A stretch of DNA of 64,000 bases, taken from Candidatus Sumerlaeota bacterium. Its GTDB lineage: Bacteria; Sumerlaeota; Sumerlaeia; JAFGJS01. A model generated the notes under the pieces. That model saw nothing but the letters and a program-made list of their open reading frames with translations, had not been told where the DNA came from and did no database searches. Positions 1 to 64,000 of the stretch are shown here, piece by piece. The stretch covers positions 5,895 to 69,894 of the forward strand of contig JAFGJS010000037.1 in assembly GCA_016928995.1 (NCBI GenBank), written 5' to 3'. A program made the translations under genes and the position numbers. Numbering within the stretch: the first letter of the stretch is position 1; each line of letters opens with the position of its first letter.

Positions 1-1785
1 CATGCAATCATCGCCAGCGACGACAACCTTTTTTACAACATCATCGTGCAGAACGAGAAATTGGAGATCATCTACAAGTTTGGCGAGCAAGAACTGCAGG
101 AGATGAAGAAGACCGCAGGCGAAGAATACCTGCTGAAAACTCAACGCTTTAATACATATAAAAACTGTCTTTTCCTGCGAGGCTTCGAAGGCGTTTCAGG
201 CGGCTACATCGAGGACGGCAACGGCAATAAGCTGGGCCGTACGAGAATTTACTACACCACGCCGCCGAGCGAGGAATCGATCGAACTGCTCACGGAAAAA
301 TTCCGTTGGATCAGTTTGGGGATCGTGACGGGAATCGGATTGATTTATTTCTATCTGGTTTGGTTTCTCTTTCTGCCCGTGAAGCGCGTCGCCTCGCGCG
401 TCGACGAAGTGCAGCAGCGCAATCCGCGCATCCTGCCCCGGCCCAAGTCGCTGCTGGAACGGCAATACAACACGCTCGCGCGCGATTCGCTGATGACGGC
501 GATCAGCACTAGCCATGCGCAGTTGCTGTCGCAGAGTCGTCTGCCGGATCTGCAGGAGATGTTCAGTCAAATCGACCGGCTTATCATGCGCCATCTGCTG
601 TTGGAATCCATCGCTTTTTTCTCGGTGGAGCTCTCCGCCAGGAAAGCGCCGGTCAACTTCCAGCAAGTCACTCCGCCGGAAAGCGAACTCGACTTTATTG
701 TGCAGTATAAAATCGACCGCAAGCGTCGCGAGCAGATCGTGGAGGAATGCCTGAAGAGCGCGTCGTCCGGCGACAACAAATCCTTCCGCGCCTTTTTCGT
801 TCCCGGACGCTCCAACATTATCGCCGGATTGATCCGCATGCATCGCGGCCAGCGTTATTTCGAACTGGCGTTGTGCTGTTTGCCCCGGCGCATCAGCGGC
901 GAAATGCGGAACTGGCTGCTCGAATCGCTGGCGCAGATCTGCCAGAACATTCATGGCGGCTTGCGTGTGCTGGAGGCGCAGAAGAATTTAATCTTTACGG
1001 AAAAACGTCAGGCCAACATCAACCTTTCCCGGCAACTGGGGCATGACCTGACCAACGTGATCGCCACCAGCAAACTGGACCTGACCACGACGCGCATGTT
1101 TCTCAAGACTCCGGAAATGCAGAGCCTGGAATCGCCGCGCTTTATGATGTTCAAAAAGTCGATCGAGCATTTGGAAAACAACACGCGGTTTTTGCAGGAA
1201 ATCGTCAATATTTACCGCGCCTTCTCTTACATCAAGCATCCGCGCTATGAAGAGGTGCAGCTGAATGAACTGCTGGAGAACATCTGCCAGATTTTCCGGC
1301 TGTCCACCTCGCAGCGCTTCACCATCAACACCCGCTTCGATTCCGGCATGCCGCGCTGCAACCTGGAGGTGCGGCTGATCAAACTGGCGGTTTTCAACAT
1401 CCTGAACAATGCCGTGGAGGCGCTGAAACGAAAGGAGGATCAACAGTCCGAGGAGGCGATCACCGTGGAGACGCGGCATAAAACCGAAACCAAGGAAGCG
1501 GCCGTGCTGATCAGCGACACCGGTCCCGGCATTCGAGACGCCGCGGGAAACTTGTTGCAACCGGACGATTTGGAAAATATATTTGAACTAGGCGTTACAA
1601 CCAAAGCGGAAGATACGCCGGGCGAAGGTCTCGGATTGAATTGGGTGAAGACCATCGTAATGGATTTTCACAAGGGTTCCATCCAGGCTCATAATCTGGA
1701 CCGCGGCGGCGCGATGCTGCAAATCACGCTTTCCACGCAGCTGCCCGCGGGAGACTATCCCCAGCGCGAAGCCGCGACGAAATGA
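1..1785 (+). CDS. Sensor histidine kinase, probably 5'-partial. The track ORF is 46..1785, but the same frame is open back to base 1.
   Basis: The C-terminal HATPase_c motifs are visible (NILNNAVEA, DTGPGI, GEGLGL). A single TM helix follows a short N-terminal segment. Frame 1 has no stop from position 1. A receiver-domain gene follows 18 bp downstream. Confidence 0.8.
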   Translation, partial: HAIIASDDNLFYNIIVQNEKLEIIYKFGEQELQEMKKTAGEEYLLKTQRFNTYKNCLFLRGFEGVSGGYIEDGNGNKLGRTRIYYTTPPSEESIELLTEKFRWISLGIVTGIGLIYFYLVWFLFLPVKRVASRVDEVQQRNPRILPRPKSLLERQYNTLARDSLMTAISTSHAQLLSQSRLPDLQEMFSQIDRLIMRHLLLESIAFFSVELSARKAPVNFQQVTPPESELDFIVQYKIDRKRREQIVEECLKSASSGDNKSFRAFFVPGRSNIIAGLIRMHRGQRYFELALCCLPRRISGEMRNWLLESLAQICQNIHGGLRVLEAQKNLIFTEKRQANINLSRQLGHDLTNVIATSKLDLTTTRMFLKTPEMQSLESPRFMMFKKSIEHLENNTRFLQEIVNIYRAFSYIKHPRYEEVQLNELLENICQIFRLSTSQRFTINTRFDSGMPRCNLEVRLIKLAVFNILNNAVEALKRKEDQQSEEAITVETRHKTETKEAAVLISDTGPGIRDAAGNLLQPDDLENIFELGVTTKAEDTPGEGLGLNWVKTIVMDFHKGSIQAHNLDRGGAMLQITLSTQLPAGDYPQREAATK

Positions 1786-1803
1786 CAACCGGAGCGCAAT
1801 TCC

Positions 1804-3093
1804 ATGTCCAACAACGACATTCCCGTGCTCATCGTGGATGACAATCAAAGCTACCGTGAAGCCTTCACGCGCAACCTGGCGATGATGGAATTCGACGTCA
1901 AGGAGGCCGATAACAGCGAGGAGGCGCTGCGTATTCTGGATGACCAGGGTCCGATGGTCGTGGTCACCGACCTGCAGATGCGCACGGAGACCGAAGGGCT
2001 GGATTTGATCAAGACCGCGCGCGATCGTTTCCCGCTGCTGCCGATGATCATGATTTCCGCCGTCGGCACGTTCGAGGAAGGCGCGCTCGCTCAGAAGCTC
2101 GGCGCGGATCACGTGATCCACAAGAGCACCATCGAAGACGAGATCGAAACGCTTTATGAGCGCATCAAGCAATCATACCAGGCTTTTGTGAAAAACGACC
2201 GTCTGCTGGCGCGAATTAATGAACTGCGCGGCAAGGAGGCGCTGACTCCGGAGGACGACGCGGAGCTGGTGGAGATCATGCTGCGCCCGGATATCGACTC
2301 GCTGGTCAAAGGCGAGGCTTACGATCTGCGCACGTCGCAGCAAAGCACGCAACTGCTTTCCAGCACCGAGAAAGACGTGCGGCAGGCGATGGGGGAGGGG
2401 GAGAGCGTCGTCACTTCGCTGGCTGAAATCGACAAGTTGTTGCTGGAGGAACTTCCGCATTACGAAAGTTTGGAGCAGGAATCGAAAAATCAGATTCAAT
2501 CGGCGGAGTTTCTCTACCAGCAGCAAGTGCGCGGCAAGGGGGCCTATGACTTCAGCCGCAGCATCGGCTTTTCCTTCTGCTTCGCCGTGGAGAACGAGGT
2601 GAAATCGACGCTGAAGCGGAAAATCCACCGTTTCCTGAGCCATGACGACACGTATCAGCTGATCGAAAAACTGCTCGACGACAAGCGCAAGAACCTGGAC
2701 ATCTTTTTCCATCAGTACCTGCTGCAAACGGCGCTGAACAACAATGAGATGGAAATCACCACGGAGAACGTGAAGCAGACCTTGCAGCGGATCCTGCAGC
2801 ACCAGGTGCGCTACAAACCCGACGGCCTGAAGGCCGTGGGCATCATGCTGATCTGCTTCGGGCAGGAATATAACCTGCGCGTGATGCGCGGCGCGGTCAA
2901 GGTGGAGAATCCGCTCGGAATGAAATTCGCCGACGGCAGCGACAGCACCGTGGAGGCGCTCGCCGAGAAGCTCATTGCGCTGCAGCACTTCCGCAATCCG
3001 TACATCCACCCGGAAATCTCCGACATGCAGAACATCTCCAAAGTGCGCGATTGCGCCTTCGACTGCCTGAAGGTGATTAAAGACATCATCTGA
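1804..3093 (+). CDS. Response regulator: N-terminal receiver (REC) domain plus an unrecognised C-terminal domain of about 300 aa.
   Basis: The N-terminus (VLIVDDNQSYRE...VVVTDLQM...MISA) is typical of a CheY-like receiver. It lies immediately downstream of the histidine kinase. Confidence 0.75.
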   Translation: MSNNDIPVLIVDDNQSYREAFTRNLAMMEFDVKEADNSEEALRILDDQGPMVVVTDLQMRTETEGLDLIKTARDRFPLLPMIMISAVGTFEEGALAQKLGADHVIHKSTIEDEIETLYERIKQSYQAFVKNDRLLARINELRGKEALTPEDDAELVEIMLRPDIDSLVKGEAYDLRTSQQSTQLLSSTEKDVRQAMGEGESVVTSLAEIDKLLLEELPHYESLEQESKNQIQSAEFLYQQQVRGKGAYDFSRSIGFSFCFAVENEVKSTLKRKIHRFLSHDDTYQLIEKLLDDKRKNLDIFFHQYLLQTALNNNEMEITTENVKQTLQRILQHQVRYKPDGLKAVGIMLICFGQEYNLRVMRGAVKVENPLGMKFADGSDSTVEALAEKLIALQHFRNPYIHPEISDMQNISKVRDCAFDCLKVIKDII

Positions 3094-3183
3094 TCCCGCA
3101 ATCATGGAGCGATGAGAATGAAGAAAGAATCGCTATCATCAAATATCATGGCCGAATCCAAATAAAAACGGTGGCAACACGAC

Positions 3184-3702
3184 ATGAAGCAAATTGTCAA
3201 AACAGAAGACATTGCACCGATGATCCACTGGATTCGTCAGGAGAAGGTCATGCTTGATCGTGATCTTGCTGACTTATATGGGGTTGAAACACGGACGTTA
3301 AAGCAGGCTGTTCGCCGTAATTTGGATCGGTTCCCCGAAGATTTCATGTTCAAACTCGAGGATTCCGAAGTTGAAGCTCTGGTGTCACAAAATGTGATAC
3401 CTTCCAAAGGCATCTTCGGCGGCGCCGTGCCGATGGCATTCACTGAACAGGGCGTTGCCATGCTTTCCAGCGTGCTACGCAGCAAGCGCGCCACGGAAGT
3501 CAACATTGCCATCATGCGAACATTCGTTCAACTCCGGCGCCTGATGGACAGCAATCGGGAATTGGCGAAAAAAATCAATCAATTAGAGAAAAAATACGAT
3601 GAACAATTTTCGTTAGTCTTCCAGGCGATCAAACAACTTTTAGCCGAAGACGAAGCGCGAAAACAGAAACCAAAGCGACGAATCGGTTTCAACCAGGAAT
3701 GA
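3184..3702 (+). CDS. ORF6N / KilA-N-like DNA-binding domain protein; probably phage-derived and horizontally acquired.
   Basis: It contains the ORF6N-family signature (MLDRDLADLYGVETRTLKQAVRRNLDRFPEDFMFKL). It is visibly AT-richer than its neighbours. Confidence 0.7.
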   Translation: MKQIVKTEDIAPMIHWIRQEKVMLDRDLADLYGVETRTLKQAVRRNLDRFPEDFMFKLEDSEVEALVSQNVIPSKGIFGGAVPMAFTEQGVAMLSSVLRSKRATEVNIAIMRTFVQLRRLMDSNRELAKKINQLEKKYDEQFSLVFQAIKQLLAEDEARKQKPKRRIGFNQE

Positions 3703-3824
3703 TCCACACGACCATACGATAGTGTCTTGGATAATAGGACGAATTCGAACAAGAAAACCACCGTCGTTAAACCGCAGAATTTCAAACATTAGAAGTACGA
3801 AGAGCTGAAGGAAAGACTGAATTG

Positions 3825-4124
3825 TCAATCGGTTGATTGGGCGTCGCCGGTCTTGGCGTCTTCTTCGCGCAAGGCGGCTTGGAGCTGGGCGCGGAGTTGC
3901 TCTTTGAATTCCGGCGAGAGGCGCTGTTCTGAGGGGGGATCGAACGATTGGACCGCCTCCATGTAACGCGCCACGAGCATTGCGAGCTGATTCGTCTGGT
4001 TCTCGTATCGCCGGCATAGCAAGCATTGGCGCGAGTGAAACCACAATGCGATGCGCTGGAACAGCGACAGTTTACGATCTAAAGCCTGCGAAACGAGTTC
4101 CGCGGCCTGTTTGCAATTCATCAT
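3825..4124 (-). CDS. Zinc-type (ZAS, RsrA/ChrR-like) anti-sigma factor.
   Basis: It is 99 aa and carries an HxxxCxxC motif (FHSRQCLLC) plus an N-terminal Cys. Its start overlaps the stop of the upstream ECF sigma gene by 4 nt. Confidence 0.7.
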   Translation of the reverse strand: MMNCKQAAELVSQALDRKLSLFQRIALWFHSRQCLLCRRYENQTNQLAMLVARYMEAVQSFDPPSEQRLSPEFKEQLRAQLQAALREEDAKTGDAQSTD

Positions 4125-4723
4125 TGCCCTTCGTCCCCTTCATGACCAAACCAGTTCTGCTCCAGGCACCCCCGCAGGCGCGCGCGGGACCGGTGCAGCA
4201 TCACCCATAAATTGGTAGGAGTCACATCCAGAACCTTACAAATCTCTTCTGTTTTCATGCCGTCGATCATTCGCAGGCTGAAGGCCTGGCTCAGGCGCTC
4301 CGGCAGCTTGCCAAGGCAGCGGTCCAGCTGCTCCCAGAACTGCTTGCGCTCCATCAGCTCCGCTGGATTCGCGTTCCACTCCGCTGGGGCGAATTCGTCT
4401 TTCCAGTGGCCCCTCTGGTCGAAGAGGAAATCCACATCCTGCTCATCGCTTTCAAACTCGCTGGCCGGACGTTCGCGTTGTGCTTTGCGGATGTAATCCA
4501 CGATTTTATGCTTCATGATGCCCGTGAGCCAGGTGCGCTCGGTGGATTTGCCGGAGAAATTGTCGCGGGCGCGGATGGCCGCGAGCAGCGTCTCCTGCAC
4601 GATGTCCTGCGCCGTTTCCTCGTTGCGCAGGCGCGACATCGCAAAGCGGAAAAGATAATCGCCGTGCTGATCGATCCAGGTTTCCGGATCGGATATATTT
4701 GATTTTGTTGTTGGCCCCGTCAT
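4121..4723 (-). CDS. ECF-type RNA polymerase sigma-70 family sigma factor.
   Basis: Region 2 and region 4 sigma-70 motifs are present (DIVQETLLAAI, TWLTGI, KVLDVTPTNLWVMLHRSRARL). It is translationally coupled to the anti-sigma gene. Confidence 0.85.
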   Translation of the reverse strand: MTGPTTKSNISDPETWIDQHGDYLFRFAMSRLRNEETAQDIVQETLLAAIRARDNFSGKSTERTWLTGIMKHKIVDYIRKAQRERPASEFESDEQDVDFLFDQRGHWKDEFAPAEWNANPAELMERKQFWEQLDRCLGKLPERLSQAFSLRMIDGMKTEEICKVLDVTPTNLWVMLHRSRARLRGCLEQNWFGHEGDEGQ

Positions 4724-4873
4724 TGCTTAATACCGCCTATATTCAATGGCGCCGTGTGTTGTGCATATGCAAGGGTGTGTTTTTCTTTCACTCCGCCCTT
4801 ATCTCGCATAATCTCTAAAATTAAATAAACGTTTTATGGCAACGCGCTTTGGGCTGCAAGCAAAATCGGCACA

Positions 4874-6304
4874 TCAAAACGCGCCGTGGCCGAAAAGCAC
4901 GGCTGGAACCGTGCGCAGAATGATCATGATGTCCAGCAGGATCGAATGGTTTTTGATGTAATAAAGGTCGTATTCCATATTGAGTTCGAGCGGCAGGTTC
5001 TTGCGGCCGATGATTTGCCAGAGACCTGTCACTCCGGGCTTTACGCTGAGCCGGTAGCGCTGCCATTGGTCGTATTTTTCCACGATAAACGGCATCTCCG
5101 GCCGCGGCCCTACGAGGCTCATTTCTCCGCGCACCACGTTCCAGAGCTGCGGGAATTCATCCAGGCTGTATTTGCGCAGGAAGCGGCCGATTTTCGTGAT
5201 GCGCGCATCCTCGGGATTCGTCGGCGCCTCTTCATATTGCGGCGCATGCAGGTGCATCGTGCGGAATTTGTACATCGTGAAGCGCCGGCCGCGATGCCCC
5301 ACGCGTTCCTGTTTGAAGATCGCCGGGCCTTTTGAAGTCCATTTGATCAGCAGCGCCACGGGGATCATCCAGAGCAGCGAGGCCAGCAGCAGCGGAATGG
5401 AAATCGCCAGGTCCATTGCGCGTTTGATGAACGCCTGGGAGCCGGGCATGCCGCCGGCCGGGAGGCTGTGCACGGGCACCTCGGCCATCACATCGAGCCG
5501 CGATTGGTTCGTGATCACTTCGAACGCGTGGCTGACCACGTAAAAATGCACCTGTTGCTGATCGCATTCCACGATCAGATTCAGCATCCGGGATTGCGGC
5601 ATGCTGGGGATGGCGATGAACACGACTTCGATGCCATGCGCCTCCACCAACCGGCGCAGTTCCTGGGTCGCTCCAAGCACAGGCACGTCGTTGATGCGCT
5701 CGGTTTGCAGGCCGGGATCGTCATCGACGAAGCCAATGATCCGGTAGCCGACTTCGGAATGCTGGCGGATGCGGTTCAGCACATCGCGTCCGGTCTGGCC
5801 CGCGCCCACGACAAGCGTTTTGAGCATTCCCTCGCCGTGTTGAAACGCCACGGCCTTGCGCCAGCGCAGGATAGAGCGCGAGGAATAGAGGTAGATGAAA
5901 TTCATCACGGCGTAGATCAGCACGATCGAGCGCCCCAGGTCGTATTCCTTGAGCAGGAAAGCCAGCGCGAAGGTGCAGACCGCCACGTTGAACGAGGCTT
6001 TGAAGACGCGAGTCAACTCGTTCAGGCCCGAGAGCCGCTCCCGGTGCGCGTAATGGCCGTAATAGGCGTAAATCGCCAGCCAGCAGATGAGCAGAACCGG
6101 CATGGAGCGGATATAACTGGCGAGAAGATTAATGTGCTGCGTGATGATCGGCAACGAGCCGTCATCCGGCGCGGGATTGAGCAGATAACGGATCCACCAT
6201 GACAGCATCCACAGCGCGGTGAGGGAAACCGCGTCGAGGATCACGAGAACCAGAGTCAGCCTGGGGCTGCGAAAAAAAGATTTCATGGCGCTGTCAGCCG
6301 TCAT
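4874..6304 (-). CDS. Undecaprenyl-phosphate sugar phosphotransferase (WbaP / exopolysaccharide polyprenyl glycosylphosphotransferase family).
   Basis: It has N-terminal TM helices and a central NAD-binding-like segment. The C-terminal bacterial sugar transferase motif is present (DEFPQLWNVVRGEMSLVGPRPE). Confidence 0.85.
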   Translation of the reverse strand: MTADSAMKSFFRSPRLTLVLVILDAVSLTALWMLSWWIRYLLNPAPDDGSLPIITQHINLLASYIRSMPVLLICWLAIYAYYGHYAHRERLSGLNELTRVFKASFNVAVCTFALAFLLKEYDLGRSIVLIYAVMNFIYLYSSRSILRWRKAVAFQHGEGMLKTLVVGAGQTGRDVLNRIRQHSEVGYRIIGFVDDDPGLQTERINDVPVLGATQELRRLVEAHGIEVVFIAIPSMPQSRMLNLIVECDQQQVHFYVVSHAFEVITNQSRLDVMAEVPVHSLPAGGMPGSQAFIKRAMDLAISIPLLLASLLWMIPVALLIKWTSKGPAIFKQERVGHRGRRFTMYKFRTMHLHAPQYEEAPTNPEDARITKIGRFLRKYSLDEFPQLWNVVRGEMSLVGPRPEMPFIVEKYDQWQRYRLSVKPGVTGLWQIIGRKNLPLELNMEYDLYYIKNHSILLDIMIILRTVPAVLFGHGAF

Positions 6305-6426
6305 TCAACACATGCATTGGGATAGTCGCTTATGTCCAACGAATCTAATGGGGTGGATTCAGACGGTCAAACCAAAACATTGCGTGCGCTCCGAATTGCG
6401 CGGCGCGGGAGCATGTCCGGTTTTTT

Positions 6427-6753
6427 TTATCCGAACGGATTTTCCGAGTGGCTGCCGCCCAGGCTGTTGCGCAATCCGCGAACGCCGCGCCGCATCTCGT
6501 AGCGCAGGTTGTGCAGCGAGCGCACCATCGACATCTTCCAGCATGGTTCGAATTGCGGACAGTGAAAGCATTTCTCCCGGTCTTCATGTTCGGACGTGCC
6601 GAAGTCGTCGAACCAGCCGAAACTGATGCCGAAGCACTCCGGCATCTCCTGATCCGCTCGCGCTTGCTTTTCCATGTGCATCCCCCTTCCGCTTTGAATT
6701 GCACTGGCGTCATTGGAAGGCGCCATCATAACGAAAGAGTCCGGCGCCGTCAA
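6427..6753 (-). CDS. Small Cys-rich hypothetical protein (CFHCPQFEPC); the likely true start is the internal MHMEKQ at about 6681.
   Basis: The ORF has genome-like GC content. Four Cys are spaced as in a zinc ribbon. It sits directly downstream of fusA, where tuf would normally be. Confidence 0.3.
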   Translation of the reverse strand: MTAPDSFVMMAPSNDASAIQSGRGMHMEKQARADQEMPECFGISFGWFDDFGTSEHEDREKCFHCPQFEPCWKMSMVRSLHNLRYEMRRGVRGLRNSLGGSHSENPFG

Positions 6754-6775
6754 CCGCAGCGCGGATCATGGCATG

Positions 6776-6825
6776 AAAAAACGGCGCGCGGATCGATGAT
6801 ACTCCGCGCGCCGTTCGCATTTTTA
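6776..6825 (-). terminator. Rho-independent terminator, probably bidirectional, downstream of fusA.
   Basis: A perfect 12-13 bp GC-rich inverted repeat (ACGGCGCGCGGA...TCCGCGCGCCGT) is flanked by an A-run on one side and a T-run on the other. Confidence 0.6.
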
Positions 6826-6838
6826 TATCACGCTGTTG

Positions 6839-8938
<2,100 letters not shown>

Positions 8939-8949
8939 TGAATTGTCTC

Positions 8950-9045
8950 TCCAAATTTATAATGATTCTTTATCTTAATTCTAATCTTAATCGTAATCCC
9001 GAAAAGCGTCTAAGGGTCTGGGGGCTAGGGTCTGGGGTTTAGTGA
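8950..9045. repeat. Two short tandem repeats in the fusA leader: a CTTAATTCTAATCTTAATCGTAATCC block and two copies of TAGGGTCTGGGG.
   Basis: Seen directly. The first block is the reverse complement of the GATTAGGATTAGGATTAAG motif at 27985. Confidence 0.45.
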
Positions 9046-9136
9046 TAGATCAGCTGGCGTCGTGATTTCAAAATGATCATTGAATGCAAAGTCAGAAATC
9101 CGGCCCAATGGCCGGTTGTTGTTGCGTCAGACAATA

Positions 9137-9175
9137 ACAAGGCGCGCCATGTTTTGGCGCGCCTTGTTGATATAT
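9137..9175 (-). terminator. Hairpin terminator or attenuator between rpsG and fusA.
   Basis: A perfect 11-bp inverted repeat (CAAGGCGCGCC atgtttt GGCGCGCCTTG) lies about 30 nt downstream of the rpsG stop. The tail is only moderately T-rich. Confidence 0.4.
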
Positions 9176-9205
9176 TTACGGCGGCGTTCCGTTTTCTCTC
9201 GCGGC

Positions 9206-9703
<498 letters not shown>

Positions 9704-9741
9704 TTATACTCGTTTGTATGTTCAATCAAAAATAAACGCTG

Positions 9742-10113
<372 letters not shown>

Positions 10114-10249
10114 TCAGTCCACCTAAATCGCTTAAAATCAGCCGGTAGTTGTTGATTTTCCGGCGCAAATAGAAGGGCGATGCTAAGTCCGGCCCCGGAG
10201 CCTGTCAAGCCCTAAATACAGAAAAGATGAGGCTGGCTGGGAGCTTTCT

Positions 10250-10278
10250 CAAGCTTATTAAATGTCAATTAATGTCAA
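10250..10278 (-). promoter_or_regulatory. Candidate sigma-70 promoter for rpsL-rpsG.
   Basis: On the minus strand two adjacent TTGACA hexamers (10263-10268 and 10273-10278) are followed about 15-16 nt later by TAATAA. Confidence 0.3.
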
Positions 10279-10360
10279 TCGATATCGAAATCGGGATCGC
10301 AATCGAAATCGATCCTAAATATCACGGCTGCATTTCGATCCCGATCCCGATTTCGATAGG
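10278..10360. repeat. Imperfect inverted repeat built from ATCGAAATCGGGATCG units, about 26 bp per arm.
   Basis: ATCGAAATCGGGATCGCAATCGAAATCGAT is followed by ATTTCGATCCCGATCCCGATTTCGAT, about 95 nt upstream of the prs start. Confidence 0.5.
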
Positions 10361-10454
10361 GATGGGCCGAGACTTTGGAAAACTCCTGTTTAATTTCTCC
10401 TTCGGCATAATCGGCGGTTGACAAATCCCGGCGCGAGGGGAATGTTAGAACACC

Positions 10455-11489
10455 GTGAGCCTGTGTGATGCGCGAGGCATCCCGGACTTGTTTCGTTTCA
10501 ACCATCCGCTTTCGGGGAGGCGGCCTAACGTGATTGGAGATCGAAAGCTTGTGCTGCTGAGCGGGCGCGCCAGCGCTTCGCTCAGTCAGGAAATCGCGGA
10601 GTACCTCAGCACGCCCCTCGGCGCCGTGCACACCAGCCAGTTCAGCGACGGCGAGATTTTCATCAAAATCGAAGAGAACGTGCGCGGGGCGGACGTCTAT
10701 ATCATTCAATCCACGCATCACCCCAGCAGCGATCATATTATTGAACTTTGCCTGATGATCGACGCCTGCCGGCGGGCCTCGGCCGAACGGATCAACGCGG
10801 TGATCCCTTATTTTGGATACGCCCGGCAGGACCGGAAGACTCAGGGGCGCGTGCCGCTGTCGGCCAAGGTGATCGCCAATATGATCTCCGGCGCCGGGGC
10901 GGACCGGGTCATCACCTGCGATTTGCACACCGGCCAAATCCAGGGCTTTTTCGACATCCCGGTCGATCATCTGTACGCCGGCAAGAGCATCTGCAATTTC
11001 GTCAAGGAGTTCTATCCGCTGGAGAACGCCGTCGTGGTCTCGCCGGACGTGGGCAACGTCAAACGCTCCCGTTCGTATGCCATGCGGCTCAATCTGCCTC
11101 TGGCGATCATCGACAAACGCCGACAGCGCGCCAATCAGTCCGAAGTGATGCACGTCGTTGGCGACGTGGCGGGCAAGACCTGCTACATTTTCGATGATAT
11201 GATCGACACGGGCGGCACGATCTGCAACGCGGTCTATGCGTTGGTGGAGAAAGGCGCGAAGGACATTTACGTGGGTTGTACCCACGCGGTTTTTTCCGGT
11301 TCGGCGCGCGAAAATCTGGGCAAGGCGCCGGTCAAGATGGTTTTTTGCTCGAATACCATCCCGCAGCAGCCATGCAATAAACTCAAGAATTTACAGGTCA
11401 TCAGCGTGGCGCCGTTGCTGGGCGAAACCCTGCGCCGCGTGCATCTCAATCAATCCGTCAGCGAGCTGTTCGGCGGTATGGAACTATAA
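10455..11489 (+). CDS. prs: Ribose-phosphate pyrophosphokinase (PRPP synthetase); the true start is probably the GTG near 10531.
   Basis: LLSGRASASLSQEIAEYL is followed by the PRPP-binding loop and the DLHTGQIQGFFDIPVDHLYA motif. Confidence 0.9.
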   Translation: MSLCDARGIPDLFRFNHPLSGRRPNVIGDRKLVLLSGRASASLSQEIAEYLSTPLGAVHTSQFSDGEIFIKIEENVRGADVYIIQSTHHPSSDHIIELCLMIDACRRASAERINAVIPYFGYARQDRKTQGRVPLSAKVIANMISGAGADRVITCDLHTGQIQGFFDIPVDHLYAGKSICNFVKEFYPLENAVVVSPDVGNVKRSRSYAMRLNLPLAIIDKRRQRANQSEVMHVVGDVAGKTCYIFDDMIDTGGTICNAVYALVEKGAKDIYVGCTHAVFSGSARENLGKAPVKMVFCSNTIPQQPCNKLKNLQVISVAPLLGETLRRVHLNQSVSELFGGMEL

Positions 11490-11599
11490 GCAAATTTATC
11501 GTGGCCTTTTGATTGACACCGGCAGCGTAACGAGCGAAAAATTCCGATCCTCGAATCCAATTTTGGTATGAACGGTCGCAGATAATCGGTCGTGCCATT

Positions 11600-12541
11600 A
11601 TGCTCATGAACTTCCTGCTTCTATTCACGGGATTCGTCCTGCTCTATTTTGGAGCCGAAGGACTCGTTCGCGGCAGTTCATCGCTCGCCTCCCGGCTTGG
11701 CATGAGCGCTCTTGTCATTGGACTCACGATCGTTGCGTATGGAACCAGTATGCCTGAGATGGTTGTCAGCGTGAAAACCTCTCTCAACGGCCAAGGCAGC
11801 ATCGCCATTGGCAATGTCGTCGGCTCCAACATCTTCAACATCGCTGTGATTCTCGGTATCACAGCCCTGATCCATCCTCTTAAAGTCAAACTCCAAATCA
11901 TCAAATACGACACCCCGATTATGATCGGGACTACAATCATCTTCCTTTTTTTCTTCGCCGACTCCTTCATTTCGCGGCTCGAGGGCGCGATATTCTTCAC
12001 TGGAATTGTTATCTATACAGCAGTCAACCTGATTATGGCAAAAAAAGATCCGTCACAAATCGGCGAGACCGACACTGGCAATGCTAAACTGAACTCGCTT
12101 GCCGCAGAAATCTCTTTTATTGCTGGCGGAATGCTGCTTCTTGTCCTTGGATCCAAATGGCTTGTCGATGGCGCCATCGGCGTCGCTCAACACTTTGGAA
12201 TCAGCGAAGCCATCATCGGCCTCACCATTATCGCCGCAGGCACCAGCCTCCCCGAACTCGCCACTTCCGTCATCGCCGCAATACGCAAAGAGCCCGACAT
12301 CGCCATCGCTAACATCATTGGCTCCAATATTTTCAACATTCTCAGTATCGTCGGAACTTCCGCACTTATCTCGCCAATCGATGGAACCGGCATTAGCGTC
12401 ATCGACTCTCTGGTTATGCTAGCGGTTTCACTCATGCTCCTCCCGCTCCTACGCTCTGGATACAACCTTGGCCGCATCGAAGGATTCTGCTTGCTTGCAG
12501 GATATATTGCCTATCTGGCTTATCTCATCCTTTATATTTGA
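11600..12541 (+). CDS. Ca2+/Na+ (CaCA family, YrbG-like) antiporter.
   Basis: Two internal alpha-repeats (GTSMPEM / GTSLPEL) sit in a roughly 10-TM protein. Confidence 0.85.
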   Translation: MLMNFLLLFTGFVLLYFGAEGLVRGSSSLASRLGMSALVIGLTIVAYGTSMPEMVVSVKTSLNGQGSIAIGNVVGSNIFNIAVILGITALIHPLKVKLQIIKYDTPIMIGTTIIFLFFFADSFISRLEGAIFFTGIVIYTAVNLIMAKKDPSQIGETDTGNAKLNSLAAEISFIAGGMLLLVLGSKWLVDGAIGVAQHFGISEAIIGLTIIAAGTSLPELATSVIAAIRKEPDIAIANIIGSNIFNILSIVGTSALISPIDGTGISVIDSLVMLAVSLMLLPLLRSGYNLGRIEGFCLLAGYIAYLAYLILYI

Positions 12542-12753
12542 TTTTCACCACACCCGGATTTTGGATCATAACGACACGGATTGATGCGGCAACGGGTAAT
12601 CGTGGCACACATCACGAATCTTCTTGCTTCATTCAATCTAAAAACAGACATCAATTCATCTGAATTCAAGTAATTCTGTGAAAAACAATTTCTTGCAGAA
12701 TTGGTCCGTAATTTGCATGTTTTTTGTCCGACAGATTGGCTGGAGGAATTCAA

Positions 12754-13623
12754 ATGATTACAACTGGCAATTACATAAAAACGACGTTGCTGATGGTGGG
12801 CTTGATGGCGCTGTTTGGCCTGTTCGGCTATTTGCTGGGCGGACAGAGCGGGCTGATCGTCGCGCTGATCTTCGCGACCGTGACGAATTTTTTCAGCTAT
12901 TGGTTCTCGGATTCCATCTTGCTGAAGATGTATCGCGCGCAGCCGGTGAACGAGCGGCAGGAACCGCGATTGCATGCCATCGTCCGGCGGCTATGCGGCA
13001 ACGCCGGTCTGCCCATGCCGAAGCTTTACATCTTGCCGGAGGAGGCGCCGAACGCCTTCGCCACGGGGCGCAATCCACGGCACTCGGCCGTGGCCGTGAC
13101 GCAGGGACTGTTGCGGATGATGAACGACCGCGAAATTGAGGGCGTGGTGGCGCATGAGTTGGCGCACATCAAGAATCGCGATATCCTGATCGGCACGATC
13201 GCCGCCACCTTTGCCGGAGCGATCATGATGCTGGCGAATATCGCGCAGTGGTCGATGTTCTTCGGCGGTTTTGGCGGAGACCGGCGCGACAACAATCCGC
13301 TGGCGCTGATTGGTTTGATCCTTTCGATCATCCTGATGCCATTTGCCGCAATACTGGTGCAGGCGGCGATCTCGCGCAGCCGCGAGTATGGCGCGGACGC
13401 CACGGGCGCGCGTTTCGCCGGAAGTCCGGATGGATTGGCCAGCGCCCTGCGGAAACTCGGCGCGTATTCCGGCCGCATCCCGTTGGAGGCCAACGCGGCC
13501 ACGGCGCACATGTTCATCGTCAAGCCGCTTTCCCGTCGCCACGCGCGCCAGGCCATGCTGAGCATGAGCACCCATCCGCCGCTTGAAGATCGCATCCGCC
13601 GTTTGCGCGAGATGCGTTTCTAA
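12754..13623 (+). CDS. htpX: Zinc metalloprotease HtpX (M48 family).
   Basis: HELAHIKNRD zinc-binding motif, N-terminal TM helices and a C-terminal PPLEDRIRRL. Confidence 0.85.
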   Translation: MITTGNYIKTTLLMVGLMALFGLFGYLLGGQSGLIVALIFATVTNFFSYWFSDSILLKMYRAQPVNERQEPRLHAIVRRLCGNAGLPMPKLYILPEEAPNAFATGRNPRHSAVAVTQGLLRMMNDREIEGVVAHELAHIKNRDILIGTIAATFAGAIMMLANIAQWSMFFGGFGGDRRDNNPLALIGLILSIILMPFAAILVQAAISRSREYGADATGARFAGSPDGLASALRKLGAYSGRIPLEANAATAHMFIVKPLSRRHARQAMLSMSTHPPLEDRIRRLREMRF

Positions 13624-13643
13624 TCAAATAAGCTGACGAGGCC

Positions 13644-14648
13644 ATGGCCACAAACGAGCAACGGCGGGATTGGATCCGGATTTCCCTCTGCGACGGAGTG
13701 CGTCCGGAAACCTGGCTGTATGCGCTGGAAACCGCCAAGGCCGCGGATGTGGATCCGCACGAATTCCTGACGTTGAGCCATTTGCAACGCGAACGGACCT
13801 TCCACACGCCCGAGGGCTTGGAGCGTGCGCTGCAGCAGCATCCCGGCGACACCAAACGCATCGATCAGCTGCTCGATGCGCTCGACCGGCATGATATATG
13901 GATGATTCCGGCGTGGGATGAGCATTACCCGGACGTTGTGCGGCAGTGCATGGGCGCGCAGGCGCCGCCGGTGCTTTACTGCTGGGGCGACCGGCGTATT
14001 CTGTCGCGCGCCGCGCTGGCGATGGTCGGCGCAAGCGAGGCTTCCGCCTCCGGCCTTACGGCCGCGCAGGCCTATGCCGAGGCGGTTGCGGCGCGGAAGA
14101 TCGCCGTGGTCAGCGGACTGGCGCGCGGCATTGACACCGCCTCGCATCAAGGCGCCCTGGCGGCGGACGAAGGCGCCACGATCGCCGTGTTGCCGCATGG
14201 CATCCTGCGGCTGGCCTGGCCGGATGAACTGGCGGGCGATGCGGATCCGAGCCGTGTGCTGGCGGTCTCCTCCTGGCCGCCGGACCATGGATGGGAAAGC
14301 CGCTACGCCGTTGAGCGGAACAAGCTGATCGTGGCGCTCAGCGACGGCGTATTCGCCGTGGAAACCGGATTGACCGGCGGAACGACGTATTCCGTCCGCG
14401 AGGCCAGGCGCACGCACAAACCGCTGATGACCTTGGAATACGCTAAGGGTGAAACGCCGCCGTCCGCCGTTGGCAATCACAGCCTGCGCGCCTTGGGCGC
14501 GCGAATGCTGCCAGTGATACAGCATGCTGCGGAGGCGCCGCTGCAAGGCCTGCTGGAAGACGTGGACCGGCAATATAAATGCCGCAAATCCGGCGTGCCA
14601 TGGGGCGACAGCGGCAGAGCAGATGACGCTCAAGGCGAACTTTTCTGA
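13644..14648 (+). CDS. dprA: DNA processing protein DprA (Smf).
   Basis: Rossmann-like DprA core (AMVGASEASASGLTAAQAYAEAVAARKIAVVSGLARGIDTASHQGAL ... TIAVLPHGI). Confidence 0.8.
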   Translation: MATNEQRRDWIRISLCDGVRPETWLYALETAKAADVDPHEFLTLSHLQRERTFHTPEGLERALQQHPGDTKRIDQLLDALDRHDIWMIPAWDEHYPDVVRQCMGAQAPPVLYCWGDRRILSRAALAMVGASEASASGLTAAQAYAEAVAARKIAVVSGLARGIDTASHQGALAADEGATIAVLPHGILRLAWPDELAGDADPSRVLAVSSWPPDHGWESRYAVERNKLIVALSDGVFAVETGLTGGTTYSVREARRTHKPLMTLEYAKGETPPSAVGNHSLRALGARMLPVIQHAAEAPLQGLLEDVDRQYKCRKSGVPWGDSGRADDAQGELF

Positions 14649-14850
14649 TCCTCTCACGCATGATAAACGCCGGAATCTGTCCTCGAAGGCCGTAAATTTA
14701 CCCTCAAAACGCAAAAAGCGCCGATTTTTGCGAATTTATACTTGAAGATTGGAAAATTCTCGCGTTTATTTCGCGGACTCGTTATGTGGCGATTCCCGCG
14801 AGTGTTTATTTTGATTAAACTACGAGTCTGCTTTTCGAGGTTAATGCTAA

Positions 14851-16992
14851 ATGCTCTCCTTAATGCGAAATCCCAAGTTTGTCCGGCGCGTCATGATCTG
14901 GGTTTTGTTGCTGGTGATTCCATCCTTCGTCGCTTTTTACGGCATCAGTTCATTGGCCGGTGGACCAGGCGGCGGCGTCGCTCCGTACATCGCCAAGGTC
15001 AAACTCAACCGCGGCGATCTTTTCTCCGAGGAAATTCCATTGCGTAATTATGAGATTGCGCGCGGCGAGGTTGAGAATTGGCTTGGAAATTCCCTGGGTT
15101 CAAGGCGGATGAGCGAGAGCGAACTGAAAAAATACGCGCGCTATATCGGTCCGCAAACCCATGCGCGTCAGGCGATCAATGACTTTTACGTGCGTAAGCA
15201 ATATGCAGAGCAAGGCATCACCGGCACGGTAGAGCAGCTTCGCGTCTACAATCAGGAGATGTTCAACGCCATTCAACAACAGCAGCGCGACATGTATGAA
15301 CGCCAGCAGGCGATGATTGCAATGGGACAACCGATACCGCAAAACCAATTGTTGCGCTCGCCGGAATTCACGAAGGATGATTTTCGCAACGTCATATCCC
15401 GGCAATATCAACGGCAAGGCGGATGGCGGGGATATGAATACGACATGATTTACAACGTGCTGCCGCGCAAACTTTATGATCAGCTGGCCGAAAGCAATGT
15501 GCGGGCGTCGCGGACGGATTTCTGGCGGCAATACGTCAAGAGCACGCAAGGACTCAAATTGGAATATGTGAATTTTATTGGCGACGACTTCGCCGATCAG
15601 GTCCAGGTTACCACGGATTCGCTCAAGCAATATTATGAAGAGCACCAGGAAGACTATCGCGTCGGCGAGCAAGCGCGCTATGAATACGTCTGCGTGACGC
15701 AGGACGCTCTGAAAAGCAGCATCGAAATTTCGGATGACGAAATTCAGAAAGTCTATGACCAGGGCAAGCAGCCTGGAGGGAAATATTGGCAAAACGGCGA
15801 GGTGTCCGCCAGCCACATCATGCTGACATTGCCCGAGGATGATACGGATACGGCCTCCATGGAGCAGGTGAAGGCGAGGATCGATGAGATTTACGAGAAA
15901 GTGACCTCCAGCACGTTCGCTCAACTGGCCAATGAATATAGCGAAGATCCGATGAACAGTCTCGATGAAAAGAAGATGGACGGCGTCATCTTCCGTCCGA
16001 TTTCCGCCAAGAGCCAGCCTTTCGGCGATGCGTTCAACAAGGCTGCGATGGCGCTGAAAACCGGCGAATGGTCCAAGCCGGTCCAATCGAAAAAAGGATG
16101 GCACATCATTCTGTCGCGGAGAACAACTCCGGATGGCCCCAAACCGCTGGATAACGGCATGAGGGAAGACATCCGCTTCACGCTGAAAGAGGAGCGCGTC
16201 GGAACCATATTCAAAGATAAACAGTATGAGCTGGCGCATAATTGGGATTTGGTCAGCAACCTGGAGGCCTTGGCCAAGGAGATGAATCTGAAGGTGATCA
16301 CGACGGATTGGGGCATGCTCGCGCCGCGCCATCTTTCTGATGCGGCAGAGCCGATGGACTTCAATCCGATGACTTCGATTAATCTCACGAATGAGCACCG
16401 CAAAGAACTGGCCGAGCTCAACGCCGGCGTCACGACAAGCAAACCGCTGATCGGCGATAAGTTCGCTGCGATCGTGCGCTTGAAAGAGTTGCGCGAGCCC
16501 TTCATTCCGCCCTTTGCTGACATCCAGGAAGATGTCGAGCAGGAATACCGGACTCAGCTCGCGGCCGAACTTGCCAGCAAGGCTGCGGAGGAGTTTTTAG
16601 CCGCGGTGACGCAAGACTCCGACCAGTTCAGCAGCAAGGCGGCGGAAATGGAATATGAGGTCGAGCAAATCACCGATGAACTGCCGCGCGATGAACTCGC
16701 CTCCGCGATCTACGGCATTGAGGGATTCGCCGATGACTCTTATGACGCGACGACCGGCACGGTCGGCCTGAATCCGATTACGCGAATGGACGATCCCGCC
16801 GGCGCTTGCGTGTGGCGAGTCAGCGGCGTCGGCTCTGTGGATCGGGATCTGTTCGAGAACCAGTTTTCATTAATGGCGCTGAATTACGCGTTCAACCTTT
16901 CGCCTGTTTTGAACCGCGAGCATCTTGCGGACGAGCGCGCGAAAATGAAGATCGAACTCAACGAGGAATACCTGGGGCTGCGGGAAGAGTAA
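14851..16992 (+). CDS. Periplasmic chaperone or peptidyl-prolyl isomerase of the PpiD/SurA class (PpiC-type parvulin domain).
   Basis: N-terminal signal-anchor TM, a long helical region, and a central parvulin domain (SHIMLTLPE...GWHIILSRR). Confidence 0.75.
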   Translation: MLSLMRNPKFVRRVMIWVLLLVIPSFVAFYGISSLAGGPGGGVAPYIAKVKLNRGDLFSEEIPLRNYEIARGEVENWLGNSLGSRRMSESELKKYARYIGPQTHARQAINDFYVRKQYAEQGITGTVEQLRVYNQEMFNAIQQQQRDMYERQQAMIAMGQPIPQNQLLRSPEFTKDDFRNVISRQYQRQGGWRGYEYDMIYNVLPRKLYDQLAESNVRASRTDFWRQYVKSTQGLKLEYVNFIGDDFADQVQVTTDSLKQYYEEHQEDYRVGEQARYEYVCVTQDALKSSIEISDDEIQKVYDQGKQPGGKYWQNGEVSASHIMLTLPEDDTDTASMEQVKARIDEIYEKVTSSTFAQLANEYSEDPMNSLDEKKMDGVIFRPISAKSQPFGDAFNKAAMALKTGEWSKPVQSKKGWHIILSRRTTPDGPKPLDNGMREDIRFTLKEERVGTIFKDKQYELAHNWDLVSNLEALAKEMNLKVITTDWGMLAPRHLSDAAEPMDFNPMTSINLTNEHRKELAELNAGVTTSKPLIGDKFAAIVRLKELREPFIPPFADIQEDVEQEYRTQLAAELASKAAEEFLAAVTQDSDQFSSKAAEMEYEVEQITDELPRDELASAIYGIEGFADDSYDATTGTVGLNPITRMDDPAGACVWRVSGVGSVDRDLFENQFSLMALNYAFNLSPVLNREHLADERAKMKIELNEEYLGLREE

Positions 16993-17035
16993 ACCGGCTG
17001 CAAGACCGGTTTCATCGAAATAATTCCATATTCAT

Positions 17036-17075
17036 CCGCGCCGGACAAACGCTCCGGCGCGGATTTTGTTTTGCG
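17036..17075 (+). terminator. Rho-independent terminator after the PpiD-like gene.
   Basis: 10-bp stem CCGCGCCGGA/TCCGGCGCGG with loop CAAACGC, followed by ATTTTGTTTTG. Confidence 0.65.
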
Positions 17076-17084
17076 GCGTTTGGG

Positions 17085-18242
17085 TTAAATGCTTGCGCAC
17101 GCGCCGCGAACGGCGGCGTCGGCGGCGATGATGTCCTGCAGCGTGGGATTGGCGATGGGCTGGTGGGCGTCCATGGCGCGTTCGATGCCGGCGGCGATGT
17201 CGAGGAAGCCGATTTTCCCCTCCAGGAATTTCTGCACGGCGATTTCTCCGGCGGCGTTGAGCACGGCCGGGAGCGTGCCGCCTGTGCGCACGGCGCGATA
17301 GGCCAGCGCCAGGCAGCGGAAGGTTTCCGTGTCCGGCGCGGCGAATTCCAGCTGGGAGAGCTGCGTCCAATCCAGACTGGGCACATGCGTCGCGCAGCGT
17401 TCAGGCCAGGTGAGGCAGTACTGGATTGGCAGCCGCATGTCCGCCGGGCCGATTTGCGCCAGGATCGAGCCGTCGATGAATTCGACCATCGAGTGGCACA
17501 GGCTCTGCGGATGCACCAGCACGTCGATGCGGTCCGGATCGATGCCATAAAGATGATGCGCTTCGATCACCTCAAGCCCCTTGTTCAACAGCGTGGCGGA
17601 GTCGATGGTGACTTTCGGCCCCATGTCCCAGGTCGGATGCTTCAGCGCTTGTTCGACGCTGACCTCGGCCAGCTGCTCGCGGGTCCAGCCGCGAAACGGT
17701 CCGCCGGACGCCGTGAGGATCAAGCGTTTCACGCGATCCGGTTTTGCGTCGCCGAGACATTGGAACAGGGCGTTGTGTTCGCTGTCGACGGGCAGGATCG
17801 GCACGCCGCGCGTCCGGGCGGCGGGCATCACGATTTCGCCCGCGGCCACGAGCACTTCCTTGTTGGCCAGCGCGATGGTCATGCCGCGCTCAATGGCCGC
17901 CAGGGTCGGCTCGACGCCCGCGAATCCGACGGTGGCCACGACAACAAGGTCGGCGTCGATGCGTTCGATCAAGCGCGTGAGGGCGCCTGCGCCGAACTCC
18001 GGCTCCGCGCCCAGCGCGCGGAATTTAGCGGCGTAGGCCTCTTCATGCGAAGCATCGGATAGCGCCACGGCCTTGGGGCGATGCTGCGCGCATTGCCGGA
18101 GCAGCGCCTCGGCGTTGCCGCAGGCCGCCAGGGCGGCGGTTTCGAAGCGTTCGGGCATCTGCGCGATCACGTCGAGCGTTTGCACGCCGATCGAACCGGT
18201 GGAACCAAGCACGGCGATGCGTTTTCGGGCCGCGGGAGTCAC
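17085..18242 (-). CDS. dxr: 1-deoxy-D-xylulose 5-phosphate reductoisomerase.
   Basis: IAVLGSTGSIGVQTLDV...LANKE...DSEHNALFQCL motifs. Confidence 0.95.
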   Translation of the reverse strand: MTPAARKRIAVLGSTGSIGVQTLDVIAQMPERFETAALAACGNAEALLRQCAQHRPKAVALSDASHEEAYAAKFRALGAEPEFGAGALTRLIERIDADLVVVATVGFAGVEPTLAAIERGMTIALANKEVLVAAGEIVMPAARTRGVPILPVDSEHNALFQCLGDAKPDRVKRLILTASGGPFRGWTREQLAEVSVEQALKHPTWDMGPKVTIDSATLLNKGLEVIEAHHLYGIDPDRIDVLVHPQSLCHSMVEFIDGSILAQIGPADMRLPIQYCLTWPERCATHVPSLDWTQLSQLEFAAPDTETFRCLALAYRAVRTGGTLPAVLNAAGEIAVQKFLEGKIGFLDIAAGIERAMDAHQPIANPTLQDIIAADAAVRGACASI

Positions 18243-19066
18243 CAGACCAGGTCCTTCCAGGTGAGGATCAGGTAAATGAAGAGAATCGGAGCGCAGACCA
18301 GCAGGCTATCAATGACGTCGAGCATGCCGCCCATGCCGGGAATGATGATCCCGCTGTCCTTGATTCCGGCGTCGCGTTTGAGCGCGGATTCCACCAGGTC
18401 GCCGGCTTGGCCCACGACGCTGAACAGCAGTCCGAGCAGCAACGCGTGCGACAGGGGAAAGACGACGTTCATGCCGGGTGCGAACAATGAAAGCAGCGCC
18501 GCCGCGAGCAACGAGAGCGACACGCCGCCCAGCGCGCCTTCAATGGTCTTGCCCGGGCTGAGCCGTGGCGAGAGCTTATGCTTGCCGCAAATGCGGCCGA
18601 TGGCGTAGGCGCCGGTGTCGGAGGACCAGCTGACGATCAGCATGAACACCACGCTGCGCAGTGCGATTTCAGCTTGCGCCAGAATTACGAGCACGAAGGC
18701 CATGGGCAGGCTGACATAGACATAACCGAAGACGGCCGCGCCGATTTCAGCCGTGAAGTTCTCGTGTCCCGCGCGGTTCATTTGCAGCAAGGCCGTCAGG
18801 ATCACGGCGATGGAGAGCAGCACGGGGAAGAGCTCGAAGAGATTCTCGCCGGCCACAAGCAACACGGCCATGCTGAAGATCAGCCCGAAGACCCGCGGCG
18901 GATGCAGCCCGCGTGAACGGCACATGGTGAAGTATTCCCAGGAGCCGGTGAGCGTGGCGAAGACGATGAAGACGGGAAAAAGGACGCGTCCGAATTCGGG
19001 AATCAGCATTCCGAGGATGAACAGCGCGAAAAATACAGCGGTGGTGAGCAGTCTGAGCGCCAGCAT
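18239..19066 (-). CDS. cdsA: Phosphatidate cytidylyltransferase.
   Basis: Polytopic protein carrying the CTP-transferase signature (SDTGAYAIGRxxGKHKL...PGKTIEG). Confidence 0.9.
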   Translation of the reverse strand: MLALRLLTTAVFFALFILGMLIPEFGRVLFPVFIVFATLTGSWEYFTMCRSRGLHPPRVFGLIFSMAVLLVAGENLFELFPVLLSIAVILTALLQMNRAGHENFTAEIGAAVFGYVYVSLPMAFVLVILAQAEIALRSVVFMLIVSWSSDTGAYAIGRICGKHKLSPRLSPGKTIEGALGGVSLSLLAAALLSLFAPGMNVVFPLSHALLLGLLFSVVGQAGDLVESALKRDAGIKDSGIIIPGMGGMLDVIDSLLVCAPILFIYLILTWKDLVW

Positions 19067-19072
19067 TCGCGG

Positions 19073-19852
19073 TTACACGCCCCCAAATCTACGATCGCGC
19101 CGCTGGTAGTCAAGCAGCGCGGCCAGCAGGTGGATTTTGCGGAATTCGGGCCAGAGCACCGGCGTGATGTGGAATTCGCTGTAAGCCGACTGCCAGATCA
19201 TGAAGTTGCTCACGCGAAATTCGTCGCTGGTGCGGATGATCAGGTCCGGATCGCCCAGTTCGGGCCGGTACATGTTGCGGCTCAGGGTGTCTTCGTCGAT
19301 TTCGTCCGGCTTGAGCGCGCCCACGGCGATCTCGCGGGCGATTTTGCGCACGGCCTCGACGATCTCATAGCGGCCGCCGTAGCTTAGCGCAAGGTTGAGG
19401 ATCATGCCCGTATTGCCCGCCGTGGCCTGCATGGTGTGCGCCAGGGCCTTCTGGCAGCCGGCTGGCAGATCCTGAATGGCGCCGCAGGCCGTCAGCCGCA
19501 CGTTGTTGCTGTTGAGTTCGTCGACCTCATTATACAGGAAGCGCTCCAGCAACGCCATCAACGCGTCGATCTCGCGCTGCGGCCGGCTCCAGTTTTCCTT
19601 GGAGAAGGCGTAGAGCGAAAGCGCCTGCAAGCCGAGCTCGCCGCAGGCGCGAGTGATTTCGCGCACGGAGTCGATGCCCGCTTCGTGGCCGCGGATGCGC
19701 TCCATGAAGCCCTGACGGCGCGCCCAGCGTCCATTGCCGTCCATGATGATGCCGACGTGCCGGGGCATGCGCGACGGATCCAACTGGGCCTCAATTTCCT
19801 CGGCCGACATGCCATTCCATGCCGGCGTCGATGTGGCGGGTTTAATGCTCAT
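19073..19852 (-). CDS. uppS: Undecaprenyl diphosphate synthase (isoprenyl transferase).
   Basis: HVGIIMDGNGRWARRQG and RGHEAG motifs. Confidence 0.9.
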   Translation of the reverse strand: MSIKPATSTPAWNGMSAEEIEAQLDPSRMPRHVGIIMDGNGRWARRQGFMERIRGHEAGIDSVREITRACGELGLQALSLYAFSKENWSRPQREIDALMALLERFLYNEVDELNSNNVRLTACGAIQDLPAGCQKALAHTMQATAGNTGMILNLALSYGGRYEIVEAVRKIAREIAVGALKPDEIDEDTLSRNMYRPELGDPDLIIRTSDEFRVSNFMIWQSAYSEFHITPVLWPEFRKIHLLAALLDYQRRDRRFGGV

Positions 19853-19893
19853 TGCGATACCTAAATTGTCCCAACTTCCAGCAATCGTTTTCT

Positions 19894-19977
19894 ATCGTCC
19901 TCGTTCTCGTTCTCGTTCTCGAAAAACAGGATGGTATGAGTAAATAATTCGAGAACGAGAACGAGGACGAGAACGAC
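19894..19977. repeat. Inverted repeat of the hexamer array (CGTTCT)n with about 27-bp arms, in the frr-uppS intergenic region.
   Basis: TCGTCCTCGTTCTCGTTCTCGTTCTCG is followed by a 32-nt spacer and then CGAGAACGAGAACGAGGACGAGAACGA. The same motif occurs in-frame at about 33124-33160. Confidence 0.6.
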
Positions 19978-20011
19978 TTCGAACGGCGGACTAAGGTCCG
20001 CCCCGGCGTAA

Positions 20012-20569
20012 TCAGACCTTCAGCAGCTCCGCTTCCTTGTCGGCTAGTTTCGCGTCCACTTTCTTGATGTGGTTGTCGGTCATTTCCTGGATCTTATCCA
20101 GGGCCACGGACATTTCGTCGTCCGAAATGTTTTTGTCTTTGTTCAGTTTCTTGACGTGGTCATTGGAATGCCGCCGCACGTTGCGCACGGCCACGCGCTG
20201 CTCTTCGGCCATGTGGTGCGCCTGTTTCACGAGTTCCTTGCGGGTTTCCTCGGTGAGCGGCGGGATGTTCAGCCGGATGACCTTGCCGTCATTGTTCGGC
20301 GTCAAGCCGATGTTCGCCGCCAGGATCGCGCGTTCGATGGCGCCCAGCACGTTTTTGTCCCACGGCTGAACGAGGATCGTATGGGCGTCCGGCGTGGTGA
20401 TGGTGGCGATGGCTTTGACCGGCTGCTCCGTTCCGTACGCCTCCACATGCACGGTGTCGAGCACGGTGGTCGTGGCGCGGCCCGTGCGCAGACTGTTGAA
20501 GTCGCGGTCGAGCGTGGTCATTGCGCCGTCCATTTTCTCTTTGGTTTCCTTGTACAGTGCTTCCAGCAT
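20012..20569 (-). CDS. frr: Ribosome recycling factor. The track ORF extends to 20605, but the start is probably the internal Met (MLEAL).
   Basis: Full-length RRF collinearity. Confidence 0.9.
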   Translation of the reverse strand: MLEALYKETKEKMDGAMTTLDRDFNSLRTGRATTTVLDTVHVEAYGTEQPVKAIATITTPDAHTILVQPWDKNVLGAIERAILAANIGLTPNNDGKVIRLNIPPLTEETRKELVKQAHHMAEEQRVAVRNVRRHSNDHVKKLNKDKNISDDEMSVALDKIQEMTDNHIKKVDAKLADKEAELLKV

Positions 20570-20573
20570 GGTT

Positions 20574-21305
20574 TTATCCTCCGACGTAGGTGCCGATCGC
20601 TTCACCGGCGATAGCGCGTTCGATGCCGCCGGCTTGCGTCAGGTTGAAGACAATTATGGGGATTTTGTTGCTTTGGCACAACTCAAAAGCGGTCATGTCC
20701 ATCACGCCAAGGCGTTTATTCAGACATTGGGCGTAGCTGAGCCGCTCGAAGCGTTTGGCCTTGGGATTCTTGCTCGGATCTTCGGAATAGACGCCGTCCA
20801 CGTTGGTGGCCTTGAGCAGCAGGTCCGCGCCGATTTCCGCGGCGCGCAGGGCGGCGGCGGTATCCGTGGTGAAGTGCGGATTGCCCGTGCCGCCGGCGAA
20901 AATCAACGTGGCGCCTTGAGCGAAGAGTTCCTCAGCGCGCCGTACAGAGAAACGGTCCATGATCTTGGGCATTTCGATGGCGCTGAGCGCTTCGGCCTTG
21001 AGTCCGGCGTGGCGCAGGAAATCGCGAAAGGCGAGGGCGTTCATCGCGGTGGCCAGCATGCCGATATCGTCGCCGGTGGTTCGGGCGATGGGAGCGAGCT
21101 CATTGCGCGCGCCGCGAAAGAAATTGCCGCCGCCGATGACAATGCCGAGCTGCGCGTCGAGCGCGGCGGCGCGGGCGATCTCCTTGGCCACGCGTCGCAG
21201 CACCGCGCCGTCCAGCCCTGAAGCGCGACGCCCGCCAAACACCTCGCCGCTGAGTTTTAAAACGATGCGGCGGTAAGCAGGTTGTTTGGCGGGCTGATTG
21301 GTCAT
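20574..21305 (-). CDS. pyrH: Uridylate (UMP) kinase.
   Basis: YRRIVLKLSGE ... amino-acid-kinase fold motifs. Confidence 0.95.
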   Translation of the reverse strand: MTNQPAKQPAYRRIVLKLSGEVFGGRRASGLDGAVLRRVAKEIARAAALDAQLGIVIGGGNFFRGARNELAPIARTTGDDIGMLATAMNALAFRDFLRHAGLKAEALSAIEMPKIMDRFSVRRAEELFAQGATLIFAGGTGNPHFTTDTAAALRAAEIGADLLLKATNVDGVYSEDPSKNPKAKRFERLSYAQCLNKRLGVMDMTAFELCQSNKIPIIVFNLTQAGGIERAIAGEAIGTYVGG

Positions 21306-21405
21306 CCGTTAGACTCGCTTCCTATCAGGCGGGCCTAAGCCCGCAATGTTGTTTGAGATCCGGATGATCGCGGCGAGCTGCGGCTCGCTTCACGAGTTTG
21401 GCGGT

Positions 21406-21999
21406 TTATTCGCCCACGCTCCAACGCGCGAAGCGTTTGATCGTGATGTTCTCGCCGAATTTGGCCACGCATTCCGTGACCAGCTGCTGGATCGTTTTGT
21501 CCGGATCTTTGACGAATGCTTGTTCCAGCAGACAGACTTCTTGATAGAATTTTTTAACGCGCCCCTCAATGATTTTTTCAACGATTTTTTCCGGCTTGCC
21601 TTCGCTGAGCGCCTGAGTGCGGAAGATTTCCTTTTCGCTTACCAATTTGGCGGGGTCCACGTCTTCGCTGCTGACGTACTGCGGGGCGGCGGCGGCGATG
21701 TGCATCGCCACGTCGTGGCAGAGCTGTTTGAAATCTTCATGCTTGGCCACGAAGTCGCTCTCGCTGGAAATCTGCACCATCACGCCGATCTTGCCTGGAG
21801 GGTGGATGTAGGCGTGGATCAGGCCCTCGTCGGACGAACGGGACGATTTTTTATCCGCGATCTGCTGGCCGCGTTCGCGCAGCCATTTGATCGACGCTTC
21901 CATGTCGCCGTTGGCTTGTTCCAGGGCTTTTTTGCAATCGCCGATGCCCGCGCCGGTCTTGGCGCGCAGCTCCTTCACTTGTTCGATGCCAATTGCCAT
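21406..21999 (-). CDS. tsf: Elongation factor Ts (short form, 197 aa).
   Basis: N-terminal UBA-like segment (VKELRAKTGAGIGDCKKALEQANGDMEASIKWLRE). Confidence 0.9.
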   Translation of the reverse strand: MAIGIEQVKELRAKTGAGIGDCKKALEQANGDMEASIKWLRERGQQIADKKSSRSSDEGLIHAYIHPPGKIGVMVQISSESDFVAKHEDFKQLCHDVAMHIAAAAPQYVSSEDVDPAKLVSEKEIFRTQALSEGKPEKIVEKIIEGRVKKFYQEVCLLEQAFVKDPDKTIQQLVTECVAKFGENITIKRFARWSVGE

Positions 22000-22184
22000 G
22001 ATTATTCTTCGCTCCTTGAGTATTTGAATCTCGATAGTTCGATTCGGATTGAATGAACGCTTCGCCCATCCGCGGGCTATACGTAACTTCGCGCCGCTGC
22101 CCGGAAGTCAGGCGCGGCGCGAAAAGCCGGGAATTGCTGACACCGGCGGACTCCCTCTGCTGAAAAGAACCGGCAAGAATGGAA

Positions 22185-23141
22185 TTATTCGCTCTCGCCC
22201 GCTTCGTCGTTCTGCTCCAGAGGCTCGGCCGCGGGGATTTCGCTGGCGGCGTCTTCCTCTTCCGGCATCGGCTTGGAGTATTGGTCGGGATTGTAATCCG
22301 CGTATTTCTCGTCGATTTCCGCGGCGGACAGCGCATGCGTCTCCGGCGTCGCGCTCATGGCGGCCGGAAGCGCGCCTTCCGCGCGTTGAGCCATGCCTTC
22401 AATCGTGGCGTCGGCGATCAGATGGGCGATCAGTTTGATCGCGCGGATCGCGTCGTCGTTGCCCGGAATAATCACGTCGATCGGATCGGGATCGCAGTTC
22501 GTGTCCACCACGGCCACGATCGGGATGCCCAGGCGTTTGCATTCGCGCACGGTGATCGCTTCTTTGTGCGGATCGATGATGAAGACCAGATCGGGCAGGC
22601 GCTCCATGTGCTTCACGCCGGCCAGGTATTTGTCCAGGTGGTTGCGCTCGCGCAGCAGCATCGCCTGTTCTTTTTTCTTGAACTGCTCGATTTCGCCGTC
22701 GGCGATCATTTTTTCCAGTACGATCAGCCGCTTGATGCTGTTGCGCACGGTCTGGAAGTTGGTCAGCATGCCGCCCAGCCAGCGATTGATCACGTAGTAC
22801 ATGTTGCAGCTGACCGCCGCTTCCTGGATCGATTCCTTGGCTTGCTTTTTCGTGCCCACAAAGAGGACGGTCTTGCCTTCCGCCGCGCAATCGCGCACAA
22901 AGGCGTAAGCCTCGCGGAGCATCTTCAGCGTTTTCTTCAGGTCGATGATGTAAATGCCGTTGCGCTCGGTGTAGATGTATTTCTTCATCTTGGGGTTCCA
23001 GCGGCGGCTTTGATGGCCGAAGTGGACGCCCGCTTCGAGCAATTGCTTCATGGACACGCCGCCTTGCGCGACTTCCGACTGGCGCGGGGCGGGTCTTCCG
23101 TGGGGAATTGGGTTGACTTCTGTTGCGATGTTTTCTGGCAT
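22185..23141 (-). CDS. rpsB: 30S ribosomal protein S2. The track start at 23141 is probably too far upstream; the canonical [16 protein letters not shown] begins near 23051-23057.
   Basis: [22 protein letters not shown] matches S2, followed by an acidic C-terminal tail. Confidence 0.9.
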
Positions 23142-23535
23142 TTTGGTTCATCCTCCGTCTCTTTCTTCGATCACCGGACCCTGTCGTGTTTTGACGGGGC
23201 ACCTCGGCGTCATCCAGAGACGTGTGTGATTATATTCAGTTTTTACATAAAAACCGGCCTAAAGCCGAAAAAAGGATGCATACCTAATCATGCGCTTCGG
23301 CGGCTTGCAAGCAAAAAAAGAGTGGAAAATGCATGTTTTGCGGATATTTCGACCGGGTTTGCAGGGGTGTTAATTTATACAACTGTTTGTTGACACAACT
23401 AACCTGATTGCCGCAAAATAAGTCTATTAAAAACATGGCGCCTCTTGTGCGATGGTTTGTGTTTTGCAGAAGTCTCCTCCGCAACGAGTCGTTGAAGGGT
23501 TTTACAATTATTATTTGATAAGGAACGATGCTGCA

Positions 23536-24291
23536 ATGCAAAGACTGAAACACGCAATTCTAGCGCTGGGAATCGCCATCTTGCCGCTCTCTGGAGCGCA
23601 ATCCGTTTATGCACAACTGCCATCTGGCGCGGATTTTGAATCTCCAGAGTATGCTCTGGGGGCTTTGAATCATGCGGATTGGACGTTGCATGGCGACGGC
23701 AGCGCCTTGGTTCAAAGCTCGGAGGTGTATGAAGGCAGCGCGGCGTTGGAACTCACCAGCGGCACCACGGTGAGTTACGATGTGGATTCCACCGAGGACG
23801 TGGTTTGGGTCAATGGCTGGCAGAAAGCCAGTTCCACTGGCGAATTGCCTGATCTGACTCAGTTCACCAGCGGCTCTGCGCTGATGGTTTTCCGCGATGA
23901 CGCGATCATGTGCCTGGATGGCGACGGCGCGGGCAGCGGCACGTGGACTTCGGTGATGAGCTCGCCGTCCAACGATTGGATTCAGGTTTCACTGCGGTTG
24001 GATTACACGGCTCTCACCTATGAATGCTATCTTAACGGGGCGTTGGTTGGCAGCGACCTCGGTTTTCTGTATAATTCGACGTCCATGTTGAACGGTTTCA
24101 CCGCGCATGCCGGAAACGCCAGTTCCTTTCTGGACGATATTGAATTCAGCACGGTCGTGGCCACGCTGACAAAATCCGACATCATCAATCATTTGATGGG
24201 CGTTGTGTTTTTATCCGGGGCGGAATACCGTTCCGCGGACATCAACCAAGACGACGCGCGCGACGTGGCGGATGTGCTGCTCGCGCCATAG
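23536..24291 (+). CDS. Secreted hypothetical protein, possibly a beta-sandwich or lectin-like fold, with a dockerin-like C-terminal segment.
   Basis: Signal peptide (MQRLKHAILALGIAILPLSGAQSVYA). The body is Ser/Thr/Gly-rich and the C-terminus reads ADINQDDARDVADVLL. The track ORF starts at 23452, but I placed the Met at 23536. Confidence 0.55.
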   Translation: MQRLKHAILALGIAILPLSGAQSVYAQLPSGADFESPEYALGALNHADWTLHGDGSALVQSSEVYEGSAALELTSGTTVSYDVDSTEDVVWVNGWQKASSTGELPDLTQFTSGSALMVFRDDAIMCLDGDGAGSGTWTSVMSSPSNDWIQVSLRLDYTALTYECYLNGALVGSDLGFLYNSTSMLNGFTAHAGNASSFLDDIEFSTVVATLTKSDIINHLMGVVFLSGAEYRSADINQDDARDVADVLLAP

Positions 24292-24530
24292 CGCCGCATA
24301 ACCAGCCATGATCGATATTTTAGAACACTCACTCCGGCGAGCAGCGACGCTCGCCGGGGTTTTGATTTGATCGCAGTTTGATCTCTGGTTTTCGCGGGCG
24401 CGAGATCTTTCCCTTGACGAAAAGCACCGAGTTGTTGGATCATGCTTGCTTGGACCTTGTAGACGCCTGAGTGCAGCGCAGTCAACAAGGTCCATCAACA
24501 GAATCCATATAGGACTTGGAGGACTTTCGC

Positions 24531-25157
24531 ATGGCACATCAACTCCCTGCTTTACCATACGCATATGACGCGCTGGAGCCGCATATCGACGCGCGCACCG
24601 TGGAAATCCATCACGATAAGCATCACAATGCTTACGTGACGAACTTGAATGCTGCGCTGGAAGGCCATCCTGAGTTGCAGGATAAACCCCTTACCGAACT
24701 GCTGTCGGATTTGTCAGCCGTGCCGGAGTCGATCCGCATGGCGGTGCGCAACAATGGCGGCGGCGTATGGAATCACAATCTGTATTGGCAATGCATGTCT
24801 GGCGACGGCGGCGGCGAGCCGACCGGCGAGCTGGCCGGGGCGATTAAGCGCGACCTGGGCGGTTTCGCGGCGTTCAAGGAGCAATTCACCAAGGCGGGGG
24901 CTACGCGCTTCGGCTCGGGCTGGGCCTGGCTGTGCGTCGGCGGCGCCGGTAAACTGTGCGTCTGCTCCACGCCGAACCAGGATATTCCGATCATGAAGGG
25001 CGTGGCGGATTGCCCCGGAACTCCGATCCTGACGATGGACGTCTGGGAGCACTCCTACTACCTCAAATATCAGAACCGCCGGCCGGATTACATCGCGGCG
25101 TTTTTCAATGTGATTAACTGGAGCCAGGTGGCGGATCATTACGCAGCTGCGAAGTAA
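24531..25157 (+). CDS. Fe/Mn superoxide dismutase.
   Basis: [28 protein letters not shown] ... GWAWL ... CSTPNQD ... DVWEHSYYL. Confidence 0.9.
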
Positions 25158-25298
25158 GCGCTGTTGATTTTCTGCTTTCATGCAACTCAAGCGGCCGGAT
25201 GGCGTCGAAAGAAAAGACGCCGCCGGTCGCTTTTCTTTTTGACCCTTCGGCCGGATGCGGCGTATGAGATGGTAATCCGGAAAGATCGGAGCTTCCCC

Positions 25299-25862
25299 AT
25301 GAATCATGAAGAGCATCACGGCAGTCCGGCCGATTCAGCCCGGCCGCAGTTAAGCGCGGAGGACGGAGAGCGTGTGCAACTGGGCATCCGTTGCGCGCAG
25401 CAGATCAAAACCTATGGCAACTGGCTGAATTGGCTCGCGGGATTGATTGTGCTGTATGTCTTGTTCCTCAAAACGGCAGGATTTTATTTCCCGGTGGGGC
25501 GCACATACATTCCCAATTACCTGCATCAAGTTTTGATGCAGAGCAATCCTGGCGTGAGCGATGACTCGCTGGCGTTGATCTTGATTCTGGGATTGGCGGC
25601 GGTTTTTTTCATGCTGGGCCAGCTCGCCGTGCGCACGCTGAAACTCGCCTGGCTTTGCCTTGCGCTGGGTTTTCTGATTTACGGCGCCGATCTTGCGGCG
25701 CTGTACTGGCTTCATTTCATGAAGAACAATCACTATTTAGATCTGGTGATCGGCATCGAAGCGGCGTTTCATTTGTTTGTGCTGGCGATGTTCGCGCTGG
25801 GAGTTATCGCGGGTTTGCGTTACAACGCCGTGGCGCGCAAAGAGATGTTTGCTCAGTATTGA
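25299..25862 (+). CDS. Hypothetical 4-TM membrane protein.
   Basis: Hydrophobic helices after a His-rich N-terminus. The start was chosen at MNHEEHH inside track ORF 25164..25862. Confidence 0.5.
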   Translation: MNHEEHHGSPADSARPQLSAEDGERVQLGIRCAQQIKTYGNWLNWLAGLIVLYVLFLKTAGFYFPVGRTYIPNYLHQVLMQSNPGVSDDSLALILILGLAAVFFMLGQLAVRTLKLAWLCLALGFLIYGADLAALYWLHFMKNNHYLDLVIGIEAAFHLFVLAMFALGVIAGLRYNAVARKEMFAQY

Positions 25863-25904
25863 ATTGGTTTTGGATTTCGAATATCACTGCTAGAATTTAA
25901 TCCT

Positions 25905-27056
25905 ATGCTGGAATCGCTAAAATTTTCCCGGCGGCAATTGGGCGAACTCGACTGGCTGATGCTGCTTTGCGTGCTGGGGCTGACGTGGATTGGCTTGTTC
26001 ACGATTGACGGTTCGCTGTTTCCGGTTGAGGCGGACCGGGCGGAGGCGGCCGGCGCGGAGATCCCGCTCGTGGCGTCGCTGGCGGCGAAGCAGTTCGTAT
26101 TTTGGATTCTCAGCCTGGGCGCGTTGATCGCCGCTGTTGTGATTGATTATCGCGTGCTGAAGAAAATCGCCTGGCTGCTGTACATCGTCGGCATCGCGGC
26201 GCTCGTTTTTCTGCTGATCCGGCAGGAGACGATCAAAGGCGCTTCATCGTGGTTTAAACTCGGGCCGCTGCGCTTGCAGCCGTCTGAGTTCGTAAAGATT
26301 TCGACGGTGGCCGCGCTGGCGCTGTGGCTGTCCAAGCGTCCGGGGGAGACCAAGGGCTGGGCGCAATTGATCGTTCCCATGTTGATCGCCGGCGTGCCAT
26401 TCGTCTTGATCTACGAGCAACCGGACATCGGCACGGCGGCGATATTCCTTCCCGTGACGTTTGCAATGGTCTGGGCCGCCGGTCTGCGCAAGCGCTATGT
26501 GCTGGCGGCTGCGGTGGCTTTCATGCTGGCCGCGATTGTGATCTATCCTCGCCTCAAGGAATACCAGAAGCAGCGCATCGAGGTGTTCCTGAATCCCGAG
26601 GCGGATCCGCAGCATGCGGGCTACAATATCATTCAGGCGCAGATCACGATTGGATCGGGGCAGCTCTTCGGCAAGGGCTGGCGCGAGGGGACGCAATCGC
26701 GCTGGGAGTATCTGCCGGAGAACCATACGGACTTTATTTTTTGCAGCCTCGTGGAGCAGTTCGGCTTTGTGGGCGCTGCGGTTGTCTTGGGATTGTACTT
26801 GGCGATCCTGCTGCGCGCATTGGCCATCGCGCAGACATCAGCGGAGTGGTTCGGCTCGTATCTGACGATCGGTTTGGTTGCGATCATCCTCACGCATATC
26901 CTGCTGAACGTGGGGATGGTGCTGCGTATTTTTCCCGTGACGGGGCTGCCGTTGCCATTCTTGAGCTACGGCGGTTCGTTTTTATTGGCGAATTATATCG
27001 TATTTGGCTTGATTCTGAATGTCGGCATCCGAAAAGAGTACTATGATTATACATAA
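25905..27056 (+). CDS. SEDS-family peptidoglycan glycosyltransferase (RodA/FtsW/SpoVE family).
   Basis: 10-TM protein with the conserved periplasmic loop (AGYNIIQAQITIGSGQLFGKG ... PENHTDFIF ... FGFVG). Confidence 0.85.
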   Translation: MLESLKFSRRQLGELDWLMLLCVLGLTWIGLFTIDGSLFPVEADRAEAAGAEIPLVASLAAKQFVFWILSLGALIAAVVIDYRVLKKIAWLLYIVGIAALVFLLIRQETIKGASSWFKLGPLRLQPSEFVKISTVAALALWLSKRPGETKGWAQLIVPMLIAGVPFVLIYEQPDIGTAAIFLPVTFAMVWAAGLRKRYVLAAAVAFMLAAIVIYPRLKEYQKQRIEVFLNPEADPQHAGYNIIQAQITIGSGQLFGKGWREGTQSRWEYLPENHTDFIFCSLVEQFGFVGAAVVLGLYLAILLRALAIAQTSAEWFGSYLTIGLVAIILTHILLNVGMVLRIFPVTGLPLPFLSYGGSFLLANYIVFGLILNVGIRKEYYDYT

Positions 27057-27238
27057 GTCGCATCAGCTGATGATGGATTCCGGGCGGATGCAATGATATG
27101 CTTTTTTTATGCTTGGTTCGTTTTAGTATTTTAGATCCATTCAGGATTGACTTTTGCTTGTCCGGATCACACAATGAATGATCTATCGCTTTAGGGATGA
27201 ATCGCACGACTTAATCAAATAAAGGAACGGAGAGTCAC

Positions 27239-27793
27239 ATGATGAACATCACTCGCAAACTCACCTGCGGCCTGCTTCTGATGATTTTTGCCGCCGTTTT
27301 CATGACGGCATGCAACGACAAAGGCCAAACCCAACGTCAGCAAAAAGAGCAGATCATCACGGAGATGGACGCCAAACTCGATGCCATTATCAAGTCTTAC
27401 AGTGCGATCGAGGCCGAACTGAGCGCTACGAATGCGCAGATCAACAGCCTGCAAAGCAAGGTCAACAACATGAAGGTCTTGATGACGGAGTATCAGGATC
27501 TGAAGCAGCAATTGACCGGCGAGACCGTGGATCTGGGCGCTGCGGCTCCGGCGGAAGCGGCTCCCAGCGCGCGCGGCTCCGTGCCGGTTAAAGCCGTGCT
27601 CGGGATTGTGCTCGCCATTTTCATCATTGTCGTGCTGCTGCTGTTCTACGTGCAGGCCAAGACGGAGCGGATGCGCGAGTGGGATGAGGAAGACGACGAC
27701 GACAGCGAAATTTACAATGCGGACGACGAAGAGGAGAAGACCGAGGAGAAGACGAAGGAATCGAAGCCGAAGGATGAAAAGAAGGACGAATAA
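27239..27793 (+). CDS. Hypothetical lipoprotein with a coiled-coil, a C-terminal TM helix and an acidic tail.
   Basis: Lipobox-like LLMIFAAVFMTAC, a heptad-like central region, hydrophobic VLGIVLAIFIIVVLLLF, then D/E/K-rich low complexity. Confidence 0.55.
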   Translation: MMNITRKLTCGLLLMIFAAVFMTACNDKGQTQRQQKEQIITEMDAKLDAIIKSYSAIEAELSATNAQINSLQSKVNNMKVLMTEYQDLKQQLTGETVDLGAAAPAEAAPSARGSVPVKAVLGIVLAIFIIVVLLLFYVQAKTERMREWDEEDDDDSEIYNADDEEEKTEEKTKESKPKDEKKDE

Positions 27794-27984
27794 CCGGCGC
27801 GTCTGTATCATTCTGGAATCAAAACCGCCGCTGGATCGTTGCGTTTCCAGCGGCGGTTTCAATGTTGGGATGGGATTGGGATCAATGCATCTCTTAAAAT
27901 TACATCCGCATCCTTTAAATGCGGCACAGCCGCCCTCGGCTGTGTTCTTTTTCCATTCGGACATAACTTAAGAGACGCGATAAG

Positions 27985-28010
27985 ATTAGGATTAGGATTA
28001 AGATTTATTG
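27985..28010. repeat. Heptamer microsatellite GATTAGG/GATTAAG x3-4 immediately upstream of the heptosyltransferase start codon.
   Basis: GATAAGATTAGGATTAGGATTAAGATT is seen directly. Its reverse-complement relative lies at 8955-8985. Confidence 0.5.
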
Positions 28011-28012
28011 AT

Positions 28013-29050
28013 ATGGGCTCCAGTATTTTCATTAAAAGCGTGAATTGGATCGGCGATGCGATCATGACGACGCCGGCGATCCGGCGGTTGCGGCGGGAGT
28101 ATCCGGCGGCGCGAATCGTCGTCGCCGCGCGGCCGTGGGTTGCGCCGGTGCTCGATGACAATCCGGACATCAATGAAGTCTGGATCGAGCAGCCGGAAAA
28201 TGGACGGGGCGCGCGCAAGACGCTGCTAAGCCGGCTGCGCGAAGAGCCGTTCGAACTGGGCATCGCCTTCCCGAATTCCTTCGGTTCGGCGTGGCTGCTC
28301 AAGCAGGGCGGCGTACGGCAGCGCATCGGCTATGCGCGCGACCTGCGCGCATGGCTGCTCACGGACGCGGTGAAATGCACAAAGGCGATCCGTCGCGTGC
28401 ACGAGGTGCATTATTATCGCAACCTGCTGCGCGTGCTGATGGAGATCGACGACGAGGGCGACAAACCTCAACTTGTGCTGCCCGTGAATCTTGATGCGGC
28501 GCGCAAGGTGGACCAGGCGTTGCGCGATGAGGGCATGGAAGGGGATGAGCCGCTGATCGGCGTGAATCCCGGCGCGTTTTTTGGTTCGGCGAAGCGCTGG
28601 CTGCCGGAGCGGTTCGCCGCAGCGGCGGATGCGCTGGCCGGAAGGCTGGACGGGCGGATCGTGATCACCGGCGCGCCGAACGAGCGGGAGACAGGCGAGG
28701 CGATCCGGGCGCTGTGCACAAGGCCAGCGATTAATTTAGCCGGGCGGTTGAACCTGAAAGGCGCCGTGGCGTTGATCGGACGCCTGCGCGTGATGTTGAC
28801 CAATGATTCGGGCGCGATGCACATCGGCGCGGCGCTAGGCGTGCCGATGGTCGCCATTTTCGGCTCCACGGATTGGCGCACGACGTATCCCTACAGCGAT
28901 GCGGCGCGGATTGTGCGCAGGGACACGCCCTGCGCGCCGTGCATGCTGCGCGAATGCCCCATCGACCATCGCTGCATGAAGGACGTATCCGTGGACGATG
29001 TGTTGACTGCGGCCGAGGAATTATTAGCAGCTGTTTCTATGGGGCGATGA
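28013..29050 (+). CDS. ADP-heptose:LPS heptosyltransferase (glycosyltransferase family 9, WaaF/WaaC-like).
   Basis: N-terminal KSVNWIGDAIMTTPAIRRL, a C-terminal nucleotide-sugar binding region and GSTDWRTTYP. Confidence 0.8.
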   Translation: MGSSIFIKSVNWIGDAIMTTPAIRRLRREYPAARIVVAARPWVAPVLDDNPDINEVWIEQPENGRGARKTLLSRLREEPFELGIAFPNSFGSAWLLKQGGVRQRIGYARDLRAWLLTDAVKCTKAIRRVHEVHYYRNLLRVLMEIDDEGDKPQLVLPVNLDAARKVDQALRDEGMEGDEPLIGVNPGAFFGSAKRWLPERFAAAADALAGRLDGRIVITGAPNERETGEAIRALCTRPAINLAGRLNLKGAVALIGRLRVMLTNDSGAMHIGAALGVPMVAIFGSTDWRTTYPYSDAARIVRRDTPCAPCMLRECPIDHRCMKDVSVDDVLTAAEELLAAVSMGR

Positions 29051-29510
29051 GGCTTTCCCCTTCCGATCTTTTCTCCACTAAATTCTCCGGCGTGTAGGGC
29101 TTGACTGTGAATTTCAATTTCGACAGGTCGATCTGGGCGCAGTCCAGGTTGATCGTCAGGTCCGTCCGCAGCGTCCTGCTGTTTTGCGAAATGCTGAAAC
29201 TGACTTTGGCATCCTCAATATGCGCAAAGCACACATTGACATCCAGGCGCGCCTCGTCTGTGAGAGTTTCGATCGCCTTGCCGATGGCCTTTACGGATCC
29301 ACAATATTGCTGAGTGGAGAATTCATTGACAAAGATCCCTTTCTTAAAGGCCGCTTCTTTGGAGTTCAGGAATTCAACCGTGGCCCTGATGCCTTCTTCT
29401 GTCGCACCCGGTCCGGGCGCGATGCTTGGCTCCATCGATCCGCTCGCCGGCCAGACATGTATCGTCCCGCATACGGCAAGCGCAGTAAACAATGCCAGGC
29501 TGCGTTTCAT
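29037..29510 (-). CDS. Secreted hypothetical protein (157 aa).
   Basis: Signal peptide MKRSLALFTALAVCGTIHVWPASG. It lies immediately downstream of htrA on the same strand. Confidence 0.5.
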   Translation of the reverse strand: MKRSLALFTALAVCGTIHVWPASGSMEPSIAPGPGATEEGIRATVEFLNSKEAAFKKGIFVNEFSTQQYCGSVKAIGKAIETLTDEARLDVNVCFAHIEDAKVSFSISQNSRTLRTDLTINLDCAQIDLSKLKFTVKPYTPENLVEKRSEGESLIAP

Positions 29511-29524
29511 GATTCATCCTCCGA

Positions 29525-30958
29525 TTATGGATTTTGCTGGAGTGTGATAATGATCCAGCCGTTGCTCGAACGAAGTTTAAGCAGCAAAGGCTTGCCTGCT
29601 TCCGCGGCGGCTACGGCTTGCTGAAAGTCATCCACGCTTTCAACCGGCTGGCGATTGACTTCCTGCAGCAGCATGTTCAGCCGCACGCCAGCGCGCCAGG
29701 CCGCGCCGTCCCGGTCGATTTCCACCACGCGCAAGCCGTTCATCCCGCCATAGCCGAGTTTGCTGGCGGCGCGGATGGTCAGCGGACGCGCCGTGATGCC
29801 GAAACCCAAATCCGCATCGTCCACCTCGCCGCTGTCGTAGATTTTAATTTCCGGCGGAAGCTCGCTGTCTTTTTTGCCATCGTCGGTTTTTTCCGGCCGC
29901 TGGCCCAGTTTGAATCTGGCGGTCGAGCGTTCGCCGTCGCGCCAGAACTCGAAGACCGTCTCCACGCCGGCGCCCGCCAGCGCGGCGGCTGAGCGGACTT
30001 CCTCCTTATCCGTCGCGGGTTGTCCGTTGAACTCGGTGATGATGTCGTAGGGCTGCAAATGCCCGTCGGCCGGAGAGCCGGGCGCGACGAAGTTGACGAT
30101 CACGCCCTGTTCCGTCTTGACTCCGAGCCAATCGGCGACGCCTTTGCGCAAGTCGCTGATGGAAATGCCCATGTAGCCGCGCATCACCTTGCCGCTTTCG
30201 CGCAGCTGCTCCGCGATGCGCATCGCGTCGTTGATCGGGATGGCGAAATTCAAACCCTGGCTGCCGCCGGACGAGCTGAGGATGAAAGTATTGACGCCGA
30301 TCGCCTCGCCGCGCGAGTTGATCAGCGGGCCGCCGCTGTTGCCCTGATTGATCGACGTGTCGGTCTGCAGGAACTTGCCGTATTCCGTCACCTGCATGCC
30401 CTTGCGGTTCACGGCGCTGATGATGCCCAGCGTCACGGTTTGATCCAAGCCCTGTGGGCTGCCGATGGCGATGGCGAAGTGGCCGGGCTTGACGGCGGAC
30501 GAATCGCCGATGGGCAGCACGGCGAAGGGAGTGCGCGATTCGATTTTCAGCACGGCGACCTCAGTGGCCGGATCGGAGCCGAGGAGTTCCGCTTCGTATT
30601 CCGCGCCGTTCTTGAAGACGATGTCGATTTCATCCATGCCCGCGATCACGTGGCTGTTGGTGACGATGACGCCGTTGGGATCGACCACGAAGCCGCTGCC
30701 GATGGCGGATTTCGGCTGATCGGAGCCGGGGCCGGGCATCGGCCGCAGCCGGCTGCGCTCGCTGTCGCCGCTCTTGCCGCGCGCCTTGATCTGCACCACA
30801 GCCGTTTGAGCCTGCTCCACGATCTGGGCGACTTCAGTCTCAAGTTGTTGCATCAGGCTGGCCGCGGCTGGCGCCTCCTGCGCTTCCATCTGTTGCGAAG
30901 GATAAGCGATGATGAGTGTGATGAAGATGGTGATGGCGAGGATTGACTTGTCAGCCAT
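29525..30958 (-). CDS. Periplasmic serine endoprotease, DegP/HtrA family (trypsin-like domain plus PDZ domains).
   Basis: Catalytic-triad context (TNSHV ... GNSGGPLINSRGEAIGVNT) followed by two PDZ-like regions. Confidence 0.9.
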   Translation of the reverse strand: MADKSILAITIFITLIIAYPSQQMEAQEAPAAASLMQQLETEVAQIVEQAQTAVVQIKARGKSGDSERSRLRPMPGPGSDQPKSAIGSGFVVDPNGVIVTNSHVIAGMDEIDIVFKNGAEYEAELLGSDPATEVAVLKIESRTPFAVLPIGDSSAVKPGHFAIAIGSPQGLDQTVTLGIISAVNRKGMQVTEYGKFLQTDTSINQGNSGGPLINSRGEAIGVNTFILSSSGGSQGLNFAIPINDAMRIAEQLRESGKVMRGYMGISISDLRKGVADWLGVKTEQGVIVNFVAPGSPADGHLQPYDIITEFNGQPATDKEEVRSAAALAGAGVETVFEFWRDGERSTARFKLGQRPEKTDDGKKDSELPPEIKIYDSGEVDDADLGFGITARPLTIRAASKLGYGGMNGLRVVEIDRDGAAWRAGVRLNMLLQEVNRQPVESVDDFQQAVAAAEAGKPLLLKLRSSNGWIIITLQQNP

Positions 30959-31314
30959 TGTGATTCTCCCGAACTCTGGCGAATTATTTCCGGTCTATAT
31001 GCGAATCTAAAGCATAGCGGAACAATGCAGAAAAAGGCAAGGGCAAGAACGCGTTATTCGGATCCGGTTAATGTTCAGACGCGATCCACGCAAGAATCTT
31101 ATGGATTATATACAATGTATGCGTTAGCGTGGTAATTAACGTTTTTTGCGTGGGGCTATGCAGGAAATGTGAACCTTGCCTCTCATCATTGCTTTATGCG
31201 CATCCATTGTCGAGATTAAGTCGTTATTTTTCAGATAAATAGGACAGGATTGAGTTCCACGGAGACGGCGCCGTTTTTGCATCGGTTTATGGCATCTCTA
31301 TCAAATGATGCGGA

Positions 31315-34300
31315 TTGGAGCGGATCATGGACGAGTCGATGGATGCCCGGAAGCTGGATGCGCTGTTGCGGCGGATCGATGGGCTGGATGACGAACTGCG
31401 GCGGATGAAATTTCGCCTGGAGCGTATTGAACAACAGCGGGAACCGGCGCCGCGCGAGGAGGACGGCGTTGTCGCGCCATCGAAGCCCGGAGAAGCAGCG
31501 GTAGACCTTGCCGTACAAAGTCCCGATGATTCTGATGAGAAATCCGGAACGCCAACCGCATCTCAGACTCCGCTGCCTCCGCCTTTGCCTGCCATATCGA
31601 TTCCCCTCGTATTGGATTCAAGCGAGCGGTCCATGACGTTGGAGGAGGTGTTGCTCGAGCGCCAAGCGAAACGCGGGCCGATCGAGGCGGGCGAACCGGA
31701 AGTCGCGCCGCTGACACCGGAGAGTCAAGCGAGCAAGCCAATGACAGAGTATGAGCCGGCGATTGGCCTGGAGCATCCGCTGCATCAGTTTAGCGTGAAA
31801 GAGAAGCCGTTTGGCTCGCGGTTTTATGAATGGTGCGTCAAGCAATGTCCGCCGCTCAAGCCCCTGCTCGACTGGTTCGTGCCGGCTGAAGGCGAGCATT
31901 TCAGCATCGATGAGATCCTGGTGCGTGTGTTCGCCGTGGTCGGCGTGATGGCGGCGGTGATCGCGGGCGGATACTTTTCCACGCTGGTGCACAACCGGAT
32001 TCCGCCGATCGGCAAGGTGGGCCTGATGTACGCGGCTGCGGCGGGCATGTTCGTCACGGGTTGGCGCATGAGCGAGCAATTGCGCAAGCTGGCGCGGCCG
32101 ATGATGGCGGGAGGCGTGGCGATCTTTTATTTCACCTCGTACGCCGCGCATTTCATCGAGGCGACCCACGCGTTCAATCTCCCCGTTTCGCTGACGCTGA
32201 TGACGGTCGCGTTGGTTGGGATGATCGCGCTGGCGGAGCGCTTGCGCAGCGAGATGCTCGCGATTTTCACCGTTTTTCTGGGTTACCTGACGGCGTACGT
32301 GAGCGGCTCGTCGGAGTATGCGCTGATCGCCAACGGTTCTATCGCCATCGCCGCGATGGTCTTCCTGATGCGCAACGGTTGGGCGCGGCTGTCCGAGATT
32401 TCGGTGATCGGCACGTATGTCTTCCACCTGGTCTGGATGTTCTTCTGGGATCATCCACCAACTACGCCGCAGCAGGCGTTTTTGCTGAACATGGGCACGC
32501 TGCTGGGCTACTTTGTGGTTCACCTGTTCGGCGCGATGACAGCGGATGCGGCGCGCGGCGGGATCGAGCCGTGGAAGACCCGGCGTTTGCTCTACCTGGC
32601 GTGGAACGCGATGATCTTCTGGTCCGTGTCGCTGATCGTGTTCCAGGAGACGCGCATCTATCTTGACCATACGGAATGGCTGCATTTCGCGCTGGCGGCG
32701 GTGTTGTTGCTCAGCGCGGCATGGTACCGGCGGATCAGCGAAGATGCGTTTCAACTGCTGCTGGGGCTGAGCCTGACGCTGGCGACCATCGGCGTGATGA
32801 CGGCGTGCTCGGGGAACGTGCTGTACCTGGCGCTGATGGCGGAAGGCGCCGCGCTGCTCTTCGTGGGCAAGCGCGCGAAGTTGAGCCAGGGGCGCTACGG
32901 CGGCGTGATCGTGTTGCTGATCGCGGCGGGATCGTTGCTGGCGCATCAATTCACGCACGTGGAACACACGCAAAGAGTCTTCATCAATTGGCGCGATCCG
33001 CATTGTTGGGCGGCGCTGTTCGGCTGCGTCACGCTGGCCGGTTTGGGCGGATGGTATCAATGGCTGTATGGGCTCCGCAAAACGCATCAGCCGGAAGAAT
33101 CCATCGCACTGGACAGTGAGGATCAATCTTCCTCGTTCTCGTTCTCGTCCTCGTTCTCGAACCAAGAGCAACGTCCAGCGGTTGATGACGAAAGTTTGCC
33201 ATTCATTTCCACTTCCATGATTTCGCGCCTGCTGATCTATCTCTCCGTGCCCCTGTTCATGATTGTGTCGTTCATCTATGGAGAAGTTCACGTGATGACT
33301 TGGCTGCCGTTGATCGGACTGGCGTTTCTCCTCGCGGGAATCGCGCTGCGCCATCCGCCGTATCTGGTTTCCAGTTTGGGCGTGCTGGCGCTGCATGGAT
33401 TGGCCGGCTTGATTCTGATCAACGCCGATCCAGGCGAGCTGTTGATAAAAGAGCAAATCGCCGGGATCGCGCTGGTGTTGGCTTGCGGCGCGCTGTGCGA
33501 GTGGCGGCTGCGCGATGTGACGCGGCTCTACCTGCTGCGGCTGGTGGACCGGCTGGCGTATCTGCCGATGTTCTCCTTCGCCGCGTTGAGCTGCGCGTTG
33601 ATGCTGGAGCAGCTCGAGCCGCATTGGTGCGTGGGTTCGCTGGCGATCTTTCTGGCGGCGCTGCTGGGCGTTGGATGGGGCGCGCGATGCCGCTCGCTGA
33701 CGGATGCGGCTATCGTGCCGTTCGCGGTGTTGTCGTTGCGGATTATGTACGAGATCTATCACTTCAGGACAGGTTCGATGGCGCTGGTTGGTTTTCAGGT
33801 CAGCCACGGCGCGGCGCTACTGATGCTGTTCGCCGCGACGCACTTCACCGAGCAGCCGTTCGTGCGTGAGCGCCTGCGCGGCGCAATGATGGCCGCGCAA
33901 TGGATCGCCGCGCTGCTGGTCTGCGCGCCGGCGGCCGTCGGGATTGTTTATTTCACGGAGAGCTTTGCAGCGGTGCAAGGCGTGATTCTCGCCGCCGCGT
34001 GCGGAGCGGTTCTGGCTTTGTTCATGGGCTGGCGGAGGTCGATTCCGCTTTCTCTGGCGGGCTGGCTCTGGCTGGCCTATGGGCATGCGCTGTATCAACT
34101 CCGGCTGAGCAACGACGCCTTTGCGCCCGAACCGGGCCAGCCGATTGTCATCTGTCTGGCCGCGCTGTTAGCGATCACCATCGCTGTCGAGCGCACGTCC
34201 GGTATGGGGCTGGCGAAATGGATCGAGCAGGCGCCGGAAGCGGAGACGCCCCAACAAATTCAACGCTTCCTGAATTGGGCCTTGGGCGGAGCGATTGCGA

Positions 34301-34599
34301 TTGCGCTGCTGCACGGACTATACGCCCACCCAGCTCTGCATCCGGCGTTTGTCACGGTCAGCTGGACGCTCTCCGGACTGGCGCTTTGTCTGCTTGGGGC
34401 GTTATTGCGCGTGCGGCTATATCCGCGAGCCGGATTCGCCCTGCTGCTCTGCGCGATCTTCCGCGCTTTCATCGTAGACGTGACGCAGCTCGAGCAGACG
34501 CTCCATCGTATGATCGCCTTTCTCGTGCTCGGCGTGATTCTGATGGGCGTGAGTTACGGCTACATGAAACTCAAATCCCGCATCGACGCCTGGCGCTGA
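31315..34599 (+). CDS. Large polytopic membrane protein (1094 aa, DUF2339-like) with an N-terminal coiled-coil; the true start is possibly at 31327.
   Basis: More than 20 predicted TM helices. The N-terminal RRIDGLDDELRRMKFRLERIE is a heptad. An in-frame SSFSFSSSFS insert is encoded by the (CGTTCT)n array. Confidence 0.6.
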   Translation: MERIMDESMDARKLDALLRRIDGLDDELRRMKFRLERIEQQREPAPREEDGVVAPSKPGEAAVDLAVQSPDDSDEKSGTPTASQTPLPPPLPAISIPLVLDSSERSMTLEEVLLERQAKRGPIEAGEPEVAPLTPESQASKPMTEYEPAIGLEHPLHQFSVKEKPFGSRFYEWCVKQCPPLKPLLDWFVPAEGEHFSIDEILVRVFAVVGVMAAVIAGGYFSTLVHNRIPPIGKVGLMYAAAAGMFVTGWRMSEQLRKLARPMMAGGVAIFYFTSYAAHFIEATHAFNLPVSLTLMTVALVGMIALAERLRSEMLAIFTVFLGYLTAYVSGSSEYALIANGSIAIAAMVFLMRNGWARLSEISVIGTYVFHLVWMFFWDHPPTTPQQAFLLNMGTLLGYFVVHLFGAMTADAARGGIEPWKTRRLLYLAWNAMIFWSVSLIVFQETRIYLDHTEWLHFALAAVLLLSAAWYRRISEDAFQLLLGLSLTLATIGVMTACSGNVLYLALMAEGAALLFVGKRAKLSQGRYGGVIVLLIAAGSLLAHQFTHVEHTQRVFINWRDPHCWAALFGCVTLAGLGGWYQWLYGLRKTHQPEESIALDSEDQSSSFSFSSSFSNQEQRPAVDDESLPFISTSMISRLLIYLSVPLFMIVSFIYGEVHVMTWLPLIGLAFLLAGIALRHPPYLVSSLGVLALHGLAGLILINADPGELLIKEQIAGIALVLACGALCEWRLRDVTRLYLLRLVDRLAYLPMFSFAALSCALMLEQLEPHWCVGSLAIFLAALLGVGWGARCRSLTDAAIVPFAVLSLRIMYEIYHFRTGSMALVGFQVSHGAALLMLFAATHFTEQPFVRERLRGAMMAAQWIAALLVCAPAAVGIVYFTESFAAVQGVILAAACGAVLALFMGWRRSIPLSLAGWLWLAYGHALYQLRLSNDAFAPEPGQPIVICLAALLAITIAVERTSGMGLAKWIEQAPEAETPQQIQRFLNWALGGAIAIALLHGLYAHPALHPAFVTVSWTLSGLALCLLGALLRVRLYPRAGFALLLCAIFRAFIVDVTQLEQTLHRMIAFLVLGVILMGVSYGYMKLKSRIDAWR

Positions 34600-34689
34600 G
34601 CGGTGATCGAATGCCTTGACATGGATGGATCATTATGATTTGTTATGTGAAAAAAGGGGACTTCCGAGGCAATGCCAGCTTATACGTTA

Positions 34690-34750
34690 TTGATCGCGCA
34701 GAGACGCAGAGGATTACAATAACATCAAATCTCTGCGTCTCCGCGTGAAA
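34690..34750. promoter_or_regulatory. Long hairpin (about 12-bp perfect stem GAGACGCAGAG with a 19-nt AT-rich loop) at the left edge of the low-GC islet.
   Basis: GCGCAGAGACGCAGAGG attacaataacatcaaat CTCTGCGTCTCCGCG, with no T-run after it. Confidence 0.4.
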
Positions 34751-34837
34751 GAAATATTCTATCGGGAAAACGAGTGTGGAGGAACTGCGGAGTATTAAGC
34801 GTTTTTCAATAGTAATTTGAAAGGCAAAGGAAATGAC

Positions 34838-35611
34838 ATGAGAAAAAAAACGATTATACTTATCCTCATTCTGATGGGATCGTTATCCGCATACGCGGAA
34901 GACATGCAGAAGTATTTGAGAGATACACAGGTTTTGGCTCGGCAAGGGAAGCACCAGGAAGCTCTTGAACGGTATATCTGGTTTCATAACCATGCCCTTG
35001 AGCATGAACCGGCCGCCATGTATGGAGTGCGCCTGTCGTTTGCCCTGGAATACTGGAGGCAACTTGGCGAGGTCTATCCTCCTGCGTTAGCCGCGCTGAA
35101 GAAGACGAGAGACGACAAAACAGAGCTAATGGAAAAAGGGAAGGGCAATCGTGAGTTATTTCATGACGTCCTGGCCCTTAACCGAACGCTGAATAATAGC
35201 CGCAAGACAGTCGATCTGTTTCAAAAACTCGATCAGGAACAGGAAGAGTTGGCGAAGCAATGCTGGGATATCGCCGAAGAAACAGTAATTGATGCGAAAG
35301 AGTATGAACTTGCAGGAAAGTATATCGGAGATCCAATACGCGCATTTGACAAAGTAAAAGAGACATATGACGAAATGAAAGCGATGGATGATGAAGAAAG
35401 CATGGGGGTGGAATTTAAAACATTCTATCAGAATAGCTTTGTCGAGGACGCGTTGCGATTGATCAAAGTGTCGCTGGCGCTGGATAACGCAGAGGCCGCC
35501 AGAAAAGTACAAGCGAAGGCATTGGCCGTTCTTGACGACAAGCGCCTCCATGACTGCGTGCCTAAACAGACAAAGGAAGAGGCGCAGCAGAAGGATTCAT
35601 CGGACAAGTAA
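34838..35611 (+). CDS. Secreted alpha-helical hypothetical protein in a low-GC context.
   Basis: Signal peptide MRKKTIILILILMGSLSAYA. The body is K/E-rich and helical, and the GC content is visibly lower than the flanks. Confidence 0.55.
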   Translation: MRKKTIILILILMGSLSAYAEDMQKYLRDTQVLARQGKHQEALERYIWFHNHALEHEPAAMYGVRLSFALEYWRQLGEVYPPALAALKKTRDDKTELMEKGKGNRELFHDVLALNRTLNNSRKTVDLFQKLDQEQEELAKQCWDIAEETVIDAKEYELAGKYIGDPIRAFDKVKETYDEMKAMDDEESMGVEFKTFYQNSFVEDALRLIKVSLALDNAEAARKVQAKALAVLDDKRLHDCVPKQTKEEAQQKDSSDK

Positions 35612-35628
35612 AAAAATCAGAAAGGAAC

Positions 35629-36300
35629 ATGATGAAACCTGCAATCACATCGGAAGCCGTCGTTCAAACATTGGAGAAACTATACGCCGATGCAGCGACA
35701 AAGCATCATTTTCCTAGAACTAAGAAGGAAAATTCCCCCATCGACCATACGGATGAAAAAGCGTTCTACAAATCCATGAGCCACGCTTACATGGCGGTGA
35801 ACCGCGAATTCGGCAACCTGCTTTATGCTCTCGCTCGCGCGTCCAGGGCGACAACGGTTGTCGAGTTTGGTACATCATTCGGCATATCGACCATTTATCT
35901 GGCCGCCGCCGTTAAAGACAATGGCGGCGGGAAAGTGGTCAGCACCGAATTCATCCCGGAAAAGGCGGAACAGGCGAAGCGGAATCTCGCGGAGGCCGGA
36001 TTGGCGGAATTCGTGGAAATCCGCGTGGGTGATGCGCTGGAAACGCTGAAAAACAATCCCGTGCAAAGTATCGATTTTGTCATGCTCGACGGCGCCAAGA
36101 GCCTTTACTTTGATGTGTTCAAAATTCTTGAGCCTGCGATGAAATCGGGGGCCATCATCGCCAGCGATAACACCGACAGCCCGGACCTGCAAAACTTTCT
36201 GGATTATGTGCGCTTTCCTGAAAACGGCTACATCACTTCCCCCATTTCCACGCACGGAGGACCGGGAGGAAGAGGACATGAAATCACGGTTAAAATCTAG
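35629..36300 (+). CDS. Class I SAM-dependent O-methyltransferase (family 3, caffeoyl-CoA OMT-like).
   Basis: VVEFGTSFGISTIYLAAAV ... VSTEFIPEKAEQAKRNLAEAGL ... FVMLDGAKSLY matches the fold. The gene is low-GC. Confidence 0.8.
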   Translation: MMKPAITSEAVVQTLEKLYADAATKHHFPRTKKENSPIDHTDEKAFYKSMSHAYMAVNREFGNLLYALARASRATTVVEFGTSFGISTIYLAAAVKDNGGGKVVSTEFIPEKAEQAKRNLAEAGLAEFVEIRVGDALETLKNNPVQSIDFVMLDGAKSLYFDVFKILEPAMKSGAIIASDNTDSPDLQNFLDYVRFPENGYITSPISTHGGPGGRGHEITVKI

Positions 36301-36329
36301 TGTCATGTCACGCTTGAAAAGTCGTTATG

Positions 36330-36402
36330 TAGGGTGGGCCTTGGCCCACCATGTTGTTTGAATTGCCGCACATCTTGGTGGGCCAAGGCCCCCCCTACAT
36401 CT
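36330..36402. repeat. Nested palindrome: a 23-bp inverted repeat whose arms are themselves palindromes (GGTGGGCCTTGGCCCACC / GGTGGGCCAAGGCCCCCC); REP/BIME-like or a bidirectional terminator.
   Basis: TGTAGGGTGGGCCTTGGCCCACC, a 26-nt spacer, then GGTGGGCCAAGGCCCCCCCTACA. The first hairpin is followed by ATGTTGTTTG, so it is plausibly the terminator of the O-methyltransferase gene. Confidence 0.5.
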
Positions 36403-36511
36403 TTGTGCATCCCTTTTCATCTGCGAACTTCCGTCACCGGCTGTCATGATTTTTGCGGGGCAAAAATCCCGCCAGCCTTGGGTTGTTTTGTGCGTTCACC
36501 CAGGCCGGCGC

Positions 36512-36780
36512 TCACGGCCGCTTTGCGGCCTACGCTCTGGCCTGGGCTGTGATGCATAGCGCTTTCAGCGCTGATATGGAGCCATGATTAAAGAGATTTG
36601 AAATCGTGATTACATCCAGAGCGTAACGTTCGGTCGTTTTGTGGCGTTTTGCGTTCGTTGCAGTGAACCAAACCGACAACCGCGTTGCGAAACGCGCCGC
36701 TGGCGCCTTTCGCTGCTCTGGTCTGGGCTGAATTACGCAGCGCTTTCAGAGCTGATAAGAAGCCATGAGTAAAGAGATGA
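36512..36780 (+). repeat. Two copies of a roughly 65-nt direct repeat (about 80% identical) in a hairpin-rich non-coding stretch.
   Basis: Copy 1 (about 36531-36595): GCTCTGGCCTGGGCTGTGATGCATAGCGCTTTCAGCGCTGATATGGAGCCATGATTAAAGAGAT. Copy 2 (about 36715-36778): GCTCTGGTCTGGGCTGAATTACGCAGCGCTTTCAGAGCTGATAAGAAGCCATGAGTAAAGAGAT. Extra hairpins lie at 36448 (9-bp stem), 36515 and 36672 (GCGA tetraloop). Confidence 0.5.
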
Positions 36781-36838
36781 CCACCGTGGATGAAATGAAA
36801 TGCGCCCGTTTTTGTGCAAAATCTGAACGCTGGACTTG
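36764..36838 (+). CDS. Speculative 24-aa mini-ORF MSKEMTTVDEMKCARFCAKSERWT (CxxxC), starting inside repeat copy 2.
   Basis: It runs ATG to TGA in frame. The degenerate copy 1 starts the same way but stops after 5 codons. I saw no ribosome-binding site, so confidence is low. Confidence 0.15.
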
Positions 36839-36928
36839 ACCGCGCGGCGCTTCTTGATATATCCTTTTTCTTAGTCTGCAACCACATCGTGGTCTGCGGT
36901 TTTTCAACTTCAGGGCAGGGGTTCCTTT

Positions 36929-38182
36929 GTGCAGGTTGTTGAAGACACGCAAAGCCTGTGGCTGGGAGTGGCCACGCACCTGATGGTCTTTGAGCCGGGT
37001 CCGCGCGGCGAGGTGGCTTATCGTCTGGGCACGCGGCCGGTTGAGCGCGCGTGGCTCGGCGAGGAGTATCACGGGCGGCAGATCCCCGCAATTGTCCAGC
37101 CTTCCTACGCCGCTTTTTTCGATCCGAACGACGATCAGCTGATCGGGCTGTTTTTCGAGCGCGGCGTGGACGATATGTTTGTTTTTTGCGGCCGGCGCTG
37201 GGGCGACGTGGCCGTCGATACGGGCGAGGAGTTTGAGACGGATCGTGCAGCGGACCTGATCCACTCCATGAACACGTCCGTGCTGGTGCATGACGCGCCG
37301 CCGACGGTGAGTATGCGTTTTCTGATGAATATGCATAACATCCGGCACTTCGCGCCGGAGGTCATACGCGCCATTCGCCATTCGAGCCAGCTGAACTACC
37401 TGGAGTTTCGTTGCGAGGCGGCGACGGGGCTGTTCCAGCGTTGCCAGTTGGAGGTGCTGCATAAACACACGCAACATCTGCTCGACACGGCGGAGTTCGA
37501 CGTTTTCCCCGTCATCTGGCCGGTGCGACCGCAGACCGGCGAGGAAATCCGCCGCGCCGCAGCCGCTCGCCGCGCGCCCAAACCGCAGCCCGCCAAACCA
37601 GTCAAACCGCTGACGCCGACGTTGCATCTCGATCCGCTGGAGATGACGCGCGCGATTCACGATGAGCCGGAGCTCAGCCGGCGCTGGCAGATGATCGTGC
37701 AGAACCTGGAGCAGGCCGACGCCGGACGCACCTACCACTTGCTGTCGGATTTCACCCCGTTGATCGCCGGGCATATCAAGGCCTGGCCCGCGCGGCGGTT
37801 GATTAAAATCTTTGGCCAGCAGGCGGGTTTCACGCTAGTCGGCGTGTGTAAGGATCTGACGAATGAAAAAGTGCTGCAATTGGCTGATATCGTGGCGGGA
37901 CGCGAGAGCCTGATCGACTGGCTCGATGAACGCGAGACGGACCGCTTGATGCGGACTGATTTTGACGCGCTGCAACAGCTGACGCCGGATAGCGCGCGCG
38001 AATGGCTGAATGTCTCGCCGGGCTGTTCTTCCGAGTGGATTCGCAAAGTCTGGCGCCGGCTGCTGGCGTTCATCAACGCCGACTTCGGCCGCGGCGGCAG
38101 CGAAAAGGCGATCCATCAGAAGAAGGATAAAATTGCTAAGCGCCTGCTGGCCGCGCGCGACTGCCTGATCCAGGCCGATTGA
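36929..38182 (+). CDS. Hypothetical protein (417 aa) with a Pro/Ala/Lys-rich linker and a C-terminal degenerate J-domain-like segment lacking HPD.
   Basis: The C-terminus (LNVSPGCSSEWIRKVWRRLLAFINADFGRGGSEKAIHQKKDKIAKRLLAARDCL) has J-domain helix II/III spacing, but HPD is replaced by NAD. Confidence 0.5.
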   Translation: MQVVEDTQSLWLGVATHLMVFEPGPRGEVAYRLGTRPVERAWLGEEYHGRQIPAIVQPSYAAFFDPNDDQLIGLFFERGVDDMFVFCGRRWGDVAVDTGEEFETDRAADLIHSMNTSVLVHDAPPTVSMRFLMNMHNIRHFAPEVIRAIRHSSQLNYLEFRCEAATGLFQRCQLEVLHKHTQHLLDTAEFDVFPVIWPVRPQTGEEIRRAAAARRAPKPQPAKPVKPLTPTLHLDPLEMTRAIHDEPELSRRWQMIVQNLEQADAGRTYHLLSDFTPLIAGHIKAWPARRLIKIFGQQAGFTLVGVCKDLTNEKVLQLADIVAGRESLIDWLDERETDRLMRTDFDALQQLTPDSAREWLNVSPGCSSEWIRKVWRRLLAFINADFGRGGSEKAIHQKKDKIAKRLLAARDCLIQAD

Positions 38183-38194
38183 AAAAAGTAGATT

Positions 38195-39631
38195 TCAGTT
38201 TTCTTGTTCAATCACGCGCATACCGCGCCAGGGGCCGCGGATGAAGCGCAGGAAGAAGCAAAAACCGAGCGTCACGACGTTCAGCGCAAGAAACAGCCAC
38301 ACCATATAAAGCCCGCCAATTTCGAAGTGGATCACGCAGTACGTCGGCGTGACGAGCAACAACCAGCCGCAAACCAGCGACGTGTTCATCACAAAGCGCG
38401 TATCGCCCGCGCCCTTCAGCGCCGAAGAAAAAATGATATTCAGCGTGTCGAACAGCGAATAGACCGCCACGTAGCGCAGCAGGATGATCGCGAGCGGTTT
38501 GATTTGCTCGAAATGCAAGATCTCCTCCGGGTCCGCCGGACGGAAGGGAAGGATGAACAGCAGCGGAACCAAAACATACGCCACGGAGATCGCCGCCATG
38601 TATGAGAAAGTCATATGCAGCGCCGACCATGTGGCTTTGTCCGCCAGATCCGGCCGATTCGCGCCGAGTCCGCGTCCGACCAAGGTCGAGGTGGCGATGC
38701 CGAAGCCGACCATCGGCAAAAACGCCAGCATGTTGATTTGCATCGCCATGTTGGTCGAGGCCAGTTCCAGCCGTCCCAGCCTGCCGATCAGCGCGATGAA
38801 CAGCGCAAAGGAGGAGATATCGAGCGTGAATTGCACCCCGCTGGGCAAGCCGAAACGCAGCAGTCGAATCAACAAGGCTGTATCCAGTCGCCATGTGCGC
38901 AGCGTGCTGTACTTTTCGCGATAGTGCCGCGTCGCCGTCAGCGCGGCGTAAAGGCATGTCTGGAAAATGACAGAGGAGACCGTGGCCCAGGCGGCGCCCT
39001 TCAAGCCGAGTTCCGGCGCGCCGAATTTACCGAAAACAAAAATCCAGGTCAGCAGGACGTTCGCCGCGGTCGAGGCCACGTTGCAATATAGCGGGATCAT
39101 CGGCTTGTTCACGCCGGTGAAGAATCCCGAGAGCGCGCCGTTCGCCACGACGAAACCGCCGCCAAGCAGGGCGATGCGAAAATATTCCGTCTCCAGTTTC
39201 ACCAACTGCGCGTCATGTCCGATCCGTTCGAATAAAATGCCGGCGAAGGGGATGAACGCCAGCATGGCCAGGCCGGAGAAAATGGAAAAATATATCGATT
39301 GCCAAAGCGATACTCCGATCCGGTCGTAGCGCTTTGCGCCGAAATACTGCGAGACGAACGTGTTGACGTAGCCGCCCGTGCCAAGGAAGAAACTGATCAC
39401 GGAGAAGGAGAGAATGCCGGCTGGAAATGCGGCGGTGAATTCATCCGTGGAATGCCAGTTCAGGAACATGCGGTCGACGAAATGCTGCACGGAAATCGAG
39501 CCTGTGCTGATCACCAGCGGCCAGGCCAGCGTAAGCACTTCGCGATAGCCCGACGCCGCGTTCCAGCGTTCGCGCAGGGCTTGCCGCGCGCCAGAGGCTC
39601 CGCGACGTTTGATGTTGTCCGCCGGTTCCAT
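38195..39631 (-). CDS. MATE-family (MOP superfamily) transporter.
   Basis: 12 TM helices, the NorM-like N-terminus (LTLAWPLVISTGSISVQHFVDRMFL) and internal duplication. Confidence 0.85.
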   Translation of the reverse strand: MEPADNIKRRGASGARQALRERWNAASGYREVLTLAWPLVISTGSISVQHFVDRMFLNWHSTDEFTAAFPAGILSFSVISFFLGTGGYVNTFVSQYFGAKRYDRIGVSLWQSIYFSIFSGLAMLAFIPFAGILFERIGHDAQLVKLETEYFRIALLGGGFVVANGALSGFFTGVNKPMIPLYCNVASTAANVLLTWIFVFGKFGAPELGLKGAAWATVSSVIFQTCLYAALTATRHYREKYSTLRTWRLDTALLIRLLRFGLPSGVQFTLDISSFALFIALIGRLGRLELASTNMAMQINMLAFLPMVGFGIATSTLVGRGLGANRPDLADKATWSALHMTFSYMAAISVAYVLVPLLFILPFRPADPEEILHFEQIKPLAIILLRYVAVYSLFDTLNIIFSSALKGAGDTRFVMNTSLVCGWLLLVTPTYCVIHFEIGGLYMVWLFLALNVVTLGFCFFLRFIRGPWRGMRVIEQEN

Positions 39632-39823
39632 CGTTCGTCCTTCGAAAAAAGAAGCGCAACCTTAATCCCGCGATTGGCCATGCGCAATTGAAAGATGCGA
39701 TCGCGATTCATTTACTGGAATATGGAGTCAAAGCCGTCAGACAAGTCCGACCGGTCGGACCAGTCGGACCGATTGGATGGCACGCTTTGTGTGTTTTTAG
39801 TGTAATGCCGGGATTTACGAAAC

Positions 39824-41236
39824 TCATTCCGGTTTGCGGGCGACGACGATGACGCTGAGGCCGAAGGGCGGTCCGGTGATCGCATCCACCAGACGCGAAA
39901 TCGGCATGAGGATTTTTTGCATGCTGACATGGTGACCGGCGATTTCTCCAGCGCGGAAGAGCTTGCCGCTGACCCACCAGCCGATGGCGCCGACGGCGTT
40001 GAAATATTTCACACGCTCGATCTCGAAGCCGGCGGAGCGCAGTTTGCCGGTCAGGTCGGCCTTGCCATAGCGGCGGAAGTGCTCCAGGTTCTTGTCCAGA
40101 TCCGAATATAGCGCCATATGCGCCGGGACGAGGATCACGGCGCGTCCGCCGGGTTTGAGGATCTTGAAAAAGTTATGCAACGCCTGCTCGTCGTTTTCGA
40201 TATGCTCAAGCACGTTGGAGGTGACGATCGTGTCGATGCCCAGTTTTTCAAACTCCGGATCGTGGTTCATCAGGTCGTACTTTCGCACGTGGATGTTTGA
40301 GTCGCGCTTGTACGCGGCGCTGAGCACGTCGAGATAATAGTCGGAGACGTCGGTCAGCGTGATGCTTTTGAATTTGCGCATCAGCGGCGCGAGGCTGCCA
40401 ATGCCCGAGCCGGCCTCCATGATGTTCCGCCCCAGGTGCGGCTCGACGTGCTTGAAGATTTCGCGGTTGTAGTCGTCGAAGCCGATGAGTTTATGCAATG
40501 TCTGCGCGCCCACATCCTTATAGCGCCCCTGGCCGTATTTCCAGATCGCCCAAAGCGCGCGCAGGCCGTCGCGCCAGGTGGTCTTTTTGCCCTCTTCGTA
40601 GGAACGGCCGTAGTATTTGACGCCGACCTCGTAGAAGATCAGTTTCCTGGCGGCGAGCTTGCCCACGAGTTCCGCTTCCATGGCGAATCCGCACTCTTCG
40701 ATTTCGATGTTTTCCAGTGTGGAGCGGCGGATCATTTTATAGCCGGTCATCATGTCGGTCAGGTTCAGGTCCGTGCGCCAGTTGGACAGCGTAGTGAGCA
40801 GCCGGTTGCCCAGGCTGTGACGATAATAAAGGACGCGGTGGGGCTGTCCGCTCCAGAAGCGCGAGCCAAACACGACGTCGGCGCGGTTTTCAGCCAATGG
40901 CTCCAGCAGTTTATAATATTCCTGCGGCTCGTATTCCAAATCGGCGTCCTGGAAGATGACGAACTCGCCGGTGGCGTGGCGCAATCCTTCCTTCACGCAA
41001 ACGCCCTTCCCGCCGTTCGTTTCGCGCAGGACCAGCTGGTCGTAGAGCTCGGGATGATCTTGCAGCAGCTGGCGCGAACCATCCGTGGAGCAGTCGTCCA
41101 CGACGATGACTTGCTTGTCGATCTGGATGTCGCGAACTTTTTCCAGCAGCACCAGCACGGTGACCACTTCATTATACACCGGCACAATGACGGATAATTG
41201 AGGCTCGGAGGCCGGTTTCATCGTTTTTTTGGACAT
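39824..41236 (-). CDS. Bifunctional glycosyltransferase family 2 (DPM1-like) fused to a class I SAM-dependent methyltransferase.
   Basis: N-terminal SVIVPVYNE ... VVDDCSTDGS ... FQDADLEY (GT2 DxD region). C-terminal EAGSGIGSLAPL ... LKPGGRAVILVP (methyltransferase motifs I and post-I). Confidence 0.8.
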   Translation of the reverse strand: MSKKTMKPASEPQLSVIVPVYNEVVTVLVLLEKVRDIQIDKQVIVVDDCSTDGSRQLLQDHPELYDQLVLRETNGGKGVCVKEGLRHATGEFVIFQDADLEYEPQEYYKLLEPLAENRADVVFGSRFWSGQPHRVLYYRHSLGNRLLTTLSNWRTDLNLTDMMTGYKMIRRSTLENIEIEECGFAMEAELVGKLAARKLIFYEVGVKYYGRSYEEGKKTTWRDGLRALWAIWKYGQGRYKDVGAQTLHKLIGFDDYNREIFKHVEPHLGRNIMEAGSGIGSLAPLMRKFKSITLTDVSDYYLDVLSAAYKRDSNIHVRKYDLMNHDPEFEKLGIDTIVTSNVLEHIENDEQALHNFFKILKPGGRAVILVPAHMALYSDLDKNLEHFRRYGKADLTGKLRSAGFEIERVKYFNAVGAIGWWVSGKLFRAGEIAGHHVSMQKILMPISRLVDAITGPPFGLSVIVVARKPE

Positions 41237-41652
41237 CGGTCAAGTTTCCGCAAAGTTTCAGTTCGGGCATGATGCCTGTGGGCATTTGAGAAAATCAACC
41301 TTGAATTGCACAAAACTGGTTGACCGTTCAGGTGAATTCACTTTAAACTGCTGATTATAGCCGCCGTCGTTGACGGCGTCCGCGCCGCTTAGGACTCATC
41401 GGTCCGCTGATTCGGAACGGTGCGTTCGTGTTAAGGCGGAGTGAATTGGGGGTTGACAAATCAGGGCTTGAGCCGCAAATCTTCATAGACATGACATGGC
41501 GGCAGCCGCCCCTGATTTTACGTCCGCGCAAGACGAAAGATAAATTGACAAATTCTGCGCTCGCGTAAATCCGGAAGGTTGATGCCGCGATGCGCAATTG
41601 TATTCATCCGGGCAAGGACGCTCGAATAGCCGGTTTCAGGAGTCAATGAATC

Positions 41653-42585
41653 TTGGGCCATTTCACTGTATATTCCGTCGGAAAAACTGATGTAGGACAG
41701 CGCCGGTCCGGCAATGAAGATTCGATCTACACCAACCCGGAGCTGGGTCTTCATTTCGTAGCCGACGGCATGGGCGGGCACGCCGCGGGCGAGATCGCCA
41801 GCGGCACAGCCGTCGAAAAAATCGCCGAATTTGTCGAACTTTTCCGGGGCGACACCGACCTCACCTGGCCTTTCGGCTTCAACCCGAATTGGAGCCGCTG
41901 CGAGAACATGATCGTCTCCAGCGTGAAGATGGCCAATCAGGCGATTTGCGACATGGCGCGCGAGCATCCCGAGATGCGCGGCATGGGGACCACTGTGGCG
42001 TCGGTCTATGTGGACGGCGATCAACTGGTGATCGCGCACGTGGGCGATTCGCGCGTATACCGTTTTCGCGGCGACTCGCTGGTGCTGATGACCGAAGACC
42101 ACACCTGGGTCAACGAACAGCTGCAACGCGAGATCATCACCGAAGAAGAAGCGAAGAATCATCGCTGGAAAAATGTGATCACGCGCGCCTTGGGCAATCG
42201 TTCCGAAGTGGAGGTGGATGTCCAGTCGGCGGCGATTGAGAACGACGATTTATATCTGCTTTGCAGCGACGGTCTGACGACCATGCTGGATGATGAGGAT
42301 CTGCGCCAGATGATCATACATTCCAACTTCAAGTTGGAGGAGCTGGTGGATGATTTGATCCACGAAGCGAATTCGCGAGGCGGGTTCGACAATATCTCCG
42401 TCATCCTGTTGCATTGCTTGAAACCCGAAAACACTCCAACGCTTGTCGTCACCGATGAAGAGGATGAAGATGAACAGCAAGCGGAGCTTGTGGAAGAAGC
42501 GATTGAACCGACGCTGGTTGTGAAAGCCAATCCCGACGAACTTGAAGCAGTGGAATCCGCCGAGGAGCAGGGCGAGGAGCAGTAA
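41653..42585 (+). CDS. PP2C-family Ser/Thr protein phosphatase with an acidic C-terminal tail.
   Basis: GKTDVGQRRSGNEDS ... FVADGMGGHAAGEIAS ... DGDQLVIAHVGDSRVY ... LLCSDGL motifs. Confidence 0.85.
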   Translation: MGHFTVYSVGKTDVGQRRSGNEDSIYTNPELGLHFVADGMGGHAAGEIASGTAVEKIAEFVELFRGDTDLTWPFGFNPNWSRCENMIVSSVKMANQAICDMAREHPEMRGMGTTVASVYVDGDQLVIAHVGDSRVYRFRGDSLVLMTEDHTWVNEQLQREIITEEEAKNHRWKNVITRALGNRSEVEVDVQSAAIENDDLYLLCSDGLTTMLDDEDLRQMIIHSNFKLEELVDDLIHEANSRGGFDNISVILLHCLKPENTPTLVVTDEEDEDEQQAELVEEAIEPTLVVKANPDELEAVESAEEQGEEQ

Positions 42586-42655
42586 CACAAGATAAATCCG
42601 TCTTCGGCTTTCCGGCGCGGAGGGCTTTTTTTCCAGAACACAGCGAAAATCCATC

Positions 42656-42684
42656 TTGACATTCCCCTTGGCGGCTTTAAGAAT
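42656..42684 (+). promoter_or_regulatory. Candidate sigma-70 promoter for the rpmH-rnpA-yidD-yidC-jag cluster.
   Basis: TTGACA, a 17-nt spacer, then AAGAAT, about 110 nt upstream of rpmH. A GC-rich stretch plus T-run (about 42600-42635) just before it may terminate the PP2C transcript. Confidence 0.25.
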
Positions 42685-42791
42685 CGCCGTTCTTTCGTCT
42701 GTTCCGGCGGAAACAGTGAATGATTTTTACGCTTCTAAACGATTCGAAATCAACGATTGACAATAAAGTCAGAATGACAGGATGAGCTTTC

Positions 42792-42965
42792 ATGAAACGG
42801 ACATTCCAGCCAAGTTTGCGCAAACGCCGCAATACACATGGTTTTCGGGCGCGGATGAAGACGGCCGGCGGCCGCGATGTATTGGCTCGACGCCGCAGAA
42901 AAGGGCGCAAACGCCTGACGTGCTCGATCGTGGTGAATAAATGCAACCGGATTGCATCGCGCTAA
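42792..42965 (+). CDS. rpmH: 50S ribosomal protein L34 with a roughly 13-aa C-terminal extension (57 aa; not in the ORF track because it is under 60 aa).
   Basis: Hand translation gives [57 protein letters not shown]. The first 44 aa match L34 nearly residue for residue. Confidence 0.85.
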
Positions 42966-43060
42966 CTCTATTGATGACAAAGACAATCTCGCGCCAGTCA
43001 GCCTCAAATCGCCGGAGGCGCGCGCCTTGGGGCGTCCCGTGTGCGGCCATTTGAGGCTTC

Positions 43061-43519
43061 TTGGCGCGATCAGATGGCATCAGCGACGCCGGAGACCCAC
43101 CAGGCGGCATGGATCAGCGATTTCCGAAAGAGTGTCGAGTGCTGAAGCGCGGCGATTTCACGCGCGCGGTCCAGCAGGGGCGCCGTCGGCGCAACCCGCT
43201 TTTTTCCATTGCGGTGTATGATCGTCATGACGCCCTTCCGGCAAGGTTGGGGCTTTCGGCGCCGAAGAGACTGGGGAAGGCTGCGGTTCGCAATCGAGCC
43301 AAACGCCGGACGCGAGAGTTTTTCCGCAAAACGCGCGGGCGCATCCGCGCCGGCGTGGATATCGTGGCGCTGTTCCACCCTCCCTGCGCGGACGCCTCGT
43401 ATGCGGAACTGAGCGCGGCCTTCGAGGCCTTGCTGGAGCAAGCATGTGCGCTGAATCCGCCGAATCAAACGCCTTCCGTAAACCGCGATTTCCCGGGGCG
43501 CGGCCCTGGCGAGGATTAA
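43061..43519 (+). CDS. rnpA: Ribonuclease P protein component; the likely start is the internal MDQRFPKE near 43109.
   Basis: FPKECRVLKRGDFTRAVQQGRR ... LGLSAPKRLGKAAVRNRAKRRTRE, found downstream of rpmH. Confidence 0.85.
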   Translation: MARSDGISDAGDPPGGMDQRFPKECRVLKRGDFTRAVQQGRRRRNPLFSIAVYDRHDALPARLGLSAPKRLGKAAVRNRAKRRTREFFRKTRGRIRAGVDIVALFHPPCADASYAELSAAFEALLEQACALNPPNQTPSVNRDFPGRGPGED

Positions 43520-43779
43520 GCGCGGTCTGTTACGCCCTGGTGCGTCTGTATCAATGGACTTTGTCGCCGCTGCTGGGCGGACAGTGCCGTTTTATTCCGA
43601 CATGCTCCGAGTACGCCCTGCAAGTTTTGACGCGGAAGCCGATCTACACGGCTTTGCCGCTGATCGTATGGCGCGTCTTGCGCTGCAATCCCTTCTGCAA
43701 GGGGGGATACGATCCGCCGCCCGAAAGCGAAGTGGCGTTGCGCGAAGACGAAGCGGAATGCAGTGACGAGACGGAATGA
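43444..43779 (+). CDS. yidD: Membrane protein insertion efficiency factor YidD; it overlaps the rnpA 3' end.
   Basis: LVRLYQWTLSPLLGGQCRFIPTCSEYA core with conserved Cys, in the standard position between rnpA and yidC. Confidence 0.8.
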   Translation: MCAESAESNAFRKPRFPGARPWRGLSAVCYALVRLYQWTLSPLLGGQCRFIPTCSEYALQVLTRKPIYTALPLIVWRVLRCNPFCKGGYDPPPESEVALREDEAECSDETE

Positions 43780-45736
43780 GGAAGCATCCGAAGGAGCCGG
43801 TCAGGCCATGGATCAAATGAGCGAAAAGCAACGCTGGATTCTCTTCTTTGCCATCGCGATGGCGGTGATCTACTTTTATTCCGTCCAGACTCAGAAACGC
43901 CAACTCGCGCAGGAACAAGAGCGGCAAAAAGAAGCGTTGGCTCAGCAGCATGAGAATTGGGCGGCGCAGGGGGACGGGCTTTCCAGCGGCGTCCTGACGA
44001 TCAGCGACACCGGCACTACGGTTTCGGCGCCGCAACCGGCGCAACGGCCGGCGGCAAAATTTTCCGCGCAAACCTTTCGCAACTATCCCGGCGTTTCATC
44101 CGAGGAAACGATCCACGTTCACACGAAGCGGCTGGATGTGACCTTGACCAATCGCGGCGGTCGTCCGCTTTCCTGGCGTTTGCTGCTCAACGGCGATTCC
44201 AGCGTGGATTTGCATAATGTGGAGCTGATTCCGCAACGCACGGATCCGGATGTGATTGAGCGTCCGCTGGAAGTCATGTTTAAGAAGTTTGATGATAATT
44301 ATGGTCCGCTCAACCAGCTGCTGATGCTGAGTGAAACGACCGAGTCGGAAGACGGCGAGACGACCACGGTGCGCTTCCTTTCGGCGATTGTCGAAGGAGT
44401 GCAGCTCGAAAAGATATACCGTTTCCACCAGAACAGCTGGCTCACAGAGCTGGATTTGCGAATTACCAACCACAGTCCTTTGCGTTTGGCGATTGGATCG
44501 GACGGCGGCCGCGGAGTGGGCTTGAGCTGGGGGCCGGGGCTGATTGATTACACGGAAGAGATCACCTCCAGCGACAAGCGTTATTTCAACGTATTGTCGA
44601 TGACCGGGGACAAGCTGTATTACAAAACGCCCAAGCCGGAGAAGGATCCGCTGGAGATCAAACGTCCCGTGAGTTGGGGCGGATTGGAATCCCGGTTCTT
44701 CGGCGTATTCATCATCCCTCGGGAGAATCCGGCGGAGGGCGGATCGGTCGCGCTGGTGCGTTCGCGCAACATGCCGGACGAGGAGGATCGAAAGAACTTC
44801 ATCGGGCTGCCGGTGTCATACGAACTTTACAGCGGGGCGTTGGCGCTCCAACCGGCCCCGCATGAAGCGAGCGCGGCGACGCTGGCATACCAGCTGTTCA
44901 CTGGCCCCAAGGATCTGCATTCCCTGGGGGATGTCAATGAAACGCTGGATGATTTTGCCGGAAAGCCTGGCGTCATCGATCTGAAGCGTTCTCTCTTCGC
45001 CAGCAGCTGGAACTGGATGCGTTTCCTTTGCCTCACTCTTTACCGCGCGCTGAACAAGGTCAACGAATGGACCGGCAGTTGGGGCTTGGCGATCATCCTG
45101 CTGACGGTGCTCGTTCGTCTGATCACGCATCCGTTGTCGCACAAGGCCATGAAGGAACAGGCCAAGGCGATGGAGAGCATGAAACTGCTGAAGCCGCAGA
45201 TCGACGCAATCAACGAGAAATATAAAAACGATCCCGGCAAGAAGCAGACGGCGCTGATGGAGATGTATAAAAAGAACGGCGTGAATCCCTTCGCCCAGCT
45301 GAAGGGCTGCCTGCCGATGTTCATTCAGTTTCCGATTTTCATCGCGCTGTACTACATGTTGAATCAGTCGATCAAACTGCGCGGCGCGGAGTTCATGTTC
45401 ATCCGTGATCTCTCGCAGCCGGATCATTTAATCGCTTTCGCCACGATGACGGGCGGCGCGATCAAGAAATTGCCGTGGCTGGGGGAATACTTCAATATTC
45501 TGCCGATCCTCTGGGGCTTGACGCAGTTCAGCATCACCAAGTTCACCTCGCAATCGTCGCTGAACCAGGATCCGAATCAGAAAATCATGATGTATATGTT
45601 CCCGATTGTTTTTCCGGTCCTGTTATACACGATGCCTTCGGGGCTGATGTTATACTGGCTGGTGTCGAATATTTGGCAATTCGGCCATCAGATCTACGCC
45701 AAGCGCGCCATTCATCAGGACGCGGCGGAGGCGTGA
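43763..45736 (+). CDS. yidC: Membrane protein insertase YidC; the start is possibly at 43808.
   Basis: Large periplasmic domain, then the conserved C-terminal TM core (WGLAIILLTVLVRLITHPL ... NPFAQLKGCLPMFIQFPIFIALYYML). Confidence 0.9.
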   Translation: MTRRNEEASEGAGQAMDQMSEKQRWILFFAIAMAVIYFYSVQTQKRQLAQEQERQKEALAQQHENWAAQGDGLSSGVLTISDTGTTVSAPQPAQRPAAKFSAQTFRNYPGVSSEETIHVHTKRLDVTLTNRGGRPLSWRLLLNGDSSVDLHNVELIPQRTDPDVIERPLEVMFKKFDDNYGPLNQLLMLSETTESEDGETTTVRFLSAIVEGVQLEKIYRFHQNSWLTELDLRITNHSPLRLAIGSDGGRGVGLSWGPGLIDYTEEITSSDKRYFNVLSMTGDKLYYKTPKPEKDPLEIKRPVSWGGLESRFFGVFIIPRENPAEGGSVALVRSRNMPDEEDRKNFIGLPVSYELYSGALALQPAPHEASAATLAYQLFTGPKDLHSLGDVNETLDDFAGKPGVIDLKRSLFASSWNWMRFLCLTLYRALNKVNEWTGSWGLAIILLTVLVRLITHPLSHKAMKEQAKAMESMKLLKPQIDAINEKYKNDPGKKQTALMEMYKKNGVNPFAQLKGCLPMFIQFPIFIALYYMLNQSIKLRGAEFMFIRDLSQPDHLIAFATMTGGAIKKLPWLGEYFNILPILWGLTQFSITKFTSQSSLNQDPNQKIMMYMFPIVFPVLLYTMPSGLMLYWLVSNIWQFGHQIYAKRAIHQDAAEA

Positions 45737-45934
45737 GCCCCGGCGCTGTGCGACGGCAGCGCGATAGATTATTCGCTGTCGCGTTGCGCGATGACAGGAA
45801 CGCAGGCTAAATGCGCGGAGCTTCGGCTCCGCAGCGAAATTCACGGTTTTTTTTACACACCTGACGGCGCGCGATGGCGCCGGTTAATTCAGGGCGCATG
45901 ATTCCGCAAGCCGATAAGACTGGCTCAGCAGTTT

Positions 45935-47002
45935 GTGACGGCGCTTGCGGACGGGAGGCAAGAAACAATGATGAACCATGTGATGATTGAAGCGGCCAAT
46001 CTGGACGAGGCGTTGCGCGAGGCTTCGGAGCGCTTCGCCGTGCCGGTCGAGGCGTTGGAATATGAACGCTTGAATCTGCTGGATGAGGATGACTTGCTCA
46101 CGAGCAACATCTTCGAGGAAGACATCCAAAAAGACAGCGAATCGGTGAGCGTGCGCGTGTGGGTGAAGCACGACGCGCTGGCCGAGCGTGGGCGCGATGT
46201 TCTGCAGCGGCTGCTGGATAAAATGCAGGTCTCCGCTCAAGTGACGGTGGATGGCGTGGTCGGCATGCTGCAACTGGGCGTCAGCGCCAGCGCGGACAAC
46301 AATTTGCTGATCGGACGGCAGGGCGAAACGCTGGAGGCGCTGGAATATTTCGTCAATCGCGTCTTGAGCCGCGGCGGACTGGTGCCGCCGCCTGTGATCG
46401 TCGATATCGAGGAATACCGTCAGCGCCGCATCAAATACCTCGAAGACCTGGCGCGGAAAAAAGCGACGCGCGCCGTGAAAACGGGCAAGGAAATCAAACT
46501 GCTGCCGATGAAGCCGCATGAACGCAAGATCATGCACGCGATTCTGGCCGACTTCAAAGGAATCAAGACCTTCAGCATGGGGCTGGACGCTGAACGGCAT
46601 ATCGTCATCTCGCCGTCGGGCGAGTCCGCCGATCCTTCGCAATTCGTGGAAGAAGAGCGCGGCGGCCGGCGCACGGGCGGCCGTTCCGGTCAGGGCGGGC
46701 AGAATTGCGGAAGACAAAATCGTTCCTCTGGTATGCGCCGGGATCGCGACGGGGCTTCGAACGGCGGTCGCGGGAATGCAAATGGCGGACGTGGGAATAA
46801 TGCGAACGGCGGACGCGGGAATGCAAACGGCGGCGCGGGAAATGGCGCCAATCGCCGCAAACGTGGCGGCGTGCATCAAAATAATAGACGGACGCGGCGA
46901 ACGGACGACCGGTTTTTTGAATCCGGCCGCCCTGTGATCAATATGGAGAATATTCCCGATGACATTGGCAATCGCATCGATGATGAAGACCGCAACGTCT
47001 GA
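45935..47002 (+). CDS. Jag/KhpB-like RNA-binding protein (Jag_N, KH and R3H domains) with a Gly/Arg/Asn-rich repetitive C-terminal tail.
   Basis: R3H region (KLLPMKPHERKIMHAILADFKGIKTFSMGLDAERHIVISP); the tail is (GGRGNANG)n. Confidence 0.8.
   Translation: MTALADGRQETMMNHVMIEAANLDEALREASERFAVPVEALEYERLNLLDEDDLLTSNIFEEDIQKDSESVSVRVWVKHDALAERGRDVLQRLLDKMQVSAQVTVDGVVGMLQLGVSASADNNLLIGRQGETLEALEYFVNRVLSRGGLVPPPVIVDIEEYRQRRIKYLEDLARKKATRAVKTGKEIKLLPMKPHERKIMHAILADFKGIKTFSMGLDAERHIVISPSGESADPSQFVEEERGGRRTGGRSGQGGQNCGRQNRSSGMRRDRDGASNGGRGNANGGRGNNANGGRGNANGGAGNGANRRKRGGVHQNNRRTRRTDDRFFESGRPVINMENIPDDIGNRIDDEDRNV
46735..46860 (+). repeat. In-frame 24-nt tandem repeat (about 4-5 units) encoding the GGRGNANG repeats of the Jag tail.
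   Basis: GGCGGTCGCGGGAATGCAAAT GGCGGACGTGGGAATAATGCGAAC GGCGGACGCGGGAATGCAAAC GGCGGCGCGGGAAATGGCGCC. Confidence 0.5.
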
Positions 47003-47049
47003 TACGTTGCGCAAAGCGATGGTGAAATAAATCAGGGGCGCTCGCTAAC

Positions 47050-47090
47050 GAACGCCCCTGATTGTTTTATGGCGAAATTTCACGAAATGC
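47050..47090. terminator. Bidirectional Rho-independent terminator between convergent jag and trmB.
   Basis: 8-bp stem CAGGGGCG/CGCCCCTG with a 12-nt loop, followed by ATTGTTTTAT. It is also T-rich on the other strand. Confidence 0.6.
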
Positions 47091-47110
47091 GACATAGCGG
47101 TTGTTGAGAT

Positions 47111-47890
47111 TTACGCTTTCTTCAGCGCCTCCAGATAGAAAACCTTGGCGCCTTGGGCGCAGAGCTTGACCTCGAAGTTGGTGCGGAAGGCGGGTTCGAA
47201 ACGCACAGGATCGATCTCGCCGCTTTCGAGGATCTGCAGTGTTGTGTGTTCGTGCAGCAGGGCGTCGATCTCCCAGAAATACGATTCGTAATCCATCTTG
47301 ACGATCAGTTTGCATCCGGGCTTGAGTTTGCGTTCGAAAATCGGAACCGTATGCTCTTGAAACACGCGCCGCTTGCGATGGCGCTTTTTGGGCCATGGGT
47401 CCGAATAGAAAATATAGAGCGCGTCGAGCGAGGCGTCGGGGCAAAATTTTTCCAGGAACTCCACGCCGTCGTGCATGTATGTGCGCAGATTGGTCAGGTT
47501 GTCGCGGCAGGCGCGATAGAGGATCACGCGGCAGTATTTCAGCGCGCGTTCGATGGCGAAGTAATTCCGCTCAGGATCGCGCCGGGCGTGTTCGAGGATG
47601 AAACGCCCCTTGCCGGCGCCGAGCTCGAGCTCCACTGGATTGACATTGCCAAAGAGCTCGCTCCAGTTGATCGGCCCTTCCCAGCCTTCCGGCTCGACGT
47701 TGATCGTCTCAGGATCAAGCGCGAGTTTTTTCTCCAGCGATTTTGCGGTGATGCGTGTGGCCATGATTCGGTTCGTGACTTGGAATTTTAATGTCCGGGG
47801 CGCATTAAAACGCCTGATGTTCAAAATAACAGCCGCCATGTTTTGCGTTGCAAGGCGTGGCGCGATGCGATTAAGCTCATTTTTATTCAT
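47111..47890 (-). CDS. trmB: tRNA (guanine46-N7)-methyltransferase; the start is probably the internal Met near 47764.
   Basis: LELGAGKGRF (SAM motif I) ... FYSDPWPKKRHRKRR. Confidence 0.85.
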   Translation of the reverse strand: MNKNELNRIAPRLATQNMAAVILNIRRFNAPRTLKFQVTNRIMATRITAKSLEKKLALDPETINVEPEGWEGPINWSELFGNVNPVELELGAGKGRFILEHARRDPERNYFAIERALKYCRVILYRACRDNLTNLRTYMHDGVEFLEKFCPDASLDALYIFYSDPWPKKRHRKRRVFQEHTVPIFERKLKPGCKLIVKMDYESYFWEIDALLHEHTTLQILESGEIDPVRFEPAFRTNFEVKLCAQGAKVFYLEALKKA

Positions 47891-47898
47891 TTTACGCG

Positions 47899-49260
47899 TT
47901 GAATGAAAGCACTACCTTAATCATGACGACGGAAGCATCAACAGAAAATATCGGCGCGGCGCCGTTGGCGGAGGATGCGGAGCGGCCGGCGCTGCGTGTG
48001 CGCGGCTTGACCAAGCATCACAACATGGTCTTCCGTTCGGGGAGCCGCCTAGGGGCCTTCTTGTACGGCAACCTGCAGGATCGCCGCAACGTGCGGCGAT
48101 TTCTGGCGCTGGATGACGTGTCGTTCGATCTGCGACCGGGGCGGATGATGGTGCTCGTGGGGGACAACGGCGCGGGCAAAAGCACCCTGTTGCAGACCGT
48201 GGCGGGGATCACGAATCCCGACGCGGGCGCGGTGGAGGTCAACGGCCGCCTGAGCGCCTTGCTGGAGTTGGGATTCGGTTTTCATCCGGACCTGAACGGC
48301 TACGAGAATTGTTACCTGCAAGGTGCGATCCTGGGCATGCCGCGTTCGGAGATCGAACAGCGGCTGCCGGAGATCATGCGTTTCGCCGGCATCGGCGAGG
48401 CGATGGACCGCCCGGTGCGGCATTACTCCAACGGCATGTTCGCCCGGTTGGCCTTCAGCCTTTCCGCGCATGTCGATCCGGATCTGCTGCTGATTGACGA
48501 GATCCTGGCCGTCGGCGATCCGGGATTTCAGGAGCGATGCATTCAGCACATTCAGCGCATGCGCGAAAACGGCGTGGCCGTGCTGCTGGTGACGCACAGC
48601 CTGGCGATGGTCAGCATTATGGCCGACGACGCGCTGTGGCTGGAAAAAGGCCGCGTGGTGCGGCAAGGTCCGGCGCGCGAGGTGATCCGCGAATATAAGC
48701 GCACGGTCAACGAACGGCGCTTTGATCGCGGCGAGGAGCACGAGAGTGAATTCAATGCGACGCATCTGCATAGCAATCCACTCAAAACGCGCCGGCGCGA
48801 ATTGGTGAATCGCGTGCGGAGCTCCTTTGAGGGCGAGATCAAGGCCGTGCGGCTGCTGGACGGCGAGGGACGGCCTTACGATAAGCGCGCGCCGTTCGGC
48901 GATCTGACTGTCGAGGCGAATTACGATGTGCCGCAACCGGTGGAGGGGATGTTCCTCAAATGCCAGCTCATCAATCAGGACGGGTGGGTTGTGTCGCAGA
49001 GTTGCTCGCCGCCGGTCGAGGAGATTGATGGCTGGCCGCGCACGGGCCAGGTCCGGCTGCGCTTTGAGAAACTGGCCTTGTCGGACGGCCCGTATGCCAT
49101 TGTCGTGGGATTTTTCCATCCGGGCGATGAATCGAAGGACATTCGTCTGTGCGAAGCGCAGGCCGCATTGGAGATCGTGCCGGGTTACGTGCCCCAGGAT
49201 GGAATTTTTTGTTTCCTGCGCAGCAAAACCGCGCAGCGGAGCGTGATTGATGAAAAATGA
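47899..49260 (+). CDS. ABC transporter ATP-binding protein of the Wzt/TagH polysaccharide-export type with a C-terminal extra domain. No permease gene is adjacent.
   Basis: Walker A GDNGAGKST, signature and Walker B (LLLIDEILAVGD), H-loop (VTHSL), then a roughly 170-aa C-terminal beta-rich domain. Confidence 0.8.
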   Translation: MNESTTLIMTTEASTENIGAAPLAEDAERPALRVRGLTKHHNMVFRSGSRLGAFLYGNLQDRRNVRRFLALDDVSFDLRPGRMMVLVGDNGAGKSTLLQTVAGITNPDAGAVEVNGRLSALLELGFGFHPDLNGYENCYLQGAILGMPRSEIEQRLPEIMRFAGIGEAMDRPVRHYSNGMFARLAFSLSAHVDPDLLLIDEILAVGDPGFQERCIQHIQRMRENGVAVLLVTHSLAMVSIMADDALWLEKGRVVRQGPAREVIREYKRTVNERRFDRGEEHESEFNATHLHSNPLKTRRRELVNRVRSSFEGEIKAVRLLDGEGRPYDKRAPFGDLTVEANYDVPQPVEGMFLKCQLINQDGWVVSQSCSPPVEEIDGWPRTGQVRLRFEKLALSDGPYAIVVGFFHPGDESKDIRLCEAQAALEIVPGYVPQDGIFCFLRSKTAQRSVIDEK

Positions 49261-49325
49261 AACGTGTTTCCTTGAATGAATTGTGAGAGCGAAAGACTAC
49301 AATTAATATGTAAAGGCGTCGATCA

Positions 49326-49871
49326 TTGAATCCAAACGAGCACACACCGGAAGCCGATGCAGAGGAGATTCGCGGATTGCAACGGCTTTGCGAGGAGCGG
49401 ATCGCGGAGCGGCGTGAACTCGCGGCGAAGCAATTCCGCCGTGCGGAGGAGTTCCTTTGGTCGCTGCACACGCCGGAGCAGATCAACCGGCTGGTGGGCG
49501 ACATGCAGCGGCAGGGATACGCGGAGGGCGCGCGGCGTTCGTCCTGCGCCACGCGATGGCTGCCGCAACGGCTGTATTGCTGGCTGGCGCGCAAGGTCGC
49601 CGGGCCGTTCGCCGCGCCGTACGTGCAGGGGGCGCTGCTGAATTACAATTACGTATTGCGCGAAACAGCGCTGGATTTATACGCCGTGCTGGACCTGCGA
49701 TACGGACGGCCGGAAGAATTACTGAAGGCCGATGAGGGCAAGTCGCCCGCGAAGGATGATGAATTGCGCGCGCTCCGGCGCCTGCTCGATGCTTGCCAGG
49801 CGCGGCTCGATCAGCTTGATTCCAGCGGCAAGTTAAACAGCGACGACGGCGAGGGCGGCGTTCAATCATGA
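49326..49871 (+). CDS. Hypothetical soluble protein (181 aa).
   Basis: An ORF with a 4-nt stop/start overlap with the next gene. I recognise no motifs in it. Confidence 0.4.
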   Translation: MNPNEHTPEADAEEIRGLQRLCEERIAERRELAAKQFRRAEEFLWSLHTPEQINRLVGDMQRQGYAEGARRSSCATRWLPQRLYCWLARKVAGPFAAPYVQGALLNYNYVLRETALDLYAVLDLRYGRPEELLKADEGKSPAKDDELRALRRLLDACQARLDQLDSSGKLNSDDGEGGVQS

Positions 49872-51727
49872 TCGCTGGGGTGGATTTGCAATATTTGCTG
49901 GGACCGGGGCGCCGCGAGGAGTTCGGCCGGCGTCTGCTGAAGTTCTTCGCCCAATGGGCGCGCGATTTTCCCGACGACCCGTTGATCGGTTTCCATGTTA
50001 AGCCTATCGAGGATGGCGGCGCTTTACCGTTTCGGGAAATCCGGCGATGGCCGTTGCGGCGTCCGCTCAAGGCGTTGCTCGACGCCGGACCGATGACAGC
50101 GCAAGCCTGGGAGGATCAGGCGGGATGCGCGGAGCTGGACTGGCTGTTGATCCCTGGTCCGCTGGATGAATCCACGCTGTTGCCGGGCGGCGCTCCCTGC
50201 CGCATCGCCGCCATCGTGAGCGACGCGGACTTGCGCCGTTTCACGCGCACGCCGCGTCTGCCCGATGCGAGCATCGCCGGCCGCAACACGCTGAGCAACC
50301 GGCTGCAAGTTTTGCAGAATTACGAACGGGTCTTTTTTTTCACGGACATCGAAACGCCGCCTCAACGTCTGTCCGGTCTGGCCGACAAGATCGAGTTCAG
50401 CGAAAAAAGCGGCAATGAATATAATCATCGCGGCTATGATCCGGCTGTTTTTCGCGGCCAATTGCAGGAGCGCATCCAGAATTTTCCCGCGATTCAATCC
50501 GCGGCCCCGGCCGCCGGAAAAGCCAAACGCAAGCTGGCCGTGTTCACGCCGCTGCGGCCGGTGCGCTCGGGAATTTCCGACTACAGCGAGCATCTGCTTG
50601 CGCAGCTGGCCGATGATTTTGAGATCACTGTTTTTCTCGACGGCTATCACCCGGCACGGCAGGAGCTCTTTCCGCCGTTACGCTGGCATCACGCGGCGGA
50701 CTTCGAGCGCTGGCTGCGCGCCGGGAATGAGGACGCCGCTCTGGTGTATGTGATGGGCAACAACGAATGCCATCGCAACATTTATCACTGGTCGCGGCGC
50801 GCGCCGGGGATCATGGAATTCCATGACGACGTTCCTCTGGCGTATGGCATGCATGACCGCAACTTCTGGATGAACCGGCTCGATTGGCTGGAATTGGTTG
50901 AACAGGAGCACGGCCGCACATTGGAGGAACTGCACCGCAATCCGCCCGACGATGAGACGTTATGCGACCTGCTGCCCATGACGCGCGCCTTCGCCGACGG
51001 CCAGCGCGGCTGCATCGTGCACAACGAATGGCTTGGCGAGCAGGTGCGCGGCAACTGTCCGCAACTGCCGGTCTGCAACACCGGACTGGGTGTGGATTGG
51101 CCGGAACCGCCGCATGAAAACGGCGCGCGGCGCGCGGCCCTGCGAGCCAAATTCGGCGTGCGGGAGAGCCATGCGCTTTTCATCGTCATTGGCGAGATCA
51201 ATCCATTCAAGCGCTTTGAGCAGATTTTCCGCGGCTTCAGCATCGCGCGCATGGCCTGCCCGGATATCATTCTGATTGTGGCCGGCGGCGCGCAGGATGA
51301 AGCGCTTAACCGCTATATCGCGGACGGCATGGAGCGCTATGGTCTGGACGACGGCGCGGCGATACGATTGGGATATCTGGAGCGTGAGGATTTCCTCGGT
51401 TTGATCGATGCGGCGGACGCCGGCATCAACCTGCGCTGGCCCACGCTCGGCGAGACCAGCGCCACGCTGACTCAATTGATGGGCGCGGGCAAGCCCGTGC
51501 TTGTCACTAACCGCTGTCAATTCAAGGAATACCCGGACGAAGCCTGCTGGAAAATCGAGCCCGGCGAACGCGAGGCAGAGCGCATCGCGCAGGCCATCGT
51601 CGCCCTGGCGCGCCATCCGCGTCATCGCCGCGCCATCGGCGCCTTTGCGCAAGATTACATCGCGCGTTTTTCCTGGGACCAGGTCGCCGCGCGCTTTCGT
51701 GATTTCATCGAGCAGGTTTATGGCTGA
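49868..51727 (+). CDS. Glycosyltransferase family 4 (GT-B) C-terminal domain fused to a roughly 300-aa N-terminal domain of unknown function.
   Basis: C-terminal FIVIGEINPFKRFEQI ... ADAGINLRWPTLGETSATLTQLMGAGKPVL (GT4 EX7E-like region). Confidence 0.7.
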   Translation: MIAGVDLQYLLGPGRREEFGRRLLKFFAQWARDFPDDPLIGFHVKPIEDGGALPFREIRRWPLRRPLKALLDAGPMTAQAWEDQAGCAELDWLLIPGPLDESTLLPGGAPCRIAAIVSDADLRRFTRTPRLPDASIAGRNTLSNRLQVLQNYERVFFFTDIETPPQRLSGLADKIEFSEKSGNEYNHRGYDPAVFRGQLQERIQNFPAIQSAAPAAGKAKRKLAVFTPLRPVRSGISDYSEHLLAQLADDFEITVFLDGYHPARQELFPPLRWHHAADFERWLRAGNEDAALVYVMGNNECHRNIYHWSRRAPGIMEFHDDVPLAYGMHDRNFWMNRLDWLELVEQEHGRTLEELHRNPPDDETLCDLLPMTRAFADGQRGCIVHNEWLGEQVRGNCPQLPVCNTGLGVDWPEPPHENGARRAALRAKFGVRESHALFIVIGEINPFKRFEQIFRGFSIARMACPDIILIVAGGAQDEALNRYIADGMERYGLDDGAAIRLGYLEREDFLGLIDAADAGINLRWPTLGETSATLTQLMGAGKPVLVTNRCQFKEYPDEACWKIEPGEREAERIAQAIVALARHPRHRRAIGAFAQDYIARFSWDQVAARFRDFIEQVYG

Positions 51728-51827
51728 GCGCCGCGCGCGACATGTGATTTTTTTACTTTTTGACAATCCCGTCTTTTCCGGCTGAAATGCCGCCCAATTA
51801 CGCCGCGAACATTCGGAGATAAAAAAT

Positions 51828-52406
51828 ATGCCGCTTTACCTGGCCGTAGTGCATTATCCTTGCAGCAATAAACAGGGCGAGGTCGTCACGACTTCGATCA
51901 CCAATTTCGACATTCACGATATCGGGCGTTCCGGTCGCACCTACGAGTGCGAGGCGGTCTATCTGGTCAATCCCGTGCCGAGTCAGCTTTGGTTCGCCAA
52001 TCGCGTGCTGGAGCACTGGACCGAGGGCGCCGGGGCGGAGTACAACTGGACGCGCAAGGAGTCGATGAGCCGTGTGCAGACCATCGAGGATCTGGTGACA
52101 CTGACAGAACAACTGGAGGCGAAGCACGGCCGCCCGCCGGTGTATATCGCCACGTCAGCCCGCAAGACGCATGAGACCTGGGGCTATGTGGCCATGCGTG
52201 AAAAGATGGAGGCCGATCCCGACACGCCGTGGGTGCTGCTGTTCGGCACGGGCTGGGGGCTGCATAAGGACCTGATGGACGAAGTGGATTACATCCTCGA
52301 TCCGATCTACGGCGCCGGCGACTACAATCACCTCAGCGTGCGCGCCGCCGTGGCGATCATCCTCGACCGCCTGCGCGGCGAAAAGTGGCACGAAAGCAAG
52401 CTATAA
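51828..52406 (+). CDS. Putative SAM-dependent RNA methyltransferase of the SPOUT-like Methyltrn_RNA_4 type (tentative).
   Basis: About 190 aa with NFDIHDIGRSGRTYECEAVYLV ... LLFGTGWGL ... HLSVRAAVAIILDRL, which resembles a knotted methyltransferase core. Confidence 0.45.
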   Translation: MPLYLAVVHYPCSNKQGEVVTTSITNFDIHDIGRSGRTYECEAVYLVNPVPSQLWFANRVLEHWTEGAGAEYNWTRKESMSRVQTIEDLVTLTEQLEAKHGRPPVYIATSARKTHETWGYVAMREKMEADPDTPWVLLFGTGWGLHKDLMDEVDYILDPIYGAGDYNHLSVRAAVAIILDRLRGEKWHESKL

Positions 52407-53717
52407 TCATCTTTCATATTGCGAGTATATTTTTCGCGCTTCGTCGGCGATGATGCTGAGGCCGCGTTGGACGGTCGCTTCGTTTTGGGCGTAGCTGATG
52501 CGGAGGCATTCGTCGCGCTGTTTCCATTCGCCTTCGAGGCCAGGAAAGAAGTGGCGGCCGGGCACAACCAGCACGCCGCGGGCTTTGAGGCGTTCGTAAA
52601 ATTCCTGCGAGCTGATGGGCAGATCGCGAAACCATAGCCAAAGGAAGAACGCGCCTTCGGGTTTATGCACGCGGCAGTCGATGCCGCGCAGCTCGCGGCG
52701 CAATTGCTCGACGGCGCGGTCGGCGCGCGACTGGTAGTAGGGCCGGATCACGTCGCGGCCAAGGCTGAGCAGTTTGTCTTCGCGGATGAGTTCATTGGCC
52801 AAGGTTGCGCCGATGCGGTTCGGCGCGAGGCACATGATCGCGCTGGCGGCGGAGATGGCGGCGATGATTTCCTCGCTGGCCACGACGATGCCGGTGCGCA
52901 GGGCGGGCAGGCCGAATTTGCTCAGGCTCATGCAGAGTATCGTGCGCGGACTCCATTGCGGCGCGGCGTCGCTGAAGACGATGCCGGGAAACGGCAGTCC
53001 GTAAGCGCCGTCGATGATCAGCGGCACGTCGCGCTCCTCGGCGAGGCGCATCAGGCGCTGCGTCTCCTCGTCGCTCATCATGTTCCCCGTGGGATTCGTC
53101 GGGCGCGAAAAGCAGATCGCGCCGGCGTCGTCAACGGCCTCCAGGCGCTGGAAATCGACGTGGTACTTGAACAGCAGATCGTCGATGTATTCGATCTCCG
53201 GCTGGACGGCGCGGAAGATGCCAGGCTCCAACCCCACGTCGGAATAGCCGATGTATTCCGGCGCGAGCGGCAGCAGAATTTTTTTGAACGAGCCGTCGCC
53301 ATAGCGTCCGGCGAACATATTGAACAGGATGAAGAACGCTCCTTGGCTGCCCGTGGTCAGCGCGATGTTGCGCGGTCCGACGTCCCAGCCGCATTCCCGG
53401 TGCAGCAGCGCGGCGAGCGATTCGATGAAAGCCGGGTTGCCCTGCGGCGAATCGTAATCGCCGATGGCGCGCTCGAATGCGCCGTCGCGCTCCAGGATGC
53501 GCTGCATGGCGCCGCGGATGCATTGCTGCACCTCGGGGATATGGGCCGGATTGCCGCCGCCGAGCATCAGCATGCCCTTTTCGGAGAGCGCACGGCCCAA
53601 GTCGTCCATCAACAGATTGATGCCGGAGTTGCTCGTAATCTTTTGGCCGAATGTTGAAAGTTTCATTCTGTTTTTTTCAGGCTTTCTTGCGCCAGTTGTT
53701 CGGTCATTCTTCGTCAA
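52407..53717 (-). CDS. PLP-dependent class I aminotransferase (valine-pyruvate / AvtA-like).
   Basis: Fold-type I motifs; SLSKFGLPALRTGIVVA contains the PLP-binding Lys context. Confidence 0.8.
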   Translation of the reverse strand: MTKNDRTTGARKPEKNRMKLSTFGQKITSNSGINLLMDDLGRALSEKGMLMLGGGNPAHIPEVQQCIRGAMQRILERDGAFERAIGDYDSPQGNPAFIESLAALLHRECGWDVGPRNIALTTGSQGAFFILFNMFAGRYGDGSFKKILLPLAPEYIGYSDVGLEPGIFRAVQPEIEYIDDLLFKYHVDFQRLEAVDDAGAICFSRPTNPTGNMMSDEETQRLMRLAEERDVPLIIDGAYGLPFPGIVFSDAAPQWSPRTILCMSLSKFGLPALRTGIVVASEEIIAAISAASAIMCLAPNRIGATLANELIREDKLLSLGRDVIRPYYQSRADRAVEQLRRELRGIDCRVHKPEGAFFLWLWFRDLPISSQEFYERLKARGVLVVPGRHFFPGLEGEWKQRDECLRISYAQNEATVQRGLSIIADEARKIYSQYER

Positions 53718-55104
53718 ACAATTCGTACTTCAGCATTTTATTATGCAGACTTTTGCGGCTGATACCGAGCAGGTCGGCGGCCTCTTGACGCCGGCCTTCC
53801 ACCTTGCGCAAGGCAGCGAGGATCATCTTGATCTCCAGTTTGGCGGTCTGCTCTTCGATCACGTCGCTCATGGATTGCGAGAAATCGAAGCCGCTCATCG
53901 ATAGATCGCCGGATTCATCCGTCTGCGGTTCAAGGCTGGCCGGCAGTGACGGGAGATGTTGCGGTTGCACCACGCCCTCACCGGTCAGCACCACGCCGCG
54001 TTGCACGGCGTTTTGCAGCTGGCGGATGTTCCCTGGCCAATTATACGAAACAAGGATGTCCATCGCTTCCGGATCGATGGAACGCACATCCTTGTTGAAG
54101 GCTTTTGAATAGTGGTCCAGGAAGTGATGCACCAGCAGCGGCAAGTCCTCCATGCGTTCGCGCAACGGCGGCGCCTCGATGGAGATCACATTGAGCCGGT
54201 AGAATAAATCCTCGCGAAACTTGCCCTGGTTCACTTCGGCTTGCAGGTTCCGGTTGGTCGCGGCGATCACGCGCAGGTCCACATGGATCGTCTGCACGCT
54301 GCCCACGCGCGAGATTTCCCGCTCCTGCAGCGTGCGGAGGAGCTTCGGCTGGAGGCTCAGCGGAATCTCGCCGATCTCATCAAGGAAAATCGAGCCGCCG
54401 CTCGCCGTTTCGAACAGCCCCTGCTTGCGCTGAAAGGCGCCGGTGAACGCGCCCTTTTCATGGCCGAAAAGCTCGCTTTCCAACAGCGTGTCCGGGATCG
54501 CCGCGCAGTTCACCTTGGTCAAATCCTGGTCGCGGCGCTGGCTGAGCGCATGGATCGCCTCGGCGATGAGCTCCTTGCCCGTGCCGCTCTCGCCGGTGAT
54601 CAGCACCGTCGCGTCGGAGTCGGCCACGCGCTGGATCATTTCGAACACGCGCTTCATCGCCGCGCTTTCGCCGATGATGTTCTGATACGCCGAGTGGCTG
54701 CGCAGCTGCGTTTGCAACTCCGCCACGCGGCGGGCCAGCGCGGCGCGCTCCACGGCCCGGCCGACGACCGTGCGCAGCTCCTGAATGTCGAAGGGCTTGT
54801 GAAACAGATCATACGCGCCGAGCTCATAAGCCTCGCGCGCGACCTTGGGCGAGCCGTAGGCCGTGACGATCAGGCAGACGGAAGACGGGCGCTTGTCGCG
54901 GATTTGCTTCATCGCCTCGATGCCGCCGAGGCGCGGCATCTTGATGTCGAGGATGATCACGTCGAAAACGGATTCCTGCGCTTTATCCACGGCCTGCTGT
55001 CCGTCCACGGCCTCGTCGATCTCATATCCCTCGCGGCGCAGCATTTCGCGCAGTGTCAAACGCACATTCAATTCATCATCGGCAATGAGGATTTTCGGCG
55101 ACAA
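53704..55104 (-). CDS. Sigma-54-dependent transcriptional response regulator (NtrC family: REC, AAA+ and Fis-type HTH).
   Basis: [15 protein letters not shown] Walker A, the GAFTGA sigma-54 contact motif and a C-terminal HTH ([16 protein letters not shown]). It overlaps the aminotransferase start by 14 nt. Confidence 0.9.
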
Positions 55105-55235
55105 TTTTCATCCTTTCGATGTCTGCTGTTCATTATCGCCGGTTTGCGCCCAGAGTCAACAGCGATCCCATGCATGCTTTTCACTTGACAAGACGCCCTG
55201 TGACGGCAAGATTGCCCCTCCATTCGCTGAGATTG

Positions 55236-55310
55236 GCGCGTGTAGCACAATGGCTAGTGCATCGGCCTTCCAAGCCGAGGATACGGGTTCGATTCCCGTC
55301 ACGCGCTCCA
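55236..55310 (+). tRNA. tRNA-Gly (anticodon UCC) with encoded CCA.
   Basis: Hand-folded cloverleaf: acceptor GCGCGTG/CACGCGC, D-arm GCAC-AATGGCT-AGTGC, anticodon stem TCGGC/GCCGA with loop CTTCCAA, and T-arm ACGGG-TTCGATT-CCCGT. Confidence 0.85.
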
Positions 55311-55497
55311 CCGAAATTGGGCGAATTACGAAGATTTACTTTTCTTCTTCCGCCGATTTTTCCGAGTGTTTTTCCAATAAAGTTTTGGTGTTGTCACAGG
55401 CGGCTTTCACCGAGGCATGATTGTTCATGCAACGGCGTCTATCGTCAGCGGTTGTCCGTTTCCACAGGTAGGATCGGGCTAAGCGTTTTCTTATCAG

Positions 55498-57039
55498 TTA
55501 TCGTTCGTATTGCAATTCGTCATTGGATTCTGTTTCGGCTGCGCCCGGTTTCCATGATGAGGCTGGACCTGAAGTTTGTTTTCCATAAGAAATGATAGCT
55601 TCGCTTAACTGGCTTCCCGTAACCGGAATGGGCGCTTTGATGAGTTCGGGAATATTATAGGCCCAGGCCAGCGAATCATAGTACGCCGGATTCTGCTGAG
55701 GCAGCAGAAACGGCTTGTGCGCCACGCCATTCGCATCGACATAACTGAAGAACGGCCGGGAAAAACGGCCATCAAGGCGTTTGCTGTTGAAAGCAATCCA
55801 GCGGCCATTGCTCGACCAGCTGTGCCAGGTGTCGGGCCGTTTGCTGCTGATGGATAGTTTGCGGTGTTCGCCGCTCTCCATATCCATCAGGTATAAGTCG
55901 CACTGGGCCTGGTGAATGGGAAAGTCGCTGTATGGCGAAACGTTGAACAAGAGGAACCGGTCATCGGGCGAGAATCGCGGCTGGTTGATGCTGCCGTCCA
56001 CTGCTTTCGCGGATAGAACCGTCTCCAGCTCGCCCCATTCGCCGCTTTCCGCATCATAGCGGATTCGCATTAAGTCGCAGCGCACTTCACGATAGCGTTC
56101 CTTCGGGAGCTGCGGCGCGCTGCAGAAATACAAGTATCGGCCGTCGCGGGACCATTCTGGAAATGTCTCCATGCGATCGATCTTGCTGATCTTGTTTTCT
56201 CGGATGACTTCTCGCGTATCCAGGCGGTACAGGTCCAAATCGCAGGCGAGGTCGAACACGTCGCGCACTTCCTGGACCTTCGTATGGATCAGCATCTGGA
56301 ATTTGTTGTCGGTGATGGCCAGAAGCTTGCCATTGGGATGCCAGGCGGAAAAACCGGTCTTCCCGGACGTCAGTTCGGTTTTCGTGCTGATGGGTTCGAC
56401 TTGATTATTTTCAACCAGCAACATGGGGGTGCCGTATGTTGAGGATCTTGCCTGAAGCGCCATATGATGGGGATCATTATTGAGATAAGAATGGCAGTGC
56501 ATGCACCCATAGCTGAACAACCGGTTATGCAATACGACGGATTCTTCGTAGTTTTCCAGATTCCTTTGATAGAAGCCCATGTCGTTCCAGATCACCGAAA
56601 TCATGATTTTCCGGTATGTTAAGAAAGGGTCGATGCCAGCGTCCGCAACGGTGTTTTCAATCGTCTCGAAGCGGCTCCAGTTGTTCTCGCTGTCTTTCAC
56701 GTATACATCAAAATAAAGTTTCCGCCCATGGTTGGCGTCCAGCAGTTTTTTCCAACGATCCACCGGGATTTCAATGTCTGGCTTTCGACTGTGAATTTCG
56801 ATGGGATCGCCGTCTTTGGAGTAAATTTTCACATAATGACCGGCGCCGTTTTCTTCGATCAGAAAATTCAGGGGAGCGATATTCGGAGGGATGACGACGC
56901 CGCAATAGTCCGGACGGATTTTAGCGGGACGGTCGATTGAGCGGGATGCATCGATGACCGCCGTCTTATCGCATTGGGTGAAAACCAACGCGCAAGCCAA
57001 CAATGCTAACGTCAATGTCGATGATGCCGTAGTTCTCAT
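55498..57039 (-). CDS. Secreted PD40/TolB-like beta-propeller protein with a conserved CxxCH motif (module copy A).
   Basis: Signal peptide ending in VFTQC. PD40-like repeats (WHPNGKLLA, WSRDGRYLYF, FSPDDRFLLF, WSSNGRWIAF). GCMHCH at about 56489-56506. Confidence 0.6.
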   Translation of the reverse strand: MRTTASSTLTLALLACALVFTQCDKTAVIDASRSIDRPAKIRPDYCGVVIPPNIAPLNFLIEENGAGHYVKIYSKDGDPIEIHSRKPDIEIPVDRWKKLLDANHGRKLYFDVYVKDSENNWSRFETIENTVADAGIDPFLTYRKIMISVIWNDMGFYQRNLENYEESVVLHNRLFSYGCMHCHSYLNNDPHHMALQARSSTYGTPMLLVENNQVEPISTKTELTSGKTGFSAWHPNGKLLAITDNKFQMLIHTKVQEVRDVFDLACDLDLYRLDTREVIRENKISKIDRMETFPEWSRDGRYLYFCSAPQLPKERYREVRCDLMRIRYDAESGEWGELETVLSAKAVDGSINQPRFSPDDRFLLFNVSPYSDFPIHQAQCDLYLMDMESGEHRKLSISSKRPDTWHSWSSNGRWIAFNSKRLDGRFSRPFFSYVDANGVAHKPFLLPQQNPAYYDSLAWAYNIPELIKAPIPVTGSQLSEAIISYGKQTSGPASSWKPGAAETESNDELQYER

Positions 57040-57164
57040 GCCCTTGCCCGTTATCGATCCCTTGATCTATTTTATCCAGCTGGATCGGCCGTGAAACGCT
57101 GCACCGGCCTCCTTGACCGATGACTCTTTTTAACGGATTAAAAGGTCCGTGATGCGCTTTCAAC

Positions 57165-59189
57165 TTACCGTATCAATTGACTCCCTGAAAATCCATAGAC
57201 GTTGTAGAAATAATAAGTGTCGCCGAATTTATCCGCCAATTCGGTCAAGGCCGCCTGTTTATCGTTATGCTTATTCAATATATTGATGAGCTCCTGAAGC
57301 CGTGTGATCGATTCCGGACTGATTTCATAGCCATATAAATCCGGTCTTTGACCCGTGGTCTGCATATAGATGACCAATGCTTCCTCAAACGCTCGCGGGA
57401 GCGTGGCATACTGAAAATCGCGCAGACGTTCGATATTATTAACAATCTCCAACACCTCTCTGCGCTGAAAATAACTGGCCATTAAGTATTCAAAGGCCAT
57501 TCGGTTATGCTTGTTTTGGGCGAGCAACTCGGTCAGCGAGCCTTCGTTGATACTGTCATCATCCGGTATCAGGGAACGAATCCGTTGGATTTCCTCGTCC
57601 GAGGAAAAATCAGGATCCTCTTCGAGCCGGTCCAACAGCTCCTGCGCCTGGTCCCTGTAGAGGAAATCCTCGCGCAGGATGCGCAACAACGCGCGGGCGG
57701 TCTCTGGTTGCCGCTTGACGATGTTGATCAGGGCCAGCCGCTTCAATGCCTGCGGATGGTATTTCAATCCCGCCAAAGCGTCCCAGGCGAAGTTCTCGGC
57801 TTCATTGACGCGGCCCAGCTCATAATAAGTCTCGCTGAGATCTAAAAATCGGGCCCTTCTTTCCATGGCGCTTAACGATCTTGATGCCGCTTCGACGTGA
57901 TAAAGACACCAGTCGATTGGCTGGGGATAGGCGAACATCTCATCAAGCAACCGGCCGCTATGGTAGAGCGCTCGATTGACATCATGGCAATAACAGACGT
58001 TGAAGTATTTCGTGCCAAGGTTGCGGGCTTCGTACAGAACTTCATTCCACATCCGCTGCTGGGAGTAAAAGCGGATGCGAAGATAATGTCTTTCTTGATG
58101 ATTCGTTGATAGCAGGACGACGCAGATTAGGATAATCAGCAGAATTATCGCGGATAACATACCATGCGATGGGTTTGCATTCTGGCTCGTATCGGCTTTG
58201 CTTTGCTGAATCTTATCGTCTTTGCTTTTCCGGCTTTTCTTTTTTCGGGCTTTGCCCTTATCGGCATCGACGCGCCTGAATCGGTTCTGGAGCTTGTCGC
58301 TGTTGTAGCGCCAATACACACTGGCCAATCCGGCGATCGGAAAAAAAACATAGAGAAAATAATAGAGCACGGGTCCATTAAAATAAACGGATAATGGGTC
58401 GTAGGGCAGGACTGCCGGATCATTGGGCAGGATGCAGAGATATACTTCGGCGGCGCTGATGTCGAACAGCAGCGCGCTGACTACGATGGGGATCAGCGCC
58501 GCTGAGATCAACGCCCCAAGATCCACAAGCCAAGCGCGTTTAACGAGCAATTCGTACAGCGCGCAGAGCATCACGAAAGGCAGATATGCGAAAACCGCCG
58601 CGTAGTAAATCACAGCGGAAAAAAACAAAAACAAGATGAAGCGAAGCGCGCCGCGCCGTATGCATGCGCGAGTATAAAGATAGAACAGCAGCAGACCAAG
58701 CGCGATGGATAAGTTCTCCATCATGAAGTGATAGTAGCGGCTGTATTGCAGCAGAACCACAATCGCCGGAATGAAGCGGAGCGCCCGCAGCCGTCCGTCG
58801 CTCATCACGTCCAGGCATTGGCCGGTTCCCCAGCTCAGCAACCAGGCGACAGCGGTGATGATCAGCGCTCCCGCCCATGAATAGTGGAAACAATAGAGCA
58901 GCACGCCCGCCGCGCACATCGCCGTCTTGCCGGGAAAACCTGGTATCTGCTCAAATCCCCCCGAACCCGGAACGTAAGGCGGCAGGCGCCAATAGCTCAT
59001 AATGCTGCAGTGAAGCAGCCTCGGATCGAGATAGAGGAAGATATAAAGAAAAAACAAGAGATAAAAAAACAGGTGAAAAAAAAACGTCGCGCGCCATCCG
59101 TCCCTCGCCGCATCTGTATTTGGCGCGTCAACCATCGTTTGCTGCTCCTGCAGAATTGAAGATTCAGTAGCATCAAGCCATGCCTGCAA
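57165..59189 (-). CDS. Polytopic membrane protein (about 10 TM) with a poly-basic loop and a C-terminal TPR-like helical domain (module copy A).
   Basis: The hydrophobic N-terminal half has an RKKKSRKSK loop. The C-terminal roughly 330 aa is helical-repeat-like. It is a paralogue of 61014..63065. Confidence 0.55.
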   Translation of the reverse strand: MQAWLDATESSILQEQQTMVDAPNTDAARDGWRATFFFHLFFYLLFFLYIFLYLDPRLLHCSIMSYWRLPPYVPGSGGFEQIPGFPGKTAMCAAGVLLYCFHYSWAGALIITAVAWLLSWGTGQCLDVMSDGRLRALRFIPAIVVLLQYSRYYHFMMENLSIALGLLLFYLYTRACIRRGALRFILFLFFSAVIYYAAVFAYLPFVMLCALYELLVKRAWLVDLGALISAALIPIVVSALLFDISAAEVYLCILPNDPAVLPYDPLSVYFNGPVLYYFLYVFFPIAGLASVYWRYNSDKLQNRFRRVDADKGKARKKKSRKSKDDKIQQSKADTSQNANPSHGMLSAIILLIILICVVLLSTNHQERHYLRIRFYSQQRMWNEVLYEARNLGTKYFNVCYCHDVNRALYHSGRLLDEMFAYPQPIDWCLYHVEAASRSLSAMERRARFLDLSETYYELGRVNEAENFAWDALAGLKYHPQALKRLALINIVKRQPETARALLRILREDFLYRDQAQELLDRLEEDPDFSSDEEIQRIRSLIPDDDSINEGSLTELLAQNKHNRMAFEYLMASYFQRREVLEIVNNIERLRDFQYATLPRAFEEALVIYMQTTGQRPDLYGYEISPESITRLQELINILNKHNDKQAALTELADKFGDTYYFYNVYGFSGSQLIR

Positions 59190-59395
59190 ACCATGCGAAA
59201 GTCAAGCGCAATGCCGGAGCGGTCAATTAAGGGGGTTCTTAAGGATTAAGTTTCGAGCTTAAGAAATGTAATCATTTGGATGCAAAGATATAAGGGAAAT
59301 CGCTATCAATTTAATTCCGGTGGACTGCCGGCGATGAGCACGGGCAGCCGTTGTTGTCGCTTCGAAAGGAAGGATCGGCTTGGTGTTTTCCAGAT

Positions 59396-60940
59396 TTATT
59401 GTTCGTATTGGGATCCGGCATTGGCATTTGTATTCGCCGTGCCCGGCTCCCATGAGGAAGCTTGACCTGGGATGAGTTTTTTATATGAAACGATGGCTTC
59501 GCTCAACTGACTTCCCTTCACCTGGATTGGCGACTTGATCAGTTCGGGAACCTGCAGCACCCAGACTAACTTGTCATAGTATGCCGGATCCTTTTGAGGC
59601 AGCACAAAGGGTTTGTGCGCCTCGCCGGTCTCGTCTACATAACTGATAAAGGGCCGGGAAAAACGGCCATCGATGCGACGGCTGCTGAACACGATCCAGC
59701 GGCTGTTGCTGCTCCAGCTGTGCCATGATTCGTTTTGTTCGCTGCTGATGGACAGCCTGCGATGCTCGCCGTTGGACAAATCCAGCATATGCAAATCGGA
59801 TTTGAGCTTATCCACGGGAAAATCGCTATGATCCGCAACGTTGAATAAAAGAAACCGGCCGTCGGGCGAGAAGCGCGGCTGGTTGATGCTGCCGTTCACT
59901 TCCTTTGCGGTCAGGACGGTCTCCAGTTCACCCCACTCTCCGCTTTCCATGTCGTAGCGGATTCGCATCAAATCGCATCGCACCTGGTGATAGAGTTCCT
60001 CAGGCAGTTGCGGCGCGCTGCAGAAATACAGGTATCGCCCATCGCGGGACCACTCTGGAAAAGTCTCCATGCGTTTCGGATTGCTGATCTTGCTATTGCT
60101 GATAACCTCTCCGGTTTCCACGCGATACAGATCCAGATCGCTGGCGTGGTCGAACACGTCGCGCACTTCCTCGGCGTTCGTATGGATCAGCATTTGGAAT
60201 TTATTGTCGCTGATGGCAAGCAGCTTGCCGCTGGGATGCCAAGCGACGAAGTTGACTTTGCCGGACGTCTGATCGGACTTCACACGTTTGGGCATGACTT
60301 CATCATTTTCGACCAGCAGCATCGGCGTGCCATATGCGCCGGATCTTGTCTGCAGCACCATATGATTCGGATCGTTGTTGAGGAAAGTATGACAATTCAC
60401 GCATCCGTAGCCGAACGACCGGTTGTGCAACACCACCGATTCATCGTAGTTTTCCAGATTCCGTTGATAAATGCCCAGATTTCTCCAGATGAGGCAAAGT
60501 TGGATTCGCCGGTACGCCAGGTAAGGATCAATCTCCTCCTGCGTGATGGAATTCTCGATCGGCTCGAACCGGCTCCAGTTGTTTTCGCGGTCTTTCACAG
60601 ATACTTCAAAATAAAGTTTCCGCCCGCGGTTGGAGTCCAGCAGTTTTTTCCAACGATCCACCGGGATTTCAATATCTGGCTTTCGACTGTGAATCTCGAT
60701 AGGATCGCCGTCTTTGGAGTAAATTTTCACATAATGACCGGCGCCGTTCTCTTCGATGAGAAAATTCAAGGGGGCGATATTCGGAGGGATGACGACGCCG
60801 CAATAGTCCGGACGGATTTTCGCGGGACGGTCGACAGAGCGGGATGCACCGACGGCGGCCTGCTTGCCGCACTGGACAAAAACCAACGCGCAAACTGACA
60901 ATGCCGCAAACGTCAATGTCAATGATATCCTCGTTTTCAT
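59396..60940 (-). CDS. Secreted PD40/TolB-like beta-propeller protein with a CxxCH motif (module copy B).
   Basis: Paralogue of 55498..57039. GCVNCH at about 60385-60405. The N-terminal roughly 110 aa is nearly identical to copy A. Confidence 0.6.
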   Translation of the reverse strand: MKTRISLTLTFAALSVCALVFVQCGKQAAVGASRSVDRPAKIRPDYCGVVIPPNIAPLNFLIEENGAGHYVKIYSKDGDPIEIHSRKPDIEIPVDRWKKLLDSNRGRKLYFEVSVKDRENNWSRFEPIENSITQEEIDPYLAYRRIQLCLIWRNLGIYQRNLENYDESVVLHNRSFGYGCVNCHTFLNNDPNHMVLQTRSGAYGTPMLLVENDEVMPKRVKSDQTSGKVNFVAWHPSGKLLAISDNKFQMLIHTNAEEVRDVFDHASDLDLYRVETGEVISNSKISNPKRMETFPEWSRDGRYLYFCSAPQLPEELYHQVRCDLMRIRYDMESGEWGELETVLTAKEVNGSINQPRFSPDGRFLLFNVADHSDFPVDKLKSDLHMLDLSNGEHRRLSISSEQNESWHSWSSNSRWIVFSSRRIDGRFSRPFISYVDETGEAHKPFVLPQKDPAYYDKLVWVLQVPELIKSPIQVKGSQLSEAIVSYKKLIPGQASSWEPGTANTNANAGSQYEQ

Positions 60941-61013
60941 GGCCTTTCCCGTTGTAAATCCCTTGAGAAATTTCTAACCAGCCTGATCGGCGGCCCCGCG
61001 CCGTATTTTCAAA

Positions 61014-63065
61014 TCACCGTATCAACTGACATCCTGCAAAGCCATAGATGTTATAGAAATAATATGTGCCGCCGAATTGATCCGCCAATTCGTTCAAAGC
61101 CGCCTGTTGATCGCCATACTTACTCGATGCGCTGAGGAAAGTTTGGAATCGCTTGAGCGATTCCGGGCTGATTTCATAACCATGTAAATCCGGTTTTTCA
61201 CCCGTGGTCTGAGTATAGATGAGCAATGCTTCCTCAAGCGCTCGCGGGATTGCGGAATAATGAAATTCACTCAGACGTTCGATGTTTTGAACGATCTCCG
61301 GAACCTTTCCGCGCTGAAGATAATCGACCATTAAGTATTCAAACGCCATCCGGTTATGCTTGTTTTTGGCGAGCAACTCTTCGAGAGAACACCCATAGAT
61401 GCTGTCGTTGTCCGGCGTCAGGGAACGGACTTGTTGAATTTCCTCGTCCGCAGAAAAATCAGGATCTGCCTCGAGCCGGTCCAACAGTTTCTGCGCCTGG
61501 TCCCTGTAAAAAAAATCCTCACGCAAGGTGAGCAGGAACGTGCGCGCGGTATCCGGCCGGCGCTTGACGATATTGATCAAGGCCAGCCGCTTCAAGCCCA
61601 TTGGATGGTATTGCAGCCCCGTCAAGGCGTCCAAGGCGTAGTGTTCGGCGCCATTGACGCGCCCCAGTTCATAAAAAGTCTCGCTGAGATCCAAAAATCG
61701 AGCCCTTTTTTCCATCGCAGATAATGATCTTGATGCAGCTTCCACATTATAAAGGCACCAGCCGGTTGGTTGGGGATAGGCGAACATGTCATCAAGCAGC
61801 CGGCCGCTATGATAGAGCGCTCGATTGACATCATGGCAATAGCAGACGTTGAAGCGTTCCGCCTCGAGTTTGCGGCCTTCGCGCAGAACATCGTCCCACA
61901 TCCGCTGCTGAGAATAATAGCGAATGCGAAGATAGTGTCGTTCTTGATGATTCGTTGAAAACAGGACGGCGCTGAAAATGACAATCAGCAGGATCGCCGC
62001 AGATAACATGCCCTGCGATTGGCTTGCAATCTGGCTTGTATCGGCTTTGCTTTGCTCAATCTTGCCTTTTTTGTTTTTCCGCTCTTTCTTTTTTTGGGCT
62101 TTGCCCTTATTGGCCTTGAAACGTCTGAATCGATCCTGGAGCTTGTCGCCGTTATAGCGCCAATACACGCAAGCCAATCCAGCGATCGGAAAAAAAACAT
62201 AGAGAAAATAATAGAGCACGGGTCCATGAAAATAAACGGTTAATGGATCGTACGGCACGATTGCCGGATCATTGGGCAGGATGCAAAGATATGCTTCGGC
62301 GGCATTGATGTCGAACAGCAGCGCGCTAATCGCGAGGGGGATCAGCGCCGCTGAGGCCAGCGTCCCAAGACCAACAAGCCAAGCTCGTTTGATCAGCGAT
62401 TCATACAGCGCGCAAAGCATCACGAACGGCAGATATGCGAATACCGCCGCGTAGTAGATCGCGACGGAAAAAATTAAAAACAGAACGAAGCGAAGCGTGC
62501 CACGCCGCATGCATGCGCGAGTATAAAGGTAAAACAGCAGCAGACCAAGCGCGAGCGATATATTCTCCATCAGGTAGTGATGGTAGCGGCTGTATTGCAG
62601 CAGGACCACAATCGCCGGAATGAAGCGAAACGCCCGCAGCCGACCGCCGCTTATCGCATCCAGGCATTGGCCGGTTCCCCAACTCAGCAGTCCGGCGGCG
62701 GCGGTGATGATCAGCGCTCCCGCCCATGAATAGTGGAAACAATAGAGCAGCACACCCGCTGCACACACTGCGGTTTTGCCGGGAAAATCCGGCATTTCCA
62801 CAAATCCTCCCGAGCCCGGAACGTAAGGCGGCAGACGCCAAAAGCTAGGAAGACTGAAGTGAATCAGCCTTGGATCGAGATAGAGGAAGATATAAAGAAA
62901 AAACAGGAGATAAAAAAACAGGCTAAAAAAAAACGCCTCGCGCCTCCCGCCGTTCGCTGCATCTGAATGCGGCGCGTCAACCATCGTCCGCTGCTCCCGC
63001 GGTGTTTTTGCAGAATTGAAAATCCAATAGCAACAAGCCATGCCTGCAATCCGCGCGAAAGTCAA
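61014..63065 (-). CDS. Polytopic membrane protein with a C-terminal TPR-like domain (module copy B).
   Basis: Paralogue of 57165..59189, with the same architecture and a similar poly-basic loop (QKKKERKNKKGK). Confidence 0.55.
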   Translation of the reverse strand: MTFARIAGMACCYWIFNSAKTPREQRTMVDAPHSDAANGGRREAFFFSLFFYLLFFLYIFLYLDPRLIHFSLPSFWRLPPYVPGSGGFVEMPDFPGKTAVCAAGVLLYCFHYSWAGALIITAAAGLLSWGTGQCLDAISGGRLRAFRFIPAIVVLLQYSRYHHYLMENISLALGLLLFYLYTRACMRRGTLRFVLFLIFSVAIYYAAVFAYLPFVMLCALYESLIKRAWLVGLGTLASAALIPLAISALLFDINAAEAYLCILPNDPAIVPYDPLTVYFHGPVLYYFLYVFFPIAGLACVYWRYNGDKLQDRFRRFKANKGKAQKKKERKNKKGKIEQSKADTSQIASQSQGMLSAAILLIVIFSAVLFSTNHQERHYLRIRYYSQQRMWDDVLREGRKLEAERFNVCYCHDVNRALYHSGRLLDDMFAYPQPTGWCLYNVEAASRSLSAMEKRARFLDLSETFYELGRVNGAEHYALDALTGLQYHPMGLKRLALINIVKRRPDTARTFLLTLREDFFYRDQAQKLLDRLEADPDFSADEEIQQVRSLTPDNDSIYGCSLEELLAKNKHNRMAFEYLMVDYLQRGKVPEIVQNIERLSEFHYSAIPRALEEALLIYTQTTGEKPDLHGYEISPESLKRFQTFLSASSKYGDQQAALNELADQFGGTYYFYNIYGFAGCQLIR

Positions 63066-63209
63066 GCGCTATGCCGGGAACGGCCGGTTAACCGTTACAT
63101 TGTATACAGGATCGCGCTTGATCTGCAATCAGTTGACGACGCGGCATCAGATCCAGATCTGCCTTGTGGCGAATCCGAGTTGCGTTTTGCGCGGCGACTT
63201 TCTTCACGC

Positions 63210-64000
63210 TCATTCAAGCCGTTTCCGGTAATACTCCTGAACGATAAAGAAGGCCTGCTTGCGTTCGCCGCGCTCGGAGACGAGGCCCTTGCGATTCCAG
63301 CCGTCCTGGATGCCGGGCAACATGCGCAGCGGCGTGCGGAAGTCGACCAGAACCCAGGGCGCACAGCCGCGGAAATTGGCGATCCGCTCCAGCATGGGAA
63401 ACGACTCACGATAGACCCACGCCTGGAACTCCTCCGTCCAACGCGTCTCTTTGTCCCCGTGAAAACCAAACAGCGCGCCGGCGCCAAACTCGCTGATGAT
63501 CAGCGGCTTGTCGAAGCGCACTTCGTAATCGCTGGTCTTGCATGCATCGGGCAGGCCGTCGTACCAGCCGATATATTGATTGAGCGCAATCACATCCAGC
63601 TGCTCTCCGAGAGCGTCGCTGATGACCTTCTTGCCTGTGCCTTCGATCTTGTCCGGTTGCAGCGCCGCGCTGACCAGCCGCGTGTCATCGAGGCTCCGCA
63701 CATGATCGGCCATCGCCTTCAGGAATTTATTGCGCGGCTCCGTCCTTCCCGTTTCGTTGCAGATCGACCAGATGATCACGGCGGCGCGGTTGCGGTCGCG
63801 GTTGATCATCTCGCCCATCTGGCGTTTGGCGTTTTCCAGGACTTGGTCGTCGCCCCAATGGATGCCCCAGTAAAGCGGCAATTCCCCCCACAACAGGATT
63901 CCCCACTCATCGGCGAGCCGGATGATGTTTTCATTATGCGGATAGTGCGCCAGCCGGACGAAGTTGCAATTCAATTCCTTGGCGTAACCCAGAAATCGCT
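63210..64000 (-). CDS. Glycoside hydrolase family 2 (beta-galactosidase/beta-glucuronidase-like) TIM-barrel domain; 5'-partial, the N-terminus lies beyond the window end.
   Basis: NFVRLAHYP ... IIWSICNE (catalytic acid context) ... ISEFG (nucleophile context). Confidence 0.8.
   Translation of the reverse strand, partial: RFLGYAKELNCNFVRLAHYPHNENIIRLADEWGILLWGELPLYWGIHWGDDQVLENAKRQMGEMINRDRNRAAVIIWSICNETGRTEPRNKFLKAMADHVRSLDDTRLVSAALQPDKIEGTGKKVISDALGEQLDVIALNQYIGWYDGLPDACKTSDYEVRFDKPLIISEFGAGALFGFHGDKETRWTEEFQAWVYRESFPMLERIANFRGCAPWVLVDFRTPLRMLPGIQDGWNRKGLVSERGERKQAFFIVQEYYRKRLE

Follow-up and report, generated by a model that had tools for sequence, protein, structure and literature searches.

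The most AT-rich segment of the Candidatus Sumerlaeota DNA analysed here, a stretch of 64,000 nucleotides hereafter called the window, holds two genes bracketed by a strong hairpin and a nested palindrome. The question this locus raises is whether genes and palindromes together make up a horizontally acquired cassette, with products that share a function and ends that mark its borders, or whether they are separate elements. Our analysis favours the second answer: the locus probably consists of two unrelated accessory genes, likely expressed as one transcription unit, followed by a doublet of repetitive extragenic palindromes (REPs). The three ideas that a preliminary description of this DNA had bundled together are now separate, in that the REP identity of the downstream palindrome holds, horizontal acquisition is plausible and the proposed functional link between the genes does not stand up. 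The main features are as follows.

34694..34748, no strand assigned: upstream hairpin, its 18-nt arms pairing at 16 positions around an AT-rich loop of 19 nt, -29.9 kcal/mol, z -6.4
34838..35611, + strand: orfA, encoding a predicted exported TPR-like protein of 257 aa, helical throughout, from an uncharacterised family (signal peptide, AlphaFold model)
35629..36300, + strand: OMT, encoding a 223-aa class I SAM-dependent, catechol-OMT-like O-methyltransferase (family 3; PF01596, PF13578)
36327..36400, no strand assigned: REP doublet (HH dimer, REPIN-like) with GTAG heads outside, a 26-nt spacer and 31-nt arms
36329..36350, + strand: REP unit 1, GTAGGGTGGGCCTTGGCCCACC, a GTAG head and then a 7-8 bp GC stem
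36377..36398, - strand: REP unit 2, inverted, GTAGGGGGGGCCTTGGCCCACC, with one mismatch relative to unit 1
36929-38182, + strand: next gene, 417 aa

The composition of the segment was compared with that of the rest of the window (window-wide GC 0.568, or ~0.57). The most AT-rich 2 kb lies at 34501-36500, where GC falls to 0.49, the lowest of 125 bins. As had been noticed earlier, both genes are AT-richer than their flanks: orfA has a GC of 0.474 (GC3 0.535), the lowest GC among 56 candidate ORFs, and OMT one of 0.515 (GC3 0.603), the seventh-lowest, versus 0.61-0.62 in the flanking genes, namely 0.613 (GC3 0.772) in the DUF2339 gene upstream of orfA and 0.620 (GC3 0.770) in the downstream gene at 36929-38182. 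At second codon positions the GC of orfA is 0.31, and K, E, D and N are abundant in its product. The expectation that windowed GC and codon usage would both deviate was borne out for the former, and Karlin's dinucleotide delta* ranked the bins at 35001 and 35501 third and fourth of 125 (those at 34001 and 34501 only 35th and 36th), but not for the latter: Karlin codon bias B was 0.38 for orfA and 0.30 for OMT against a median of 0.32, neither being an outlier. By its GC, its GC3 (0.53 versus 0.77 in the neighbours) and the delta* of two bins, the segment is unlike its host in composition, as a genomic island would be. Window positions 24903-36466, palindrome included, recur without any difference in an independently made Logan assembly (L001). 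Comparable AT-richness occurs elsewhere in the window, at 3184-3702, 11600-12541 and 55498-63065; the Na_Ca_ex gene at 11600-12541 is clearly cellular.

The two gene calls of the preliminary description, a secreted alpha-helical protein and a family-3 O-methyltransferase, proved right. The orfA product begins with a Sec-type signal peptide (MRKKTIILILILMGSLSAYA|ED), and its AlphaFold model is made of helix pairs throughout (pLDDT 89). No match was found in Pfam (TPR included), NCBIfam or PHROG, and the best PDB matches of the model in Foldseek were generic TPR proteins, with weak scores (E > 1e-3, TM 0.25-0.4). This is likely an exported helical-repeat (TPR-like) protein with a putative binding role. 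An identical protein is present in NCBI (JXA32_03350, labelled Ca. Sumerlaeota), and the 341 homologues retrieved, all at 65% identity or less, come from across phyla and define 23 invariant residues. Of 130 GTDB loci where an orfA homologue occurs, the best 80 come from ~10 phyla, with no Sumerlaeota among them; no conserved neighbour of the homologues was found. With orfA, a large and strongly conserved family of predicted exported proteins comes into view, undescribed in any domain database, and drawing attention to such an uncharacterised family is of modest value in itself.

OMT, the start of which was placed at 35632 by the gene caller, matched PF01596 (Methyltransf_3) at E 2e-16 and PF13578 at E 4e-16; its Methyltransf_3 score of 60.2 bits compares with a curated cut-off of 22. 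Family-3 and catechol OMTs in the PDB matched it at E 1e-14 to 1e-7 (family-3, 3.5e-14), and PADLOC and PHROGs returned generic methyltransferase matches and nothing more. The enzyme is likely a small-molecule methyltransferase of the catechol type that works in the cytoplasm and depends on a metal. Its best non-self homologues, at 58-60% identity, belong to Verrucomicrobiota and Bdellovibrio, and its relatives sit in MarR-OMT-MFS operons, in one locus (L209) with an integrase and an ISL3 transposase alongside.

Because OMT starts only 17 nt after orfA, the two genes are probably co-transcribed. The further proposal of a joint action of the two gene products found no support: an OMT adjoins an orfA homologue in none of 86 other loci (with one weak exception, at 28% identity), and neither the varied neighbourhoods of the orfA homologues nor the operon setting of the OMT relatives recalls the pairing seen here. 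The locus is no functional cassette, and whatever the origin of orfA and OMT, they did not come as a conserved pair with one function.

Since the composition of the segment differs from that of its neighbours and both families are scattered across phyla, we infer, with moderate support, that orfA and/or OMT were probably acquired horizontally. Other features of genomic islands were looked for and not found: the annotated neighbouring genes include no integrase or transposase, no direct repeats border the AT-rich segment, and the only tRNA of the window lies at 55236, with none at the borders. On the upstream side, a search of 5.8 billion proteins for relatives of the DUF2339 product yielded none above 30% identity, GTDB genomes gave no match, and the genomic context of the nearest homologue is unrelated. 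The strongest alternative is a native origin of the genes with vertical inheritance: a low GC would follow from amino-acid content and weak codon selection, and the hairpins would be of the ordinary kind found at gene ends, with a REP among them by chance. The unremarkable codon bias of both genes fits this explanation, and so do the GC3 values of 0.57-0.60 in several clearly cellular genes (Na_Ca_ex, for example) and the missing mobility genes and border repeats; moreover, the lineage is poorly sampled, so that the missing Sumerlaeota homologue is weak evidence. Nevertheless, amino-acid content leaves the GC3 of orfA unexplained next to that of its neighbours, no other 2 kb of the window is as low in GC, homologues of orfA at 50-65% identity are spread over ~10 phyla with no conserved context, and OMT homologues occur in accessory regions beside mobile elements. 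Taking both sides together, we regard native inheritance as possible but on the whole unlikely.

Both palindromes are real. The upstream hairpin, first placed at 34690-34750, occupies 34694-34748, within the 238-nt AT-rich spacer that separates the DUF2339 stop (34599) from the orfA start, and exceeds chance both in its folding z-score and in its size, as sites with 18-nt arms and at least 16 pairs number 5 in 64 kb versus 0.13 expected from dinucleotide shuffles. No T-run follows it, and the 64-kb window holds no second copy. It is separate from the REP family of the downstream doublet, and would most simply be a transcript-end or 5'-leader structure and no recombination site.

The nested palindrome, first delimited at 36330-36402, spans 36327-36400, and our analysis showed it to be two inverted GTAG-headed REPs arranged as a REPIN-like HH dimer. 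REPs are characterised by a GT(A/G)G head and a GC-rich palindrome (Nunvar 2010, PMC2817692), and each unit carries such a head in front of a GC-rich near-perfect palindrome: unit 1 is made up of GTAG-GGTGGGCC-TT-GGCCCACC and unit 2 of GTAG-GGGGGGCC-TT-GGCCCACC, the latter with one stem mismatch, the general form being GTAGGGNGGGCC(N2-4)GGCCCACC. With a length of 22 nt, a stem of 7-8 bp and a loop of 2-4 nt, the units lie within the ranges listed for GTAG REPs (20-40 bp, stem 5-13, loop 2-20; PMC3733652 Table 1). The doublet is extragenic, lying past the OMT stop at 36300 and ahead of the + strand gene that begins at 36929. Its 31-nt arms are 90% complementary, each with an inner 8-bp palindrome, and can adopt either a single 31-bp hairpin or a pair of small ones. 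The fold energy was -54.5 kcal/mol (z -8.75), nothing in the shuffled sequences equalled the 31-nt arms, and the entire 340-nt spacer folded with a z of -7.6. HH dimers are known to have spacers of 20-100 bp and to be able to fold as a single large stem-loop (Di Nocera 2013, PMC3733652); inverted REPs, a short spacer and one long hairpin are all present here.

Further structures follow in the same intergenic region.

36439..36490, + strand: candidate intrinsic terminator, a GGCTGTCATGATTTTTGC/GCAAAAATCCCGCCAGCC hairpin and then T-rich TTGGGTTGTTTTG, -18 kcal/mol, z only -1.2
36499..36546, no strand assigned: composite hairpin with outer stem CCCAGGCCGG/CTGGCCTGGG, -36.5 kcal/mol, z -5.4
36516..36533, - strand: second, different GTAG-headed unit, GTAGGCCGCAAAGCGGCC, inside the composite hairpin
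36534-36597 and 36715-36778, + strand: local 64-nt direct repeat, 83% identical

The direct repeat (36534..36778) lies in the 628-nt spacer ahead of the next gene, and the Logan contig L001 ends inside the candidate terminator. Rfam gave nothing at gathering score in the region, the sub-threshold hits being generic long-hairpin matches to miRNA precursors. A reading of the palindromes as integron attC sites was also considered and rejected: by inspection, neither has GTTRRRY/RYYYAAC cores, and the annotated neighbourhood contains no integrase.

Repetition at many unrelated sites is a further mark of REPs, and we looked for it in metagenomes with the pattern TAGGGNGGGCCTTGGCCCACC. At least 120 metagenome contigs carried the exact 21-mer with its GTAG head, for the most part as inverted doublets. 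The REP-bearing loci examined contained 238 units in 645 kb, with unrelated flanks, and 76 doublets with GTAG outside, the median spacer of which was 24 nt (26 nt here). In 76% of the 238 units the base before TAGGG is G, and some of the doublets have the H. influenzae REP variant as their other unit. Contigs sharing the 21-nt core range in GC from 0.42 to 0.73, and Rhodanobacteraceae and Planctomycetota loci are among them. The ORFs between REP pairs in these loci are ordinary genes, e.g. for a glycosyltransferase and a patatin-like protein; no REP was found beside OMT homologues, and no relative of the window organism closer than 61% identity, in one protein, was found among the REP-bearing loci. 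The dispersed REP-like family that had been suspected thus exists across metagenomes but not locally, the 64-kb window having no second copy of the doublet and just one different GTAG hairpin besides. A single doublet per 64 kb is compatible with REP membership, because H. influenzae has only ~21 REP copies in 1.8 Mb (Nunvar 2010, PMC2817692).

From the literature on this repeat class, REP doublets would be spread by a REP-associated tyrosine transposase (RAYT). A motif regex for HUH...YxxxNP, which is a weak test, found no RAYT in the window or in the fetched loci, and the genes flanking the doublet had no match to Y1_Tnp (PF01797). REPIN populations have been described as lineage-specific and mostly vertically inherited, and in this respect the REP studied here differs, its identical 21-nt core being common to contigs of differing GC and phyla. 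If shared by at least three phyla, that core with the GTAG head would point to a REP/RAYT lineage able to cross from one phylum to another, or to one conserved far beyond the lineage-specific picture, a speculation that we put forward as rather improbable. It is conceivable that the lone doublet came in along with the AT-rich genes, and it could then mark the donor lineage. To our knowledge, REPs have so far been undescribed in the candidate phylum Sumerlaeota. That the GTAG type known from Haemophilus is widespread in soil and sediment metagenomes, and reaches a candidate phylum, is of modest value, and these findings leave current understanding unchallenged.

Two other explanations of the palindromes have to be weighed against the REP reading. 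In one, the hairpin and the nested palindrome would be the ends, i.e. the recombination sites, of a mobile cassette, integron-attC-like or MITE-bounded; two of the five strongest hairpins in the 64 kb do bracket exactly the AT-rich segment, but they have no sequence in common, there is no target-site duplication or border direct repeat, the annotated neighbours are without integrase or transposase, the orfA-OMT pair is found nowhere else, and the family of the downstream element occurs alone in the intergenic regions of many genomes, all of which makes this explanation very improbable. The other, that the nested palindrome is a strong or bidirectional intrinsic terminator with no relation to REP elements, we consider highly unlikely too: although unit 1 is recovered by a terminator scan (7-bp stem, 6 GC pairs, tail ATGTTGTTTG) and is positioned close behind a stop codon, no - strand gene converges on the palindrome, and the exact 21-mer, unpaired GTAG head included, recurs as inverted doublets in those at least 120 unrelated contigs. 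We know of no terminators that recur as identical inverted doublets in unrelated contigs. The convergent terminator pair that had been offered as an alternative to a repeat element is discarded, because the genes on both sides lie on the + strand.

Terminator action is, on the other hand, compatible with REP identity. As a REP doublet behind a gene, the element would place stable hairpins where the transcript ends, and these, judging from work on this repeat class, may stop transcription or shield the mRNA from 3' exonucleases. Unit 1 is well placed for such a 3'-end role on an orfA-OMT transcript, since it starts 29 nt past the OMT stop and the T-rich ATGTTGTTTG comes after it.

The individual elements can also be compared with known systems. 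OMT shares with the cation-dependent class I OMTs of the Methyltransf_3 family (catechol, caffeoyl-CoA and YrrM-like enzymes) a domain scoring above the curated cut-off and, by inspection, the SAM motif VVEFGTSFG and D...D-N metal-binding positions (LDGAK, SDNT); unlike its closest relatives, it stands behind a secreted TPR-like gene and outside the MarR-OMT-MFS context. With regard to the downstream spacer, the earlier likening of the palindrome to REP/BIME-type elements is kept for the GTAG-headed doublet but not for BIMEs. The spacer resembles the BIME clusters of Enterobacteria in having several palindromic units within one long intergenic region (the doublet, the nested GTAG unit and the 64-nt repeat), yet it consists of one homodimer and, 118 nt on, a different GTAG unit, i.e. 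two GTAG sequence types, with no regular alternation and no repeated or conserved inter-REP motif. The likeness to REPINs (Bertels and Rainey 2011, PMC3116915) and HH dimers (PMC3733652) extends to the inverted REPs, the outside position of GTAG, the 26-nt spacer and the extragenic location. There is also a close likeness to the RAYT-associated REPs of Haemophilus, which read GTAGGGTGGGCTTcAGCCCACC in H. influenzae (GTAGGGTGGGCTTCAGCCCACC in strain Rd) and GTAGGGTGGGTCTTGACCCACC in H. parasuis (Nunvar 2010, PMC2817692): these and the unit described here are all 22 nt long, with a GTAG head and a GGTGGG...CCCACC stem, and are nearly identical, the 2-4 apical bases alone being different, whereas the host is in this case a Ca. 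Sumerlaeota MAG and no gammaproteobacterium.

The hairpin, the AT-rich gene pair and the nested palindrome are real and well beyond chance, and the most striking of these features, the nested palindrome, belongs to a known repeat class. An independent Logan assembly (L001, from run SRR13394437) was identical base for base to window 24903-36466, and an exact match to the product of orfA was found at NCBI (JXA32_03350, on a 71-kb contig of a "Candidatus Sumerlaeota bacterium" MAG). The genes are arranged as follows.

29525-30958, - strand: HtrA-type protease
31315-34599, + strand: DUF2339 membrane protein
34838-35611, + strand: orfA, exported TPR-like protein
35629-36300, + strand: OMT, family-3 O-methyltransferase
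Between OMT and the next gene: spacer of 628 nt
36929-38182, + strand: 417-aa protein without known domain
38195-39631, - strand: MatE transporter

The 417-aa protein, of native composition (GC3 0.77), had no match in Pfam, NCBIfam, PADLOC or PHROGs; its + strand ORF was taken as real, and the - strand ORF as a shadow, because its GC1/2/3 values (0.67/0.42/0.77) are like those of other genes.

The preliminary description held orfA and OMT to be AT-richer than their flanks, and this was borne out by GC contents of 0.474 (orfA) and 0.515 (OMT) against 0.613 and 0.620 in the flanking genes and 0.568 in the whole window, and by GC3 values of 0.53 and 0.60 against 0.77 in both flanking genes. The GC of orfA is the lowest among the 56 candidate ORFs of the window, and 34501-36500 is the lowest-GC bin among 125 two-kb bins. 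The compositional signal is not extreme by every measure: the dinucleotide delta* singled out only two of the islet bins (ranks 3 and 4 of 125, the other two ranking 35 and 36), and the Karlin codon bias of both genes was average for the window. Other AT-rich genes are an ORF6N-domain (KilA-N-like) gene at 3184-3702 (GC 0.474, as AT-rich as orfA, and also found on an independent Logan contig, L213), a Na/Ca exchanger gene at 11600-12541 and four large genes at 55.5-63 kb. A module of two genes, duplicated in tandem on the - strand, directly follows tRNA-Gly(TCC) (55236-55310; together window 55236-63065). Its copies encode a PD40 beta-propeller protein of 513 or 514 aa and a DUF6057 protein of 674 or 683 aa; its GC is ~0.51, compared with 0.60-0.62 in the preceding genes, and it may be a tRNA-adjoining island.

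The orfA protein carries a predicted Sec-type signal peptide, and its homologues align from just past the predicted cleavage site (A|EDMQKY). It had no Pfam, NCBIfam, PHROG or PDB sequence-family match, and its AlphaFold model (pLDDT 89), with helix pairs throughout, showed only a generic resemblance to TPR proteins. The family has more than 340 members at no more than 65% identity, with 23 invariant residues, including W48, H50 and ones within WFHxHALE and GVRLSFAL. In GTDB species genomes 130 loci matched orfA, the best 80 belonging to Syntrophales, Kiritimatiellia, Omnitrophota, Verrucomicrobiota, Planctomycetota, Bacteroidota, Proteobacteria, Acidobacteriota and others, and none to Sumerlaeota. 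No conserved neighbour was found across 86 loci; at one (L004), the homologue lies amid many small unknown ORFs and adjoins a PIN/PhdYeFM toxin-antitoxin pair.

By sequence, OMT is a catechol-OMT-like enzyme (PF01596; PDB matches with E 1e-14), its closest relatives being 58-60% identical and from Verrucomicrobiota and Bdellovibrio. The two homologue contexts inspected were MarR-OMT-small ORF-MFS operons, and none of these partners is present in the window. The closest homologues (loci L209-L212) stand in MarR-OMT-107 aa-MFS operons, and 5-7 kb upstream of the one in L209 there are a phage-type integrase and an ISL3 transposase. Here, co-transcription of orfA and OMT is suggested by their 17-nt spacing and by an RBS in front of OMT. 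The idea that the two act together on a surface or secreted substrate found no backing, since no family-3 OMT adjoins an orfA homologue in the 86 loci, bar one match of 28% identity; a protein with a signal peptide would also have no evident substrate in common with a small-molecule methyltransferase of the cytoplasm. Judged by gene context, the two genes seem to have come together by chance in this genome rather than to form a conserved system; they are an ordinary juxtaposition, probably accessory in nature.

Horizontal acquisition of the segment, for at least orfA, has about an even chance or a little better: the composition of both genes contrasts with that of both neighbours, their families are scattered across phyla at 50-65% identity and OMT homologues occur in an accessory context, but codon bias is average, equally AT-rich genes exist nearby and the segment borders show no mobility gene, tRNA or direct repeat. 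The lack of Sumerlaeota homologues is a weaker argument because the lineage is poorly sampled. The proposed synteny check found no related genome that could show an empty site, as none of 5.8 billion proteins is a homologue of the neighbouring DUF2339 protein at more than 30% identity. That the two genes moved as a bounded cassette is unlikely.

The hairpin before the pair and the palindrome of palindromes behind it were both confirmed, near the coordinates first given. The former (34694-34748) has 16/18 arm bases paired and a fold energy of -29.9 kcal/mol (z -6.4), and the latter (36327-36400) has 31-nt arms, 90% complementary, and -54.5 kcal/mol (z -8.75). Only five hairpins in the 64 kb are at least as good as the smaller of the two, a grade for which dinucleotide shuffles gave an expectation of 0.13. 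The other three are 10278-10363, 19895-19976 and 27822-27859, the first two being intergenic hairpins of ~85 nt with arms of tandem hexamer repeats (ATCGAA/ATCGGG..., TCGTTC...), one upstream of prs and one between divergent genes. The upstream hairpin lacks a GTAG head, has no sequence in common with the downstream element and no second copy in the window or any fetched locus. No T-run follows it, in contrast to clear terminators elsewhere in the window (e.g. 27822-27859 and 47025-47068), and its simplest readings are a 3'-end structure of the DUF2339 transcript or an orfA leader structure.

For the nested palindrome, a convergent terminator pair was discarded because OMT and the 417-aa gene are both on the + strand. 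The suggested resemblance to REP/BIME-type elements was right. Each arm consists of GTAG followed by GGTGGGCC-TT-GGCCCACC, and REPs are defined by a GT(A/G)G head and a GC-rich imperfect palindrome (Nunvar et al. 2010, PMC2817692). Neither arm recurs within the 64 kb, and TAGGGNGGGCCTTGGCCCACC (20 specified bases) matched at least 120 public metagenome contigs, with only a few expected by chance on a rough estimate that assumes the database size. Among the matches listed, 645 kb of contigs with GC from 0.42 to 0.73 held 238 REP units, located between ordinary genes with unrelated flanks; G preceded TAGGG in 76% of them, making the head GTAG, and there were 76 heads-outside doublets (median spacer 24 nt, compared with 26 nt in the window doublet), 20 heads-inside doublets and 6 tandem pairs. 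From arm architecture, metagenome doublets and class definition, the nested palindrome is therefore a REP doublet (REPIN-like). Taxon labels, obtained through 90%-identity protein clusters for two contigs only, were Rhodanobacteraceae (L187) and Planctomycetes/Sedimentisphaerales genomes (L102). In L117, L094 and L145 the repeat extends beyond the unit, with at least 60 nt of identical flanking sequence, and in L152 and L163 it adjoins hairpins of heptamer repeats, e.g. (GAGGGCT)n, recalling the window's hexamer-repeat hairpins. The wider interest is limited to the range of organisms with an identical REP core and to the uncharacterised orfA family.

The 340 nt behind OMT fold far better than shuffles on either strand (z -7.6 and -7.2). 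The REP doublet is followed there, in this order, by the T-tailed hairpin, the composite GTAG hairpin and the first repeat copy listed here.

36439-36490: hairpin with T-rich tail, candidate terminator, Logan contig break point
36516-36533, - strand: second GTAG-headed hairpin, GTAGGCCGCAAAGCGGCC, nested in an outer palindrome
36534-36597 and 36715-36778: 64-nt direct repeat, 83% identical

L001 ends exactly within the palindrome 36439-36477, apparently because the palindrome disrupts the assembly graph; the break is not taken as a sign of a dispersed repeat. Each 64-nt copy includes a small hairpin, AGCGCTTTCAG(C/A)GCT; the second opens a 24-codon ORF (36765-36839, MSKEMTTVDEMKCARFCAKSERWT), the first only a 5-codon ORF. 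A promoter-like site for the 417-aa gene (36836-36865) overlaps the end of the 24-codon ORF and runs on downstream.

This spacer is a BIME-like mosaic, yet its units do not alternate regularly, as they do by definition in BIMEs. The heads-outside arrangement is that of the "HH" dimers of the GTAG superfamily, which have GTAG termini outside and spacers of 20-100 bp and are known from the PVC superphylum (Di Nocera et al. 2013, PMC3733652). No RAYT-like HUH/Y proteins were detected by motif search, a weak test, in the window or fetched loci. The window holds one REP doublet and one different GTAG-headed hairpin 118 nt downstream, a density that is not out of the ordinary for a sparse REP family: the genome of H. 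influenzae has ~21 copies (PMC2817692). RAYT-associated REPs are GTAGGGTGGGCTTcAGCCCACC in H. influenzae and GTAGGGTGGGTCTTGACCCACC in H. parasuis (Nunvar et al. 2010, PMC2817692), and the H. influenzae variant is the partner unit in several metagenome doublets carrying the window's REP type.

Follow-up and report, generated by a model that had tools for sequence, protein, structure and literature searches.

A gene-free gap with unusual structure

The window, as we call the whole 64-kb stretch of Candidatus Sumerlaeota DNA analysed here, has its longest gene-free gap at 36301-36928 (628 nt), between a plus-strand O-methyltransferase gene (35629-36300; Methyltransf_3 in Pfam) and a plus-strand gene for a 417-aa hypothetical protein that begins with GTG (36929-38182). 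The proteins on either side carry consecutive GenBank accessions (MBN1515588.1 and MBN1515589.1), and therefore no CDS is annotated within the gap; 21 open reading frames of at least 20 codons overlap it, and none of the frames found in six-frame translation looks coding. The whole gap folds more stably than shuffled versions of itself (z -4.7, 0/20 shuffles), which bears out a preliminary description of the region, made by inspection, as a hairpin-rich non-coding stretch of about 600 bp. The start given there, 36403, omits the strongest structure of the gap, which lies at 36327-36400.

Genomic context offered few points of comparison. The only homologue of the 417-aa gene (40% identity) sits on a 2-kb contig, and the region upstream of it is AT-rich, unrelated and free of the repeat described below. 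Even the closest relatives found for the methyltransferase reach no more than ~65% identity in local alignments, the named ones belonging to other phyla, and a comparison of synteny through the two neighbouring genes was unsuccessful. A MATE exporter is also encoded near the gap, together with the methyltransferase and the unknown 417-aa protein. At Rfam gathering thresholds the whole window matched tRNA only, so that the gap formally shows the lack of an Rfam hit that the preliminary description had listed as counting against its proposal; a sub-threshold match to RF01687 (Acido-Lenti-1) nonetheless proved a true lead. Apart from this weak Acido-Lenti-1 match, scanning the gap with permissive Rfam settings yielded miRNA matches driven by palindromes and a weak type II hammerhead match.

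Hairpins outside the repeat

The structure at 36327-36400 is an inverted doublet with 31-nt arms that are 90% complementary across a 12-nt spacer, each arm consisting of GTAGGG and, after it, a palindrome in itself, GGTGGGCC-TT-GGCCCACC. It folds at -54.5 kcal/mol (z -8.0 against shuffles), and in the permissive Rfam scan it drew spurious miRNA-model matches only. We consider it either a REPIN-like doublet or a structure that terminates the methyltransferase mRNA or stabilises its 3' end.

Further downstream, the perfect 9-bp hairpin noted previously near 36448, GATTTTTGC-ggg-GCAAAAATC, is present at 36448-36468, enclosed by a larger imperfect plus-strand hairpin with 18-nt arms (36439-36477). 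A T-rich block follows it directly (36477-36496), and a terminator scan placed a terminator-like site at 36473-36485. One 20-nt T-rich block is common to the upstream flanks of the two repeat copies, with its second occurrence at 36628-36648 (p ~0.006); residual similarity was also sought in the downstream flanks and was not found (p 0.5). Lastly, a plus-strand stem-loop of 10 pairs and one bulge (36876-36899) followed by TTTTT is predicted at 36876-36904. This structure resembles a terminator and stops 25 nt short of the GTG with which the 417-aa gene begins; it is not among the sites returned by a consensus terminator scan.

Two units of a two-hairpin element

Between these hairpins lies a plus-strand direct repeat, copy 1 at 36534-36597 and copy 2 at 36715-36778, which the preliminary description had recognised at a length of roughly 65 nt. 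Both copies are real and measure 64 nt, of which 53/64 bases (83%) are identical; the core of the repeat was not reproduced by any shuffle, and no third copy was found within the 64-kb window. Each copy comprises the 3' arm of a first hairpin, a linker, a second hairpin and a 25-nt tail (in copy 1, GATATGGAGCCATGATTAAAGAGAT). The covariance models R1 and R2 introduced below extend the copies in the 5' direction to two larger units, both on the plus strand and 181 nt apart, and neither model found an inverted, minus-strand partner for them.

Unit 1 (36497-36576) is complete. Its hairpin 1 pairs CCCAGGCCGGCGC (36499-36511) with GCTCTGGCCTGGG (36534-36546) and holds an inserted inner hairpin, GGCCGC-TTT-GCGGCC, at 36516-36530, as previously noted; the linker CTGTGATGCAT and hairpin 2, AGCGCT-TTC-AGCGCT (36558-36572), follow. 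Unit 2 (36671-36757), delimited by the models and by predicted folding, is degraded: its hairpin 1 is weak and irregular and contains a differing inner hairpin, GCGAAACGCGCC-GCT-GGCGCCTTTCGC (36687-36713), and after the linker its hairpin 2 carries one mismatch. A GCGA-tetraloop hairpin, CGCGTT-GCGA-AACGCG, also exists here, at 36681-36696 and not near 36672 where it had been placed. The region of copy 1 folds better than its shuffles (z -3.2).

Three smaller observations concern the repeat. Only a recent duplication would explain why the tail is conserved between the copies; alternative pairing partners are available for GCTCTGG in the gap; and the difference between the copies at 36569/36750 (C or A), read from the sequence, favours a different helix in each.

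A family of related units in soil metagenomes

A strict 24-base pattern based on the repeat's 3' half had 0 matches in genome, metagenome and viral contig collections. Loosening it to CTGGGCTG-N6-10-AGCGCTTTCAG recovered 101 metagenome loci, which make up a large soil-metagenome family with the two-hairpin architecture seen in the window. About half of the loci have features that the pattern did not demand, namely a 5' arm, CCCAGGGC, able to pair with the 3' arm, a closed hairpin 2 and, in some, a window-like inner hairpin. A search of genome contigs with AGCGCTTTCAGNGCTGATA was discarded, its 15 matches being at about chance level and none a convincing member of the family.

The same 101 loci contained 40 additional units that the pattern had missed. 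When these were aligned, 93.5% of cells were paired and 10 of 14 pairs showed compensatory changes; sliding the partners reduced pairing to 27-51%, and on four of five measures 0/500 shuffles equalled the real alignment. A covariance model built from family members not matching the search pattern (R2) returned unit 1 with 39.2 bits (E 2.7e-9) and, as its second-best match in the window, unit 2 with a borderline 16.4 bits (E 0.005), the next match in the 64 kb scoring 11 bits; by this model the window holds 2 units. Model R1 gave 49.8 and 25.7 bits, respectively. Moreover, the 5' arm of unit 1, CACCCAGGCCGGCGCTC, which lies outside the search pattern, is identical at 16/17 positions to that of a metagenome locus (L041). 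Unit 1 belongs to a wider Acido-Lenti-1-like family.

The family unit consists of hairpin 1 (CCCAGG...CCTGGG), GCTG, a linker of ~9 nt and hairpin 2 (AGCGC-TTTCA-GCGCT); the 25-nt tail common to the window copies lies outside it. Units are extragenic, with only 11/70 inside open frames of at least 200 codons, though such frames account for 72% of the bases of the loci, and they occur beside many unrelated genes. They form head-to-head doublets whose spacers measure 76-118 nt (242 nt in L016), tandem arrays (L081, L105 and L019) and, in L076, a long palindromic singlet in which units on opposite strands overlap. We also observed a GCTGYTATACTCAC box 51-75 nt beyond the outer units in 8/12 loci; its counterpart in the window, TGATATATC (36854-36862), is poor.

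Relation to Acido-Lenti-1

The metagenome family overlaps with Acido-Lenti-1 (RF01687) in Rfam: two of its loci (L076 and L081) have matches above the gathering score. The window copies remain below this threshold of 37 bits, at 12.9 (copy 1) and 11.3 (copy 2). The architecture of RF01687, an 8-bp hairpin 1, GCU, a linker of ~12 nt and a 5-6-bp hairpin 2 with a YUUCR-type loop, is found in unit 1; hairpin 1 of unit 2 fits it poorly. A model rebuilt from the 2010 RF01687 seed alignment (R3) detects units in transposase loci (see below) with E values of 3e-7 to 0.03. In the window its results are marginal, the best match being copy 1 (13.7 bits, E 0.08), with copy 2 at 9.0 bits (E 1.1). Membership of the window copies is thus established transitively, with the metagenome units as the connecting link. 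The use of a single-family model was required to find units at loci flanking RAYT genes, as comparison of these loci with all 4227 Rfam families returned none at E values up to 0.1.

Units flank genes for RayT-type transposases

Two loci (L085 and L066) contain genes matching Pfam Y1_Tnp with units on both sides, and Y1 genes adjoin units in six others (L016, L019, L042, L043, L067 and L077). Close homologues of these transposases bear the JGI name "REP element-mobilizing transposase RayT", and the proteins fall below the NCBIfam cut-offs for both IS200 (54.4 vs 55) and RayT (27.9 vs 80). Flanking genes differ among loci whose transposases are 80-97% identical. In the 64-kb window itself, no Y1 transposase was found by tblastn. 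The elements related to unit 1 are therefore a family with covarying structure and an extragenic, multi-copy distribution, positioned beside Y1 transposase genes, and among the explanations offered in the preliminary description it is "decayed mobile-element ends" that comes closest to this evidence.

Alternative readings of the gap

The preliminary description had also drawn attention to a 24-codon frame, MSKEMTTVDEMKCARFCAKSERWT (36765-36839, plus strand), opened by copy 2 and cut short after five codons in copy 1, and both frames are there: the latter reads ATG ATT AAA GAG ATT TGA at 36584-36601 (plus strand), in the tail of copy 1. An open frame with an ATG start, CxxxC and KxxxW motifs, and the proximity of a methyltransferase, an uncharacterised protein and an exporter might suggest a genuine micro-protein or RiPP precursor. 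The ATG lies in the duplicated tail, however, and the start and first four codons are part of the duplicated stretch, the other copy of which soon stops. No Shine-Dalgarno sequence was found 5-9 nt before the frame (AAGAAG ends 3 nt before the ATG), Pfam and NCBIfam gave no matches, GenBank annotates no CDS there, the gap contains many frames of similar length, and no radical-SAM-type cysteine motif was found in the 417-aa protein. Because its start falls in the duplicated tail and it has no ribosome-binding site, homologues or annotation, we judge the frame probably spurious and not a gene, and a micro-protein or precursor peptide highly improbable. The frame might otherwise encode the leader peptide of a cis-acting leader or attenuator, with alternative hairpins controlling the 417-aa gene. 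Such a role would draw on the terminator-like hairpin with T5 shortly before the GTG start, on the alternative partners of GCTCTGG and on the C/A difference noted above. It is very unlikely, given that the sole homologue of the 417-aa gene has an unrelated upstream region, that the family adjoins many unrelated genes, that the 64-nt units in isolation fold no better than shuffles (z -0.3 and -0.9) and that the frame has no codon run typical of attenuators.

A duplicated sRNA had been suggested as well, and this agrees with the Rfam label of the related family: the two units would be tandem genes for small trans-acting RNAs, as Rfam types Acido-Lenti-1 ("Gene; sRNA"). Consistent with this, the structure covaries, Weinberg et al. 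(2010; PMC2864571) graded the motif as probably an RNA without a cis-regulatory role, its seeds typically occur in same-orientation arrays, and a hairpin with a T-rich stretch lies downstream of each window unit (36619-36655 and 36876-36904). Covariation in the hairpins is equally expected of single-stranded DNA substrates of HUH transposases, however, and head-to-head doublets, overlapping units on opposite strands (L076) and positions flanking Y1 genes are hallmarks of REP sequences and not of genes for sRNAs. A promoter scan found no promoter-like site before either unit, and we regard an sRNA pair as unlikely. The type II hammerhead match has far less to recommend it. RF02276 aligns to copy 2 at 36685-36768, with GCGAAAC, CUGAUAAG and AGCC placed on the consensus, but its 21.1 bits are below the gathering score of 37, and copy 1 has no GAAA in position. 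We rejected this identity on account of the core and the pairing of GAAA: against the intact core (CUGAUGA, GAAA), G8 is an A in both copies (CUGAUAA, CUGAUAU), and GAAA is buried in the 12-pair hairpin formed by GCGAAACGCGCC and GGCGCCTTTCGC. A ribozyme or its relic is thus scarcely credible. Finally, the repeat might be a neutral local duplication of arbitrary intergenic sequence whose resemblance to the family is coincidental, as there are only two copies, adjacent to each other and with a shared tail that the family lacks. The E value of 2.7e-9 given to copy 1 by R2 makes such a coincidence most improbable, as do the 5' arm and the loop motif GCTCAC, which lie outside the local repeat and the search pattern alike.

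Interpretation and significance

Together, these data suggest, with a probability we put at about 0.7, that the gap is a small cluster of REP-type DNA and that its repeat consists of two tandem, same-orientation two-hairpin units. The 64-nt repeat would then be the better-conserved 3' two-thirds of each unit, and unit 2 a decayed paralogue of the complete unit 1. From the arrangement of the copies we infer the history of the pair: a local tandem duplication probably made unit 2, copying ~25 nt of flanking tail as well, and would have carried along with it the stretch into which the ATG of the 24-codon frame falls. Mobilisation by a Y1 transposase is likewise inferred: the relatives' units are presumably mobilised by a small RayT-type HUH/Y1 enzyme, which would recognise the unit hairpins in single-stranded DNA. 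As no transposase is encoded in the window, the pair there appears to be an orphan. As to an effect on neighbouring genes, the hairpins would serve at most as 3' stabilisers or terminators if they are co-transcribed with the methyltransferase gene.

What occupies the gap is thus most likely ordinary repetitive DNA, and neither a new regulatory RNA nor a new gene for a micro-protein, and the window pair is a divergent new addition to a known repeat type. For the window, this removes a false lead, as no new riboswitch, sRNA pair or micropeptide is needed. Beyond the window, the result has a modest wider value. Acido-Lenti-1, which Rfam has listed as an sRNA without known function since 2010, has metagenomic relatives that bracket RayT-type genes in a REP/REPIN-like manner. 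We see roughly even odds that Acido-Lenti-1 and the wider set of its relatives represent the REP/REPIN partner of a RayT-type Y1 clade and not trans-acting RNAs, that this class spans Acidobacteriota, Lentisphaerota, Planctomycetota and Sumerlaeota, and that the Sumerlaeota copy, with its hairpin nested in hairpin 1, is lineage-specific and served by its own RAYT elsewhere in the genome. If the REP/REPIN-like bracketing of RayT-type genes were confirmed in the seed genomes, RF01687 would be due for re-typing, and a two-hairpin REP class from little-studied phyla would be added to a field that has so far dealt almost wholly with Pseudomonas and enterobacteria.

Comparison with known systems

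With Acido-Lenti-1 the window units have in common a hairpin 1 of the CC..GG kind with a CUCACG-type loop, GCU, a linker of ~12 nt and a hairpin 2 with a C-UUC-R loop. The published seeds form same-orientation arrays with periods of 69-200 nt, and the window pair, at 181 nt, has the same orientation. Several points set the window units apart from Acido-Lenti-1. In unit 1, the loop of hairpin 1 is enlarged by a 31-nt insertion that forms a hairpin itself; the linkers differ in sequence; the host belongs to Candidatus Sumerlaeota, whereas those of Acido-Lenti-1 are Acidobacteria or Lentisphaerae; and the Rfam type is sRNA, whereas the context here points to a REP-type DNA repeat.

According to the REPIN literature, RAYT genes typically have REPINs flanking them, tandem arrays occur commonly, and singlets represent remnants in decay (PMC3337134). 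The present elements resemble the REP/REPIN-RAYT system (Bertels and Rainey, 2011; PMC3116915, PMC3337134) in being short extragenic imperfect palindromes, and the metagenome relatives share with it spaced inverted doublets, tandem arrays, a long palindromic singlet (L076) and units that bracket a gene for a ~150-aa HUH/Y1 transposase. They differ from it in that the unit has two hairpins, not one, that the window pair is a tandem direct repeat, not an inverted doublet, in a window with no RAYT, and that the transposases of the relatives score below both the RayT and IS200 cut-offs of NCBIfam. A Y1 HUH transposase gene bracketed by hairpins also recalls the subterminal hairpins of IS200/IS605 elements and their miniature derivatives; unlike these, the hairpin units far outnumber the transposase genes, and doublets stand on both sides of the gene. 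The variety of genes flanking transposases that are 80-97% identical, compared across loci, is closer to the pattern of RAYTs than to that of a multicopy insertion sequence.

Results

A gap of 628 nt, the window's longest without a gene, separates an O-methyltransferase gene (35629-36300; Pfam Methyltransf_3) from a hypothetical 417-aa gene with a GTG start (36929-38182), and as a whole it folds better than its shuffles (z -4.7). The flanking proteins of this Candidatus Sumerlaeota bacterium, MBN1515588.1 and MBN1515589.1, carry consecutive GenBank accessions, so no CDS is annotated inside the gap. Every feature of the preliminary description (hairpins, direct repeat, mini-ORF) was found, with slightly corrected coordinates: a perfect 9-bp hairpin (36448-36468); a GGCCGC-TTT-GCGGCC hairpin (36516-36530); a GCGA-loop hairpin, placed at 36681-36696 rather than about 36672; and a direct repeat of 64 nt, rather than about 65, whose two copies (36534-36597 and 36715-36778; 83% identity) are the only ones in the window, with none in shuffles. 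Independent Logan contigs from the same sample end at 36466, inside the 9-bp hairpin (L003), and start at 36720, at the start of copy 2 (L001), which would fit repeats or population heterogeneity in that stretch.

The 417-aa protein has no match in Pfam or NCBIfam and a single homologue (40% identity) among 5.8 billion sequences; on the homologue's 2-kb contig the upstream region is AT-rich and unrelated to the gap, and synteny is uninformative. The 417-aa protein and this homologue have in common a conserved C-terminal stretch, KVWRR.L.FINAD.GRG..EKAIHQKKD.IAKRL, after a proline-rich linker. Close methyltransferase relatives were absent except for an identical sequence assembled from the same sample, and the nearest named ones are from Verrucomicrobiota and Bdellovibrio. 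Over 34600-36300, which takes in a 264-aa ORF along with the methyltransferase gene, GC content falls to 0.40-0.52, compared with about 0.60 or higher to either side; this segment, together with the repeat cluster, may have been acquired horizontally.

With a strict 24-base pattern, taken from the 3' half of the repeat, no collection gave a match; a looser pattern spanning its 5' half, CTGGGCTG-N6-10-AGCGCTTTCAG, retrieved 101 metagenome loci, about half of which are clearly not chance matches. In these, CCCAGGGC stands directly 5' of the pattern and is complementary to GCCCTGGG, forming hairpin 1; the bases 3' of the pattern close hairpin 2; and in several, as in the window, hairpin 1 contains an inserted inner hairpin. 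One locus matches the window's 5' arm, CACCCAGGCCGGCGCTC, at 16 of 17 bases; this arm is outside both the search pattern and the local repeat. A covariance model (R1) derived from 36 such units gave 111 matches across the pattern-derived loci, often several per locus, including 40 units that do not match the search pattern. Aligning the 35 complete units among these 40 revealed strong covariation: 93.5% of cells are paired, against 27-51% with slid partners, and 10 of 14 pairs show compensatory changes (hairpin 1, CCCAGGGC/GCCCTGGG, CCCGGGGC/GCCCCGGG, CCTGGCGC/GCGCCAGG; hairpin 2, AACGCC/GGCGTT, GCGCC/GGCGC, GGGCC/GGCCC).

A second model (R2), built from pattern-independent units only, gave 39.2 bits (E 2.7e-9) for window positions 36497-36576 and 16.4 bits (E 0.005) for 36671-36757, the next match in the 64 kb reaching 11 bits; E-values of all models built here are rough. 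By the first score, unit 1 is a complete member of the wider family: its hairpin 1 pairs 36499-36511 with 36534-36546 around a 31-nt insertion holding GGCCGC-TTT-GCGGCC, and a linker leads to hairpin 2 (36558-36572). Unit 2 is a decayed paralogue: its hairpin 1 is weak, and its inner hairpin (36687-36713) differs from that of unit 1.

The Rfam scan proposed in the preliminary description returned, at gathering thresholds, no match apart from a distant tRNA. A permissive scan gave RF01687 (Acido-Lenti-1, typed sRNA) in both copies, at 13 and 11 bits, and hammerhead II in copy 2, at 21 bits. The hammerhead was rejected: the catalytic G8 is replaced by A in both copies; as for the GAAA, copy 1 lacks one in the right place, and in copy 2 it is locked inside a hairpin of 12 pairs. 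The published RF01687 seed alignment (supplement; PMC2864571) has the same architecture as the family units, with a CUCACG-type hairpin 1 loop, also present in the window (GCGCTCACGG), and GUGCU-UUC-AGCAC-type second hairpins; the seed coordinates fall in arrays of uniform orientation whose period is 69-200 nt, and the two window units are 181 nt apart. Units in L076 and L081 exceed Rfam's own RF01687 threshold. A model rebuilt from 45 published seeds (R3), independent of the window, detected metagenome units at rough E-values of 3e-8 to 0.03; its best window match, copy 1, reached only 13.7 bits (rough E 0.08) and copy 2 reached 9.0 bits. On these low scores the window copies fall outside RF01687 as Rfam delimits it, but they are members of the wider family that includes it.

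Family units also bracket transposase genes. Pfam Y1_Tnp (IS200-like) genes have units on both sides in L085 (176 aa; L085:2239-3273) and L066 (151 aa; L066:9299-10101), and by tblastn the same gene adjoins units in L016, L019, L042, L043, L067 (also recovered as L084, L086 and L107) and L077; tblastn found none in the window. JGI gives many close homologues the name "REP element-mobilizing transposase RayT", and one NCBI record derives from a Pyrinomonadaceae MAG. The proteins fall just under the NCBIfam IS200 cut-off and well under the RayT cut-off, so sequence does not settle their sub-class. Units are rare in coding sequence (of 70 units, 11 fall within open frames of 200 codons or more, frames that make up 72% of bases in the family loci). 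They form head-to-head doublets, whose spacers measure 76-118 nt (242 nt in L016), and tandem arrays (L081, L105, L019), and at L076:2345-2416 two opposite-strand units have one common hairpin 1. A conserved box, GCTGYTATACTCAC, similar to an extended -10 element, lies 51-75 nt beyond the outer unit in L016, L042, L067, L070, L077 and L085 (two sites), with a variant in L066; it precedes different genes, the transposase included, and may be either the real end of the element or a promoter that the element carries and that faces outward.

The strongest structure of the gap (z -8.0) is an inverted doublet with 31-nt arms (36327-36400), which starts 27 nt past the methyltransferase stop codon, just outside the region first described. 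In each arm a palindrome of its own, GGTGGGCC-TT-GGCCCACC, comes after GTAGGG, so that one long hairpin or two small ones are possible. In appearance it resembles a GTAG-headed REPIN; the permissive Rfam scan gave only palindrome-driven miRNA artefacts there. A viral contig has a similar GTAGGGCGGGCCTTGGCCCGCC doublet (L007:3440-3505). Elsewhere in the window, 21328-21356 (GGCGGGCCTAAGCCCGC-AATGTTGTTTGA) resembles 36333-36361 (GGTGGGCCTTGGCCCACC-ATGTTGTTTGA), and the stem shows a compensatory change between them; each lies downstream of + strand genes, and they may represent a common terminator or another small family of repeats. At 36876-36904 a stem-loop of 10 pairs runs into TTTTT and stops 25 nt short of the GTG of the 417-aa gene; it was not picked up by the consensus terminator scan, and it may terminate read-through.

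Discussion

In the 64-nt repeat, the 3' arm of hairpin 1 is followed by the linker, hairpin 2 and a tail of 25 nt. Relatives vary freely 3' of hairpin 2, which places the tail outside the family unit; since both copies nevertheless have it, the window units are best explained by local tandem duplication. The units also have a second block in common further upstream (36477-36496 and 36628-36648; p about 0.006), consistent with duplication of a stretch of about 150-180 nt. The duplication also bears on the 24-codon ORF (36765-36839), suggested to encode a micropeptide: its ATG and first four codons lie inside the duplicated tail, the counterpart in copy 1 (36584-36601) halts after five codons, and a ribosome-binding site at workable spacing, a family match and annotation are all absent. 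Most simply, the mini-ORF is a by-product.

We propose that the gap, which follows the methyltransferase gene, contains a small group of REP-type palindromic repeats: Acido-Lenti-1-like units in an orphan tandem pair and, beside them, a separate GTAGGG-headed inverted doublet. Among the four readings in the preliminary description, "decayed mobile-element ends" comes closest, in that units bracket Y1 genes in relatives. Y1 enzymes of the HUH transposases act on single-stranded DNA hairpins, and by analogy with these and with the relatives a Y1 transposase would mobilise the units through such hairpins. Rfam types Acido-Lenti-1 as an sRNA; we consider it unlikely that the units additionally give rise to discrete RNAs.

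Because units bracket RayT-named Y1_Tnp genes and the seed-derived model R3 detects those units, the Rfam "sRNA" family itself looks like a REP/REPIN family, and its connection with RayT-type transposases is a useful by-product of the analysis. In REP/REPIN systems, REPINs typically flank the RAYTs, tandem arrays are frequent, some singlets are long palindromes, and singlets are decaying remnants (PMC3337134). The extragenic position, doublets, arrays and transposase flanking of the family units match this system, and L076:2345-2416 has the form of a long palindromic singlet left after excision of a REPIN core. The window pair is a divergent member of a kind already known.

Follow-up and report, generated by a model that had tools for sequence, protein, structure and literature searches.

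Tandem DUF6057 and CxxCH propeller gene pairs from Sumerlaeota as a putative envelope complex

The window analysed here, 64,000 nucleotides of DNA from a Candidatus Sumerlaeota bacterium, contains two tandem copies of a gene pair, A and B. They represent a large and unstudied envelope module in which the genes are strictly paired and amplification has occurred repeatedly. A is a DUF6057 membrane protein with a TPR-like domain and B is a propeller protein with a CxxCH motif. We propose, with a probability of roughly 0.4, that each unit supplies the two subunits of a 1:1 complex at the inner membrane and periplasm. An anonymous DUF thereby becomes a defined and testable system in phyla whose envelopes are poorly understood: its partners are obligate, two further genes are linked to it, its topology is predicted, and there are candidates for a cofactor site and for a docking peptide.

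Results

The four minus-strand ORFs of the initial annotation (A1, B1, A2 and B2) lie where it placed them (Table 1), and its reading of a true tandem duplication that takes in the non-coding ends is borne out by blastn comparison of unit 1 with unit 2. The A halves align at 83.6% identity over 2074 nt (63077-61007 versus 59217-57158) and the B halves at 78.5% identity over 1651 nt (60991-59353 versus 57089-55451), with protein identities of 74% for A1/A2 and 72% for B1/B2. As the unit alignments extend ~45 nt beyond each B stop and ~90 nt upstream of the probable A start, non-coding sequence was duplicated together with the genes. The earlier length of ~680 aa for A agrees with the mechanical ORFs but is likely too long. 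With a dN/dS of 0.93, the 17-18 codons that precede MVDAP show neutral evolution, which places the probable starts at 62984 (A1) and 59135 (A2) and, judged from these codons, gives a true product of probably ~656 aa. The public annotation of A2 (P0121) uses the same 656-aa start. The tandem copies would represent paralogous pairs, duplicated as units and kept under purifying selection, and most likely differ in specificity.

Table 1. Features of the window and their coordinates
Feature	Coordinates	Strand	Basis
Duplication unit 1 (leader, A1, spacer, B1, 3' non-coding tail)	59353-63077	-	blastn versus unit 2
Duplication unit 2 (leader, A2, spacer, B2, 3' non-coding tail)	55451-59217	-	blastn versus unit 1
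Conserved leader upstream of A1, contains TTGACT	62985-63077	-	
A1, DUF6057 protein, probable start MVDAP ATG	61014-62984	-	PF19529 E 2e-77; pre-MVDAP dN/dS 0.93
A1 mechanical ORF, 683 aa	61014-63065	-	
B1, 514 aa: signal/anchor, beta-sandwich, six-bladed PD40 propeller	59396-60940	-	Pfam PD40 E 7.5e-15; 72% identity to B2
B1 CVNCH (aa 180-184), CxxCH motif	60389-60403	-	invariant among homologues
B1 C-terminal peptide GSQYEQ-COOH	59399-59416	-	C-terminal motif statistics
Conserved leader upstream of A2, duplicate of A1 leader	59136-59217	-	
A2, DUF6057 protein, probable start 59135	57165-59135	-	
A2 mechanical ORF, 674 aa	57165-59189	-	
A2 ~10 TM helices	58107-59135	-	
A2 periplasmic TPR-like domain	57168-58106	-	
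B2, 513 aa: signal/anchor aa 1-29, beta-sandwich 33-131, TolB-like propeller ~139-470, disordered tail	55498-57039	-	
B2 CMHCH (aa 179-183), CxxCH motif	56491-56505	-	invariant among 58 homologues; aligned with CGNCH of D paralogues
B2 C-terminal peptide ELQYER-COOH	55501-55518	-	C-terminal motif statistics, 93 complete B proteins
tRNA-Gly(TCC)	55236-55310		
Sigma-54 activator with receiver domain, ~400 nt from B2	53704-55104		
GH2 fragment	63210-63974		

In Pfam, both copies of A match PF19529 far above its cutoff of 29.8 bits, with 260.9 bits for A2 and 261.8 bits for A1. The matches take in positions 47-568 of the 569-position profile, and the DUF6057 domain is present in all A homologues. 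This near-full-model match provides a label without a function, and the obligate B partner lies outside the family definition. A is predicted to span the membrane ~10 times with its N-terminus inside, and to place a ~310-residue TPR-like superhelix in the periplasm. A TPR fold was found for this C-terminal domain, as anticipated from the earlier description of a polytopic membrane protein ending in helical repeats, and the weak structural matches of A include the TPRs of 8sxf and 6sar. The view that neither A nor B can be placed in a characterised family also holds, with DUF6057 the only Pfam match for A and A named in no paper found; DUF6057 itself has no mention in the literature searched. 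The NCBIfam profile search returned no match for A, and PDB sequence searches with A and B yielded nothing useful, just a 45-residue match to the putative TolB 2ojh. A fold search revealed no structural similarity between A and any transporter fold. The membrane domain of A does not resemble membrane proteins that interact with quinol or handle haem, and residues 1-343 contain no invariant or near-invariant His. Should its fold prove to be new, this domain would be a worthwhile structural target. A polytopic N-terminal half followed by TPRs on the non-cytoplasmic side is an architecture shared with the TMTC/PMT GT-C glycosyltransferases. The acidic residue conserved in those enzymes where the first external loop opens may have a counterpart in Asp37, which lies directly after TM1 and is kept by at least 80% of 52 sequences; a single residue is not diagnostic. 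No GT-C membrane fold or profile was detected in A.

The description of B as an exported PD40/TolB-like propeller is upheld by both Pfam PD40 and the structural model, and a six-bladed PD40 propeller fold was found. The B2 model has an N-terminal hydrophobic helix at residues 4-29 and all homologues have hydrophobic N-termini, which points to export of B to the periplasm. B may remain membrane-tethered by an uncleaved anchor, where Sumerlaeota copies have a lipobox-like Cys. Residues C179, C182 and H183 (B2 numbering) are invariant in 58 homologues and lie within a confidently predicted beta-strand (179-186) of the first propeller blade, with a conserved Met ~10 residues downstream. The B-like D paralogues have a CGNCH that aligns with this motif, and here too the downstream Met is conserved. 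The B CxxCH probably carries a covalent c-type haem, with another metal or redox centre less likely. Neither Pfam nor NCBIfam identifies a cytochrome c domain in B, no cytochrome occurs among the PDB sequence matches, and the literature yielded no precedent for haem c within a TolB-like propeller. Should the motif bind haem, the structural setting would be a new one for haem of the c type. Among the functions initially offered for an envelope machine, redox is favoured by the CxxCH, whereas glycan assembly is unsupported given the lack of a GT-C-like fold match for A. The propeller also contains many invariant charged residues. Motif statistics for 93 complete B proteins define a conserved C-terminal PWxxRE-COOH, which follows a disordered linker. 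The window copies deviate from it, ending in YER (B2, a Sumerlaeota variant) and YEQ (B1). PF26549 and PF26550 on B homologues correspond to Tricorn propeller blades and add nothing new.

The propeller invites comparison with TolB and, by extension, with a Tol-Pal-type envelope-integrity device in which B binds an outer-membrane or cell-wall partner while A anchors and perhaps energises it. Such a function appears decidedly improbable. B has 14-17% sequence identity to TolB (PDB 1c5k and 7mx5) and scores 36.9 and 28.6 bits against TIGR02800, ~1/10 of the cutoff of 343; NCBIfam matches to B are limited to TolB and Dpp5, far below cutoff. The N-terminal TolA-binding domain of TolB is alpha/beta, whereas that of B is modelled as an all-beta sandwich, and the invariant CxxCH and conserved C-terminal peptide further distinguish B. 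There is no Tol-Pal context, with no tolQRA, pal or ybgF genes nearby, and at least six pairs per genome combined with horizontal transfer misfit a housekeeping envelope system.

A survey of gene pairing across genomes finds B adjoining A in 93 of 98 testable cases, so the objection that the pairing might lack conservation elsewhere does not apply. A and B are translationally coupled and diverge pairwise, one to one. The exceptions, five A genes with no adjacent B, include loci L078 (A-A-A-A-B), L026 and L073. Tandem arrays of pairs, with neighbours 35-91% identical, recur in other phyla, and at least six A-B pairs are present in the window's own MAG. Carriers belong mainly to Planctomycetota, especially Phycisphaerae and Sedimentisphaerales, but also to Sumerlaeota, KSB1 and related uncultured phyla. 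The 77 best loci all derive from MAGs, and Logan run SRR13394437, from the source site, has contigs with the same paralogues. Clustered at 50% identity, DUF6057 sequences form 2,396 groups or more, and both the partner B and the D family, which is B-like, are no less numerous; a literature search found nothing published on any of the three. Neighbours of the pair in other genomes are A, D and C genes, as in the arrangement (A-B)n-D-C, with D proteins combining a B-like part and a TPR array by cis fusion. The initial annotation had missed the CxxCH, the B C-terminal peptide, the arrays in other phyla, the pairs within the window's own MAG, and D and C as linked genes.

The module has been amplified in tandem many times over and has passed between phyla, which suggests an adaptive, substrate-dependent capability. 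Tandem arrays of paralogous pairs would also suit A as a new inner-membrane transporter and B as its periplasmic substrate-capturing or processing partner, with pairs serving different glycans or peptides by a SusC/SusD logic at the inner membrane. Such a partner would be compatible with the substrate gating that PD40 propellers perform in S9 peptidases. The hosts are polymer degraders (PMC8092238), and a GH2 in the window, CBM9+PA14 proteins in 10 loci and sugar oxidoreductase clusters nearby fit the same picture. We nevertheless consider a transporter unlikely, given that A resembles no transporter fold, that the invariant CxxCH and charged propeller residues favour catalysis over binding, and that the carbohydrate-related neighbours are inconsistent among loci.

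At the locus itself the previously named neighbours (tRNA-Gly, sigma-54 activator and GH2) are all present, together with an aminotransferase gene. Module GC3 is 0.58-0.65, whereas the flanks have 0.68-0.82, and a MAG of another phylum carries a closer copy of B, both of which support the accessory-like context that had been suggested. A tRNA-linked integrative island was rejected, as the far end has no tRNA-derived direct repeat and the scanned neighbours include no integrase. The module is neither a phage element nor a defence system of a known kind: none of A, B and C matched a PADLOC family, and viral contigs yielded no relatives. No riboswitch or structured leader emerged, as Rfam identifies the tRNA alone and the leaders fold no better than shuffles. 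A simple scan for an intrinsic terminator separating unit 1 from unit 2 gave no convincing candidate. Sigma-54 control by the adjoining activator is unsupported, since only GG-N11-GC, and no canonical -24/-12 site, is found upstream of A1 and A2. The same promoter absence weighs against the pair as a membrane sensor, in which B would sense periplasmic redox or ligand via haem and A would relay the signal to nearby regulators. This role would account for the receiver-domain activator close to B2 and for the histidine kinase and OmpR-type regulator genes near the pair in ~10 loci. It is, however, highly improbable, as Pfam detects in A neither a kinase or cyclase nor a HAMP or any further output domain, the regulator genes are non-adjacent in most loci and sensors are seldom tandem-amplified.

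Discussion

Our results provide a model for how a paired membrane protein and propeller might cooperate at the bacterial envelope. The C-terminal peptide of B would dock in the TPR groove of A, perhaps close to the conserved residues R388, N444, K474, R520 and N544, and the A TPR domain would thereby recruit or position the working part of B. This part, the sandwich, haem and propeller, may catalyse a reaction, redox or other, on a substrate in the periplasm or envelope, with the polytopic domain of A coupling it to the membrane. Several observations count against the model. The CxxCH sits in a propeller beta-strand with neither cytochrome-c profile match nor precedent, the A membrane domain has no conserved His or quinol/haem-protein similarity for feeding electrons, the C-terminal motifs of the window copies differ, and 5 of 98 A genes stand apart from any B.

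The arrangement of A and B is reminiscent of the apocytochrome chaperones CcmI/CycH and NrfG, TPR proteins that work with the haem lyases CcmF/NrfE, where a membrane-anchored periplasmic TPR likewise accompanies a CxxCH client. CcmI recognises its client through the client's C-terminal region, and dedicated lyases such as NrfEFG exist. By analogy, A could be a dedicated maturation or assembly factor, a TPR chaperone or lyase that recognises the C-terminal peptide of apo-B and aids haem attachment, folding or tethering. The periplasmic TPR domain on polytopic A, the CxxCH and recognition-type C-terminal peptide of B, and one-to-one co-divergence resembling that of dedicated lyases are all consistent with this, as is the match of the D TPR array to PF23914 TPR_CcmH_CycH, which is weak and below cutoff (E 1.7e-9). 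However, the conserved His and WWD motif of CcmF/NrfE are absent from A, neither profile nor fold searches match A to these lyases, and 1:1 translational coupling with pairwise co-divergence separates A-B from Ccm/Nrf. We regard a maturation factor as improbable. For the preferred model of A as a positioning subunit, NlpI-Prc, LbcA-CtpA and BepA offer parallels, since in each of them an enzyme of the periplasm is positioned by a scaffold of TPRs. Their adaptors, however, are either soluble proteins or lipoproteins and serve proteases, whereas A has 10 TM helices and a protease domain is absent from B.

A bolder form of the model, which we put forward tentatively as possible but rather doubtful, is a new envelope enzyme class with c-type haem in a TolB-like propeller whose C-terminal peptide is held by the TPR of a 10-helix protein without a solved fold relative. 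The arrays would then be substrate-specific periplasmic oxidoreductases, and D and a cytoplasmic chorismatase-like C would function in the same pathway. C, which is encoded outside the window, shares a tandem RidA/YjgF-fold architecture and a length of ~340-380 aa with the FkbO/Hyg5/XanB2 chorismatases, but its matches to 5ag3 and 4bps are weak and its TIGR04444 scores of 43.9 and 51.6 bits fall far below the cutoff of 325. A deep protein search with the D family returned only the name 'tetratricopeptide repeat protein'.

The duplicated module

Two units stand in tandem, each consisting of an A gene, for a DUF6057 polytopic membrane protein with a periplasmic TPR-like domain, followed by a B gene, for an exported sandwich and TolB-like propeller protein with a CxxCH motif. 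The four minus-strand ORFs of the initial annotation were recovered where it had placed them, as were the neighbours it named: a tRNA-Gly(TCC), an NtrC-type sigma-54 activator gene and a GH2 fragment. By blastn, the A parts of units 1 and 2 share 83.6% nucleotide identity over 2074 nt and the B parts 78.5% over 1651 nt; protein identity is 74% for A1 and A2 and 72% for B1 and B2. The unit alignments start ~90 nt ahead of the conserved MVDAP Met of each A and run on for ~45 nt past each B stop. They thus overrun the coding limits on both sides, and the duplicated segment takes in non-coding ends as had been claimed.

Genes and duplication units of the module, in window numbering
Feature	Position	Strand	Basis
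A1 ORF	61014-63065	minus	mechanical
B1 ORF	59396-60940	minus	
A2 ORF	57165-59189	minus	mechanical
B2 ORF	55498-57039	minus	
Duplication unit 1	63077-59353	minus	blastn, unit vs unit
Duplication unit 2	59217-55451	minus	blastn, unit vs unit

Between units, the A codons from the mechanical TTG starts to MVDAP evolve neutrally (dN/dS 0.93), whereas the remainder is under purifying selection (0.33 for A, 0.24 for B). This constraint indicates that both copies are functional genes, and its absence before MVDAP places the true A starts most likely at 62984 (A1) and 59135 (A2). The leaders before A2 (59136-59217) and A1 (62985-63077) are themselves duplicated, and contain TTGACT and a GG-N11-GC that is one base off the GG-N10-GC spacing of sigma-54 promoters. 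The sigma-54 activator is the next gene past the tRNA. Neither leader holds a canonical sigma-54 site or an RNA structure signal. The idea that the pair is a sensor feeding nearby regulators is weakened by the lack of such a promoter and of any output domain. Elsewhere in the window, Pfam matches none of three ORFs adjoining an ABC ATPase gene (45884-47014, 49326-49871 and 49868-51727; 376, 181 and 619 aa) at E <= 1e-5.

Pairing and amplification across genomes

Scanning one genome per species for A gave 561 relatives, and all ORFs of the best 77 loci of these 561 were scored with HMMs of A and B. Nearly all of the best 77 belong to Planctomycetota MAGs (Phycisphaerae, Sedimentisphaerales, 'Pirellulales', Brocadiia), with further carriers in Zipacnadia, Aegiribacteria and Omnitrophota. 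A-B pairing is the rule, with a same-strand B no more than 400 nt after A for 93 of the 101 A genes in the analysed loci; three others lie at contig ends and five are exceptions to this obligate adjacency (L078, arranged A-A-A-A-B; L026, A-A-B; and L073). The two genes are translationally coupled, the A stop and B start overlapping by 4 nt in 65 of 77 junctions elsewhere, while the spacers in the window measure 73 nt (60941-61013) and 125 nt (57040-57164), the longer carrying an insertion of ~50-60 nt. Pairing is kept in the remotest DUF6057 members of the sample (27-31% identity), where the gap is 2 nt in a KSB1 pair and an IS1595-family transposase gene lies between A and B in another (L081:9937-10881).

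Pairwise identities of A and of B correlate across 3,403 comparisons (r = 0.88), and within arrays at r = 0.83; the two genes thus duplicate and diverge together. Four pairs stand in tandem at L007, L031 and L077, three at L074 and no fewer than three and a half on the complete chromosome CP070715.1. The recurrence of such arrays, with neighbours 35% to 91% identical, indicates repeated amplification at different times in different lineages. The window belongs to a Candidatus Sumerlaeota MAG, as its proteins are identical with P0001, P0003, P0121 and P0122 of that MAG; further paralogues of A and B on three more of its contigs bring the total to at least six pairs. Searched by profile, 1.84 billion cluster representatives yielded 2,396 DUF6057 clusters at E <= 1e-30. 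One protein (P0320, 1279 aa) contains two DUF6057 units.

Architecture of A and B

A1 and A2 match the Pfam family DUF6057 (PF19529) end to end at ~261 bits; A has no NCBIfam match, and a sequence search found no related PDB entry. The AlphaFold2 model of A, built from 52 homologues, is confident (pLDDT 85, pTM 0.83). Hydropathy and charge analysis gives ~10 transmembrane helices with the N-terminus inside, and the strongly basic loop (16 K/R) before the last of these puts the C-terminal 310-residue helical domain on the periplasmic side. This domain is a TPR-like fold of divergent sequence, with a dense conserved set comprising R388, H392, N444, K474, N544 and the NRMAFEYLM motif. Also conserved are Asp37 just after TM1, PG68-69, the SWAGALIIT helix and Glu195. 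No solved relative of the membrane domain is detectable, and the lack of a transporter fold match weakens the alternative in which A is a transporter of a novel kind and B its partner in the periplasm, on a SusCD-like logic. The public name of A2 (P0121), 'US12 family protein', has no support in profile searches and looks unfounded.

Pfam finds only PD40 repeats in B, in its C-terminal half. In the model from 58 homologues (pLDDT 90, pTM 0.89), a hydrophobic helix at the N-terminus is followed by an all-beta sandwich (33-131) and then by the propeller (~139-470); the tail is disordered. The anchor looks uncleaved in most homologues; in the window copies the hydrophobic stretch ends in a lipobox-like sequence with a Cys. 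The CxxCH (C179, C182, H183) is invariant in all 58 sequences, and so are many aromatic and charged positions of the sandwich (PDY, IPPNIAPLNF) and propeller. Among 93 complete B proteins the last residue is Glu in 71 and Arg occupies position -2 in 64, with a Trp at -5 or -6, for a consensus end of PWxxRE-COOH; the Sumerlaeota copies end in YER, YEQ or YED. Identity as TolB was rejected, since B scores 29-37 bits against the TIGR02800 cutoff of 343, has an unlike N-terminal domain and lacks Tol-Pal gene context. The same failings weaken a reading of the pair as a Tol-Pal-like envelope device. The name 'cytochrome C biosynthesis protein' given to several B homologues (P0019, P0067, P0090) has no profile support and also looks unfounded.

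Linked genes D and C

In eight analysed loci, among them L055 (8062-10362), L014, L020, L030, L032, L048 and L068, B is directly followed by a gene for a ~770-aa protein, D. It combines the same anchor as B, a related sandwich motif and a PD40 propeller (signature SWHSxSxNxxWxVFSSK) with a canonical C-terminal TPR array; its CGNCH aligns exactly with the CxxCH of B, and a downstream Met is also common to both. D is therefore a B paralogue with its TPR partner fused in cis. The fusion argues, independently of the A-B pairing, that propellers of this kind work together with a TPR domain. D belongs to a very large family, in which 8000 of 8000 candidates scored reach E <= 1e-5 and the only annotation is 'tetratricopeptide repeat protein'.

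C is a ~380-aa cytoplasmic protein of two RidA/YjgF-like halves (for example L042:5419-6549, L001:6258-7454 and L027:3106-4440), weakly similar to FkbO/Hyg5 chorismatases but far under the family cutoff. Its gene accompanies the pair in three phyla, in the orders (A-B)n-[D]-C, which recurs, or C-A-B: in Planctomycetota it comes after the final B (or D) and shares its strand, at a locus of Sumerlaeota paralogues it lies 3 nt before A, and in Zipacnadia 305 nt before A. Of the 52 loci that leave enough room, 14 have C no more than 6 kb downstream. At L078 (9890-19597) four successive A genes and one B precede it. The 64-kb window contains neither C nor D.

A model for the pair

A 1:1 complex of A and B at the inner membrane is probable. 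Other TPR domains recognise EEVD and PTS1 peptides, and by analogy the C-terminal peptide of B, with its terminal carboxylate and acidic side chain, might dock in the TPR groove of A, a tentative assignment. The CxxCH and Met of B may, on a slight balance of likelihood, carry a c-type haem. Sumerlaeota have c-type cytochromes (PMC8092238), which makes maturation capacity plausible. This model has weak points: the CxxCH falls within the first blade, in what is predicted to be a beta-strand, B matches no cytochrome profile, full-text searches found no precedent for CxxCH with PD40 or TolB, and the membrane domain of A has no conserved His. The alternative in which A is a dedicated maturation factor for B, as CcmI/NrfG with CcmF/NrfE, is weakened by the lack of haem-lyase features in A. 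In the complex that we favour, the haem-bearing sandwich-propeller would be a periplasmic redox or catalytic head, to which the polytopic domain of A would add coupling to the membrane; the architecture of D suggests that head and TPR are the minimal working unit. We give this overall picture a probability of about 0.4.

The sequences are already catalogued, A as DUF6057 by Pfam and B as 'PD40 domain-containing' by annotators. As no characterised system shares the combination, and full-text searches for DUF6057 or PF19529 returned nothing, we rate it outside known kinds of system. Our claim is of an uncharacterised conserved module, not of a demonstrated new mechanism.

How the window copies may have arisen

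The module shows neither a tRNA-derived repeat nor an integrase to mark a classical island. Its GC3 is 0.58-0.65 against 0.68-0.82 in its surroundings. A 'Pirellulales' MAG (L004, JAFGFZ010000405.1) carries a single A-B pair (L004:6120-9733, compared with window 55551-59073) that is likewise GC-poor relative to its flanks. Its B is 83.7% identical in nucleotides to B2, closer than B1 is; its A reaches only 76-77% identity with either A of the window. Taken with the low GC of both modules, this suggests either transfer between phyla or a binning error. Synonymous divergence between units is uneven: dS is 0.33 in the membrane part of A and the sandwich of B, rises to 0.53 in the C-terminal domain of A and reaches 0.95 in the propeller of B. 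The pattern suggests partial gene conversion after duplication. Together, the GC contrast, the similarity to L004 and the dS pattern fit horizontal transfer, duplication and later partial gene conversion.

Follow-up and report, generated by a model that had tools for sequence, protein, structure and literature searches.

TolB is a periplasmic protein in which an N-terminal domain is followed by a six-bladed propeller built from PD40 repeats. Periplasmic beta-propellers also occur together with covalently attached haem c, as in cytochrome cd1 nitrite reductase, the quinohaemoprotein dehydrogenases and hydrazine synthase alpha (HZS_alpha, PF18582), all of which carry the haem in a cytochrome domain of its own that is mostly helical. 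Cytochrome f and cytochrome P460 bind a single haem c on a mostly beta scaffold and still hold their CxxCH in a short helix, the haem motif of cytochrome f, CANCH, being of the C-x-N-C-H form. Here we describe a family of exported PD40 proteins with a conserved CxxCH motif, two members of which are encoded in a 64-kb stretch of DNA from a Candidatus Sumerlaeota bacterium (the window, by which we mean the whole stretch that was analysed).

The best structural match of the family is TolB (Foldseek E ~1e-13, best 3e-14 over ~390 columns), with which it shares the PD40 repeats, a periplasmic location and the arrangement of an N-terminal domain followed by a six-bladed propeller. However, the family protein reaches only 36.9 bits against the 343-bit cut-off of the equivalog model TIGR02800, its N-terminal domain is all-beta, it has an invariant CxxCH where TolB has none, and its partner is a DUF6057 membrane protein and not TolA/Pal; no tol-pal genes (tolQRA/pal) were found among the annotated flanking genes. 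With the propeller enzymes that carry haem c the family has in common a periplasmic beta-propeller and, as we propose below, a covalent haem c, but its CxxCH lies inside a beta segment that is predicted to complete the propeller itself. At two loci (L073 and L075) genes beside family members code for HZS_alpha-type proteins that have PD40 repeats and carbohydrate-binding modules, and PF18582 matched neither of the two copies in the window nor the motif segment. Likewise, a single haem c on a mostly beta scaffold, as proposed here, recalls cytochrome f and cytochrome P460, although no sequence or fold similarity between these and the family was detected. Literature searches on PD40 or propeller proteins with CXXCH returned no description of the family.

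In the window, four minus-strand genes form two tandem units, each consisting of a DUF6057 gene followed by a propeller gene, with D2 and copy B making up unit 1 and D1 and copy A making up unit 2 (Table 1). The two units are a tandem duplicate of ~3.9 kb with ~80% DNA identity, and copy A is 100% identical to a protein from a Candidatus Sumerlaeota MAG that NCBI names 'PD40 domain-containing protein'. An initial annotation of this DNA had noticed a CxxCH motif in both PD40 paralogues, and both strings are indeed present, within intervals that it had located correctly. Residues 176-193 of copy A (window 56461-56514) read SYGCMHCHSYLNNDPHHM and hold C179, C182 and H183, and the corresponding residues 177-194 of copy B (window 60359-60412) read GYGCVNCHTFLNNDPNHM. 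No other CxxCH was found in the window among its ~55 non-overlapping ORFs of 100 aa or more.

Table 1. Features of the two DUF6057-propeller units, in window coordinates.
Feature	Position	Strand	Description
Copy A ('P1')	55498..57039	-	513 aa, exported PD40/TolB-like beta-propeller protein with one CxxCH
CMHCH motif, copy A	56491..56505	-	C179 56503-56505, C182 56494-56496, H183 56491-56493; codons checked
R198 codon, copy A	56446..56448	-	15 residues past H183; kept in 349/350 relatives
H234 codon, copy A	56338..56340	-	W-H-P in the first canonical PD40 blade (W-S-P in other blades); 97% conserved
N-terminal hydrophobic signal/anchor, copy A	56971..57039	-	Ends at C23, non-canonical lipobox VFTQC
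DUF6057 polytopic membrane protein 'D1'	57165..59189	-	674 aa, partner of copy A; Pfam PF19529 E 3.8e-77
Copy B ('P2')	59396..60940	-	514 aa, paralogue of copy A, 72% identical
CVNCH motif, copy B	60389..60403	-	C180, C183, H184
DUF6057 membrane protein 'D2'	61014..63065	-	683 aa, partner of copy B; PF19529 E 2.1e-77; 75% identical to D1

Both copies match PD40 (PF07676) well above the Pfam cut-off of 20.9 bits, with 48.6 and 54.9 bits (E 6.9e-13 for copy A). An AlphaFold2 model of copy A, built on a 76-sequence alignment, has a pLDDT of 90.7 and comprises an N-terminal helix (residues 4-30), a beta-sandwich (~33-131) and strands at 139-171, followed by a hairpin and the blades. When this model was compared with the PDB using Foldseek, S9-peptidase propellers ranked after TolB, with no cytochrome among the matches. 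Residues 223-458 form four PD40 blades, which match one another at 93-97% hhalign probability, and profile-profile comparison found no PD40-repeat signal in residues 136-175 or 176-222, which indicates that the segment holding the CxxCH (136-222) is a specialised insert and no ordinary blade. We propose that each copy consists of an N-terminal beta-sandwich, this non-canonical beta segment and the four PD40 blades, and that segment and blades would close together into a TolB-like six-bladed propeller. The PD40 and Foldseek matches bear out the beta-propeller foreseen by the initial annotation. Its view that the protein is secreted is likewise upheld, with a hydrophobic N-terminal signal or anchor in 232 of 242 full-length relatives and a lipobox-type cysteine column near residue 23 that is 77% conserved. 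Since the VF(T/V)QC box of the window copies is non-canonical, we describe them as exported and membrane-tethered and do not insist on lipidation.

The two copies are 72% identical overall, and 12 of 18 residues are identical in the stretch around the motif that had first been quoted, so that sharing of the motif between them is at about chance level and the case for selection built on this pair is weak by itself. Family-wide, the evidence for selection is strong. The family is large, with >4,000 matches at E <1e-5 in a single database search, and exactly one CxxCH, in the same place, was present in all of the best 120 database matches (45-100% identity). An exhaustive search of 50%-identity cluster representatives gave 453 matches below 1e-30, of which the best 149, down to 31% identity, were examined; 144 of these have the CxxCH, and the five exceptions are three N-terminally truncated fragments that start past the motif and two full-length proteins (P0263 and P0269) that have truly lost it. 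Likewise, all 176 full-length copies in 164 fetched loci carry the motif. Pooling the relatives gave an alignment of 350 non-identical sequences, which reaches down to ~30% identity and covers more than ten phyla; 348 of them keep exactly one CxxCH at the motif column (CxNCH in 307, CxHCH in 40 and CxSCH in one), with no Cys/His swap and no change in spacing. The phyla in which it is kept include Planctomycetota, Verrucomicrobiota, Bacteroidota, Chloroflexota, Ignavibacteriota, KSB1 and WOR-3, among others.

C179, C182 and H183 are 99.4-99.7% conserved and make up, with R143, R198, G300 and W414, the seven best-conserved columns of the 476 aligned. The histidine at +1 (349/350) is no less invariant than the cysteines. 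Both full-length proteins without the motif miss at least two of its three residues, each having lost at least one cysteine and also the histidine, which is a tyrosine in one of them. The CxxCH is one unit under extreme selection across the family. This does not extend to its surroundings, as the flanking NNDP.HM, which had also been taken as conserved, is kept among close relatives only and falls family-wide to 67% for N188, 67% for P190 and 77% for M193. Similarly, the downstream histidine (H192), put forward with the CxxCH as a position to check for invariance, is mostly K, R, N or T in the homologues. Further conserved residues are instead found elsewhere in the protein, namely H234 (97%), E291 (95%), H406 (93%) and H252 (87%), together with R143, R159 and R198 (98.6-100%).

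The motif most likely holds a cofactor, and this is probably a covalently bound haem. We put the probability that the CxxCH is the attachment site of a single c-type haem at roughly 55%, and this is the best reading of a triad that an exported protein keeps together as one unit, with exact haem-lyase spacing. A conserved CxxCH in the orthologues and export of the apoprotein to the periplasmic side, two features by which a c-type cytochrome may be recognised, are both present. In addition, at one locus from a clade close to WOR-3 (L078), the operon reads DUF6057, propeller gene, ResB/CcsB and CcsA, in which an 8-nt gap is followed by a 4-nt overlap. At a metagenome locus (L139) a fused, shortened CcsB-CcsA follows directly after the propeller gene in the same position; the propeller proteins of the two loci are 76% identical and their CcsA sequences 58% identical. 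By a rough estimate, only ~0.02 cases of ccsBA immediately downstream would be expected by chance in ~84 loci. Among the 164 loci this linkage is confined to that one lineage: neither the WOR-3 relatives L167 and L168 nor the other pairs in the MAG of L078 (L169) have the arrangement, and its absence from L167 and L168 rules out a linkage throughout the WOR-3-like clade.

The host phylum is reported to make c-type cytochromes, with aa3 oxidase, bc1/ACIII and NrfAH described in Sumerlaeota (PMC8092238). Cytochrome c-dependent respiration is reported from only a minority of WOR-3 genomes (PMC12542636), which makes a haem lyase co-encoded with the propeller gene in a nearby clade more pointed. 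Some homologues bear the NCBI name 'cytochrome C biosynthesis protein', which we treated as uninformative.

The fold sits less easily with haem c. With E values of up to 10 allowed, the motif segment still hit none of the cytochrome families in Pfam, and a family profile of the N-terminal domain and motif found no cytochrome above noise among PDB sequences, a match to NapB having an E of 2.2 and covering the motif only. Haem c sites known so far hold their CxxCH in a helical turn. Here we found neither a cytochrome domain nor a helical-turn CxxCH, the AlphaFold2 model placing the motif in a beta-hairpin (strands 179-186 and 189-199, local pLDDT 93-95), with its conformation read from the secondary-structure string. 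In a regular strand, cysteines at i and i+3 face opposite sides, an arrangement fit for no chemistry, be it haem, metal or disulfide, and yet the two are jointly invariant, which points to a holo protein with a local conformation other than the modelled one. AlphaFold2 is thus a weaker discriminator at this site, though it still counts against haem c. Cytochromes are encoded by 10 of 858 flanking ORFs (7/466 and 3/392), and with so few among the neighbours no dedicated electron-transfer partner or chain is evident. That the two copies are the only CxxCH-bearing ORFs found in the window also tells against haem c.

Several of these observations speak for the main rival to haem c, a non-haem Cys/His metal site, in which the C-x-x-C-H triad would form a Zn, Fe or Cu centre with H234, H252, E291 and H406. 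In its more detailed form, the metal would lie on an inner propeller strand and close to the central channel, the metal-binding place of many six-bladed propeller enzymes, and R143, R159 and R198 would bind an anionic substrate. In the AlphaFold2 model the motif lies, with high confidence, on strand one of a hairpin that resembles a blade, and polar first-strand residues of successive blades (H234, E291 and H406) are conserved, as are the three arginines; the missing cytochrome domain signal in the Pfam and PDB profile searches and the lack of redox partners among nearby genes also agree with a metal centre. However, the strand geometry would keep the two cysteines off the same ion just as it would off a haem, so that AlphaFold2 gives no preference between the two, and cysteine ligation of metals is uncommon in a compartment as oxidising as the periplasm. 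Furthermore, the interchange of Cys and His that is usual in metal-site families occurs in none of the 350 sequences, and a metal centre leaves the ccsB-ccsA genes directly after the propeller gene in L078 and L139 unexplained. On balance we consider such a centre unlikely, though still a serious contender.

It is far less probable that the CxxC acts as a redox-active or structural disulfide whose reactivity is tuned by the histidine, with no cofactor bound. This would be in keeping with an exported protein that has a CxxC and no other highly conserved cysteine as its partner (C306 is only 80% conserved), but the model is an all-beta propeller with no thioredoxin-like fold. In addition, a histidine at +1 is needed by haem c and not by thiol-disulfide oxidoreductases, and here it is kept as strictly as the cysteines and is lost along with at least one of them in both motif-less proteins. 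Finally, the idea that the shared motif is a functionless chance leftover of a recent duplication, which two copies 72% identical could do little to contradict, is refuted by the family alignment, with 348 of 350 sequences keeping the motif at a mean column identity of ~30% across many phyla, and has practically no chance of being right.

Under the haem c reading, which we prefer, C179 and C182 would form thioether bonds to the haem and H183 would be the proximal iron ligand; periplasmic maturation of the site would fall to the System II (CcsBA) pathway. H234 or M193 may supply the sixth ligand and, judged from their conservation, H234, H406, H252 and M193 are better candidates for additional ligands than H192. 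R198 is a candidate haem-propionate partner or anion ligand. The haem itself would then be used in the periplasm either for redox chemistry, a presumed role, or for binding a ligand.

The proposal that the propeller protein is partnered with a membrane protein proved correct. In 127 of the 151 loci with room for it (84%; 69/81 from genomes and 58/70 from metagenomes) a same-strand DUF6057 gene lies directly upstream, and in some proteins DUF6057 and the propeller are fused. The two ORFs often overlap by 4 nt. In a fusion of 1138 aa (P0146) a full DUF6057 precedes the propeller protein, while in two others (P0155 and P0240) only the DUF6057 C-terminal domain is joined to it; P0155 opens with a signal and lipobox of its own, which this domain and the propeller protein follow in that order. 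Both DUF6057 proteins in the window cover nearly the whole of the 569-position PF19529 model, and the AlphaFold2 model of D1 (pLDDT 84.3) shows ~10 membrane helices, a Lys/Arg-rich loop, a last membrane helix and a 300-aa helical TPR-like domain. Foldseek comparison of the D1 model with the PDB gave no significant fold match, with weak matches to TPR proteins only. A kinship of DUF6057 with GT-C glycosyltransferases was also considered and is unsupported, the match to PglB having an E of only 0.2. Pfam searches with the DUF6057 halves, the motif segment and the N-terminal domain returned nothing beyond DUF6057, PD40 and weak TPR.

Taken together, the P0155 fusion and the Lys/Arg-rich loop that precedes the final membrane helix put the TPR-like domain at the DUF6057 C-terminus on the periplasmic side, and the fusions and this topology argue for direct contact between DUF6057 and the propeller. 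We propose that the propeller protein forms an obligate pair with the DUF6057 protein encoded just upstream, and that it would dock on the periplasmic TPR-like C-terminal domain. The alignment shows no conserved histidine in the DUF6057 membrane helices, so that DUF6057 is not of the cytochrome b type and offers no obvious haem b or quinol partner. The NCBI name 'US12 family protein' for DUF6057 was treated as uninformative, and the literature searched made no mention of DUF6057, a family without assigned function, or of its pairing with a CxxCH propeller.

Several such pairs may be found in one genome, with at least six in the Sumerlaeota MAG, three in the MAG carrying L078 and L169, and 3-4 in tandem in a Planctomycetota chromosome. 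These many paralogous pairs suggest copy-specific substrates or signals. A 380-400-aa RidA/FkbO-like protein recurs as a neighbour in 27 of 164 loci, and other recurrent neighbours are an SGNH-plus-TPR protein, PA14 proteins, sulfatases, GFO/IDH/MocA oxidoreductases and glycoside hydrolases. These neighbours fit polysaccharide-degrading lifestyles, although such genes are common in these genomes anyway. In the window, a GH2 fragment lies just upstream of the pairs. The sigma-54 response regulator at 53704-55104 was considered as a possible associate of the pair and dropped, as a tRNA gene on the opposite strand lies between and other loci do not conserve the regulator.

Within the propeller, the presence of three invariant arginines and several well-kept His and Glu positions is a hint that the protein has a pocket for binding or catalysis and is not a simple electron shuttle. 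We regard the family as a periplasmic haem-dependent module, for redox chemistry (a putative role) or ligand binding, that acts together with DUF6057. What is new here is the unusual scaffold and partnership of what is probably a c-type haem site. A more ambitious proposal is that these proteins are a new class of c-type cytochrome, with the haem within the beta structure of a TolB-like propeller, locked to DUF6057, deployed as many substrate-specific pairs in polysaccharide-degrading PVC, FCB and related bacteria, and forming, in largely fermentative lineages near WOR-3, a principal client of co-encoded CcsBA; we offer this tentatively, and in its entirety it is somewhat unlikely to hold.

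The family is spread over many phyla of sediment and anaerobic-digester bacteria, with several copies per genome and no assigned function. If the haem c reading is true, a site embedded in a beta-propeller would be added to the known architectures of cytochrome c, and domain-based counts of c-type cytochromes would miss a widespread group. If the site binds a metal instead, this would caution against equating every conserved periplasmic CxxCH with haem. Whichever cofactor reading holds, the motif marks a large uncharacterised family, and an invariant motif of cofactor type provides a concrete experimental handle on both the propeller family and DUF6057.

Comparison of the two paralogous propeller genes at the DNA level showed 94–97% identity across the N-terminal β-sandwich (window positions 56750-56930 in copy A and 60650-60830 in copy B), whereas this was ~80% elsewhere, with residues 36-101 being identical in the two proteins. 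This pattern suggests that the β-sandwich has either undergone gene conversion or been very strongly constrained. The CxxCH motif, the candidate haem c attachment site, has been lost from two full-length database relatives, P0263 and P0269: in the former it is replaced by SMGCY and R198 is also lost, while in the latter the entire motif is gone with R198 retained. H234 and the remaining fold are preserved in both.

The partner membrane protein, DUF6057, carries a low-complexity, low-confidence Lys/Arg-rich loop (KGKARKKKSRKSKDDK..., residues ~300-335) ahead of its last membrane helix, and this loop is probably cytoplasmic. Within the window, a tRNA-Gly gene (anticodon TCC) parts copy A from a gene for a sigma-54-dependent response regulator, and a Wzt-type ABC transporter ATPase and a GT1-type glycosyltransferase (region 45884-51727) lie a few kb from the DUF6057-propeller pairs.

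Coordinates of features in the window and in homologous loci (L-numbers)
Feature	Location	Strand	Remark
Wzt-type ABC transporter ATPase	window 47899-49260		
GT1-type glycosyltransferase	window 49868-51727		
Sigma-54-dependent response regulator	window 53704-55104	-	
tRNA-Gly (TCC)	window 55236-55310	+	
DUF6057 Lys/Arg-rich loop	window 58140-58290		also at the equivalent place in the second copy
GH2 fragment	window 63210-63974		
RidA-domain protein	L080 7706-8854; L078 9907-11106; L006 3539-4737		24 further loci
SGNH/GDSL-like and TPR protein	L068 1714-4260; L003 13088-15172		~12 further loci
Large PF18582 protein	L073 3056-5965; L075 2-2785		
DUF6057-propeller-ResB/CcsB-CcsA operon	L078 4134-9948; L139 2-4722		gene order, one lineage

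Among the 164 homologous loci, the propeller gene is adjoined in 27 by a gene for a 380–400-residue protein with a C-terminal RidA domain and a distant, below cut-off similarity to FkbO/Hyg5 chorismatases (PDB 4bps, E 1e-6); the window lacks this gene. Also recurrent near the pair is a 700–850-residue protein combining a weakly matched SGNH/GDSL hydrolase-like N-terminal part with many TPR repeats. In the large neighbours in L073 and L075, carbohydrate-binding modules (either F5/8 type C or PL4 CBM-like) accompany a hydrazine-synthase-alpha middle domain (PF18582). Each of these proteins contains 2–3 CxxCH motifs, and the one in L075 additionally shows a PD40 repeat of borderline score and a match to cytochrome c below threshold. 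A typical pair with a RidA-like gene was likewise observed on the L058 contig, binned as 'Methanomicrobia archaeon', a label that most likely reflects misbinning rather than true archaeal membership of the family.

In one lineage, the pair is followed by genes for the System II cytochrome c synthase, ResB/CcsB and CcsA, in a tightly spaced operon with an 8-nt gap followed by an overlap of 4 nt; the corresponding position in L139 is taken by a fusion of a shortened CcsB with CcsA. The ResB/CcsB-CcsA of this lineage could be a haem lyase dedicated to the propeller protein as its client.
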